A program made the translations under genes and the position numbers. A DNA stretch of 63,718 nt, filler included, from Reclinomonas americana ATCC 50394 (Eukaryota): NCBI GenBank assembly GCA_048213135.1. It is 8 parts of 4 records of this genome, joined end to end, with 100 filler letters (N's around TTAATTAATTAA, not from the genome) between each part and the next. Parts side by side here need not be neighbours in the genome. Positions count along the whole stretch, not along the records: positions 25,479 to 52,081 come from PS015139.1; 7 more parts are not named here. One strand, written 5' to 3'. Under the pieces are notes generated by a model. It was not told the origin of the DNA and did no database searches. It saw only the letters and a list, made by a program, of their open reading frames with translations. Below, piece by piece: positions 1 to 63,718 of the stretch (its first letter is position 1; every line of letters begins with the position of its first letter).

Positions 1-2
1 AA

Positions 3-137
3 AAGTACGACTCGTTTGCGATGTCGATTGACGGCGAGAGCTGTCGGATACCGAATGAGCAGGATGTGGATTATCTGCGCAGTGATACGTGGTGGGCGCA
101 GCAGTATTTGATTTTGTTTAAGAAGCATGTGTTGTAA
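3..137 (+). CDS. 3' end of an unidentified protein-coding gene (partial)
   Basis: Open frame KYDSFAMSIDGESCRIPNEQDVDYLRSDTWWAQQYLILFKKHVL* from the window edge to TAA at 135-137. Composition is protein-like and is followed by an abrupt switch to purine-rich repeat. Confidence 0.4.
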   Translation, partial: KYDSFAMSIDGESCRIPNEQDVDYLRSDTWWAQQYLILFKKHVL

Positions 138-139
138 AG

Positions 140-1015
140 AGGAGAGAAGGTTGAACGGAAGGGTTGAGGGGAAAGAAGGAGTAGGAAGCAGAGGACGATG
201 ATCGACGAGTGTGAGAGTTGACAAAGGAGGCAGAGGTAAAGACGGGAGCGGAAGAAACAGACGACGAGAAATCGGTGATGGGGGACGGGTAGAAGAGTTG
301 ACATATAGGGGGAAGAGGCGACAAAGACGGGAACAGAGGAAGCATAGGTCGAGGAGACACAAGAGGACGCAGCGGCATAGGCAGGTGCAGATGGACAGGA
401 AGACAATGAGGCGGTGGTGGTGGTGGAGGAGGAGGAGGTCAAAGTGGGAGACGCGGCAAGGAGGCAGGAGCAGAGGAAGTGGTGGACAATTTGGCAGTGG
501 TAGTGGTGGTGGTGGAGGAGGAGGAAGAGACATTGGAGGACGATGCGGAATGAGACAGGAGCAGAGGAAGTGGAAGACAATGAGGTAGTGGTGGTGGTGT
601 AGGAGGAGAAAGAGGACTAAGAGCAAGAGGCGGCGAACGCAGGAGCAGATGGATAGGAAGACAATGAGGCAGGGGTCGTGGTGGTGGTGGTGGTGGAGGA
701 GGATAAAGAGGAAGAGGCGGCAAGGAGGCAGGAGCAGAGGATAGGAAGACAATGAGGCAGGAATCGTGGTGGTGGTGGTGCAGAATGACAGGGAGGACGA
801 TGCGGAATGAGGCAGGAGCTGAGGACGTGGAAGACAATGAGGCGGTGGTAGTCGTGGTGGTGGAGACAGAATGAGCTCTCTTTCCTCCGGCAACAAATAT
901 CAAAGAGACAGGTCACAGAAGAAAAGGAGGTCTTCTGTCCCTTACACCATTCTTGCTCCTGCTACAGCTGCAAATGGACCTGACACGTCATAACATATGT
1001 CAAGCGATGTCCCAC
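140..1015 (+). repeat. Degenerate purine-rich tandem repeat block plus conserved ~50 bp end motif (copy 1)
   Basis: Recurring unit GGCAGG(A/T)GCAGA(T/G)GG..GGAAGACAATGAGG(C/T)(GGT)n, ending in CTACAGCTGCAAATGGACCTGACACGTCATAACATATGTCAAGCGATGT. A related sequence occurs reverse-complemented at 4655-5135. Confidence 0.8.
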
Positions 1016-1691
1016 TAACATCACTCTGACATGACCCCCTTGACATGCTCTTCTTGCAGTTAGTAACTGTACCGCGAGTACTCCGGAGAGCTCAGAACAT
1101 GTCGTTCCAGTGCAGTGACACGTCATCTCCTCGCGGCTGACATGTGTTGACATCCGATTCGCGAGCCAAACACCCCACGCGCAGCACAGCAGCCGCTTGC
1201 TTCTGCGCACATCCACACAGTGCTGTGTGTTGTGCATGCACTGGGTGGCACAATGCGCCGCGTTTTGCTGCTTAACATCGAGTGGATGATGAGTATTCTG
1301 CATTCATTGTGCACGTCTTGACATCGCCTGACAGGTGACAACAGGTGACAGGCCACTCTCAACACCCCTCACAGAGAGTAGCACAGAGAGCTGTCACAGC
1401 GGTGGAGTGCATGTGAAAGAGCGCTGCACGGCGCACACAATGATGGCAAAAAAATGACTTGATCACATCCGCATCGCTNNNNNNNNNNNNNNNNNNNNNN
1501 NNNNNNNNNNNNNNNNNNNNNNNNNNNNNNNNNNNNNNNNNNNNNNNNNNNNNNNNNNNNNNNNNNNNNNNNNNNNNNNNNNNNNNNNNNNNNNNNNNNN
1601 NNNNNNNNNNNNNNNNNNNNNNNNNNNNNNNNNNNNNNNNNNNNNNNNNNNNNNNNNNNNNNNNNNNNNNNNNNNNNNNNTACGACGTACG

Positions 1692-1730
<39 letters not shown>

Positions 1731-1738
1731 GTGTGTTG

Positions 1739-1792
<54 letters not shown>

Positions 1793-1859
1793 CGATCGTC
1801 CTATCTCCTCTGTCACACGCAACTGTGGAGGCATGCGCATTCATGTGAGTGTGATGCAC

Positions 1860-2920
1860 AGCGGCGCACAGGCGGGAGTTGTCCTTTGAGCCAGCAATTG
1901 CACCCTTCATCCACAACCTGGTGGAGATCGGAGCCGGCGACGAGCGTGATCGAGAACACAACGAGGCGCGACCCTCACGACGACTGCTGTTCGCTGAGTC
2001 TCCGATTCGCGCTGCGCTGAACGTTCGGCCGCCGGCCAAGGTGGCTCTGCAAGGTTCGCGGTTGTTACCGCATTCGCCGGAGGAGCCGGCGCCAGCGTCA
2101 AGTGAGTTGTCTCCCAACATGTTTTTTATATTGCTTTCGAACGACGGCAACTGCTGTTGTGGTTGCTCAAGCCCTTCATGTTTCTTGCAGCCGTGCGTTC
2201 GGCATCACGACTCACTGTTCAGTGGGCGGGAGGCATCACCGTCGGCGGCGTGGTGGAGTTTGTGCCCGTCGGCGGGCAACCAAGAATGCTGTTGGTCGAG
2301 GCCATTTTTGACGACGTTGCTTCGCAGCAGCAGCACGCAAAGCGAGAGGCCTGGGTGGTGGGCAAGGTGGGCCGAGTGTCCAGCAATCCGCTGTTTGACG
2401 GCAGTCGCTGCACGCTGCGTGTGGTGCGGTTCAGGCCGGAAGAGCCGTCGATACGAGTGCCCTTGTTGCAAATTCTCCGCGCGGTGCACGTCTCTCACCG
2501 CAACAACGAGGCACCCAGTGCATGTTGCTACCGCGAGGGTGGCGCCGCACCGCTGCGTGTGGAGAGCAAGACGATTGGGGCCAAGCTCGGCGTAGTCCTC
2601 GACTGCCGGCCTCAGAGTAACATGTCGTTTGACATCAACGACTTTTGTTACCGCCAGTACCAGGCCACCATGATCGGCGCAGCCGCAGTGTACGCAGTAA
2701 ATGCATCACCACCGCCTGCGCACGTCCACGTAGTACTTGTGGCCACACACTCCTCCTCGGGCTCCGCAGCGAGACAAGTCGACATTGTGCATGTGGGTCG
2801 ACTGTCTTCCGACAGTGCACCACTGAGTGCGCGTGTGTGCCAGCGTGGCAGTGGCGCTACTGTGCATGGCAGACGCACACCAGCGCGCCGTGGCGCGCGA
2901 CAACTCGGTGCGAGAGTCGA
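1860..2920 (+). CDS. Partial spliced gene of unknown function, possibly transposon-derived
   Basis: Exon ...APFIHNLVEIGAGDERDREHNEARPSRRLLFAESP... ends at a GTGAGT donor (~2103). After the acceptor at 2190 the frame reads AVRSASRLTVQWAGGITVGGVVEFVPV...ILRAVHVSHRNN..CC..FDINDFCY. No family recognised with confidence. Confidence 0.4.
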
Positions 2921-3020
2921 NNNNNNNNNNNNNNNNNNNNNNNNNNNNNNNNNNNNNNNNNNNNTTAATTAATTAANNNNNNNNNNNNNNNNNNNNNNNN
3001 NNNNNNNNNNNNNNNNNNNN
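2921..3020. other. Artificial ~100-nt gap spacer N-TTAATTAATTAA-N (also near 13129, 23318, 25423, 52126, 56484, 62127)
   Basis: An identical 12-mer with stops in all frames sits in the middle of N runs. It is an assembly convention, not genomic DNA. Confidence 0.97.
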
Positions 3021-3930
3021 GTGGTGTCGCCGGCGGTCGTGGAGGTGGTACCACCGCAGCAGAGCCTGCTGCAGCCTGGTGGCTGTGGCTGTGGCTGTAA
3101 AACTGGGGCCGCTGGCTGTGCTGGCGTTGAAGCAGCTGGCGTCACTTGAGACAGTCGGCGGTGATGGCGTTGATGCATCTTGTGTCTCCACGGCACGAGA
3201 TGATGTCACTGTTGAACATGCCGACAATGCATTTGGTGTTGGTGGTGCCAGAGCAGTCGGTGTTGCAATGGTGGTGGTGGCGGTGGCGGCGGTGGCGGCG
3301 GCGGTGGCGCCGGCGGCGATGGTGTCGTCTCTTGCGCCCGAGAGGCTGGCAACAAAAGCGCAGACGTCGCGCCAGATGTCACTGTCGTCGCATGAGACAT
3401 TGGCTGTCGAGAGAATGAATGGTGGCACAAGTAAAGAAGATGTACCAGGGGGAGCAGCGAGATTTGCGCGGTGTAGAGTACCGAGCACGACTTGCTGGAC
3501 AGCCATGAACGACGCGGCGTTTGCCACACTCGCTCTGTTCACCAGCGCGGTCTGCGCTTTTCTGTCTGCATTGCACGGACACCCACAAACACGACGAACA
3601 TGCACACACACGCACACACGTACAGACACACGTACAGACGCAGGCAGCAACCAACAGCACAGTGCGTGGTGTGTGAGAGAGACAGATCAACGTCGACGGC
3701 CGTCGCGATCGACCGGATGAAGTAAAAGTCGGTGTTGGAAAAGATGTCGACGCACTTGTTCTGCGCCTTGCGGAGGTTGACCTCCATCTTGATCCGCTCA
3801 CTGGTGACTCCAGCAGCCGCGCATGCCGCAGCAAGCACCTTCTGATCTTGCCAATGCACGTGCACGCAGCGTCCAACTTTTCCACCGACGCGGTCGTTGA
3901 CTGGCGGTGTCAGCGCTGCTAGTGCGTGGC
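3021..3930 (-). CDS. Partial gene of unknown function with Ala/Thr/Ser-rich region
   Basis: Two GC-rich open segments (HALAALTPPVNDRVGG...TDFYFIRSIATAVD; DRKAQTALVNRASVANAASF...) separated by a TG-rich intron-like stretch at ~3570-3690. Both ends run into gaps. Confidence 0.4.
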
Positions 3931-4351
3931 NNNNNNNNNNNNNNNNNNNNNNNNNNNNNNNNNNNNNNNNNNNNNNNNNNNNNNNNNNNNNNNNNNNNNN
4001 NNNNNNNNNNNNNNNNNNNNNNNNNNNNNNNNNNNNNNNNNNNNNNNNNNNNNNNNNNNNNNNNNNNNNNNNNNNNNNNNNNNNNNNNNNNNNNNNNNNN
4101 NNNNNNNNNNNNNNNNNNNNNNNNNNNNNNNNNNNNNNNNNNNNNNNNNNNNNNNNNNNNNNNNNNNNNNNNNNNNNNNNNNNNNNNNNNNNNNNNNNNN
4201 NNNNNNNNNNNNNNNNNNNNNNNNNNNNNNNNNNNNNNNNNNNNNNNNNNNNNNNNNNNNAGATGCTCTGCCAGAGCGCATTGTCGCGCACAGCGACGGG
4301 CTGCTGTTTCTTGACCTTAGACCACGCAAAGATGGTCGACATCGACATGAC

Positions 4352-4383
<32 letters not shown>

Positions 4384-4654
4384 CGCGCTCTTTTGTGCAA
4401 TGAGGAATGGTCGCGTGACACTCAGACCAACACAGGAGGTCATGGGCACCCACTACCACCACTCTGTGACGCTAATGTACTCACTTGCGAGACATGGTTG
4501 ATGTGCACCTTCTCGTCACATACACTGAAAACCCCTTCTCCTGCTCCTTGGGTGCTCGCGGCTTCGGAGACCACCATTCCATGGAGTTGACTGGCATGTG
4601 CTAACAGGTGCCGGACGATGTCAACCAGCAGCGAGCATGCAGGTCAAGATCGTT

Positions 4655-5135
4655 AACATCGCTAACATATGTTATGACGTGTCACCGCCATTTCCAGTTG
4701 TACTCCTACTCCTTGTCCTGCTCCACCTCATTGTCTTCCTCTCCCTCAGCTCCTGCCGGTGCCGCCTCTTCCTCCTCCTCCTCCTCCTCCACCACCACCA
4801 CCACCACCACGACGTCAGTGTTTTCCGCTTCCTCTTTGTCAACACTCCTATCGTCTACCCACACCGCCTCTTCGTCTACCACCACCATCACGACCACCAC
4901 CTGATCCTCTTTCACTGCTCCTGCCTTTCCGCGTCTTTCTCTTTTGTCTTCCACCGCCACCATCAATCCACCACCTCACCACCTCATTGTCTTCCAATCC
5001 ATCTGCACCTGCCTTTGCCGCCACTTCATCTTTGTCCTCCTTCTCCTCCACCACCACCTCACCACCTCATTGTCTTCCAATCCATCTGCACCTGCCTTTG
5101 CCGCCTCCTCCTTCTTGTCCTTTCTTGGTCAAGGG
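4655..5135 (-). repeat. Degenerate purine-rich tandem repeat block plus conserved end motif (copy 2, inverted)
   Basis: Minus strand has GGCAGGTGCAGATGGATTGGAAGACAATGAGGTGGTG twice, then TACAACTGGAAATGGCGGTGACACGTCATAACATATGTTAGCGATGT, matching 140-1015. Confidence 0.8.
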
Positions 5136-5176
5136 AGCTGGCCCCCCGCTGTGATTCTTCATTTGTTTTTCGACCA

Positions 5177-6200
5177 TCACTCGCCCACTAGAGCGCGCAG
5201 TTTCTCCTGATCCACAGCCCGCCGATCAACGCGCGCATCCGCAAGCAGCAACCGCGCAGTGTCCTTGTGGCCAAACTCCACTGCGCGGCGAAGGACCTCG
5301 CTGCCCTTCGTCGCCGGATCGGCTCGCCCGTCGGCCAAAAAGGCAGCGACGACTGCCGCGTGTCCACCAACGACTGCGTCGCGGAGGCAGTGGTAACCGT
5401 GACTGGCCACAAAGGCGTCCATTTTTGACTCGCCGAGGAAGTACTGCACAACATCCACTCGTCCCCGGCGTGCTGCCGCAAAAAGCGGACCGGCATCGGA
5501 GAGGACGACGCGTGGATCCGCAAACAAGAGGCGCACCATTTCCAAATGGCCTTTGTCTGCTGCAGTGGAGAGCGCGTTCTGGGTGGGATCAACACGTCCG
5601 TCCACCAAGAGCAGCTGCACCACGTGCGTAAGGCCTTCGTCGACTGCCCATTCGAGGGCGTAGCCATTTCCGTCGGCCGGGTCCACTTGCGGGTCGGCCA
5701 AGATTTGCCGCACAGCGTCGACCTCGCCGCGCACAGCGACCGCGCGGCACACAAAGTCCGTGTTCAAGCACGCACCGTCCACGCGCGGATCGGCAAGCAG
5801 TACACGCATCACCTCTGTGTATCCCAGTCTCGCAGCGACCTTAAACGCATAGTTGTGGTCGGCCGCTGGATCAACGCGCGGGTCGGCCAGCAGCAAGCGA
5901 AGGCAGTCGATATGCTTGTAGCCGGCCGCGACATACACGGCTTCGTTGTCGTACGTGGCAGGGTCCACGCAGTCGAGAGTGAGGAGGGCGCGGACAACTG
6001 CAGTGTCGCCCAACAAAACGGCTTTGCGAAAGGCCCATTCGAGAGACGAGATCATCTCGGCGCGAAGCTCATCCATGGCCATGTCGACAGTTGCATCTGC
6101 CGGTGGCGGTGGCGAGGGTGGTGCAGGCTTGATCGTAAATGTGAGTGAGTGAGCGAGATAGAGAAGAGGGCAAAGGGAGGTGTGACACACACACACACAC

Positions 6201-6249
<49 letters not shown>

Positions 6250-6270
6250 CACACACACCTGCTCCGACAT
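5177..6270 (-). CDS. Ankyrin-repeat protein (DPRVDP type), ~320 aa, 2 exons (6270-6259, 6127-5177)
   Basis: ATG TCG GAG CAG|GT, (TG)n intron, AG|CCT joins in phase 0 to give MSEQ-PAPPSPPPP.... About 8 repeats of the form A...G...VVRLLLADPRVDP (e.g. AAGYKHIDCLRLLLADPRVDPAADHNYAFKVAARLG). Confidence 0.9.
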
Positions 6271-6914
6271 TTCGTAACCAAGATAAACAAAAATTTGTCT
6301 TGTCGTCCGGCCGGCGCGCGTACGCAGGACCCGCACATCAACTGGTCACCACTGCTGGTGGAAGAGGTGGAGAAGACACCGCGGTGGCGCTGGGTGGACG
6401 AAGGAGTTGCCGTTCACATTGCGCTGGTTGTGGTACAGTACATGTACAGTTTTGCGCATACATACGAAAACGTTCGTTCTGTGAACGAGTTTGTGCTGCG
6501 GAGAAATGCACCGCTGTGCACATCGCATTGTGCAGAATGCGGTAATCCAGAGCTGCTCGCAGCCCAAGCGGCAATCATCCTGATCCGCCGACGTCGATGT
6601 TGACGTCGACGTCGCGATATCGATTGGTTGGACGTGACAACGACATTCACCAACAGACAAGCAACAACTGTCTTGATGACCAAGTTCGCACTTAGCGTAT
6701 GACGCACAGCATTTCCACATCCAATTTTCGGCAAGGCGAAGCCACAACCCTTGTCCGTCTTCTTCCATTTCCCCCTCTCCCTTCTCCCGTTCTCCCTTCA
6801 CCCGCTGCAGAGTTCGGTCTCGTGATGACTCTCTTCCCTCACTTAAAAAAAACGATTAGCAGTGCTACTTCATTCAGGAAACCCCTCCAATCTTCTCTCC
6901 TTTCATCTGTCAGA

Positions 6915-16883
<9,969 letters not shown>

Positions 16884-17468
16884 GTTTTGGGGATTGTGAA
16901 CGAGTACACGACGTCAGAGGACAAGGTTCTTGATTGACGAGGTCTAGTCGGTGTGTTAGGAGTGAATGCTTGCCTGGTGGTGCATGCGAAACCGCGTAGA
17001 AAGAGCCCTCATTGGTATGATAGAACGATGACTGCATGAGTGTGGAGAACGCGATGACTGTCGACTCATATACAAAACACTTCATTCACGACATTCCAAT
17101 AACGCGACAAATGTCCACAAATCCCTTGCCGACTGCATATGGCCACGAAATCCTTTCGAGGCCAATACGCGTTTGATTGGCTTTGCCTCCTGGAAGGGAA
17201 GGTGACTGTTGGAGAAGAGGAATTGTGTGTTCATGTGCCAAGGTCATTGTCGGCAAGGGATTTGTGAACGATTGTTGCATTACTGGCATGTGGTGAATGA
17301 AGTGTTTTGTTAATCAATCCAGTGAGTTTGCAACTTCTTTGCAAAGCAGGCAAGCACAAACACAGGCTCTGAACGATTAACAGAATGCAAACCGACAACG
17401 CTCATTCATCTTCATTTCCGAACACGTGGAAGTTGGCGATATCGACGACGATGACGACGCCTCTTCCC

Positions 17469-20400
17469 TTACGGAATACCAAGCGCGTAAGAAAAGTCAG
17501 GCATGACTGTGCCGATAATGCGCTCCACAAGCCCGCGAGTGTTTCGACGCATAAGGTGAACCGATGAGCCTGACACTCGAGCCGAGTGAGTGGCACTGAA
17601 TGCCATGCCACCAAATGATGCACCAAGACCTCCCTCCGGGTCCACGAGATCAGCCTGAGCATTATGTGATACTTGCTTGCCACTAGCCAGTGACCATACC
17701 CGCACAGAACCACCATAGCAGCTGCATACAACGCACATGCCATCAGGAGTGACGGATAGATGCCGCACCCATGAATCGTGTCCCTCCAGTCGATGCACTT
17801 CTGCTCCACTCACTAATGACCACACTCGCGCTGAATTGTCATCACTACCGCCAATAACGTGTTGACCATCAGGTGTGACGGCGACGGACAACACTCGGCC
17901 GCGGGGCCAGTTCTCGTCTATCTCTATAGCGATTCGTTGCACTTCTTCGCCACTCGTCAGTGACCACACTCGCACTGTCCTGTCGTCACTTCCACTCACC
18001 ACATGTTGATTGTCGGGAGTGAAGGTGACACAGTTCACCCCGTTAGTGTGCCCCTCAAATCGTCGAACTTCCTCGCCACTCGCCATTGACCACACTCGCA
18101 CTGTATTGTTCCGACTGCTCACAATGTACTGACCATCTGGGGCAGTAGCGACGCAGGTCACTGCATCTGCGTGCCCATCAAATTGTTGCACTTGTCTGTC
18201 ATCTGCAAGAGACCACATCCGCACTTTTGTTTCACGTCCCCAGCTTAGAATGTGCTGTCCATCAGGAGTAAACGCAACACATGTTGCAGTCATAGGGAGC
18301 CGACAAAACCGTGTAACATCTGCAATGTTTTCTGTGCAGCAAACACTCACAGTCCCATCCATGCTTACAATCGCCACATGGCGACCGTCAGCTGATACAG
18401 AAACTGGTAATGGTACATTACTCAGCCCATCAACCTTCCACAACTCGTCACCGTTTGCCACAGAGTACAATCGCACTGCACCATCGTCTCCAGCACAAAA
18501 AAGATGCGCGCCGTCGATGGAGAGCGCAGCGAAATGGATTGTACCTAACTGCACTGCCGAGTGGCGCATCTCTTCACCAACAACAGACCACAAACGCACT
18601 AAATTGTCCCCGCCACCACTGACGATGTACTTGCCATCAGGAGTGACAGCGACAGAGTGGACACCACCAGAATGCCCTTCGATTCGTCGCAGCTGCTGCC
18701 CGGTATCCAATGACCACACTCGAATGGTACTGTCACCTCCACCGCCGCTCACAATATAGTGACTATCTTCCGTGACAGCAACTGACGACACCCACGCAGT
18801 GTGGCCTTCCAGTCGGCGCACCTCGTATCCACTTGCCAATGACCACACTCTCACAGTCTTGTCACCGCTACCGGTTACAGCATGCTGCCCGTCGGAAGTA
18901 ACGACAACTGAACTCACTCGTTGAGTGTGACCCTGCAACTGTCGCACTTCTTGACGAGCATTATGTCCCATGGATATTGACCACACACGCACGCAGTTCT
19001 CGAAAGTGCAACTCAAGAGGTGCTTACCATCTGGTGTTATCGCGACACAGATTGCATGCATGCGTTCAAATCTTGATGTTGTCGACTGTAACACTTCATT
19101 TCCATTCCCCAGACTCTCCAGCGGACAGACTTCCACAGTCCCATTAGACGTAGTAACTATCAAGAAGTCGTGAGAGAACGACACAAACGTAATCAAGTTA
19201 TCCATTTCGCCACTTCTAACTAATTTTCCACGTGGAAGCGTACATACACGAAATGTCCCACCTTGACTCCGACTCACAACACGCCGACCGTCATTTGTAA
19301 TGGACAAAGACGTCACCGGCGACCTATGCTCCGCGATTGGCTTCCTCGGCCACTTCACACCCCTCACATCAGCATCCGTGAAGTCCGCCTCCCTCGCATA
19401 GGCCGTGCACACATTCACCCCTCGCAAATCCGCTCCCCTCCACACCGTCCGATGCATCACTGCATCCCTCAAATCCGCACCCCTCATTCGCACGCCAGAC
19501 AGATCTCGCCCACTGAACGACACTTGTGCCGCACACAACACCGTCGCCGCATTCGAAGCTGCCGTCACCAGTCGCTTCTCATCCACCTCCCGTGACAACT
19601 CAATCACCTCCCACAGTCTCGCTTGCAATCGAGGAGACCGTCGCACCACCTCGGCCATCTGCTCTACCAACGATGGTCTGTCATTCAGCAATCGCACTGC
19701 CAACACATGCTGCTGCACATCCTGCATCGTCAACTTCCTCTCCTCGTCCCACGTCTCCCATGCAAACACATGTCGTGCCACACAGTGCTCCAACAACGAC
19801 AGATGCACGAATCCCCACTGCGTCGTCCCATACCGTCGCACAATCGGACAGCACGCTCGCACATGCTGGTTCTTGTGACCGAGGAACTTGTCAAACGGTC
19901 CCTCCTCCAAGCGTCGCGAGGCGCGTGGTGCACCACCAAAGTCATCCTCCTCTCCGATATCACCTGCTAACCGACTCTCCAGCACAGACACACGCACCAC
20001 ATTCCTTTCATGCATCAATCGTGCCAGTCCCTCACAGAATGCCAGACATGTCTCCTCACTTGGCACACGCTCCGCGCCAAGTCGCGTCTGCCTCTCCTGC
20101 TCCCTCCCAATCCATTGTCGTATAAATCGGTCAAACACGTCACACCGAGTCGGTCGCTGAACGCCACTTGCCACCAACTGCGGCAGCACACGAGCCACCA
20201 CTGCCAGTAGGAACGGATTTGACACCAGTGCATCCAGTCCTTGGACACTCTTCAGTGCACGAATATACTCCTCGGCAGTCGACCATCGCACTTCACCGTC
20301 GCCGTCATCATCACCACCCACTTGCACGAGCCGATCAAAGTACTCCTCAATCTGCTCGTTGTTAAATGGCGCAATGTGTCGCTCTGACAGCTGCTGCATG

Positions 20401-22210
20401 CACAACTGTCCTCGTGCATCCACCGGTGCAAACAACCGTCGATACTGCGCCACTCCACCCAGTGCCGTCAGTGCGTAATCGCCTCGACAGGTGATAATCA
20501 CCTTCACATCGCGACACACATCCAGCTGGTTCTTGACAAACAGATTCACACCACGATACAACTCATCGTATCCGTCAAGCAACAACAGCAACGGCTCCTC
20601 CTTCAGCCGTCGCACATCCGACTCCAATCCTAACTCGGGCGACAGTCGCTCAAGTGCCTCCTCCAACAATCGCTCATCGGCATTTCGCAGTGCGCCGAGA
20701 GGCACACGCACAGGCACTCGTCTGCTCTCTCTCGTCTGCCACTGTCGCCACGCTCGCTCAGCCAGCACCGACATGGTGGTGGTCTTGCCAGCTCCACTGT
20801 TGCCGAACAGCACCAGTACACGGTGGGTGGTGTTGGTGTCGGAGAGAAAGGCATCCACCTCCGTGGACAAATCCGTCATCTTCTCTCTCGAGGAAATGTC
20901 ACGCTCTCGTGAGCACAGCAGTGGCACGTACATCTGCATGTCCTTGCGCACACACTCGTCGTGCTGGTAGAACGAGAGCTCACGCACAGCCAGTCGATGC
21001 AGTCGCTCCTCGAATGTGTCCACGATGTGTCGAGCGTGACGGGCCTCAACGATACGAGCAGTGAATTGAGCTCGCTCGTCAGCCGTCAGCTGCAGTCGCG
21101 AGAGGATGGAGAAGAAGGCACCACTGTCACCGAGGTATTGCTGCACAGTGGTCTCGTTCAACACAAGTCCCTTGTGCGCCAACACGTTCCTCACGTCACG
21201 CAGCTCTTCCACAGCCTTCCGTTCATCAGCACCGTCAATCAACAACTGGCGACCGTCCTCCAGCACAAAGCCACCGAACAGCATGATGGAGGCGAGTGCA
21301 GTCACGTCGAAACCGTCACACGGAGGATCGGATGAGGGGTCAGCGTCAAATGCAGCACGCCACGCCAAGATCAACGTTTGCGCTTCTTTGAAAATATTGA
21401 CAACGCGCCCCGTAACTGGCACATGCATATCGTGCCATGCCTTCACGGCCGCCGCATGCATGGGCTTGGCTGTCGGCACAATGCTGGGCACCCACAACCA
21501 GAAATCGTCGGAGTTGATCCGCGGGGACCAGAGATCCACTGCCCATGCCCGCACATCGAAGTCGGCATGATCACGACTGAATTGCGCCAGTGTGCGTTGA
21601 CAGCGCAGACGCACAGCCTCCTCCACCACCTCAAAGGCCATGTTTATGCGCTGTGAGTTGATCATGCTGTGCGTGCACTCAAACTCAGTCAGTACAGACT
21701 CGCTCAGAGTGGAAGAACAAGGAAGGGAGAGAGGAGGATGACGAAGACAAGCACAACAAACCGAGTCACTCGCTCCGAGTTGCTGTGTGAAGACATGAGA
21801 GTGAGATGCATGTTGTGCACAGAGGGATGATTCACAAACACATGCACCTTCCACTCCCACTCCCTCCACTCGGCCGCAGCGCCGAGCCAAGTGTCAGACG
21901 GACGACGAGATGAGTCGATGAGTTAATGCCGAGATCTTCCAGCTCCAACACATCAGCCTTGGCCATCTTGTATGCTACAGGCTTCTCCACCCCCACAATC
22001 TCCATCTCCCCATCTCCACTCTTCTCACGCAGCAAGCGAGTGGCCTCGCACAGCAAGTCCGCGAGAGTGGACATGGCTGACATGCCCTCCACCACCACCG
22101 ACAGCGATGAATCATGTGCCGCACTCACATTCACAGAAAACTGTGCACAGGCAAGGATGGTGAGCACACACAGGATAAGTGGAGAAGGCATAAACACCAC
22201 ACACCGACAT
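17469..22210 (-). CDS. NLR-like STAND protein A: ubiquitin-like + HEPN + NACHT + pentapeptide + 13 WD40, ~1505 aa; exons 22210-22205, 22140-21848, 21782-21762, 21666-17469
   Basis: Four GT-AG exons total 4518 nt and stay in frame. Motifs: Ubl-like FSVNVS...STLADLL...LEDLGINSSTHLVVRL; FDVTALASI...ELRDVRNVLAH; Walker A GNSGAGKT; Walker B LLLLLDGYDE; FSGRDLSGVRMRGADLRDA; GH...TPDG...SGS.D.TVRVW repeats. Confidence 0.92.
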
Positions 22211-22445
22211 TGTGTGCGTGTGTTCTGTTCTCAGTCGTGTTTCTCACAAATTCCTGTCAATGAAGTTGTCATGGACTTGGTGGGTTTCTTTGGTGGGCAC
22301 CAACCCGCAGGGAAAGGGGGAAAGGAGGGGTTGCTGCGAGAATGCCACACTGAGTTCCACCACCTCGGATGCCCCGGGCCCATCTCCTTTTTTTCAAAGC
22401 TGATGGGCTTGAGACTTTCTTTCGTCGCCTCCCTGCAATCCGCCT

Positions 22446-27373
<4,928 letters not shown>

Positions 27374-28269
27374 CTGCAACGAGGAACAAAGAGTGAGGTG
27401 GGGGAGAAAGGTGAGAAAGGGAAGGGCAGAGCGAGAGAGAGAGAGAGATGGAGAACGAATGAGAGAAAGAAGAGTGAAAAAGCGAACAAGAGAGGAGGGA
27501 GTGGAGGGGTAGGAATAAGTGCAAGAACGAGAGACAAAGGTGCATGAGTGGGAGAAGAGAGAACGAGGAGAGAATACAAGAAGAGGAGAGGAGAGAGACA
27601 GTGAGCCTGTGAGAGTGTGCAAATGAGAGAGAGGGAGAGAGAGACTGAGAGAGAGAAAGAGAAAGAGAGAGAAAACTTAGGAGAGATGGAAGAGTGAAAA
27701 GCGTGCGAGAGAGCAGAGAGTGGAGGGGTAGGATTAGGAGCGTGTGCACGAGCAGAGTGCAAGGATGAGAGACAAAGGTAGAAAGAATGAGGAGAGAGAC
27801 AGTGAGTACGTGCAAGAGTGTGCACGAGTGACGAAGGGAGAAAGAGACAGAGAGACAGAGAGTGCGTCAGAGAGGAAATAGTGAGAAACGGAGAAAGAAT
27901 GACACAATGAAACAAATGAGATTGATAATCACAATGCGTGCATATGCGTGCGCACGAGTGTGTGCGCGCGTGCGTGTGAGAGAGAGTGAGAAGAACACAG
28001 CGCGCAACTGCACACGAGAGAGAATGCAACACGCACGAACATCGGATTAATCACCCCTTCTCTTCCCCTTTTCCTNNNNNNNNNNNNNNNNNNNNGCCCT
28101 TTTCTCTCTCTCTCTTCCCCTTTTCCTCTCCTCCTCCTCTCCTCCCCTTCTCTCCTCAACTCTTCTTGATGTTCCACCCGAGCATCGCTTGCAGAAACAC
28201 GCCAGGTTTGACAACCTTATTGACAGGAATTTGTGTGAAACACGACTGAGAACAGAACACACGCACACA

Positions 28270-31200
28270 ATGTCGGTGTGTGGTGTTTATGCCTTCTCCA
28301 CTTATCCTGTGTGTGCTCACCATCCTTGCCTGTGCACAGTTTTCTGTGAATGTGAGCGCGGCGCATGATTCGTCACTTTCGGTGGTTGTGGAGGGCATGT
28401 CGGCGATGTCCACTCTCGCGGACTTGCTGCGCGAGGCCACACGCTTGCTGCGCGAGAAGAGTGGAGATGAACAGATGGAGATTATCGGAGTGGAGAAGCC
28501 GAGTGCATTCGACTTGGAGGACGTGGGCGAGTTGAAGTTGAAATCACTCGGCATTAACTCGTCCACTCATCTCGTCGTCCGTGTGACACTTGGCGTGGCG
28601 CTGCAGTCGAGTGGAGGGAGTGGGAGTGAGAGTGGAAGGTGTGTTTGCGAATCATCTCTCTGCGCCAAGCATGCAGCTCACTCTCATGTCGTCGCACAGC
28701 AACTCAGAGCGAGTGACTCGGTTTGTTCTGCTTGCCTTCGTCCTTTTCTCCCCTGGTTGTTCTTCGTGCGATGCGAGTCTGTGCTAAATATGTGCTAAAT
28801 ATGTGTGTGTGCACACATGCAGCATGATCAACTTCAATCGAATCTGCATGGCCTTTGAGGTAGCGGAGGAGGCTGTGCGTCTGCGCTGTCGACGCGCGTT
28901 GGCCCAGTTCAGTCGCGATAATCCCGACTTTGATGTGCGGGCGTGGGTGCCGAGTTTCACGCCTACTGGCATGGATGCGGCGGCAGTGAAGGCATGGCGT
29001 GAGCGACATGCTCCACTCCACCCCGGACGAGTCAAGATGTTTGAGGAGAAGCAGCCTGTGGCGTTGGCCTGGCGTGCTGCCTTTGACAGCGACCCCTCGT
29101 CCGACCCTCGGTGCGACGGATTCGACACGACGGCACTCACCTCCATTATTCTGTATGGTGGCTTCGTTCATGATGACGGTCGCAAGATGCTGCTGATTGA
29201 CGATGTTGATGAACGCAAGGCAGTGGAGGAGCTGCACGGTGTCAGGAACAAGCTGAGACACGATGAGTTGCCGTTGACGGATGCCAGTGTGCAGGAGTAC
29301 CTTGGTGACTGTGGGGTCTTTCTCTCCATCCTCTCTCGACTGCAGTTGTCGGCTGATGAGCGAGCTCGATTCTCTGCTCGTATCTGTGAGGCACGTCACG
29401 TCCAGCACATTATCAGCACATTCGAGGAGCGACTGCATCGATTGGCTGTGCGTGAGGTCTCCTTCTACCAGCACGACGAGAGTGTGCGCAAGGACATGCA
29501 GATGTATGTGCCACTACTGTGCTCACGTGAGCGCGATGTTTCCGCGAGAGACAAGATGATGGATCTGTTGACGGAGGTGGATGCCTTCCTCTCCGACAAG
29601 AACACCACGCACCGTGTGCTGGTGCTCTTTGGCAACAGCGGAGCGGGCAAGACCACCACCATGTCAGTGCTGGCTGAGCGAGCATGGCGACAATGTCATA
29701 CGGGAGAAAGCAGACGAGTGCCTATGCGTGTGCCTCTTGGTGCTCTGCGCAATGCCGATGAGCGATTGTTGGAGGAGGCATTGGAGCGACTGTCACCCGA
29801 GTTAGGTTTGGAGTCGGATGTGCGACGATTGAAAGAGGAACCACTGCTGTTATTGCTTGACGGGTACGATGAGTTGTACCGTGGTGTGAATCTGTTTGTC
29901 AAGAACCAGCTGGATGTGTGTCGCGATGTCAAGGTGATTATCACCTGTCGTGGCGATTATGCGCTGACGGCACTGGGTGGCNNNNNNNNNNNNNNNNNNN
30001 NTCTCCGACACAGACACACGAACCACATTCCTCTCGTGCATCAACCGTGCCAGTCCCTCACAGAATGAGAGACACACCTCCTCACTCGGCACACGCTCCG
30101 CACCAAGACGCGTCTGCCTCTCTTGCTCCCTCACAATCCACTGTCGAATGAATCGGTCAAACACATCGCACCGAGTCGGTCGCTGCACACCACTCGCCAC
30201 CAACTGTGGCAACACATGAGCCACCACTGCCAGCAGGAATGGATTCGACACCAGTGCATCCAGTCCATGTACACTCTTCAGTGCACGAATGTACTCATCG
30301 GCAGTCGACCACCGCACTTCACCATCGTCATCACCCACATGTACCAGTCGCTCGAAGTATTCTTCAATCTGCTCCGTGTTGAACGGAGCAATGTGTCGCT
30401 CCATCAGCTGCTGCATGCACAACTGTCCCCGTGCGTCCACCGGCGCAAAGTACCGTCGATACTGCGTCACNNNNNNNNNNNNNNNNNNNNNNNNNNNNNN
30501 NNNNNNNNNNNNNNNNNNNNNNNNNNNNNNNNNNNNNNNNNNNNNNNNNNNNNNNNNNNNNNNNNNNNNNNNNNNNNNNNNNNNNNNNNNNNNNNNNNNN
30601 NNNNNNNNNNNNNNNNNNNNNNNNNNNNNNNNNNNNNNNNNNNNNNNNNNNNNNNNNNNNNNNNNNNNNNNNNNNNNNNNNNNNNNNNNNNNNNNNNNNN
30701 NNNNNNNNNNNNNNNNNNNNNNNNNNNNNNNNNNNNNNNNNNNNNNNNNNNNNNNNNNNNNNNNNNNNNNNNNNNNNNNNNNNNNNNNNNNNNNNNNNNN
30801 NNNNNNNNNNNNNNNNNNNNNNNNNNNNNNNNNNNNNNNNNNNNNNNNNNNNNNNNNNNNNNNNNNNNNNNNNNNNNNNNNNNNNNNNNNNNNNNNNNNN
30901 NNNNNNNNNNNNNNNNNNNNNNNNNNNNNNNNNNNNNNNNNNNNNNNNNNNNNNNNNNNNNNNNNNNNNNNNNNNNNNNNNNNNNNNNNNNNNNNNNNNN
31001 NNNNNNNNNNNNNNNNNNNNNNNNNNNNNNNNNNNNNNNNNNNNNNNNNNNNNNNNNNNNNNNNNNNNNNNNNNNNNNNNNNNNNNNNNNNNNNNNNNNN
31101 NNNNNNNNNNNNNNNNNNNNNNNNNNNNNNNNNNNNNNNNNNNNNNNNNNNNNNNNNNNNNNNNNNNNNNNNNNNNNNNNNNNNNNNNNNNNNNNNNNNN

Positions 31201-34031
31201 NNNNNNNNNNNNNNNNNNNNNNNNNNNNNNNNNNNNNNNNNNNNNNNNNNNNNNNNNNNNNNNNNNNNNNNNNNNNNNNNNNNNNNNNNNNNNNNNNNNN
31301 NNNNNNNNNNNNNNNNNNNNNNNNNNNNNNNNNNNNNNNNNNNNNNNNNNNNNNNNNNNNNNNNNNNNNNNNNNNNNNNNNNNNNNNNNNNNNNNNNNNN
31401 NNNNNNNNNNNNNNNNNNNNNNNNNNNNNNNNNNNNNNNNNNNNNNGTCAATCAAGTGAGGATGACTTTGGCGGCGCTCCACTCGACCGTCGACGAGTGG
31501 AAGATGGACCGTTTGACAAGTTCCTCGGACACAAGAACCAGCATGTGCGAGTGTGCTGTCCAATTGTGCGACGGTATGGGACGACGCAGTGGGGATTCGT
31601 GCATCTGTCGTTGCTGGAGCACTGTGTGGCACGGCATGTGTTTGCGTGGGAGACGTGGGACGAAGAGAGGAGATTGACGATAGAAGATGTGCAGCAGCAT
31701 GTGTTGGCAGTGCGACTGCTGAATGATCGACCATCGCTGGTGGAGCAGATGGCCGAGGTGGTGCGACGGTCTCTTGCATTGCAAGCGAGGTTGTGGGAGG
31801 TAATTTATTTGTCTCGCGTGGAGGATGACGATCGAGTGGTGACGGCGGCGGCGAATGCAGCGACGGTGTTGTGTGTGGCACAAGTGTCGTTCAGTGGGCG
31901 AGATCTGTCGGGTGTGCGAGTGAGAGGTGCGGATTTGAGGGATGCGGTGATGCACCGGACGGTGTGGAGGGGAGCGGATCTGCGAGGAGTGAATGTGTGC
32001 ATGGCATATGCGAGGGAGGCAGATTTCAGGGGTGCTGAGGTGGCGGGTGTGAAGTGGCCGAGAAAACCGATGGAGGGGCACACTGAATATGTGACTTCTG
32101 TCGCCATTACACCCGATGGCCAGCATGTTGTGAGTGGCAGTGAGGACAAGACTGTACGGGTGTGGTCGCTGGCAAGTGGCGTGGAGGTGCACCGACTGGA
32201 AGGCCACACGGGTTGGGTGACTGCAGTGGCTGTAACACCTGATGGCAAGCTCATTGTTAGTGGCAGTCGGGACGAGACTGTACGGGTGTGGTCGGTGGCA
32301 AGTGGCGAGGAGGTGCGCCGACTGGAAGGTCACACGAGTTGGGTGTCTGCAGTGGCAGTGACACCGGATGGCCAGCTTGTTGTGAGTGGCAGTGGGGACA
32401 AGACAGTGCGAGTGTGGTCGGTGGCAAGTGGCGAGGAGGTGCGCCGACTGAAAGGCCACGCTAGAGGGGTGAGTGCGGTGGCAGTGACACCCGATGGCCA
32501 GCACATTGTATGTGGCAGTTGGGACGGGACTGTACGAGTGTGGTCAGTGGCGAATGGAGAAGAAGTACGACGACAGGAGGGACACACGAGTGGGGTGTGG
32601 GCAGTGACAGTGACACCCGATGGCCAGCTCATCGTGAGTGGGAGTGATGACAAGACCGTGCGAGTGTGGTCACTGGCGAATGGAGATGAAGTGCGACGGT
32701 TCGATGGGCACACTGCCGCAGTATACACTGTCGCCGTCACTCCCGATGGGCAGCACGTCGTCAGCGGGAGTGAGGACTTGACTGTGCGGGTTTGGTCACT
32801 AGTGAGTGGCGAAGAAGTGCGGCGGTTGGAGGGACACACTGGTCCGTTGCATTCAATCAAGATTACTCCTGATGGTCAGTATATCGTGAGTGGGAGTGCA
32901 GATATGACAGTGCGAATGTGGCCTGTGATAGGTGATGAAGACGTACGACGGCTGGGTGGACACACCGAAGTGGTGCATTCAGTTGTGCTCACCCACGATT
33001 GTCAGCATGCTGTGAGTGCCGGTGATGACGGCACGGTGAGAATGTGGTCTGTGTCAACAGGCGAGGAACTGTGGAAGGTGGCAGGACAGTCCTCCGAGTT
33101 TGCTGTTTCTCCAGATGGTCAAATTGCTGTGAGTGGGAGTGAGGACGGGTCTATTCTGGTGTGGTCGTTGGTTCGTGGAGAAGAAGTGCGACGATTCGAG
33201 GGGCACGATGGTTATGTAATGTGTGTTGCCGTCACTTCCAATGGTCAGTACATTGTCAGCGGAGGCTGTGACAAGACAGTGCGAGTGTGGTCATTGGTGA
33301 GTGGAGAAGAGTTGCGGCGGTTGGAAGGACACACTGGAAGGGTGACATGTGTTGTCGTAGCTCCTGATGGTAAGCATATTGTGAGCGGAGGTGGACACGG
33401 GACGGTGCGAGTGTGGTCATCAGCGAGTGGAGAAGAAGTGCGACTGTTGAGGGGACACGCTTTCAGTGTGAACTCCGTCGTTGTCACTCCTGATGGTCAG
33501 CACATCGTTAGCGGGAGTTATGACAGCACAGTACGAGTGTGGTCACTGGCAAGCGGGGAGGAGATGCGCCGACTGGAGGGACACACTGGATTTGTGCAGT
33601 CTGTTGCCGTCACTCCTGATGGTCTGCACGTCGTAAGTGGGAGTCGGGACGGTACGATACGAGTGTGGTCACTGGCGAGTGCTGAGAAGATGCGCCGACT
33701 GGTACACACTGACAGTGTGAAGTCTGTCGACGTCACTCCCGATGGCCAGTACATCGCGAGCTTCAGTGGTCACGGAGAAGTACGGGTGTGGTCACTGTCG
33801 ACTGGAAAAGAAGTGCCTCTTGATGAGCAAGCGGATCTAGTGAACCCCTCAGCGGAACGTGTGACTTATCTTCGCTGCATGGCGTACGGTTCTGCGTTCT
33901 CCGCCCGTGTGTCCGGCAAGAGGATCTTTCTGATGCATCGAAACACCCGCGGGCTTGTGGAACGTATTCTCGGCACCGTCTTGCCCGACTTTACCAACGC
34001 GCTTGGTGCTTTGAGTGGCGTCGCACCTTGA
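28270..34031 (+). CDS. NLR-like STAND protein B: ubiquitin-like + HEPN + NACHT + pentapeptide + 14 WD40; exons 28270-28275, 28340-28638, 28700-28720, 28823-34031 (interrupted by gaps and a flipped contig)
   Basis: Same exon structure and phases as paralog A. Motifs: FDTTALTSII...ELHGVRNKLRH; GNSGAGKT; LLLLLDGYDE; pentapeptide block; 14 WD40 units, mostly 42 aa (126 nt), at ~32070-33815. Confidence 0.92.
30002..30470 (-). other. Mis-oriented contig carrying the missing middle of gene B's NACHT region
   Basis: Reverse complement reads VTQYRRYFAPVDARGQLCMQQ...NVVRVSVSE. This continues ALTALGG (ending 29981) and, by alignment to paralog A, precedes EDDFGGAP (~31458). N gaps on both sides. Confidence 0.9.
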
Positions 34032-34334
34032 GGAAGTGACCTACGAGGAGGGCGAAGAAGATGAGGTGGACGAGGAGTCTGAATTCGATGACGATGATGG
34101 CGATGAAGACGACGACGCGAGCATCACTGATTGACACGATAGAGACGATCATGCAGCTGTTCGCGGTTTGGAGTGAACTTCTCGATGCTTGTAAGTTTGG
34201 CATCTACAACCCCACATTCACTGCGGTTGCCTTGCCTTGATGTGTAAAGTGGGCGAGAGGAATGAAGCGGGAATGAGGAGGGGAGGTGAGAAAGAAAGAA
34301 AGAGAGAGAGAGAGATAGAGATATATATATACTG

Positions 34335-34383
<49 letters not shown>

Positions 34384-35540
34384 AATACCTTGATGTCTGC
34401 CGTCTTGAATACGTTTGACAGTTGGCTGCGCCTGTCACTGGCTGCGCATGCGATTGATGTTGCAAATGCGACGGCGTCCATCGAGACGTTTTCGTCTGTC
34501 TTTCGAGAGAACTCTCAGCAGCAGAGCCAACATCTGTTCCCGCGCGCTTCTAATACAAACTAATCTTCACTCTGGTGCATTTGTCTCTCTGGTGCAGTTG
34601 TCTCTCCCGACGCCACTCATAAAAGCCCCGCAGTGCGTGGCTATATAGGACAACGTGCTGATCAGCGATGGCCTCATGATCACTGCGTGCTCGAAAGCAT
34701 GATTGCTCCAATGCATGATTGCGCGAGCCCGCAGCGGGCTCGATCATGACGCTGCTAGAATTTAGCATACACACCCGCGAACCTTTGACCCTTGTACATT
34801 TCTCTCCTCGACGCATCCCTTGCATAACACTTCACGACGAACAAGTCGCAAAACCACACGCGGGTCCTATTGGACAATCAATCGCGTTCCTCTTCCGCCC
34901 TGTCAAGTCACGGAGACGAGTCGGAGAGTAAGAGAGTGAGAGTTCGAGTGCACAAGGCAAGGAGGAAAACGGCGGTGAATGAGCTCATGGTGGCGAAGGG
35001 TGAGTGCGGAATTTGCATCCTTTGTGTGGAAGCCTGTGTGTGAGTGAGTGTGTGTGTGAGTGTGAGTGAGTGAGTGAGCGTGAGAGAGATAGAGGGAGAG
35101 ATAGCAGGAGAGAGTGCGCAAGAATGTGTGCGTTGTTGAGTGGAGTTGTGCGCGGGTGTTTGCCATGATTCGTCTCTCTTTCTCTCTCTCGCGCACACTC
35201 TCAACTCACTCTCATGCACACTCATACACACACACACACTCACTCACGCACACACACACACACTTGCACTTGCACACAAATTCACGCGCTCACCAATTCA
35301 GACAATCACTCTCCCTTACTCTCTCTTGCACACACTCTCCCTCACTCTCTCCCCTTCCTCCCTCTCCACTCCCCACTCCTCTCTCCGACTTTGACTTTTA
35401 TGAGCGGAGGAATTGCGTTGAAAAGGAGATGTCCGCAGTATTTCTCTGATTAGCCTCAAGACACTCACACAGAGAGAAGAAGATGACCAGCAGTGCGAGT
35501 GCCTCTCTGCTCGACTTTGACGATGAGTCAGTGGCGACAG

Positions 35541-35819
35541 ACGAGTGCTCCTCTGTTGTTGTCTGCGATAATGAGCCCACTGATGATGAGGAAGGAGAGA
35601 GGAGTGAGAGAAGAACAGGAGTCGCGTCTCTTGTGCGCTGGTGGTCTGCGCGGGAAACAGCAGCTGCCTCGCCCTTTGTGCCTGTGAGGAGAAGGGAGAG
35701 AGGTGCGCTGGCTGCTGTCACCTCTGCGCGATGGGTAATGAGACAGCAGTTGTTGCATCCACCGCTGAAATCTGTGTCGGTCTGTACCTTGTGGAGAGCA
35801 CACACACACACTCACACAT

Positions 35820-35858
<39 letters not shown>

Positions 35859-36700
35859 GCACTCTTCGTTGTCCTTTGTACATTCGAGAAGGAGAAGCCA
35901 CCTGTTGCGCGTCGAACGATGAGACAGCAGCGTTAGGATGCACGGAAGAGAGGAGAACGCACAGCAGCAGCAGGGCATCGCTTCTCTTTCTCGACTCGTG
36001 CTCCTCTGTTGTTTTCTGTGATAATGAGCCCACTGATGATGAGGAAGGAGAGAAGAGTGAGAGAAGAACGGGAGTGGCATCGTTGGTGCGCTGGTGGTCT
36101 GCGCGGGAAACAGCTGCTGCTTCTCCCTTTGTGCCTGTGAGAAGGAGAGAGGCCAGAGGAGCTCTTGCTGCTGTCACCTCTGCGCGTTGGGTCATGCGGC
36201 AGCAGCTGCTTCATCCGCCTGTCAAATCTGTGTCGGTCTGTACCTTGTGGAGAGCACACACACACTCACACATACTTGCAGAGAGAGAGAGAGAGAGAGA
36301 GCCCTTCGTTGTTCTTTGTACTTTCAAGAAGGAGAAGCCACCTGTTGCGCGTCGAACGATGAGAAAGCAGCGTTAGGATGTAATCGTCGGACTGAGAAGA
36401 GGAAATCGAACAGTGACAGAGCAGCAACAGTCCATCGTTTCTCTGTCGTTCGTTGCGATAGTGAGCTTGCCGGCGATGAGTGAGAGGTGACGAGCAACGA
36501 TAGTCAATTGCCTCTCTATTTCGACGATAACAGCTCAGAGCTGGAGTCACTTGATCTGCAGCGTAGACAGCGGCCGCATTACACGCAACATTTGTAATGA
36601 GTAGTGAGGTGTAGGATGCTCTTGCTTCTGTGTCATCACGTGGGGCCATGTGGCGGCTGTTCATCCGCCACTCAAATCCTTTGCACTCTCCCTGTCTCTC
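35541..36700. repeat. Tandem duplication of a ~450 bp unit (two close copies and a third diverged copy)
   Basis: GTGCTCCTCTGTTGTT.TCTG.GATAATGAGCCCACTGATGATGAGGAAGGAGAG...CAGCGTTAGGATG at ~35545-35940 and ~35998-36380. Remnants (GATAGTGAGC..GATGAG, GCTCTTGCT, TTCATCCGCC) at ~36440-36680. Confidence 0.8.
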
Positions 36701-36743
36701 TCCCTATCTTCTGTCTCTCTTTCTTTCTTTCTTTTTTCTCTCT

Positions 36744-36816
<73 letters not shown>

Positions 36817-37098
36817 CACACACACACACACGTACGACCGTAACCGTAACCGACGACACACTAGTACGACGTACGTTACGACGTACGTACGACCGACGAC
36901 ACGACGGAGGAGNNNNNNNNNNNNNNNNNNNNNNNNNNNNNCTTTCGTCGTTCTTCGTTCGGTTCGTCGTCTACTACGGGTCCGGACGTACGTGGTCGGG
37001 CGGTCGTTCGTCTCCGTCCGACCTCCAACTACTTTACTCGTACTCTCCTCTCTCTCTCCTCTCTCTCTCTCTCTTCTTCTTCTTTCTTTCTTCTCTCT

Positions 37099-37166
<68 letters not shown>

Positions 37167-37395
37167 ACTCTCACATACACACGCTGCACGTAAACCTCGG
37201 AGACACATAGAGCGATTGACCAGTGATGGGAGGAGATGGAGCGCAGAGAATGCACATGAGACACAAAGAGACGGAGATGAGAAACTCTCTGTCTCTCTCT
37301 CACACACACGCACCGATATATCCGACACCCCTACCTTCTCTTTCCCTCACCTGCCTCACCTCCTGCTTCCCCTTTTCCCCCTTTCCCTATATCAG

Positions 37396-40300
37396 TTCTG
37401 CTGCTGCGGGCACCGCACCGACGACAATGACATCCTCACCGCCCTCCACGGCCCCGGCGGCCGCCGCACCAGCCAACCCGCCGTCCTCTCCCCGCAAGCC
37501 GCCCGCACCAGTCCCGTCGCCAACAGCAGCGGCGGCGGACGCGGCCGCGGCCGCAAGAGACCACTCTCTTTCCGCCAGTCGGCCTCCAGCCCCCGCTCAC
37601 TCCGTCCCGTCGACTGGCTCGCCCTGCCGCCCTCCACCATCCGCATGCGATTAGCGGCCCTGCGAATCGAGCGCTGGTGGTTGCAGCTGCTCGAGGAGCT
37701 GCGCACGGCCGGCTCATCGTCGCAACTGTTGCGTCACTGGTTGGCCAAAGGTGTGATGATTTTTCTTCTGACTTTTGTATTTGCAGTCACCGGAGACGAT
37801 CCGCCGCGCTGACCATCACTGTCGCCTGGCGCCACCGGCTGATGAGCAAGCGCGTGCACAGAAGAAGAGCAGCGGGCGTCATTGCCAATGCGTACCGCTG
37901 GCACCTCTTTCGCCGATCGGTGCAGCGCATCAGTTGCGTTCTCGCCCCCCGCACGGCAAAGACTGCGTGATGCTCACCCTGTCGCGCAGAGCAAATGTTC
38001 TCGGCTCGTCGACTCGTGCTGCAAGAAATACTACAATCCGAGGAGCAATACGTGAACAATCTGCGCATGTTGCTGGAGGTTTGGATGCGCCGAGGAAGGG
38101 CAGGGAATCTATGACTTGCGTGTATTGATCAATCCGCAGCTGTTTCACGAACCGCTGCTGCGACTGGACCGCGCCGGTCGCCCGCTGCTGCCGCTGGACA
38201 AGATCGCCGTCATCTTCTCCAACGTGCAGGACATTTTGCACTTGAACATGACGCTGCGCAGTCATTTGGCGGCGCGGCTGCCGTTTGTCACTACGCGAGC
38301 GTGGCAGAGTGGGAAGCCGTCGGTGGCGGGGGTGTTTTTGCAGGCGGTGAGTGGATCGAAAAGGGGAAGGGGGAGGGGAGGGGAAGAAGAAAGAAGAGGG
38401 AAGCGAAGGAGGAGGGACGGCGAGAGACAAAGTTGGAGGGTGGCATGGAGGCTGGGCAAAAGAATGAGGGAGAGAGAGCGAGAGAGAAAGAGAAAGAGAG
38501 AGAGGCAGAGGTTGTAAGAAGAGGATAATGCAAGAGGAAGAATAGAACATAGAGAGGGACACGAATGAGGTTTAGGAACTCCGCTTTCTCTACAGGTTTC
38601 CTTGCTGTTCTCTCCTCACCTTTATCACTCTTCCTCCTCTCTTTTCCTCCTGTCTCTCTCCTCCTCCTCTCTTTTTCCTCCTGTCTCTCTCTTTCTCACT
38701 CGCTCTTTCGCTCTCTCTCTTCTCCTCCTCTCTCTCTCTTCTCCGGTCTCTCTCCTCCTCTCTCTCTCTCCTTCTCTCTCTCCTCCTCTCTCTCTCTCTC
38801 TCCTCCTCCTCTCTCTCTTTCTCTCTCCCTCTCTCTCTTTCTCTCGCTCTTTCCTCCTCCTGTCTCTCTCTCCTCCTCCTCTCTTTCTCGTCCTCTCTCT
38901 CTCTTCCCTCTCATTCTCGCCAGATGCATCTCTGTTCTTTCCTTCTCCTCACCTCTGTTCTCTTGTCTCCTCACCTCTGTTCTCCCCCTCTCCCCTCCTC
39001 CTCACCTCTCCTCTCCCCCACGCAGGTCTCCAACCTGACGCAATACGCCGACTACGTCGCCCGCTCGGAGAACGCCGTCGCCATGCTGGATCAGTGTCGT
39101 TCGAAGTACACTCAGTTTGCGCGATTCCTGGAGGTTTGCGCCGTTCGTGTTCTGCTGTCTCGTATCAAAGCTCACTTTCTGCACAACAACAGGAGACGAG
39201 CCACTCACCTGAACTGGCCGGTCGGCCTCTCGAAAGTCTGCTGATTGTGCCGGTGCAGAGATTGCCCCGCTACATTCTGCTACTCGAGGTTTGTGTCACT
39301 TATTTCACATGGCTTGCGCTATTCAATTGCTCTCTCTCTCTCTCTCTCACTCTCTCACCACTGCTCCACAAATGCCATCTCCTGCTGCACTTTTATCTGT
39401 TTGTCTCCTTTGTTTCTCTCATCCTTTTCTCTCACAGGCCGTTTCTCTCCTCGTCCTCTGCTCCTTGTGATTCACTCTCGTCTGTACTGATTGATTCTCT
39501 CTACTCCCGGTGCCACATTTGTGTGCTCTTCTCCGTCCCGCCGCTAATTGTTCTCTTCTTTTGCATTTTTCTCTTTCTTTCATTCCTTTCTCTTTCCCTC
39601 TCCTTCAATCTCATTCTCTGTGTCTCTTTCTATTTTTCTCTGTCTCGCTCTCTCAGCCGACTTTTTTCTTTCCTTTTCATTTCCACCGTTCCCTCTTCGC
39701 CCCCTTCCCCTTCCCCTTCCCCTTCGACTTCGACTTCCACTTCTCACTCTCCATCCCCTTCCCTCCCTTCCCTCCATTCCCCTTCTCTTCTGTTCCCCTT
39801 CCCCATCACCTTCCCCATCACCTTTCCCTCTTTGCCCCCTTCTCCTTCCCCTTCCCCTTCCCCTTCCCCTTCACCCTCCCCTCATGCCCCCTTTCCCCTC
39901 CCAGGACCTTCTGAAGCGCACCCCCGACTTCCACGAGGACTACCTCCCCCTCCAAGAACTCATCCCCAAGATGCGCGAACTCACCCTCTTTGTCAACGTG
40001 CGCACTGGCGAAGTGGAAAACGTGTACGCCGCGCTCACTCTCATGAAGAAGCTTCACAACTTTAACCCGGCAGTTGAGTGTTTCTCCCTACTTCCCTCGC
40101 TATGCTGCATCTCTCTTATCATCATCATGTCACAGACCGTCTTCTCTCCATCCTCCGTGGTGCTGGTGGACGGCTTCCTGGCTCTTCGCGGCGACATGGA
40201 GTCACTCGGCATCACCGAGGCATCGCTCGTGCCACTGCAGCTGAACGGCGATAGCGACGACGACGAGAGCGGCTCCGATGATGAGAGTGATGTGGAGCGG

Positions 40301-40574
40301 ACGGATGAGGGACACGCAGGGCTGGACCAAGTGCGTCTCGCCCTCGCGTCACCGCTCTCCCCGCAGCCGTCGACACCGGTTTCTGGTTTGTTAGTGGGGC
40401 GAATCAACTTCTCCGTTAATCTCTCTCTCTCTCTCTTTCTCTCTCTCTTCTCTCCTCTCTCTTTCTCTCTCTCTTCTCTCCTCTCTCTTTCTCTCTCTTT
40501 CTTTCTGTCTCTGTCTCTCTCTTTCTTTCTTTCTTCTCCCACTGTCTCTCTGTCTCTCTCTCTCTTTCTTCTCC

Positions 40575-40613
<39 letters not shown>

Positions 40614-40988
40614 ACCATGTCTCTTGCATTCTCTTTTCTGTTCTTTTCTTCTGCTCCCGCACGCTCTTTCCTTCTCCATGTCTCTGTCCCCTTCACTCTC
40701 TCTCTCTCTCTCTCTCTGGCCATGTTTCTATCTCTTCCTTTCACTCTTCTTGTGTCTCTCTAATTCTCTCTCTCTCTCTCTCTCTCTTTGTCTCTTTGTC
40801 TCTTCAATTTTCGCTGTTCCTCGTTGTATGTGTGTCTCTCAGCCTCTCTTTGTCTCTGCCTCTTTCATTCATTTCTCTCTCTCTCTTCTTTGTTTCTCTT
40901 TCTTTTTTCTCTTTGTATGTGTGTCTCTCTTTCTCTCTCCCATTCTTTCTCTCTTCTCCTCTCTTCTCTCATTCTCTTCTCTCTTTCT

Positions 40989-41019
<31 letters not shown>

Positions 41020-43542
41020 TTCATTTTCTGTGTCCCTCTCTCTCTGCAAGTGTGTGTCTCTGTCTTTCTCTCGCACAAGTTGCCTTTCTTTCCCTCTGTC
41101 TCTTCTTCTCTTTCTTTTCCCACTCTGCCTCTCTCTTTCATTCTCTTGCTTTCTCTCAGTTTCTCTCTTTTGTTCCTTTTCTTCCTTTTTTTTCTTTCTC
41201 CTGTTGCATATGTGTGTGTCTCTCAGTCTCTCTTCTTTATTTCTCTTCTTTTCCCTCTGTCTCTCACTTCTTCTCTTCCTTTCTCACTCTGCCTCTCTCA
41301 GTCTCTCACATTCTTTCTCTCATTTCTCATTCCCATCTCCCCCCTATCACCCTCCCCCTTTCCCTCTTCTCTCTTTGCCTCTGTCCCTTATTCACCCCCT
41401 TCTCCTTTTCTCCTCCCCTTTGCCTTTGCCAGAAAAAGCCCCCTCCCCCAGCCCGCTCCCCCCCGCCGCCTTCTCGCCCGTCCCCCTCTCCCCGCTCCTC
41501 CCCGCACCGCCAGCCCCCGCCTCCTCCTCCTACCTCGGCACGCGCGGATTCGACATTGCCATTGCGACCCCCAGTCCCATCTCCGCTGCGCAGGGCGACG
41601 TGGGCACCAGCGACTCACCACACTCGCGCCACCGCGGCACCATGCGCTCCCGCAATCGTGCCGCCAAGAGCATCCTCGTGCAGGGCCTGTTGAATCTGCG
41701 CGAGCGCTCGGGCATGCTCGGCGATGTGCGACGTGGGTGCGTTTTTTTAGCAAATCAAGTCGCTGTTATTGTCTTTTTTTCGCTCACCTTTCCCCCTTTT
41801 TTGTGTAGCACCGTGTCTCGCTCCCACCACCGCAGCTCATCGGTCGATGTCGACCAGCTGGCACTGGAGAGCGCTGGTCGGCAACCGGGAACCACTCCCA
41901 TTCGTCGGCATTCGCGCCTCCAGAGCGACATTCGCATCCTGGACGACGACGACGACGACGATGACTTGATGATGACAATGGACGACAATGCCGACGTGAT
42001 GCTCATTGACAATGCAGACGCGGAGCGACTGGCGATCCTGGCCACGGGACCGCAACGCCGTCGCGCAAGTCTGTCGCCAATGACGGACGGATTGCAGGCG
42101 CAGCAGCTGCAGCAGTTGCAACAACAACTACAGCAGGCTCAACCTGCATCCTCATCGATGACGACGACCACCACCACTACTACCGCGTCGCCGTTGCCCA
42201 CCGGCGCTGCCGCACAGGCCCCGCGTGAGCTCGGCGTGAGTCGCATTCACATGTTTGAGGATGCCGCCGAGTCGGAGACGTACTTTGACGGCGACAGCGA
42301 GGACGGCACGTCGCCCGACGAGGGCGCAGTGGTCACCATCAATCAGCTGGCACGTCGCGATGCCGCCGAATCGCTCTCACCGCAAGGCTCGCAGTCGGCC
42401 AGCGACGGCGCGCCGAATTCGCCAATGTTCTCGCCGCCGGCTCTGCCGCCACCACCGCCGCCCATGCAACTGCAGGGGTCGCGTCCGCAGTCGGCACAGG
42501 CACCGCCGCCAGCGTCTTCATCTTCATCCTCCATTGGTCCGTCGAATGTGCGCCCCCCTCCCCTCCACATGCCCGTCGGCAGCGGGACCGCCAGCGACTC
42601 GTCCGAGCCCACCTCGCCCGTGTCGCCGCGCCGACGCACCGTGGCCATTGTGGCCCCCACCAACCCCAACAGCGGCAACGCCAGCAAGCCACCGACCACA
42701 CCGCGTGGCTCACGACCGGCGCCCGGTCGCTTGGAGGGACGTCGCGAGAGTGTCGTGCTGCAGGCGGCTGCCAGCTCGTCCAACCTGCGTGGTTTGTTTT
42801 TCCTGCAAGAGTGAGGGTGGCTGAACGAGAGATCTAACAGCGCACTCCCAGATCTCTCCAAGCAAGTGGCCTCCAGCTCGGTGAACGCCAAGCACCGCCG
42901 TTTCCTTGTCCTGTTGGACAATGCACTGGTGGTGGCGCGCATCAAGTCGTCGCCGTTTTCGACGCAGCTGCAGGTGACGCATCAGTATCCGACGGTGGGA
43001 ATGCAGGTGTCCACGCTGGCGGTTGATGGTGAGAAGAGGGGAAAGGGAAGGGAGGAAGAGAGGGGAAGATAAAGAGAAAAGGCGTGAGTGAGAAGAGAAA
43101 AAGAAGGGTGCCTGTCCATCGAGTGACAGATGAAAGTGGATCGCTGGGTGACCGGTTGCACTGGAGAGAGAGAGAGAGGAGGGAGAGTAGAAATGCGCAG
43201 GGGGAGCGAAAGAGAGAAGGTGTGTGAGAGAGAGGGAGAGAGGGAGAGAAGGTGTGTGAGCGAGAGGCTACGAGAGAGGCGTTCGAGAGAATGGAAAAGA
43301 AGGGAGCTTCTCCATCCGCAGTACATTGGGAAGCCGAGTGAGAGATGAAGGGCGGATTGCTCGGTAACGGTTGTCACTGGAGGGAGAGAAGATGTGTAAG
43401 AGAGAGGGAGAGTAGAAACACACAGAGAGAGCGAAAGAGAGAAGGCGTGAGTGAGAATGGAAAAGAAGGGAGCCTCTCTATCCGCAGTAGATGGGAAACC
43501 GAGTGAGAGGTGAAGGGTGGATTGCTCGGCAACGATTGTCTT

Positions 43543-43604
<62 letters not shown>

Positions 43605-43637
43605 NNNNNNNNNNNNNNNNNNNNNNNNNNNNNNNNN

Positions 43638-43677
<40 letters not shown>

Positions 43678-46485
43678 AAGAATTAATCAACGTGCTTTAC
43701 GGAGACGAATAGAGGCATTTCTCGTTTTTTGCGAGCTGATTGCTTTGTCATTTTTGTGTTCCCTCTTGTGTTCTCTCTTGTGTTCCCCTTGTATTCCCCT
43801 CGTGTTCCTCTCGTGTTCCCCTCGTGTTCCCCTTGTGTTCCCCTTCTGTGTTCCCTTCGTGTTCCCTTTGTGTTCCCCTTGTGTTCCCCATGTGCTCCCC
43901 TTGCGTTCCCTTCGTGTTCCCTTCGTGTTCCCTTCGTGTTCCCTTCGTGTTCCCTTCGTGTTCCCTTCGTGTTCCCTTCGTGTTCCCTTCGTGTTCCCTT
44001 CGTGTTCCCTTCGTGTTCCCCTTGTGTTCCCTTCGTGTTCCCCTCGTGTTCTTCTCGTGTTCCCCTCGTTTTCCCCTTGTATTCCCCTTGTATTCCCCTC
44101 GTGTTCCCCTCGTGTTCCCTTCGTGTTCCCTTCGTGTTCCCCTTGTGTTCCCTTCGTGTTCCCCTCGTGTTCTTCTCGTGTTCCCCATGTGTTCCTCTCG
44201 TGTTCCTCTCTTATTGTCTCGTATTCCCTTCGCGTTCCCCTTGTGTTCCCCTTGTGTTCCCCTTGTGTTCCCCCTCGTGTTCCCCTTGTGTTCCCCCTCG
44301 TGTTCCCCCTGTCTTCCCCTTGTGTTCCCCTTGTGTTCCCCTTGTGTTCCCCTTGTGTTCCCCTTGTGTTCCCCTTGTGTTCCCCTTGTGTGTTCCCCTT
44401 GTGNNNNNNNNNNNNNNNNNNNNNNNNNNNNNNNNNNNNNNNNNNNNNNNNNNNNNNNNNNNNNNNNNNNNNNNNNNNNNNNNNNNNNNNNNNNNNNNNN
44501 NNNNNNNNNNNNNNNNNNNNNNNNNNNNNNNNNNNNNNNNNNNNNNNNNNNNNNNNNNNNNNNNNNNNNNNNNNNNNNNNNNNNNNNNNNNNNNNNNNNN
44601 NNNNNNNNNNNNNNNNNNNNNNNNNNNNNNNNNNNNNNNNNNNNNNNNNNNNNNNNNNNNNNNNNNNNNNNNNNNNNNNNNNNNNNNNNNNNNNNNNNNN
44701 NNNNNNNNNNNNNNNNNNNNNNNNNNNNNNNNNNNNNNNNNNNNNNNNNNNNNNNNNNNNNNNNNNNNNNNNNNNNNNNNNNNNNNNNNNNNNNNNNNNN
44801 NNNNNNNNNNNNNNNNNNNNNNNNNNNNNNNNNNNNNNNNNNNNNNNNNNNNNNNNNNNNNNNNNNNNNNNNNNNNNNNNNNNNNNNNNNNNNNNNNNNN
44901 NNNNNNNNNNNNNNNNNNNNNNNNNNNNNNNNNNNNNNNNNNNNNNNNNNNNNNNNNNNNNNNNNNNNNNNNNNNNNNNNNNNNNNNNNNNNNNNNNNNN
45001 NNNNNNNNNNNNNNNNNNNNNNNNNNNNNNNNNNNNNNNNNNNNNNNNNNNNNNNNNNNNNNNNNNNNNNNNNNNNNNNNNNNNNNNNNNNNNNNNNNNN
45101 NNNNNNNNNNNNNNNNNNNNNNNNNNNNNNNNNNNNNNNNNNNNNNNNNNNNNNNNNNNNNNNNNNNNNNNNNNNNNNNNNNNNNNNNNNNNNNNNNNNN
45201 NNNNNNNNNNNNNNNNNNNNNNNNNNNNNNNNNNNNNNNNNNNNNNNNNNNNNNNNNNNNNNNNNNNNNNNNNNNNNNNNNNNNNNNNNNNNNNNNNNNN
45301 NNNNNNNNNNNNNNNNNNNNNNNNNNNNNNNNNNNNNNNNNNNNNNNNNNNNNNNNNNNNNNNNTCGTGTTCCCCCTGTGTTCCCCCTTGTGTTCCTCAT
45401 TTATCTTTCCTTCTCTTTCCCTGCCCTCTCCTCCCCCCTCCCTTCCCTTTCCCCTCCCCTCTTCTCTCCTTTTCCTGCATTCTCAACCCTTCCCCTGTAT
45501 GTAATCCCGCAGACGAGCACACATCGATCGTGGTCCGCGTCAACGGCGAGTCGCTGGTGTTGCAGGCGCCTAGTTCCGAAGAGGCAGAGGCGTGGATCGA
45601 CGCCTTCCGACTCGTGTTGGCTCCGGGCAACCACCACACGTGGCGCTGGCAGCAAGGTGAGATGCACAGATTCATTTGACCTCCCTCTTGTTTCGTCTTC
45701 TGACTTTTGGATTCTTGCGCAGTGAGTGTCCGCTGCCCGCGACGCGAGGGAGTGCTGACCTTCTGGGAGGATGGTCGCCAGAACAGTTGCGTCGCTGCAC
45801 TCTCCCTTTTGCACTCATTGCGTTTACACTCACTGTATTTGTGCGTAGAAAAATACGTGGAACTCCGCAACGGCGTGTTGTACATTCACAAGCTTGACAT
45901 GCGCAAGGTACCGTGCTGCCTGACAATCCTGAGTCACGCGTGCTGTGTATCTCATCGCTCCCCGCGCAGCTGTTGGACTTTTTCCCACTCAACGCCTGCT
46001 GCGTGATTCCCGAGGCCGGGGCCGACAACAGCTACACGCGATTTTCCGTGTCAGGTAACACACTGCCGTTCGGCTTCAGTCAGTCACCGTCAGCAATGCA
46101 GAGATTCTCCAGCGCAGTAGCTCACGCTCTTCGTCGCCTTTACTCCTTGTCATCTTCGCATACGCGGACCTTCCTTTCTTCTTTCTCACACTTTCCAGCA
46201 CCCCGACTCACCCCTTCCCTTTATTCGCACAGGCCCATTCCCAATCATTTACCACATTTCTGCCGCCAACTCGGCCATGGCGTGCGAGTGGATTCAGGAT
46301 ATTGCCATTTCCATTAGTTTTGTCATGGAGGCTTCGAGCGAGGCGATGGAGGACTTTGCCTTGTACCCGGACCTCACTCTCATTGGTAGCGATGTGCGTC
46401 ATAGTTGGTATGCTTGCGACTGCATTTCTGTGTCACTCACTCTCCTGTCGCGCAGAACAAGGTGGCGCCGCCGGTTGCGTCATGA
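37396..46485 (+). CDS. RhoGEF: IQ-like motifs + DH (Dbl homology) + split PH + second PH; 5' partial
   Basis: IQ-like motifs AALRIERWW, AALTITVAWR, AAGVIANAYR. DH hallmarks RRLVLQEILQSEEQYVNNL, VIFSNVQDIL, LESLLIVPVQRLPRYILLLE|DLLKRTPDFHED. PH1: RFLVLLDNALVV...LVLQAPSSEEAEAWIDAF. PH2: REGVLTF..YVELRNGVLYIH..FPLNACCV..CEWIQDI. Predicted last exon NKVAPPVAS* ends at 46485. Confidence 0.88.
43755..45400. repeat. 10-11 bp minisatellite (GTGTTCCC(C)TT / GTGTTCCCTTC), intronic, spans a gap
   Basis: Dozens of tandem units at 43755-44403, and the same unit resumes at 45365 after the N run. Confidence 0.92.
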
Positions 46486-46538
46486 CACTCTCTCGACTTA
46501 GCTAAAATACATTACCAGCATCACTTTTTGTTTAACAT

Positions 46539-47884
46539 TCATTCGGCTTTCAACGTTAACAAGGCATATTGCGCAAAGATTAACAGCAGCGCCACATCCA
46601 CGTCCTGGTGCATCACCTCCATTAGCAGTGTCCGGCGCGCGCCCTTTACGTTGACACGCGTGCCGAACACCAGCGTGGCGACCGTGTTGAGCAGGTGGTC
46701 CTTGACGTAGACCTGCCCGAAGGAGAAGGGGAAGAGAAAAGAAAGGATAAGGAACAACAAGGACACATATGTGTGGAGATGAAAGAGACACGGAGATATC
46801 CCTCTCTCTGTCAATGCCAGCAGCACAAATCATTTTCTCTGTTCAAGAAGACAGTGATGTACGTGCGTGAAACAGAGACCAGCAGTTGCTTTTGGCGACA
46901 AAACACGCAAGCAGCAGGAGAGAAGATGTAGCAGCGTGTGAAACAGAGACCAGCTGCTGCTGGTGGTGTCTGTTGGCGACAAGCACGCAAGCAGCAGGAG
47001 AGAAGATGAAGCAGTGTGTGAAAGAGAGACCGGCTGCTGCTGTTGGCGCCAGTTGGCGACAAACACGCAAGCAGCAGAAGAGAAGATGTAGCAGCGTGTG
47101 AAAGAGAGACCGGCTGCTGCTGTTGGCGCCTGTTGGCGACAAACACGCAAGCAGCAGGAGAGAAGATGTAGCAGCGTGCGAAACAGAGACCAGCTGCTGC
47201 TATTGGTGTCTGTTGGCGACAAACACGCAAGCAGCAGGAGAGAAGATGTAGCAGCGTGTGAAAGAGAGACCAGCTGCTGCTATTGGTGTCTGTTGGCGAC
47301 AAACACGCAGGTAGTAGGAGAGAAGATGTAGCAGTGAGTGAAAGAGAGACCAGCTGTTGCTGTCGGCGTCTGTTGGCGACAAAACACGCAAGCAGCAGGA
47401 GAGAAGATGTAGCAGTGTGTGAAAAAGAGACCAGCAGTTGCTTTCGGCGTCTGCTGGCGACAAACACAAGCAGCAGGAGAGAAGATGTAGCAGTGTGTGA
47501 AAGAGAGACCAGCTGTTGCTTCTGGCGTCTGTTGGCGACAAACACGCAGGTAGCTGGAGAGAAGATGTAGCAGTGTGTGAAAGAGAGACCAGCTGTTGCT
47601 GTTGGCGCCTGTTGGCGACAAACACGCAGGTAGTAGGAGAGAAGATGTAGCAGTGTGTGAAAGAGAGACCAGCTGTTGCTATTGGCGCCTGCTGGCGACA
47701 AGCACGCAGGTAGTAGGAGAGAAGATGTAGCAGTGTGTGAAAGAGAGACCAGCTGTTGCTATTGGCGCCTGCTGGCGACAAACACGCAAGTAGCAGGAGA
47801 GACGAAATAGGAATCATTGAGAGACAGCAATATCCTTCTACCTTCTTTATCAGTCCTGCCGCATAAGACCTGAGAGGTATAGTC

Positions 47885-47922
<38 letters not shown>

Positions 47923-48637
47923 CTAGCGACCGTACCGACGTACCTACCTACTTCTTCGTCGACGAAGAACGACGAGTAGTCGACGGACGGACCGAACGGG
48001 ACGGAACCGAAACGAGGAAGGTACGTTACCGTTTTCCCGTTTTACCGTATACTACTTCNNNNNNNNNNNNNNNNNNNNNNNNNNNNNNNNNNNNNNNNNN
48101 NNNNNNNNNNNNNNNNNNNNNNNNNNNNNNNNNNNNNNNNNNNNNNNNNNNNNNNNNNNNNNNNNNNNNNNNNNNNNNNNNNNNNNNNNNNNNNNNNNNN
48201 NNNNNNNNNNNNNNNNNNNNNNNNNNNNNNNNNNNNNNNNNNNNNNNNNNNNNNNNNNNNNNNNNNNNNNNNNNNNNNNNNNNNNNNNNNNNNNNNNNNN
48301 NNNNNNNNNNNNNNNNNNNNNNNNNNNNNNNNNNNNNNNNNNNNNNNNNNNNNNNNNNNNNNNNNNNNNNNNNNNNNNNNNNNNNNNNNNNNNNNNNNNN
48401 NNNNNNNNNNNNNNNNNNNNNNNNNNNNNNNNNNNNNNNNNNNNNNNNNNNNNNNNNNNNNNNNNNNNNNNNNNNNNNNNNNNNNNNNNNNNNNNNNNNN
48501 NNNNNNNNNNNNNNNNNNNNNNNNNNNNNNNNNNNNNNNNNNNNNNNNNNNNNNNCGTAACTTACTTACCTTCCTTTACCTTTACCTTTACTTACTACGT
48601 ACGTCCGCCGACGACAACGACGAGAGTAGTAGTAGTA

Positions 48638-48677
<40 letters not shown>

Positions 48678-51160
48678 CCAATGGCCACCGTCGATCCACT
48701 TCTCTTGCAGAAGACAGATGCAGGCACGAGGCGAAACAGAGAGAGTCCTTTTCCCGTTGATATCTCTCCCTTCAGGAAGACAGACTCAGGAGGTTGCTTT
48801 CCCCCGACCCTTCCTCCCTTCCCCCCTTCCGCAATCCCTTTCCCTTCCTACTCACCTCATTATCAAAACCCTTGCCATCAAAGCACCCACCCTCCATTGT
48901 AAACAGCGGCTCCGATTCAACCGACAGCATTCTGCACGGCAAGTCAGTGACACGAGATGTGTCCACTGCGGTTTACCACACGCACCGCAATTTCTTCTGC
49001 CGGAATCCCTTCATTTTGTGCGTACATGAGGCAAACGTGCCTCGTTCGTCCTCCACGCGATACTCCTTTTTCAAAAAGCTGGACAAGGCACTCGTGAAAC
49101 ACAGTCACGAGAGACGACATTGCTTGTGGTGTACGCAACATGGCAGTTCGTGCCTTCTCCAGCTTGTAGATTGGTCGTTTGCTGGCGAAATCGACCAGCG
49201 TGTGTGATGAACCGGAAAGCACAAACAGCGCAACAACTTGCTGATCAGATCCGAGCACGGCCGGAATCTGTGGATTTGTCAGCCATCCCAAGAGAGGAGA
49301 AGTTCGTAAGGAACAAGGACGCACATTCTCACGCAATTCAAAACGGCGGAAGGAGAACAACTGCGGCGTCCACACGGATGCCTCTGGCGGCAGTCCGCGA
49401 TACGGGTAATTGGTGAGCTCCAGTGATACGCCAATGCGACCAGCCGACCTGAAGGAAAGTCAGATCAAATACGTCTGGCTGAAGGAGCCAGCAAGACAAC
49501 TCACGTTCCAGTCGGGCCGTGCAAATCATAGGTCTGCCACTGGTGTACTTGCGAAGGGTGCGTAAAGAGTTCCTCCAGTGGCAGCTGCACAGAGCCGTAC
49601 ACCGTGTCCTTGCTCCTGTAGTATGAGTGACAGGACACATGAGAAACCAATCCTTGCACTTACTCCTGTTCTCACCATCGCCCTCTTTCCACTCGCCTAT
49701 ACCAAGTCTCCCTTCCCCTCTTCCCTCTTCCCCCTCGTTTCCCTTTTTCCCTCCCTCTTCCCTTTATCCCACTTCCCCTTCCCTCCCTTTCTCCCTCCCT
49801 TTCCCCTCTCGATTTTCTCGCCCTCCCTTCCCTTCCCCCTTCCCCTTTTCCCCTTTCCCCTTATCCCCTTTTCCACTCCCCCTTCTCCTATGAACGCACC
49901 CCCCATGCACTCGACAATACACCCGCACATCCACCAACAACTGCGACGACGAATCAAACGTGAGCGTGAACTCGTTGCCCGTGAAATCCGGCGAGAGGCC
50001 CTCGAGAGCGGCCGTGCGCTTCCGTTGCCGGCGATTCTGACGAAAGACCTCGGGACACCCGATGCCGACCACCGCGTACGGATGATCGGGTCTGTAAAAG
50101 CCAATGAGAAACAAGAGGAGAGGAAATCCTTCTCCGATTAACGCACCGTCCCTTGACCTCCGGCAGCAGACCTTCGACACGACCGAGCGAGATGGACATT
50201 TCAAACTCCTCCGTCGGTGACAGCAAGGCGGGAATGGCGTCGGACTCGTCGAATTCCCAATAGACGCGCCGTGCACTCTCAATGTCCTGCGGTTACGGGA
50301 TAAGACAAATGGGAGAGGACACTGCTGGTGTCCAGCACAACGCACCTCCACCCATTTCAACGAATCAAGGCTGAAGAAGGAGCAGTGCTGATTCGGCAGC
50401 GTGGTGACCACAAATGTGTTGCCGCGTGGACAGTGCACTGCGGCTTCATGTCAGAGAAGAGCATTGGTCAGCCAGCTCATCAAAATAGTCACCTTTGCTG
50501 ATCGAGCTCAAGTCGTACTGTTTCTTCAGCTCGTAGATTGATTCCGTCATGTAGAGCTCGTAGTTGGTCAAGAACAGATATCTGACGGAAGCGTGAGCCG
50601 TCCGTGGGAGGGACAGAGAGACGGTGCAGTACAAACGCACCTCAGGTGCCGCGCACCACTGCGCGACTTCACCACGAGACCGTATCGCAACAGAGTCTCA
50701 CCCGGTCGATGTATGTACATGCGCTGAAACAGAATGACGTCGTCCTCGCTCAGTCGACTACGCAAATCGTTAGCAATCAGAGGAAGGTCAACGTGCATGA
50801 AGGGAAACTCAACTAAGCAGCCGCCAGTGCCGCCGCCTGCGGCTCCTCTTTGACAATGCTCTGAATGGCATCACGCGCACGGTCTCGATCGGCGAATGGA
50901 TTGCGAAAGGGCACTGTCGGTACTTGTTCACCTGCACGTAACAGTGAGATGCGGTGTGATGATGAAAAGAGAAATCCTTCAACAAAATACCCTTGCCGCC
51001 CAGCATCAGCACGCCCGAGTACGAGGGTGTGTTGGTCAGCGGCACGTACAGGCCATGCAACACTCCCTGGTAAACCTCGTCCACATCCTACGATCGTGAA
51101 GCGTGAGCCGGTGGGAGAGCGAAGGAAAAGAATGCAGAAACAAACCCGAATAAAATCCAT
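46539..51160 (-). CDS. Multi-exon protein with PH-like and C2-like domains and a possible tubby/LURP-like C-terminus
   Basis: MDFIR|DVDEVYQG start (ATG 51160). PH-like: LLRYGLVVKSRSGARHLR|YLFLTNYELYM...NTFVVTTLPNQHCSFFSLDSLKWVE. C2-like: HPYAVVGIGCPEVFRQ..KRTAALEGLSPDFTGNEFTLTF. Terminal exon ...LLMEVMHQDVDVALLLIFAQYALL..*. That all pieces form one gene is inferred across the 48059-48555 gap. Confidence 0.5.
46865..47800. repeat. ~60 bp minisatellite, about 15 head-to-tail copies, intronic
   Basis: Unit GTGTGAAAGAGAGACCAGCTGYTGCTRTTGGCGYCTGTTGGCGACAAACACGCARGYAGCAGGAGAGAAGATGTAGCA-like repeated without unique spacers. Confidence 0.95.
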
Positions 51161-51440
51161 TTCCGCCTCGCCGAGAACACATCCACGAACCACTCGATCT
51201 GTTTGACAAGAGGGGTGGTGAGAAGAAACGAATCAAGAAGTCACTCAATCTATTCTCTGAGCCCAGAAGGCAGGAGCAGAGTATTTCTCTTTCCTAAGAC
51301 TGGGAAGAGAGGAAACTTCAGGGCCTTCTCTCCTATTCTCTTTCTCTCTCTCTCGCACACACACATTCTTCAATCACTTCCGTCTCATCAGTGCACAACC
51401 TCTCAGTATTGATGAAATGCAACAGCAGATGCCAGAACCA

Positions 51441-51935
51441 TCATTTCCTCACTCCTCCCACACTCCCTTTCTCGGCGATCCTTCCATGTGCGAAATATGA
51501 ACACTCTCCCTCCCTCCCTCCCTCCTCCCTTCCCCCCATCGCACCTTCCGCCACCGAATGCAACAAATGCAACATATCGCGCAACCCGGTGACCATCAGC
51601 GTCGCCAAATGCCCCAACAGCACCTCATGCACCGACACCTCCGTCGCCGCATGCGGCGGCGGCGACAACACCGGCGACGTCACCGACGCCGACGAACTCG
51701 ACCCCGGCGACGACATGGACGGTGGCGGTGGCGACGACATGGTCCCCATTAGAGGCGACGACAGGGTCGCCGAGGGCGCACTGCCGGGCGGAGGCGGCGA
51801 GTTGGGCAGTGAGGTGGGCGGCGGTGGAGGCGACGGTGCAGCTGAGGAGGCGGCAGAGCTCGGGTATCCCACAAATGTCGTCGGCGGTGATGCGGGTGGT
51901 GAGCTGGCGGCGTATCGACGCGCAGCCAGCACGTC
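51441..51935 (-). CDS. Terminal Ser/Pro-rich exon of a gene whose remainder lies in or beyond the 52082-52181 gap
   Basis: Polypyrimidine tract plus CAG acceptor on the minus strand, then GC-rich frame DVLAARRYAASSPPASP...HEVLLGHLATLMVTGLRDMLHLLHSVAEG. Confidence 0.5.
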   Translation of the reverse strand, partial: DVLAARRYAASSPPASPPTTFVGYPSSAASSAAPSPPPPPTSLPNSPPPPGSAPSATLSSPLMGTMSSPPPPSMSSPGSSSSASVTSPVLSPPPHAATEVSVHEVLLGHLATLMVTGLRDMLHLLHSVAEGAMGGREEGGREGECSYFAHGRIAEKGSVGGVRK

Positions 51936-52248
51936 CTGCATGCGGAAGGAGTGAGAAGCGAGGGGAGGGAGGGAGGGGGAGGGAGAGGGAGGGGGGAGGG
52001 AGGAGGGAGGGGGAGGGAGGGGAGGGAGAGGGAGGGAGAGGGGGAGAGGAGGGAGGGAGGAGGGAGGGAGGAAGGAGGAGGNNNNNNNNNNNNNNNNNNN
52101 NNNNNNNNNNNNNNNNNNNNNNNNNTTAATTAATTAANNNNNNNNNNNNNNNNNNNNNNNNNNNNNNNNNNNNNNNNNNNNAGGTCCCACATCTGTGCTA
52201 CATTTTTTCTCTCTCAAAAAGTCCAACGTACACATCCACTCGCGGCAG

Positions 52249-53733
52249 GTGGTGGTGTGTGTCCGTGATGCCATCGCGGAGGACGATGTCGAAGACTTTA
52301 GGAGGCTTCTCGAACGGCCCGACATGGAAGATCCGGGCTTTGACTGCCCGCATTTGCGCGACACTGGATACTGCCGGTGAGTGTACCACTTGCGCCGAGA
52401 TAGATGCATGACAACAACTGACAATGCTGGCTAGATCGCGCAACTTGATGTTCCGTGGTCTGTGTCCGTACCACCACGACTGGCGCAAGAGTCGCCCGAC
52501 GCAGGACGCTACCTTTACCATGAACCCGTCCACGGATGAACGCCTGCACAGTGCAATTGTGGCCGCTTTCAGAAACGAGGGTATTTCGGTGAGTGGAGAG
52601 AGAGAGAGAGAGAACAAGTAGGGTTGGCGGGGAGGAATGGGATTAGCCGCTGTCCCTAGCTGACGCACGCCCAACAGAGTGTCAACATTATCGAGATCCG
52701 CAAGGTGTCGAATCCGAAGCTTGAAGAGCTCTTCCTGCGACGCCAGGCGGCCCTCGCTGCCGAGCTTGGCTATCCTGTGGAGCCAATTGAGCTGTACCAC
52801 GGCACCGTGGAGGACGCTTTGCAGTTCATTCTGAAGCACAGGTGCGTCCATCCGGAGCTTCTCTCTCTCCCTCTCTCTCCCTCTCACTGCTCTGTTTACA
52901 CAGCATGTTGCCGCCTGCCGATTTCAACGTCAATAAGCACTGCGACAATGCGCGCCGACTGTACGGTGCGCTTTGTCTGCTGCTTATTTGCACTCATCAA
53001 CATCGTAATTCATCTCGTTGTGTGTGTACTCGCAGGCGAGCAAAGGTCCAATCCGCTGTGCGATGTGGCGTGCCAGCATTGCGCCAGGGACCCGTCGCGA
53101 CATCAGCGAATCATACCGTGTCACATGTTTGGGTGCGTATGTGTGTGCATTGGCCACCCACAATGTCGATGATTTTTCCACTGACGGGTGAAACGCGCAG
53201 ACTCGGAGTGTACTTTGCGAGGCAGCTCGCGTTGCGTAAACGTTTTATTTGGCTTTGTGCTGTATTCGAAGCAAGCAGCTCACTGTTTGTGTGTGTGTGT
53301 GTTCGTTGTGCAGAAAATCGCACCGGTACACTCATGGACCTCGTCGAGTGATTTTGCGGTGCAGGGTGCTGCTCGGACGCCCCGAAGAGGTGCAGAAGCT
53401 GAATTCGGAGGCTGAGCGACATGACGATGTCGCTCCTGCGCCCGGCTATCACTCCGTGAAGGGCATAGGTCACGGCAAGAACGCGCCACGCGATCACCTG
53501 CACCTGGTCAACGACGAATGTTGCGTGTGTGATTTGTCTATCCCTGACTGTCTATGTCGCCACTCACCCTTATTCTTCTGTCTCGCAGACATGTTGCGTC
53601 GAGACGGCAAGCGTCTTGCGGTCTTCTGTGTATGTGTGTGTCCGCGACTGACCTCTTCGTTCTCGTCTCGCGCAGTATCTTCCACCCGTACCAGCTGCTG
53701 CCGGAGCTCGTCATCATCTACAACGCCAAGTAA
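52249..53733 (+). CDS. PARP-family ADP-ribosyltransferase with CCCH-like zinc finger; 5' partial
   Basis: Spliced product: CPHLRDTGYCRSRNLMFRGLCPYHH...IIEIRKVSNPKLEELF...ELYHGTVEDALQFILKH...CHMFGLGVYFARQLAKSHRYT..VILRCRVLLG...PGYHSVKG...NDEYIIFHPYQLLPELVIIY*. All PARP signature blocks present with an H-Y-E triad. Confidence 0.9.
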
Positions 53734-53849
53734 AAAAAACGAAGCATGTAGATGTGTATGTGTATATCAATTAGAATCATCGTTATCAATTTCATTAAAC
53801 AAGGGACAGCTGCAGGGTGGCTCGAAAAAGAAAAGAGAAGAGCAACACA

Positions 53850-54990
53850 TCATCGAGGTCTTTGCACTCGGCTTGGCACGGGCGCCATCGATTTGGCAGC
53901 GTCCCGATGCATCATGGCCCACACCGGTGCTCCCGGCTCCAATGCCGCCATTCCGTCGTCCTCGGTGCTGCCAAACGGTAGCACCGCGTTCACTCGCGCC
54001 CCACCAACGGCGCCCACAGCTTGCCTCGTGACAAGCACCGGCTCACCCATGGGCGCCACGCTTGGTCTCCTCATCTCTACGGCAGCGACCGATCGCCGGT
54101 CATTCCGAGGAACCACGGCCGAGGCGACGACGCGCGCCCTCGAATCTACCACCACGCTCGCTGCTCGTGGTCTGCTCCCACCATGTCCGTCCGCATCCGC
54201 CTCATTGATGGCATGCAGCGCAAGCGCTGGCGTCCCTGCCAGTGCCCGCTGAGACAATGGCGGTGCAGGTGGCGGCTGGCTATAGCCATGGTGCACGTGA
54301 CGACGGGGTGGGTGGCCGCGAAGTGGCGTCGCGTGTGCTGGGGCAGCACTGGCAATCGCATCTGCATCTCTTCTCGGCCGCGGCGGGGTGTTGGTATCCA
54401 TCCGCTTCGACGACGACGACGACGGAGACTGCTGCGGTAATGTGCCCTGTAACCGAGATCGCGATGCCTCCTCCCCTCGTGCCTCCTCCTCCAGTTTTCG
54501 CAGCGATGTCATTGTGGCCGCCACACGCTTGCGTTCCAACTCGGTCTGCTCCTCGCGTTGTCGTGAGCGGATGCTGTATTGTCGGATGCGATGATGAGTG
54601 ATGATGAGGTGGATGACAACTCGTACACACACAGCAGCAGCAGCAGCAACGCAACGTGCTGGCAATTGCGCACTCGCAACACCACACGCACGGGCACAGC
54701 GTGACGCAGCACAGGTTGGCCATACATCCACCGCACGTCTGCGAAACTGAGACGTGAGCGAAACCGTTAACTCGCAACCGATATACAGCGTGTGTGCTTT
54801 CGTCAACGAGCTCAGTGCCAGAAGCGGCTCAGACTCTTGTGCCTTGTACTCTGCACGTCCGCTGCGCTATGCTACTGTATACCTCTCTATGTCTCTTGCA
54901 AAGCGCGTGCGTGTGTGCCTAGATTGGTCAAACGGGCGCGTGTGTGTGAATGATGAGACGCAACACAGCAATCACTCCGAAAGAAGCCGA
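53850..54990 (-). CDS. Spliced gene of unknown function (coiled-coil and low-complexity C-terminus)
   Basis: Long open terminal frame RQYSIRSRQREEQTELERKRVAATMTSLRKLEEE...VQRPR*, with short upstream exon-like pieces. The 5' boundary is approximate. Confidence 0.45.
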
Positions 54991-55999
54991 GGCAACAGAA
55001 GTGCTCAGAGAACCATGCGGGCGAGACGCTCGCCGACATGTCGGTGCCCAGGTCGATGGCCATGTGTTGCTTGAACACTGCCCGCCAGGCTGTTTTTCCA
55101 CCACAACTCTTTTCTCTCTCGCCACTCAATCAAATTGAAGAAAACTGGCACTCGACGAAAAAAATCGGCCGCGATGCGAAATGCCGCAAGTAGGAAACTG
55201 AACGGGGCGTGCGGAAAGGCGCTTCGCCAAGGAGAGCTCAGGAAGGCAGAAGGAGGGCGACCAATCGTCGGCGGGTAGTACAAACAGAGTGGTTGCATGT
55301 GTGTTCGAAATGATATAAAATGTATCCGATTTTGGACATCTCAGCACTGCGAGGTGACGGACCGGCAGCCTCTGCCCTGGGTGGGAAACTATGGAGAGGA
55401 TCTTGTTGTGCATCAACACCAGGAAATTTGAGGGCCGATCGTTGCTTTTCCCTCAAGATAACGGGAAAGTTGTTTTCGTCGTGACCGGATGGAGTTTTGC
55501 GTGAATCGACACCGAGCGACGGTGGCGATCGTTACAATACGGTGTACTCTCTGCCTTTCTGCAATGTGCGTTAACGACTGCACCTTGTCTCTAGTCGCGT
55601 TGCACATTCGATGTTTCCAGGTGCGACGACAGCGGCGTAAATTCGGGATTCCGGATCCTTGCTGCCCGAATTCGACGTCTGGAGAGGCAGCATCGCACGT
55701 GCCTGTGCATGGCGCTGCGTGATATCATACTGAAGTCGACCAGCATCGGGCAACACCTTTGGTACAACGACGGCTGCAGTTGCTCCGTCCAAACAATCGA
55801 TATCGCGACGTCGACGTCGTGATGTCAACAACCTCGACTCGTTGAGTCTCTCATCGCGTGAATGAGTCTCGTCATCTTCACTACTGCATAAGCGCCATAA
55901 TCCGAGAGCGTTTCTGATGATGAGCGGACGTCGCGAGTGAGAGTTGTCCGCCGTTCATTGAATTCCCTCGGTCGCGCTCTCCTCCACCCCACCCCTCTC

Positions 56000-56372
56000 A
56001 TGCACGCACACAAGCGAGTCATCCCGGTCGAGAGCGGCGACGATTCCCCGCTCTCCGGTGTTTCGGTCGGCGACGAAGGCGTCGGCTCCAGCAGCCATGC
56101 GGTGGGACGCAAGGGCGTGTCGGCGCCGGCGGCGGCACGAGCGCCTTCGCCAGCCACAGTGGTGAAGCGCATGATGTGGGACGGGCAGCACTCGGCAGCC
56201 GCCAAGAGCATCTTCTGGTTCGGCTGCTATCTGTGGGTCATCGGCCCGCTGATGTTCTTCATGCCGCGTCTGGCGGTCGTCACCTCGTTCCCGGATCTCG
56301 TCGCGCGGCTGCCGTACGAGACGTGGCTGATTGTGGAGCCCATGGCGCGCGTGACGGGCTTCATTGTTGCGT
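56000..56372 (+). CDS. Small integral membrane protein, first exon (3' partial)
   Basis: MHAHKRVIP...SAAAKSIFWFGCYLWVIGPLMFFMP...VEPMARVTGFIVA has two hydrophobic helices, followed by GT-rich intron-like sequence and a gap. Confidence 0.55.
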
Positions 56373-56539
56373 GTGCGTGTGTGGGAGAATCTCCTGCATG
56401 TGTCTGCGAGATGTCTGTGCAGAGTGAGAGAATTTCTTCNNNNNNNNNNNNNNNNNNNNNNNNNNNNNNNNNNNNNNNNNNNNTTAATTAATTAANNNNN
56501 NNNNNNNNNNNNNNNNNNNNNNNNNNNNNNNNNNNNNNN

Positions 56540-56902
56540 GCTGCTGGAGGAGGGATCGGGCGTCGGCGCGGCGGCCGAGAGCGATCCATGTGGTGGCGAG
56601 GGCGACGGAGGAGGCCCAGGTGTCGGGGTGTGTGGCGCCGAGGGCTTGCCGGCGACGGCGGCAGCAGTCTTCGTACATGTCGGCGGCCTGTTGGACAAAG
56701 CCTTGTCGCTCGATGACGCTGGCGAGGTGTGCCATGGACTGCAGTGTGTCACGGTGGTCGGCGCCGAGCAGCGCGGTCCGGGAGGCCAGACAGCGCCGTT
56801 GCATTTCCTCGGCGTCGGTGAAGCGGCCGAGATCGGCGAGTGCGGAGGCCAGCATGTAGCGCGTCGCTTGAATGGCGAGAACCAGAGGACCTGTGTGTTC
56901 AC
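56540..56902 (-). CDS. TPR-repeat fragment (42-aa kinesin-light-chain/TPR_12 type)
   Basis: LGRFTDAEEMQRRCLASRTALLGADHRDTLQSMAHLASV..QG...ALGATHPDT. The contig is bounded by gaps, so its orientation is unverified. Confidence 0.85.
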
Positions 56903-57306
56903 NNNNNNNNNNNNNNNNNNNNNNNNNNNNNNNNNNNNNNNNNNNNNNNNNNNNNNNNNNNNNNNNNNNNNNNNNNNNNNNNNNNNNNNNNNNNNNNNNN
57001 NNNNNNNNNNNNNNNNNNNNNNNNNNNNNNNNNNNNNNNNNNNNNNNNNNNNNNNNNNNNNNNNNNNNNNNNNNNNNNNNNNNNNNNNNNNNNNNNNNNN
57101 NNNNNNNNNNNNNNNNNNNNNNNNNNNNNNNNNNNNNNNNNNNNNNNNNNNNNNNNNNNNNNNNNNNNNNNNNNNNNNNNNNNNNNNNNNNNNNNNNNNN
57201 NNNNNNNNNNNNNNNNNNNNNNNNNNNNNNNNNNNNNNNNNNNNNNNNNNNNNNNNNNNNNNNNNNNNNNNNNNNNNNNNNNNNNNNNNNNNNNNNNNNN
57301 NNNNNT

Positions 57307-60300
57307 TCTCGAGCGAAAACCGACCGACTTGCCCAATGACGACACCAATCCGCTCGCCGCGTTGACAACTGCAGCCGAGAAGCTCCTCACCACATGCTCC
57401 TAATTACCCACAACCTTATAATCACTGTTCTTGAATACACACAAACTAATGAGCTGTTTACGTGCACGGGTTGTGGTGAGGGGAAAGGCAAGACAACAAC
57501 ACGAAACCCACCCTCCTGTCGTCCAGTCGACTTCCTCCGGTCGGCAGATTTTCAATCGCCTCCGTGTGCGCAGTGCATCCACACAGGTAAATGCTCTCCC
57601 TCCCACCCTCTCTTCTCTCCCTCCATCTCCTCCTCTTCTCCCCCGCTTTGTGCGCGCATTGTGCGTGTCCGCCTCTTCATCTCACATGAATGTCTATGTG
57701 CGTCCCTCACACTTGCACCCCCGCGCGCACACACAGAGAGCAGAATGGCTGAGCCTGCTGGGAGCATTCCGCCAGGTGATGGCTCCCCGCATCATCATCC
57801 GCTGATTCTGGAACCCGGAAATCGCTCTGGTGAGTTGGAACACACACGCACACAAGCACACTTGCACACTCAAAGTTGTTGTCCGGCACCCCCTTTTCTC
57901 TTTCTCACACACACGCACACACACACACACATGCATGCACACACGCGACACGCATGCACATATGTGTTGCGCGCATGTGAGTTGCTCTTTATATCTGACT
58001 GCGATTTGTTCCGCACATGCATGCATCGCGTCATCACTCTCTCTCACTCACTCTCTCGCGCGCGCACTCTCAGGATGGACATGCGACTGTTGTCTCGGCA
58101 ACCCGGTGCATCCGCGCTATCGTTGCAATCTGTGCGACTATGACACGTGCGGTGATTGCGCAGCGCGTGTGCAGCGCATTCGCTCGTACGTGGCCCGCGC
58201 GCGCGGCCGCCCGTACTTGCTCCCGCTCACGCACCCGCATCCGACACCGCCCAGTGCCCGTGGCACTTGTTGCGTGCACGCGCGCGCGCGCTGCCTCGTC
58301 AGACTGTGCGCTCACTCCTCGTTCCTGCAGCCTTNNNNNNNNNNNNNNNNNNNNNNNNNNNNNNNNNNNNNNNNNNNNNNNNNGTCGGCCACGGAAGCAA
58401 TGAGAGCACGACCGACCTCGCCACCGATTTCGGTGAACGCGGCCAGCATGGAGAGCAGCAAATCGGCCGAGAGCGTTGACAACTCGGCAAAGGCGCCGAC
58501 CTCTGCTGCCGACGTGTCAGTCGAGTCCACCGGACGTCCGGCCAACATGGCCTCCAGACGACGGGCGAGAACGTCGGGTGGGTACGATTCGCAGTCGGCG
58601 GGCGAAGACTGCGAACTCAGCTCCTGCTGCGCTCGCGACGTCAACTCCTGCACCACCAACTGCAGCAGGGCAATGCGATTCTGCAGCAGGCCTGTGCACA
58701 CGACATGTAAGAGAGACGGAGAGATCGTATGAGGCCTGGGAGAGGGACGCAACGAGGATAGCTGACATCCTCGGCCGGGGCCGGCGACGGCAGCGACACC
58801 AGGTACTGCACGAGCTCCTTGGACTTGGTGGCCAATCGATCGGCCAGCGGCTCGCCGGTCAGGCCACCAAGACCACCGAGGCGCACAGCCACTTCGTCGA
58901 AACCGGCAGGCACCGCGTCGGCGGGCGCGGCCGCTCCACTAGCAGCGGGCGGTGGCGGCGGCGGCGGCGGCGGCACTCCAGCAGCAGCGGCCGCTGCAGC
59001 CGAGTCGGCCAAACTCTCACGCGACATGAACGCCAGCGGATTGTCGGCCGGCTTGGCCGGCACACGACTGGAGCGTGTGTGGCACGCTGCATGAGCACCG
59101 AGCTGATACGAATCCAGATCGCCAGCACCAGTGCACGCAATGTCGAGCAGCTCGTGATCGCTGAGGCCGACCACGGGGTTGTCGAGCAGCGCCTGATCCA
59201 TGCACTTGATGCAGAGATCAAAGTCGCACGCGTCGCAGCGGTAGCGCGCACGCGGATGCTGCGGATGCGCCTGCGGGTACGTCTTGCGGCACTTGTTGCA
59301 AGAGNNNNNNNNNNNNNNNNNNNNAAGTTTTCCACGGCATTGGAGCGCCTGCCAATGGCGTGCCTGCGACCGGCAGCTGCTCGACCGCGAGGAGCACCGG
59401 AGCCACCAATGTCGGAGGCCACGCTGGACTCGGTTGCGTACTCCTCTATAATGTCACCCGCGTTCTCACACCTGCGCGCCGTTCTCACGCATGGAGTGCA
59501 GATTGTGCGCGCACTGTTGCACAACGAGTACTCGTTTGCCGACAAGATTGGAGACGCAGCAGTGCTGCGCACACTGCTTTCTGTTTGGCGTGCTCGTGGC
59601 TCTCTCGCGCTCGCACTTGAAATGGTGCAGTGGCTGCGATCGCCCAAGCTGCAAGGTCTCGTCAATGTCGCCCATCTCATTGGAGTCAGTCATGTAGGCG
59701 AAACTCACACTACACGACACCAGGCCACACGTTCCCCGTGACCTCGTTGCATGTGCTGGTGCACGAGGTGCGCCAGCTCCTCATGAGCTCATCTGACGGT
59801 TTATCGGCCAGTGCCGTGCAGGCCCGCACCGTTGCCGCCGAGCTGTGCAACGGCGATCGCATCGAGGCAGCAGGTCGCCAGTTCACCGCAGTGGAGGCTG
59901 CGACCCTGATTCTCATCCACTCGGCGCTGGTCGCTTTCGACTACGAGGCCAAGTGCACCGTCGACGAATCGCAGAGGCCGCTCTTTGTTCCGTTCGTGCT
60001 CGAGCTTGATCGGCGCACGTCGGAGTCGCTGGTGGCGCTGCTGGAGGACCTGAGCGGGCAGTTTGGCAGGTGCGTCACTTTGTAAGTGGAGTGATGCTTG
60101 CTCGCGTCTATTGTCGCTCAATACTTGGATTCACACGCACACACACGCACAGCGAGACGCTGCGCACGGCCGAGGAGTCGCGCGCCGATGCGTTCTCAGT
60201 TGGCATCATGCTCCACCTGCTTGGCATGCATTTGCGTTCCATGCGCACGCCACGCAAGACACGTAGCAAGAAGGCCGAGGAGCGCGTCATTGAGACGAAT

Positions 60301-63718: not shown

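What the first reader, a model, noticed from the sequence alone, without database searches (positions are those of the whole stretch)
17469..34031. Divergent pair of Ubl-HEPN-NACHT-pentapeptide-WD40 genes: candidate RNase-effector NLR immune system in a microbial eukaryote
Seen: two paralogs in head-to-head orientation about 6 kb apart, with identical four-exon structure. Each has intact Walker A (GNSGAGKT) and Walker B (LLLLLDGYDE) motifs and an N-terminal helical region with FD[VT]TAL..I followed by RNVLAH or RNKLRH. Established: RxxxxH is the catalytic motif of HEPN ribonucleases (the FDxT.L...RN..aH pattern resembles DZIP3/Swt1-like HEPNs fused to STAND NTPases). HEPNs act as dimers, and NACHT-WD40 proteins such as Podospora HET-E are non-self sensors that oligomerise. 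Inference: ligand binding by the WD40 propellers oligomerises the NACHT domain and activates RNA cleavage or cell suicide. I do not recognise this five-domain combination from a described protein, but novelty is unverified.
Basis: partly seen in the sequence, partly recalled or inferred. Interest (0 to 1): 0.9.

Follow-up and report, generated by a model that had tools for sequence, protein, structure and literature searches.

The report
Two HEPN-NACHT-WD40 immune-receptor-like genes
Two diverged copies of a eukaryotic gene join a probable RNA-cutting HEPN domain to a NACHT switch and a WD40 sensor, a receptor design already described in corals, oysters and bacteria, so this is an unusual new example and not a new kind of system.

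Summary
Both genes and all the quoted motifs are in the sequence. Pfam confirms NACHT, a short pentapeptide stretch and about 14 WD40 repeats. The region before NACHT has no sequence relative (0 hits among 1.84 billion proteins), and its structure prediction failed. It does match a profile of 49 bacterial Swt1-like HEPN domains: hhalign probability 85%, P 5.8e-6. None of 100 shuffles or 33 real control windows reached that score. The match aligns the helix-2 Asp and the R-N-x3-H motif. Pfam scores it below threshold and plain HMMER does not lift it above window background. I put a HEPN fold at about 0.8.

The "Ubl" exon is coding and beta-rich, but no ubiquitin-like fold was found. My gene model has three coding exons, not four, and there is no RNA evidence.

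The window is a stitched draft. The two genes are separated by two artificial N44-TTAATTAATTAA-N44 joins, and a 469-base contig inside gene 2 is flipped. The head-to-head layout and the 6 kb spacing are therefore not secure.

HEPN-NACHT fusions have been in print since 2013, so this is a new variant of a known kind. The mechanism (ligand binding, then NACHT oligomerisation, then paired HEPN RNase) is inferred.

The parts
17469..22210 (-). Gene 1, whole coding span in my model (1498 codons before the stop): exon 1 22205-22210, intron 22141-22204 (64 nt), exon 2 21848-22140, intron 21667-21847 (181 nt), exon 3 17469-21666
   Evidence: Splice sites are inferred from GT..AG, the reading frame and the indel pattern. 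There is no RNA evidence.
21848..22140 (-).
   Evidence: dN/dS 0.38 with dS 0.35 against gene 2, and only a 2-codon indel. AF2 pLDDT 60.6 with strand-strand-helix-strands order. No Pfam hit. No ubiquitin-like fold match.
21099..21326 (-). Gene 1 HEPN-like core: residues 106-181 counted from MAFEVV, the part aligned to bacterial Swt1-like HEPN domains. It covers helix 2 with Asp112, an insert, helix 3 ending in RNVLAH, and helix 4.
   Evidence: hhalign. Pfam PF18731 scores 18.0 bits, E 0.0037, below the 27.5 cut-off. Atlas look-ups.
21174..21191 (-). R-N-V-L-A-H (Rx4H) of gene 1
   Evidence: Aligned to the invariant R-N-x-W-A-H of the bacterial family.
20466..20822 (-). Gene 1 NACHT P-loop domain (Pfam match), with Walker A at 20781-20804 and Walker B at 20562-20591
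   Evidence: PF05729, E 1.8e-10, 41.4 bits against a cut-off of 26.7. Motif coordinates.
19356..19562 (-). Gene 1 pentapeptide-repeat stretch between the NACHT-associated helical region and the WD40 array
   Evidence: PF00805, E 3.5e-8, 33.3 bits against 20.2. The same stretch is present in relatives P0003-P0005.
17691..19355 (-). Gene 1 WD40 array, about 13-14 repeats; the first ones are degenerate
   Evidence: TRF finds no array here at score 80.
17472..17690 (-). Gene 1 conserved C-terminal tail (73 residues), unassigned
   Evidence: dN/dS 0.22 against gene 2
28270..29981 (+). Gene 2, first part: exon 1 28270-28275, intron 28276-28339, exon 2 28340-28638, intron 28639-28822, exon 3 from 28823. 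HEPN-like core about 29109-29342, with FDTTAL at 29121-29138 and RNKLRH at 29244-29261. Walker A at 29631-29654, Walker B at 29844-29873.
   Evidence: gene 2 alone: score 35.6, P 2.6e-5
30002..30470 (-). Gene 2 NACHT continuation, on a 469-base contig that lies flipped between two gaps (29982-30001 and 30471-31446)
   Evidence: In one search, tblastn places gene-1 mid-part residues 122-272 at 30470 down to 30027, at 89% identity.
31447..34031 (+). Gene 2, last part: end of the NACHT-associated region, pentapeptide stretch about 31845-32051, 14 WD40 repeats 32052-33794, tail 33795-34028, stop 34029-34031
   Evidence: TRF finds period 126 nt, 5.8 copies at 79% matches (32109-32839) and 4.8 copies at 71% (33159-33754).
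22211..28269 (.). Spacer between the two start codons: CT/GA microsatellites, two artificial contig joins (23274-23373, 25379-25478) and a 20-N gap (28076-28095). Homology between the two gene copies starts about 22270 and 28210.

Best explanation
These are two diverged paralogs of an NLR-like STAND receptor gene in a eukaryote.

Each encodes, in order:
- a small beta-rich N-terminal domain of unassigned fold;
- a very divergent HEPN domain of the Swt1/DZIP3 type, with the helix-2 Asp and an intact R-N-x3-H;
- a NACHT NTPase with intact Walker A and B;
- a short pentapeptide-repeat beta-helix;
- about 14 WD40 repeats, enough for two seven-bladed propellers;
- a conserved 75-residue tail.

Shown here: the domains, the motifs, purifying selection on every part, and much greater divergence of the WD40 sensor than of the NACHT core.

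Inferred: a ligand bound by the propellers releases NACHT for nucleotide-dependent oligomerisation. This brings the N-terminal HEPN domains into pairs, which form composite RNase sites. RNA cleavage then blocks an invader or kills or arrests the cell.
For: Domains:
- NACHT, Pentapeptide and WD40 are above Pfam cut-offs.
- Motifs are intact in both copies.

HEPN:
- Pfam PF18731 is the only HEPN family listed, and it falls on the Rx4H helix in both copies (E 0.0037 and 0.026).
- hhalign of the two-copy alignment against 49 bacterial PF18731 domains gives probability 85.4%, P 5.8e-6, score 40.0 over 72 columns. Asp112 aligns to the family's conserved Asp, and R151-N152-H156 aligns to its R-N-x3-H.
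- Each copy scores alone: 35.0 and 35.6.
- 0 of 100 column shuffles (maximum 22.3) and 0 of 33 real 270-residue control windows (maximum 15.8) reach these scores. An earlier run with a narrower family gave 0 of 150 shuffles and 0 of 33 windows.
- The Atlas look-up independently ranks HEPN_DZIP3 and HEPN_Swt1 clusters first (0.81, 0.80).
- The AF2 secondary structure puts the motif at the end of a helix (H141-156; low confidence). Per PMC3710099, that is where HEPN carries it.

Selection (dN/dS between copies):
- HEPN core 0.33
- N-terminal exon 0.38
- NACHT 0.04-0.10

Amino-acid identity between copies:
- NACHT 91-97%
- N-terminal exon-3 region (HEPN included) 73%
- WD40 49%

Gene 2's WD40 units are 79-82% alike at DNA level over the first six.

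Context:
- Relatives of the NACHT-pentapeptide-WD40 core carry other N-termini. None of the control windows drawn from them resembles HEPN. This is the swappable-effector pattern of NLR-like proteins.
- HEPN as an N-terminal effector of NACHT/STAND is documented in animals and bacteria (PMC3710099, PMC8260672, PMC9646362, 10.1101/2022.07.19.500537; passages read).
Against: - The Pfam match is below the gathering score (18.0 and 15.2 bits against 27.5).
- HEPN_DZIP3 is not listed even at E <= 10.
- Plain HMMER with a 29-sequence bacterial HMM does not separate the genes from window background. Gene 1 scores 11.0 bits and ranks 2 of 913 frames, behind an unrelated frame at 62389-62703 with 11.2 bits. 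Gene 2 scores 5.7 bits and ranks 5.
- The hhalign family was picked with the same Pfam model that gave the weak hit, so these two lines are not independent.
- The N-terminal half of the HEPN profile (helix 1) is not aligned.
- Atlas scores are under 0.9, a level that shuffled proteins reach a third of the time.
- The structure model of the region is unusable (pLDDT 37.3), so the four-helix fold is not shown.
- There are no homologs in which to test conservation of R and H beyond the two copies.
- There is no expression, splicing, activity or ligand evidence.
- Some HEPN lineages (eukaryotic Swt1) are inactive RNA binders.
- Immune function is inferred from architecture only.
Confidence: 0.55

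Rival explanations
1. The helical region before NACHT is not a working RNase. Either it is a HEPN-derived RNA-binding or adaptor domain, as in eukaryotic Swt1, or it is an unrelated helical bundle with a chance R-x4-H. The receptor would then signal by another route, for example through the beta-rich N-terminal domain or by recruiting partners.
For: Pfam is below threshold and HEPN_DZIP3 is absent from the list. HMMER does not lift the genes above window background. The fold is not shown. Helix 1 is not aligned. PMC3710099 states that Swt1's own HEPN is probably inactive.
Against: All catalytic positions (Asp, R, N, H) are present in both copies despite 27% amino-acid divergence of the region. 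The hhalign score stands far above both kinds of control. The best-matching bacterial versions are the ones called active in PMC3710099.
Confidence: 0.2
2. The genes are not pathogen sensors. They would serve self/non-self recognition between cells, like fungal HET-E/NWD genes, or serve as an internal stress or cell-death scaffold.
For: NACHT-WD40 with internally conserved, fast-diverging WD40 units is the hallmark of fungal NWD incompatibility genes (recalled knowledge). The WD40 arrays are 49% identical against 91-97% for NACHT. Gene 2's units are 79-82% alike at DNA level. The nearest NACHT relatives include a Mortierellomycota fungus.
Against: No HET domain is listed by Pfam at E <= 1. RNase effectors on STAND receptors are linked in the literature mostly with antiviral or anti-transposon roles (PMC3710099, PMC8195603). 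Nothing here discriminates between the two readings.
Confidence: 0.15
3. The pair is partly an assembly product. Gene 2 may be a broken copy, or the two copies may be divergent haplotypes or unlinked paralogs brought together by scaffolding.
For: Artificial joins and gaps lie between and inside the genes, and one contig is flipped.
Against: Every sequenced part of gene 2 keeps an open frame and has dN/dS below 0.4. Flipping the 469-base piece restores the gene order seen in gene 1. dS of 0.3-0.6, and above 1.3 in WD40, is high for alleles.
Confidence: 0.1

Closest known systems
DZIP3/hRUL138-like and CXorf38-like HEPN-NACHT proteins of cnidarians, molluscs and cephalochordates, with an expansion of DZIP3-type HEPN in Capsaspora (Anantharaman et al. 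2013, PMC3710099; PMC8260672; PMC9646362; passages read)
   Same: N-terminal HEPN with Rx4H (Asn after Arg), followed by NACHT, then a repeat sensor. WD40, TPR and LRR are all reported on NACHT proteins in these genomes. They occur as multi-copy, fast-diverging families and are read as RNase-effector immune receptors.
   Different: Here Pfam's DZIP3 model does not list the domain at all. The only family signal is to Swt1-like HEPN. No sequence homolog of the domain was found in 1.84 billion proteins. There is a pentapeptide stretch before the WD40 array and an extra beta-rich N-terminal exon. Whether those papers show HEPN, NACHT and WD40 in one protein I could not see, because figures and supplements were not available to me.
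Bacterial Swt1-like HEPN domains (Pfam PF18731; Ava_2192-type HEPN-AAA+ proteins and HEPN-STAND-TPR proteins listed in PMC3710099)
   Same: This is the best profile match, with shared Asp in helix 2 and R-N-x3-H at the end of helix 3. The domain sits N-terminal to an NTPase.
   Different: In the 401 genomes searched, the bacterial domains sit mostly in open frames of about 1100 residues, and I did not examine the rest of those frames. Similarity to ours covers only helices 2-4 and is below HMMER significance.
NACHT-pentapeptide-WD40 proteins, e.g. Linnemannia gamsii hypothetical protein (P0003) and two unnamed metagenome or run-assembly proteins (P0004, P0005)
   Same: Same NACHT, helical region, pentapeptide stretch and WD40 array. 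They are 28% identical over 88-98% of the 521-residue query region, with E 7.5e-38 to 7.2e-28.
   Different: Their N-terminal regions are different or absent, and their control windows gave no HEPN-like signal.
RNase L and Ire1 (KEN-type HEPN RNases)
   Same: This is a working analogy only: a repeat or ligand-sensing part drives dimerisation or oligomerisation, which assembles the HEPN RNase site (textbook knowledge; KEN is classified as HEPN in PMC3710099).
   Different: They have a kinase or pseudokinase scaffold instead of NACHT, a permuted KEN domain, and no sequence relation was tested here.
Fungal NWD/HET-E NACHT-WD40 genes and bacterial bNACHT proteins (10.1101/2022.07.19.500537, passages read)
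   Same: NACHT with beta-propeller or pentapeptide sensors and swappable N-terminal effectors. HEPN is named among the bNACHT effectors.
   Different: HET-E carries a HET domain, which is not found here. The bNACHT proteins are prokaryotic and intronless.

Membership tests
HEPN superfamily | Rx4-6H motif with a polar residue (N/D/H) after Arg | tested here: met
   RNVLAH in gene 1 and RNKLRH in gene 2. Criterion taken from PMC3710099.
HEPN superfamily | Conserved acidic residue in helix 2, near the motif | tested here: met
   The Asp of FD[VT]TAL aligns to the conserved Asp of 49 bacterial Swt1-like domains.
HEPN superfamily | Four-helix up-down bundle with the motif at the end of helix 3 | tested here: inconclusive
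   The AF2 model has pLDDT 37.3. Its DSSP gives helices 63-100, 113-122, 141-156 (ending exactly at the His) and 163-182. The model is too weak for a fold search.
HEPN superfamily | Significant profile similarity to a recognised HEPN family | tested here: met
   hhalign probability 85.4%, P 5.8e-6. 0 of 100 shuffles and 0 of 33 real control windows reach the score.
HEPN superfamily | Metal-independent RNase activity dependent on R and H | not testable with these tools
   Needs a bench assay.
Pfam HEPN_Swt1 (PF18731) | Score at or above the gathering cut-off of 27.5 bits | tested here: not met
   18.0 bits (E 0.0037) and 15.2 bits (E 0.026). A home-made 29-sequence HMM gave 11.0 and 5.7 bits, not above window background.
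Pfam HEPN_DZIP3 (PF18738) | Any listed match | tested here: not met
   Not listed at E <= 10 (HMMER's filters drop most matches above about 0.1). Only Atlas leads at 0.76-0.81 point to it.
NACHT NTPase (STAND) | Pfam PF05729 above cut-off, with Walker A GxxxxGK[ST] and a Walker B acidic stretch | tested here: met
   41.4 and 37.0 bits against 26.7. GNSGAGKT and LLLLLDGYDE are in both genes.
Pentapeptide repeat | Pfam PF00805 above cut-off | tested here: met
   33.3 bits against 20.2 in gene 1. The gene 2 stretch was not scanned, and I assign it from the 87% identity with gene 1 over that region.
WD40 beta-propeller | Repeated WD40 units, 7 per propeller | tested here: met
   PF00400, E 4.2e-81. 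14 units of 39-42 residues in gene 2 and about 13-14 in gene 1. The propeller count is inferred.
Ubiquitin-like (beta-grasp) domain | Sequence or fold match to a ubiquitin-like family | tested here: inconclusive
   No Pfam family at E <= 1. For the model with pLDDT 60.6, Foldseek gives 0 matches at E <= 0.001. The VIA-align best is Z 5.6, with no ubiquitin-like entry among the 50 rows shown. The strand-strand-helix-strands order is compatible with beta-grasp but not specific to it.
Animal NLR in the strict sense (NACHT plus LRR) | C-terminal leucine-rich repeats | tested here: not met
   The C-terminal part is WD40. No LRR family is among the 25 of 63 families that Pfam showed, so absence rests on reading the repeats.
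Fungal HET-E/NWD | N-terminal HET domain | tested here: not met
   No HET family was listed at E <= 1 for the N-terminal 762 residues.

The most novel reading that the evidence does not exclude
The two copies may work as a matched pair, as head-to-head paired NLRs do in plants. They would be co-regulated from a shared divergent promoter. Their first 120 bases of homology (5' leader, mini-exon and first intron) are 118 of 120 identical, against 86-88% in the coding arms. They would co-assemble into one oligomer in which HEPN domains from the two paralogs form heterodimeric RNase sites. One copy would carry a regular, fast-renewing WD40 sensor and the other a degenerate one acting as helper. This would be a sensor/helper RNase resistosome in a unicellular eukaryote.
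Probability: 0.08. Interest if true: 0.65.

Novelty: new variant of a known kind. Interest (0 to 1): 0.35.

Why it matters
If the HEPN domain is active, this is an RNase-armed NACHT receptor outside animals and bacteria, with an effector so diverged that standard annotation misses it. That bears on two questions: how widely NLR-like receptors with enzymatic "kill" domains occur among eukaryotes, and how often effector domains are overlooked in protist genomes.

It does not open a new principle. HEPN-NACHT fusions, WD40 and pentapeptide sensors, and oligomerisation-activated HEPN RNases are all described already.

Tried and rejected
- Whole genome: not held.
- Earlier findings of this scan: none for this genome or sequence. 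One bacterial note came up by words and has no bearing.
- Homologs of the N-terminal 270 residues: none among 2616 candidates of 764-2433 residues, and 0 hits at E <= 0.001 in 1.84 billion representatives. I did not repeat it, so one protein search was left unused.
- PDB sequence-profile search with the two-copy alignment: 0 at E <= 10.
- AF2 of the N-terminal 270 residues with a two-sequence alignment: pLDDT 37.3, not used for a fold search.
- Ubl exon: Foldseek and VIA-align gave no ubiquitin-like row.
- HMMER with a narrow bacterial HEPN model: not above window background.
- RNA evidence: no RNA holder listed. The three DNA runs laid on 28200-32100 gave no contig at all, so neither the gaps nor the flipped piece could be checked.
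I give only the units printed and TRF's DNA figures.
- Complex prediction was not used, because with a monomer pLDDT of 37 a dimer model would not be informative.
- Taxon of the organism: not determined. The other frames scanned gave only ankyrin and RhoGEF.
- Literature: searches for HEPN+NACHT+WD40 (12 papers hold all terms, 8 listed) and for 'pentapeptide repeat'+NACHT+WD40 (5 papers) turned up no paper describing HEPN-NACHT-pentapeptide-WD40 in one eukaryotic protein. Supplements and figures, which hold the architecture tables, were not seen.

Full report
WHAT IS IN THE SEQUENCE

The window is a draft eukaryotic scaffold with 31 runs of N. Some gaps are sized. Some are 20 N. Ten sites have the form N44-TTAATTAATTAA-N44, an artificial contig join with stops in all frames.

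Gene 1 is an uninterrupted frame of 1474 codons on the minus strand, 17469-21893.

Gene 2 lies on the plus strand but comes in pieces:
- 28788-29981 carries the N-terminal region and the start of NACHT.
- A 20-N gap follows.
- A 469-base contig (30002-30470) encodes the next part of NACHT on the opposite strand.
- A 976-N gap follows.
- 31447-34031 carries the rest.

Flipping the small contig would restore the order seen in gene 1, so I read this as a scaffolding error, not a broken gene.

The arms are 86-88% complementary at DNA level.

Two artificial joins (23274-23373 and 25379-25478) and a 20-N gap (28076-28095) lie between the genes. The assembly demonstrably mis-orients at least one contig nearby. 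The head-to-head arrangement and the 6 kb spacing are therefore plausible but not established.

GENE MODEL

I aligned the two 5' regions and looked for splice sites. The model has three coding exons in both genes:
- A 6-base first exon (ATG plus one codon), followed by GT.
- A 64-base pyrimidine-rich intron ending in CAG.
- A second exon of 293 bases (gene 1) or 299 bases (gene 2).
- An intron of 181 or 184 bases, AG|GTGCAT or AG|GTGTGT at the donor and CAG at the acceptor.
- The large exon.

Support for the model:
- The second exon has no frame-breaking indel, and its dN/dS is 0.38.
- The second intron has indels of 1, 2, 5 and 13 bases.

No RNA run holds the locus, so the model is inferred. 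I did not find a fourth exon. An alternative without the first intron would start at an ATG inside it and give a hydrophobic, signal-peptide-like N-terminus. I cannot exclude that.

DOMAINS THAT ARE SECURE

Pfam places the following:
- NACHT above its cut-off in both genes: 41.4 and 37.0 bits against 26.7.
- Pentapeptide repeats: 33.3 bits against 20.2.
- WD40: E 4.2e-81.

Gene 2 has 14 regular WD40 units of 39-42 residues. Their DNA is 79-82% alike over the first six units (period 126). Gene 1 has about 13-14 units, the first ones degenerate, and TRF finds no array there. Both genes end in a conserved tail of about 75 residues.

A search with the NACHT-to-pentapeptide region found three true relatives, at 28% identity and E 7.5e-38 to 7.2e-28. 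One is a Mortierellomycota fungal protein. All three have the same NACHT-pentapeptide-WD40 core but different or missing N-termini.

THE HEPN QUESTION

The 270 residues before Walker A have no detectable relative:
- None among 2616 candidates.
- 0 hits in 1.84 billion representatives.
- Nothing in PDB sequences.

AF2 on the two-copy alignment failed (pLDDT 37.3).

Three lines of evidence nevertheless point to HEPN.

1. Pfam's only HEPN-family hit is HEPN_Swt1, on the Rx4H helix. It scores E 0.0037 and 0.026, below the gathering score.

2. The protein-language-model Atlas ranks HEPN_DZIP3 and HEPN_Swt1 clusters first, at 0.76-0.81. By the tool's own calibration this is a lead only.

3. A profile-profile comparison. 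I collected PF18731 domains from bacterial genomes, where 72 of 401 genomes of one phylum had a match.
- I used 29 of the 30 best loci. L012 was dropped for a stop codon in the flank.
- I added 20 more divergent members. For three of these I kept the longest stop-free segment.
- I compared profiles with hhalign.
- Against the 49-sequence family, the two-copy alignment gives probability 85.4%, P 5.8e-6, score 40.0 over 72 columns (residues 106-181).
- The Asp of FDVTAL lands on the family's conserved Asp. R-N-x3-H lands on its R-N-x-W-A-H. The following helix is aligned too.
- Each copy alone scores 35.0 and 35.6.
- Controls: 100 column shuffles reach at most 22.3. The 33 real 270-residue windows, taken from the rest of gene 1 and from the three relatives, reach at most 15.8.
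- The narrower 29-sequence family gave 33.7, with 0 of 150 shuffles reaching it, and 32.5 and 26.2 for the single copies against a maximum of 21.6 in 33 windows.

Evidence on the other side:
- A plain HMMER model of the 29 sequences does not lift the genes above the window's own background. Gene 1 ranks 2 of 913 frames with 11.0 bits, behind an unrelated frame with 11.2 bits. Gene 2 ranks 5.
- Helix 1 is not aligned.
- The bacterial set was chosen with the same Pfam model that gave the weak hit.
- HEPN_DZIP3 itself is not listed by Pfam.

Weighing all this, I put a HEPN fold at about 0.8 and a catalytically competent one at about 0.6.

THE "UBL"

The second exon is coding and predicted as strand-strand-helix-strands (pLDDT 60.6, pTM 0.49). 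Pfam finds nothing. Foldseek finds nothing at E <= 0.001. VIA-align's best is Z 5.6, and the rows it shows are unrelated folds. The label is unconfirmed, and the test is inconclusive because the model is weak.

HOW THE COPIES DIFFER

| Region | Amino-acid identity | dN/dS | dS |
|---|---|---|---|
| NACHT | 91-97% | 0.04-0.10 | 0.41-0.51 |
| Region up to the pentapeptide stretch | 87% | 0.23 | 0.31 |
| N-terminal region with HEPN | 73% | 0.28-0.33 | 0.57-0.61 |
| WD40 array | 49% | 0.26 | 1.7 (1.4-2.3 by half), saturated |

The first 120 bases of homology (22143-22262 and 28218-28337) are 118 of 120 identical. Identity therefore falls from the 5' end to the 3' end. That fits gene conversion at the 5' end, shuffling of WD40 units, or both. 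A conserved switch beside a fast-changing sensor is the usual pattern of NLR-like families.

MECHANISM

Shown: the domain order, intact NTPase and HEPN motifs, and selective constraint.

Inferred from what is known of STAND proteins and HEPN RNases:
- The propellers, perhaps together with the pentapeptide helix, hold the protein off until a ligand binds.
- NACHT then oligomerises.
- The N-terminal HEPN domains pair and cut RNA.

HEPN nucleases need two domains to form a site. RNase L and Ire1 are switched on in this way (textbook knowledge; KEN is classed as HEPN in PMC3710099). Recent bacterial examples of oligomerisation-activated HEPN immune RNases appeared in the search listing. For those I saw only titles and the start of the abstracts.

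COMPARISON WITH WHAT IS KNOWN

- Anantharaman et al. 2013 (PMC3710099; Table 1 and the text passages returned by paper reading's find mode) list DZIP3/hRUL138 HEPN fused to NACHT, CARD, Death, LRR, TPR and others, with expansions in Nematostella, oyster and Capsaspora. They also list CXorf38 HEPN fused to NACHT, and bacterial HEPN-STAND-TPR proteins.
- PMC8260672 reports 17-83 DZIP3-HEPN-NACHT proteins per anthozoan genome (passages).
- PMC9646362 reports more than 50 in a pearl oyster, with TPR or WD40 on NACHT proteins (passages).
- The bNACHT preprint names HEPN among effectors, and pentapeptide repeats and beta-propellers among sensors (passages).

The principle is therefore in print. Three things are particular here:
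- The extreme divergence of the HEPN domain.
- Its attachment to a NACHT-pentapeptide-WD40 core otherwise seen with other heads.
- The extra N-terminal exon.

My two literature searches found no paper describing this exact combination. Figures and supplements were not available to me.

VERDICT

This is a real pair of NLR-like genes with a probable HEPN RNase head. It is a new variant of a known kind and of moderate interest. The layout claims need a better assembly, and the Ubl and four-exon claims are not supported.

Noticed in passing
window 23274-23373, 25379-25478 and eight more sites (2921-3020, 13085-13184, 52082-52181, 56440-56539, 62083-62182): Gaps of the form N44 + TTAATTAATTAA + N44 (100 bases) are artificial contig joins with stop codons in all six frames. 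Order and orientation across them may be arbitrary.
   Followed up: partly
window 30002-30470: This 469-base contig between two gaps encodes the middle of gene 2's NACHT on the wrong strand. It is probably a scaffolding inversion.
   Followed up: partly
window 22143-22262 and 28218-28337: The 5' leader, mini-exon and first intron are 118 of 120 bases identical between the copies (90 of 90 in the middle), far above the 86-88% of the coding arms. This suggests a gene-conversion tract or a constrained regulatory or uORF element.
   Followed up: partly
window 22141-22204 and 28276-28339: If the 64-base first intron is retained, the first ATG opens a 32-codon upstream frame. A second ATG inside the intron would then give the protein a hydrophobic, signal-peptide-like start.
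   Followed up: no
window 17472-19355 against 32052-34028: Synonymous divergence in the WD40 part (dS 1.4-2.3) is several times that of the N-terminal and NACHT parts (0.3-0.6). The two halves of the genes therefore have different histories.
   Followed up: partly
window 23193-23270, 25479-25582, 25785-26126: Long CT/GA microsatellites sit at contig ends in the spacer between the genes. The assembly evidently broke at them.
   Followed up: no
window 5177-6337 (-), 38569-40065 (+): Neighbouring frames carry ankyrin repeats (E 9.6e-37) and a RhoGEF fragment (E 1.9e-7). Seven of the 10 large frames scanned have no Pfam family at E <= 0.001; the remaining one gives only a weak EPS8-type match below its cut-off.
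   Followed up: no
window 38000-42000: There is strong negative GC and AT skew (down to -0.39 and -0.54) over a 1088-codon frame (39548-42814) that has no Pfam match. Possibly a low-complexity coding region.
   Followed up: no
loci L006-L035 (unnamed bacterial genomes): HEPN_Swt1 domains occur in 72 of 401 genomes sampled from one bacterial phylum. They mostly sit at the start of open frames of about 1100-1200 residues.
   Followed up: no

What the first reader, a model, noticed from the sequence alone, without database searches (positions are those of the whole stretch)
28270..28823. Hidden N-terminal ubiquitin-like module attached through a 6-nt first exon and a 21-nt micro-exon, conserved in both NLR paralogs
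Seen: ATG TCG|GT...CAG|TTT TCT GTG...GGA AG|GT...CAG|C AAC TCA GAG CGA GTG ACT CG|GT...CAG|C ATG ATC joins without frameshift in B, and identically in A (22210-21666). The ORF track shows this as a separate ORF. The ~95-aa exon has a ubiquitin-like pattern (two N-terminal strands, STLADLL helix, L..LGINSSTHLVVR ending). Established: Ubl header domains precede toxin domains in Crinkler-type effectors. Inference: the module was exon-shuffled onto an intronless HEPN-NACHT-WD40 core and could be a trafficking header, decoy or oligomerisation module. The central loop differs between paralogs (PVAYKMAKADVLELED vs PSAFDLEDVGELKLKS).
Basis: partly seen in the sequence, partly recalled or inferred. Interest (0 to 1): 0.7.

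Follow-up and report, generated by a model that had tools for sequence, protein, structure and literature searches.

The report
Spliced-on N-terminal domain of NLR paralogs
Two head-to-head immune-receptor-like genes of a jakobid-like protist carry a small, lineage-restricted protein domain encoded by short 5' exons that ordinary ORF finding misses; it may be ubiquitin-like, but that fold is not shown.

Summary
In both paralogs (B +28270..; A -22210..) an ATG-TCG first exon, a 299/293-nt exon 2, a 21-nt exon 3 and the large exon 4 join in frame across GT..AG introns.

Exon 2 is coding. In A vs B codons 1-54 there are 13.5 synonymous and 4.5 non-synonymous differences (dN/dS about 0.08), and the bias disappears in a shifted frame.

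Among 1.84 billion proteins only 3 hit exon 2. All three are ORFs from Reclinomonas americana ESTs. Two start MS-FSV / MAT-FSV, which is the spliced exon1-exon2 junction in cDNA. One retains the intron.

No RNA evidence covers introns 2 and 3 or the micro-exon. These rest on conserved splice signals, intron lengths that differ by non-multiples of 3, and stops on read-through. The NLR could also start at the ATG that opens exon 4.

The ubiquitin-like fold is unproven. Two AlphaFold2 models have pLDDT 57 and 59, with a strand-strand-helix-strands order. Fold searches give Z of 4.8 or less with no clear ubiquitin-like match, and there is no Pfam or PDB hit. Only language-model neighbours point to the ubiquitin clan. 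No link to Crinkler headers was found.

Downstream lie a sub-threshold HEPN, then NACHT, pentapeptide repeats and WD40.

Verdict: a real, orphan N-terminal module on NLR-like genes, of moderate interest.

The parts
28209..28269 (+). Gene B: conserved 5' leader. This is where A/B homology begins, about 61 nt upstream of the ATG.
   Evidence: The inverted-repeat arm I3 starts at 28209/22271. 63 of the 70 nt upstream are identical, against 66 of 130 further out.
28270..28275 (+). Gene B exon 1: ATG TCG (Met-Ser), a 6-nt coding first exon.
   Evidence: The EST ORF P0005 begins MS followed directly by FSV.
28276..28339 (+). Gene B intron 1: 64 nt, GTGTGTGG...GCTCAC...GCACAG.
   Evidence: It is 64/64 identical to A. 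The EST ORF P0006 retains the homologous intron: its NVGVW stretch matches the translation of 28269...
28340..28638 (+). Gene B exon 2: 299 nt, 99 codons plus 2 nt. It encodes a small alpha/beta N-terminal module and a Gly/Ser linker.
   Evidence: Translation. dN/dS is about 0.08 in codons 1-54. The AlphaFold2 secondary structure is E2-9 E12-18 H26-41 E46-52 E57-60 E64-67 E78-86.
28639..28699 (+). Gene B intron 2: 61 nt, GTGTGTTT...GCTCAC...CGCACAG.
   Evidence: It is 65 nt in A, a difference that is not a multiple of 3. Read-through hits a stop in A straight away.
28700..28720 (+). Gene B exon 3: a 21-nt micro-exon encoding (S)NSERVT(R). It is predicted and not verified by RNA.
   Evidence: 20/21 identical to A, and the one change is synonymous in this frame. 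It is flanked by CACAG| and |GTTTGT in both copies.
28721..28822 (+). Gene B intron 3: 102 nt, GTTTGTTC...CATGCAG.
   Evidence: It is 95 nt in A, with 73 identical positions and indels of 5, 1 and 13 nt. There is an in-frame stop on read-through in B.
28823..29981 (+). Gene B exon 4, first part: the pre-NACHT domain (sub-threshold HEPN) and the start of NACHT. It is cut by an assembly gap. Its first full codon is ATG (28824).
   Evidence: NACHT E 4.1e-09; HEPN_Swt1 E 0.1.
30002..30470 (-). Gene B: a mis-oriented assembly piece that carries the continuation of the NACHT region.
   Evidence: tblastn aligns A residues 405-555 to 30470-30027 at 89%. Direct repeats D4/D5 match A.
31458..34031 (+). 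Gene B exon 4, last part: pentapeptide and WD40 repeats up to the stop.
   Evidence: tblastn aligns A residues 573-1396 at 54.7%. The ORF ends at 34031.
22205..22210 (-). Gene A exon 1 (ATG TCG).
22141..22204 (-). Gene A intron 1 (64 nt).
21848..22140 (-). Gene A exon 2 (293 nt, 97 codons plus 2 nt).
   Evidence: 79% identical to B.
21783..21847 (-). Gene A intron 2 (65 nt).
21762..21782 (-). Gene A micro-exon (21 nt).
21667..21761 (-). Gene A intron 3 (95 nt).
17469..21666 (-). Gene A exon 4: one uninterrupted ORF of 1398 codons. It holds the pre-NACHT domain (HEPN-like motif RNVLAH), NACHT, pentapeptide repeats and WD40 repeats.

Best explanation
The region holds the true 5' coding exons of two head-to-head paralogous NLR-like (STAND NTPase) genes. 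The organism is a eukaryote whose only detectable relatives for this module are Reclinomonas americana (jakobid) cDNAs.

Translation starts at ATG 28270 (A: 22210). A 64-nt intron is removed after codon 2. Exon 2 then encodes an independently folding alpha/beta module of about 85 residues, followed by a flexible Gly/Ser linker. The strand order is strand-strand-helix-strand-(hairpin)-strand, most likely a beta-grasp / ubiquitin-like fold.

Two more short introns, with or without the 21-nt micro-exon, join this module in frame to an intronless body: pre-NACHT effector (probably a HEPN RNase), NACHT, pentapeptide repeats and WD40.

Shown here: the exon 2 reading frame is under purifying selection, and the exon1-exon2 splice exists in cDNA of family members.

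Inferred: the junctions to exon 4 and the fold. The function is also inferred. I read the module as a tethered protein-protein interaction or regulatory unit at the effector end of the receptor, which would be clustered when WD40 ligand sensing drives NACHT oligomerisation. Its divergent strand-3-to-last-strand loop would be the specificity surface.

Because exon 4 opens with its own ATG, an isoform without the module is possible. That ATG is probably the ancestral start, left in place when the module was added.
For: Structure and frame:
- The structure and the frame are present in both copies.

Exon 2 is coding:
- Codons 1-54 have 13.5 synonymous and 4.5 non-synonymous differences (dS 0.46, dN 0.038). 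The +1 frame control gives 2.3 vs 14.7.
- The exon 2 length difference between A and B is 6 nt, so the frame is kept.

Introns behave as introns:
- Introns 2 and 3 differ between paralogs by 4 and 7 nt.
- Read-through meets stops, in A within intron 2 and in B within intron 3.
- Introns 1 and 2 share a GTGTGT donor, GCTCAC about 20 nt before the acceptor, and a CACAG acceptor. An unrelated RhoGEF gene in the window has a similar GTGTTT..TCACAG intron.

cDNA evidence:
- 3 of 3 hits among 1,835,955,588 proteins are R. americana EST ORFs.
- 2 of the 3 start MS|FSV or MAT|FSV (spliced). 1 of the 3 retains a 59-nt intron whose in-frame reading has no Met and is not hydrophobic.

Age and fold:
- dS of exon 2 (0.46) matches dS of the adjacent exon 4 (0.26-1.29; 0.54 overall for the first 404 aa), so the two have the same age.
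- The secondary-structure order is reproducible in two AlphaFold2 runs.
- Language-model neighbours: the five named family sets shown for P0001 are all ubiquitin-clan. For P0003, 9 of the 10 best family-bearing hits share a family or clan with the best of them, which is ubiquitin.
- SIN1 Ras-binding domain, which I recall as a beta-grasp fold, scores E 0.069 in 1 of 3 members.

Downstream domains:
- NACHT 41.1 bits (cut-off 26.7), Pentapeptide 34 bits, WD40 265.6 bits.
Against: - No transcript evidence covers introns 2 and 3 or the micro-exon.
- The micro-exon (20/21 identical) is not clearly better conserved than the intron ends beside it. Skipping it also keeps the frame, so its inclusion is open.
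- Exon 4 opens with an ATG in both copies, so the NLR could be translated without the module.
- The EST ORF P0004 is labelled 'complete' and stops after 72 residues. P0005 stops after 79, probably through single-pass read errors, though a short stand-alone form cannot be excluded.
- The EST ORFs are 71-90% identical to B and not identical, so they come from other family members or another strain, not from these loci.
- Fold: pLDDT is only 56.7 and 59.1. Foldseek finds nothing at E <= 0.001, and its top rows are ribosomal S6 permutants.
- VIA-align gives a best Z of 4.8 for S24e-like, HIT and hot-dog proteins. The only beta-grasp rows are streptokinase at Z 3.8 and the TONSL UBL at Z 3.2 (rank 45) for model 1. 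There are none in the top 50 for model 2.
- No ubiquitin-family Pfam hit appears at E <= 10, and the PDB sequence search gives no ubiquitin-like hit.
- Language-model scores are 0.86-0.91, which the tool rates as leads only.
- HEPN is below the Pfam cut-off: 16.9 bits at best against 27.5.
Confidence: 0.6

Rival explanations
1. There are two translation units. Exons 1-2 make a short stand-alone protein or an upstream ORF in the leader, and the NLR protein starts at the ATG that opens exon 4 (28824 in B, 21665 in A). On this reading the module is not part of the receptor.
For: - Both copies have ATG as the first full codon of exon 4.
- The EST ORFs with the module are short and labelled complete, at 72, 79 and 117 aa.
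- No EST-derived ORF matching the first 150 residues of exon 4 was found among proteins of 82-263 aa.
Against: - Exon 2 has no stop at its end. Unspliced, it runs on into tails that differ between the paralogs: 6 further codons in A and about 50 in B.
- The Gly/Ser tail and its 6-nt in-frame indel look like a linker and not a C-terminus.
- Only 184 nt separate exon 2 from exon 4, and that stretch carries conserved donor, branch-like and acceptor signals.
- The spliced frame is open into exon 4 in both copies, with or without the micro-exon.
- ESTs are single-pass reads, so early stops in their ORFs are expected.
Confidence: 0.22
2. The module is real and fused as proposed, but its fold is not beta-grasp. 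It would be another small alpha+beta arrangement (ferredoxin-like/S6-like, or a sheet wrapped round one long helix as in HIT or hot-dog proteins), or a new fold.
For: - The best structural rows are S6 permutants (Foldseek E 0.05-0.3), S24e-like ribosomal proteins, and HIT or hot-dog proteins at Z 4.8.
- Ubiquitin-like chains do not rank high.
- No Pfam or PDB sequence match to any ubiquitin family was found.
Against: - All these matches lie in the range the tool calls common for unrelated chains (Z under 8).
- Both models are low-confidence, so their strand pairing is unreliable.
- The secondary-structure order fits beta-grasp.
- The language-model neighbours with names are nearly all ubiquitin-clan.
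Confidence: 0.35
3. There is no intron 1. Translation starts at the in-frame ATG at 28289 inside 'intron 1' and gives MPSPLILCVLTILACAQ-FSVNV, a cleavable signal peptide, so the protein would be secreted.
For: The frame is open from 28280, and the reading looks like a signal peptide with an A-x-A site.
Against: - 0 of 3 EST ORFs show this leader. 2 of 3 start MS/MAT directly before FSV. The one that retains the intron reads ..WSVPAPCLHLNRSLSCRQ-FSV, with no Met and no hydrophobic core.
- The stretch has donor, branch-like and acceptor signals like intron 2.
- A pyrimidine tract translates into Leu/Phe/Ser/Pro by itself.
- The upstream ATG at 28270 has A at -3, while the one at 28289 has T.
- A secreted NACHT-WD40 protein would be unusual (established knowledge).
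Confidence: 0.03
4. The exon 2 ORF is a chance open frame in duplicated non-coding DNA, conserved only because the duplication is recent.
For: Intron 1 and the leader are 100% identical, so part of the similarity is recent or converted.
Against: - The synonymous bias is specific to this frame.
- The module appears in cDNA-derived ORFs that are 71-90% identical, with the same frame conserved.
Confidence: 0.01

Closest known systems
Crinkler (CR/CRN) ubiquitin-like header domains. Source: Zhang et al. 2016 as described in PMC5289972; I read passages only.
   Same: A small N-terminal module, predicted ubiquitin-like, placed before variable enzymatic or NTPase-containing C-terminal parts in protist conflict proteins. 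Members also diversify as paralog families.
   Different: - No sequence match to any Pfam family at E <= 10. I recall that Pfam holds a Crinkler N-terminal model, but I did not check this in the library.
- No LxLFLAK-type motif is seen in strands 2-3.
- The C-terminal part here is a receptor (NACHT-WD40), not a CR-toxin (REase, kinase).
- There is no evidence of secretion or translocation.
HEPN fused to STAND/NACHT NTPases: bacterial HEPN-STAND proteins, and CXorf38-family HEPN-NACHT in cnidarians and cephalochordates. Source: PMC3710099; I read passages only.
   Same: An N-terminal HEPN-type effector before a STAND NTPase. The weak hit here is to the Swt1/Abi2-type HEPN and covers an R-N-x-L-x-H motif.
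   Different: - The HEPN assignment is below Pfam's cut-off here.
- An extra module sits in front of it.
- The sensor is pentapeptide plus WD40.
- No relative of the pre-NACHT region was found.
Sacsin, which carries a ubiquitin-like domain plus HEPN in vertebrates. Source: PMC3710099 Table 1, passage only.
   Same: A ubiquitin-like domain and a HEPN domain occur together in one polypeptide.
   Different: In sacsin the two lie at opposite ends of a very large chaperone-like protein without a NACHT. No homology was detected.
Fungal NWD/HNWD-type NLRs with highly similar tandem WD40 repeats (recalled, no call).
   Same: A NACHT-WD40 architecture, paralog families, and near-identical 126-nt WD40 units in gene B (up to 84% nt identity between neighbours).
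   Different: The organism and the N-terminal domains differ. I recall HET, HeLo, PNP_UDP and others in fungi, none ubiquitin-like.
Genes with an intron right after the start codon, and micro-exons (general knowledge, recalled).
   Same: A coding first exon of 6 nt and a 21-nt internal exon. Both kinds are usually missed by gene finders.
   Different: Nothing unusual in kind. Only the first is backed by cDNA here.

Membership tests
Ubiquitin-like beta-grasp superfamily | Secondary-structure order strand-strand-helix-strand-strand-(short element)-strand within about 75-90 residues. | tested here: met
   DSSP on two AlphaFold2 models gives E2-9 E12-18 H26-41 E46-52 E57-60 E64-67 E78-86 and the same order in A. 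Both models are low-confidence (pLDDT 56.7 and 59.1).
Ubiquitin-like beta-grasp superfamily | Three-dimensional similarity to solved beta-grasp structures (mixed sheet 2-1-5-3-4 packed on the helix). | tested here: inconclusive
   Foldseek finds nothing at E <= 0.001. VIA-align gives a best Z of 4.8 to unrelated alpha+beta proteins, with streptokinase at Z 3.8 and the TONSL UBL at Z 3.2 for model 1 only. The models are too poor to decide.
Ubiquitin-like beta-grasp superfamily | Significant sequence or profile match to a ubiquitin-clan family. | tested here: not met
   Pfam at E <= 10 gives only Methyltransf_8 (0.28) and RBD_SIN1 (0.069, in 1 of 3 members). The PDB profile search gives no ubiquitin-like chain. 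Language-model neighbours are ubiquitin-clan at 0.86-0.89, which counts as a lead only.
Crinkler (CR) Ubl header | LxLFLAK-type motif on strands 2-3 of the header (PMC5289972). | tested here: not met
   No such motif appears in either copy or in the EST ORFs.
Crinkler (CR) Ubl header | Followed by a CR-toxin C-terminus (REase, kinase, NTPase+HTH+REase). | tested here: not met
   What follows is the pre-NACHT domain, NACHT, pentapeptide repeats and WD40.
NLR-like STAND NTPase (NACHT clade) | NACHT NTPase domain with a P-loop. | tested here: met
   Pfam NACHT scores 41.1 bits against a cut-off of 26.7, E 2.2e-10 in A and 4.1e-09 in B. The P-loop GNSGAGKTT is present in both.
NLR-like STAND NTPase (NACHT clade) | C-terminal repeat sensor. 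| tested here: met
   WD40 scores 265.6 bits in 8 stretches, plus Pentapeptide at 34 bits.
HEPN RNase superfamily (Swt1/Abi2-like) | Profile match above threshold, plus the Rx4-6H motif. | tested here: inconclusive
   HEPN_Swt1 scores 16.9 bits (E 0.0082) in A and 13.3 bits (E 0.1) in B, against a cut-off of 27.5. The match covers RNVLAH / RNKLRH, conserved in both copies.
Spliceosomal GT-AG introns (the three proposed) | GT..AG borders kept in both paralogs, non-coding behaviour, and spliced cDNA. | tested here: met
   The borders, the length differences that are not multiples of 3 (introns 2 and 3) and the read-through stops are shown. A spliced junction in cDNA-derived ORFs exists for intron 1 only. 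Introns 2 and 3 have no transcript test.

The most novel reading that the evidence does not exclude
The module is a lineage-specific ubiquitin-like adaptor of an expanded jakobid NLR repertoire.

It would be a tethered homotypic or partner-recruiting unit, with a fast-changing loop, that couples WD40 sensing to a HEPN RNase death or defence effector. Alternatively it could be released at the conserved Gly-Gly in the linker, like a ubiquitin fusion.

At least five sequence variants exist: A, B and three EST ORFs.

If true, it would be a new N-terminal signalling domain class for NLR-type immunity in one of the deepest-branching eukaryote groups. In the papers searched, no NLRs are in print for that group: 0 papers hold both 'NACHT' and 'jakobid'.
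Probability: 0.2. Interest if true: 0.65.

Novelty: new variant of a known kind. Interest (0 to 1): 0.42.

Why it matters
NLR-like STAND receptors are built from exchangeable N-terminal effector or adaptor domains. A module with no detectable relatives outside one jakobid lineage, placed before a probable HEPN-NACHT-WD40 body, would add a new architecture. It would also show that such receptors form diversifying paralog families in Discoba.

There is a practical point too. A 6-nt coding first exon and a possible 21-nt exon hide about 100 residues from ORF-based annotation. Gene models for this genome would then truncate these proteins at the internal ATG.

Tried and rejected
- **Own genome:** none is held, so the search for further copies of the exon was not possible.
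- **RNA runs:** no RNA holder was listed for 28200-29900.
- **Homologue searches:**
  - The first 150 aa of exon 4 against proteins of 82-263 aa gave none.
  - P0001 at near length gave the same three EST ORFs.
  - Residues 1-275 of A against proteins of 768-2447 aa gave none.
  - 'Longer' and 'shorter' length classes were not searched with this tool. The HMMER run over all lengths covers exon 2 only.
- **Metagenome contig scans:** the exon 2 alignment (A3) and the pre-NACHT alignment (A5) found no confirmed relatives.
- **PDB sequence profile searches:** nothing relevant with A3 or A5.
- **Rfam:** no family anywhere in the window, so no known RNA explains the perfectly conserved intron 1.
- **Complex prediction:** module plus pre-NACHT domain gave no answer (score 0.00). 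This is no evidence either way.
- **Intron-like motif count:** counting GT[GT]TGT..CACAG in the window (38 observed vs about 10 in Markov shuffles) was abandoned as evidence, because 26 of the 38 (23 at 1741-1861 and 3 at 62016-61948) come from two GT microsatellites.
- **dN/dS control:** the +2 frame control crashed, and only the +1 control was obtained.
- **Absences in fold searches:** no ubiquitin-like chain among the Foldseek rows shown, and none in the top 50 of VIA-align for model 2.
- **Rejected readings:** signal-peptide start at 28289, and a chance ORF (see rivals).
Full report
**What is in the sequence**

On the + strand an ATG at 28270 is followed after six bases by GTGTGT. A 64-nt stretch ends in GCACAG at 28339, and an open frame of 299 nt follows (28340-28638). 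Then come a 61-nt GT..AG stretch, 21 nt (28700-28720), a 102-nt GT..AG stretch, and the large frame from 28823. Joined in this way the reading is MS|FSVNV...GSESG|S-NSERVTR|MINF... without a stop.

The same arrangement lies on the - strand from 22210 to 21666. There exon 2 is 293 nt, and the introns are 64, 65 and 95 nt.

The two genes are a head-to-head inverted duplication whose similarity starts about 61 nt upstream of the ATG. The 24-nt start motif occurs only at these two places. tblastn finds exon 2 only twice in the window. 'Identical in A' is slightly overstated.

**Is exon 2 coding?**

Yes. Between A and B, codons 1-54 carry 13.5 synonymous and 4.5 non-synonymous differences (dS 0.46, dN 0.038). 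Read one base out of frame, the same bases give 2.3 vs 14.7. The second control frame crashed and was not repeated.

dS here is like that of the neighbouring exon 4 (0.54 over the first 404 codons). The module is therefore as old as the rest of the duplicated N-terminal half.

Codons 55-70, the loop, are almost saturated at both kinds of site (dS 0.80, dN 0.69). Codons 71-93 are nearly identical (dS 0.10). The leader, intron 1 and the first 30 nt of exon 2 are 100% identical over about 120 nt. This mosaic is best read as patchy gene conversion among family members. That is an inference.

**Transcript evidence**

A HMMER search of exon 2 against 1,835,955,588 representative proteins gave three hits at E <= 0.001. 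The word-indexed search gave the same three. The collection names all three as ORFs from Reclinomonas americana ESTs in EukProt. TBestDB lists 17,644 ESTs from cDNA libraries of that jakobid (PMC1899108, passages).
- P0005 begins MSFSVHV and P0004 begins MATFSVNV. Each has a two- or three-residue exon 1 directly fused to exon 2, as the proposed splice predicts.
- P0006 reads ..KHRNVGVWSVPAPCLHLNRSLSCRQ-FSVHV.
- NVGVW is what 28269.. gives in that frame. P0006 therefore carries the ATG-TCG-GTGTGG donor and an unspliced intron of about 59 nt that has diverged from A and B, while exon 2 stays conserved.

So 2 of 3 cDNA-derived ORFs show intron 1 removed and 1 of 3 shows it retained. None shows the alternative start at 28289, which would give the signal-peptide-like MPSPLILCVLTILACAQ.

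The EST ORFs are 71-90% identical to B. They are other family members or another strain, not these loci. With A and B they make at least five variants. From this alone I infer that the window comes from R. americana or a close relative.

**Junctions to the NLR body**

No RNA evidence could be obtained for these. No RNA run was listed. No short protein matching the start of exon 4 was found.

The case for the junctions rests on the following.
- GT and AG borders are conserved in both copies.
- Introns 1 and 2 share a GCTCAC box about 20 nt before a CACAG acceptor. An intron of the same style lies in an unrelated RhoGEF gene.
- Introns 2 and 3 differ between the paralogs by 4 and 7 nt, whereas exon 2 differs by 6 nt.
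- On read-through, stops appear in intron 2 (A) or intron 3 (B), giving unrelated tails.
- Only 184 nt lie between exon 2 and exon 4.

The micro-exon is 20/21 identical, and its one change is synonymous. The adjoining intron ends are about as well conserved, and skipping the micro-exon also keeps the frame. Its inclusion is therefore probable, not shown.

Both copies have ATG as the first full codon of exon 4. I read this as the former start codon of an intronless ancestor. It also leaves room for an isoform without the module, and it feeds the main rival, two separate translation units.

**What the module is attached to**

In A, exon 4 is one 1398-codon ORF. Its domains are:
- NACHT, 41.1 bits (cut-off 26.7)
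- pentapeptide repeats, 34 bits
- WD40, 265.6 bits

The 275 residues before NACHT give only a sub-threshold Swt1-like HEPN match: 16.9 bits in A and 13.3 in B, against a cut-off of 27.5. That match falls on a conserved R-N-x-L-x-H motif. No relatives of this region were found. 'HEPN' is thus plausible but unproven.

Gene B is broken only by the assembly. It has N gaps and a mis-oriented piece at 30002-30470.

**The fold**

Two AlphaFold2 runs, B full exon and A trimmed to 86 residues with three-sequence alignments, gave pLDDT 56.7 and 59.1. Both gave the same element order: two strands, a 16-19-residue helix, then strands, with the last on ..HLVVR... That order fits a beta-grasp.

The 3-D searches decide nothing.
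- Foldseek found no match at E <= 0.001, and ribosomal S6 permutants ranked on top.
- VIA-align gave a best Z of 4.8, to S24e-like proteins for model 1 and to HIT or hot-dog proteins for model 2.
- For model 1, streptokinase scored Z 3.8 and the TONSL UBL Z 3.2 at rank 45. For model 2 no ubiquitin-like chain was in the top 50.

Pfam at E <= 10 shows no ubiquitin-clan family. One member of three gives the SIN1 Ras-binding domain at E 0.069. The PDB sequence profile search shows nothing.

The ESM Atlas feature search is the only consistent pointer.
- For P0001, every named neighbour set shown is ubiquitin, Rad60-SLD or UBX-like, at scores 0.87-0.89.
- For P0003, 9 of the 10 best family-bearing hits share the ubiquitin family or clan, at scores 0.86-0.89.

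The tool rates such scores as leads. I put the beta-grasp reading at roughly even odds or a little better.

**Mechanism (inferred)**

The protein is an NLR-like switch.
- WD40 and pentapeptide repeats sense a ligand.
- NACHT oligomerises.
- The N-terminal parts are brought together. HEPN RNases generally act as dimers, so clustering would activate the effector (established knowledge).

The module sits in front of the effector on a Gly/Ser tether. Its two first strands and helix are strongly constrained, and it has one divergent loop. The most economical role is a protein-protein interaction or regulatory unit: homotypic clustering, partner recruitment, or masking of the effector until activation. 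A co-folding test of the module with the pre-NACHT domain gave no answer.

**Comparison with known systems and novelty**

Crinkler headers are N-terminal ubiquitin-like modules before enzymatic C-termini (PMC5289972, passages). The present module has no LxLFLAK-type motif, no profile match and a receptor body, so it is not a member.

HEPN-STAND and HEPN-NACHT fusions are known in bacteria, cnidarians and cephalochordates. Sacsin combines a ubiquitin-like domain with HEPN (PMC3710099, passages). The architecture here works like these, but no homology of the N-terminal parts was detected.

A search of the held papers found none with both 'NACHT' and 'jakobid'. That is one search only, and subscription literature is not covered.

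I rate the finding as a new variant of a known kind. It is a real, orphan N-terminal domain on NLR-like paralogs, hidden by short 5' exons. The ubiquitin-like label and any trafficking or decoy role remain open.

Noticed in passing
window 29982-31457: Gene B is broken by the assembly and not by mutation. There is an N gap at 29982-30001. The piece 30002-30470 lies in the wrong orientation: it matches A residues 405-555 on the opposite strand at 89%. A 976-nt N gap follows at 30471-31446.
   Followed up: partly
window 32071-33768 (+): The WD40 region of gene B is a tandem array of 126-nt (42-codon) units. Neighbouring units are up to 84% identical at the nucleotide level. Between A and B the same region is saturated at synonymous sites (dS above 1.19). 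This suggests repeat homogenisation or shuffling, as I recall for fungal NWD-type NLRs.
   Followed up: no
window 28233-28369 and 22247-22111: A tract of about 120 nt, covering the end of the leader, exon 1, all of intron 1 and the start of exon 2, is 100% identical between A and B. Yet dS in the rest of exon 2 is 0.46. It could be a recent gene-conversion tract or a constrained regulatory element. No Rfam family lies there.
   Followed up: partly
window 21494-21544 (-), gene A: A has a 17-residue in-frame insertion in the pre-NACHT domain that is absent from B (AVDLWSPRINSDDFWLW or WAVDLWSPRINSDDFWL, since the gap placement is ambiguous). I did not test whether it is an insertion, a deletion in B or an unrecognised short intron.
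   Followed up: no
window, many sites (e.g. 2921-3020, 13085-13184, 23274-23373, 25379-25478, 52082-52181, 56440-56539, 62083-62182): A pattern of 44 N, 12 bases and 44 N recurs, and there are about 30 N runs in all. This is a draft scaffold with patterned gaps, so ORFs that cross them are artefacts.
   Followed up: no
window 23158-23574, 25774-26116, 39540-39900: Long CT-rich and (CT)n low-complexity tracts lie in the 5.9-kb spacer between the two divergent genes, and in a large intron of the RhoGEF gene.
   Followed up: no
window 5177-6337 (-) and 38569-40065 (+): Other recognisable genes are an ankyrin-repeat protein (Ank_2, E 9.6e-37) and a RhoGEF-domain protein (E 1.9e-07). The RhoGEF gene has short introns of GTGTTT..TCACAG style. 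16 of the 19 large ORFs scanned had no Pfam family at E <= 0.001; the third hit was EPS8_2nd at E 0.00081, below its cut-off.
   Followed up: partly
window 22260-22273 (-), gene A leader: The leader of A has an extra upstream ATG (..CCATGACAAC..). The homologous B sequence reads TTTGACAAC and lacks it. This is a possible short upstream ORF in A only.
   Followed up: no
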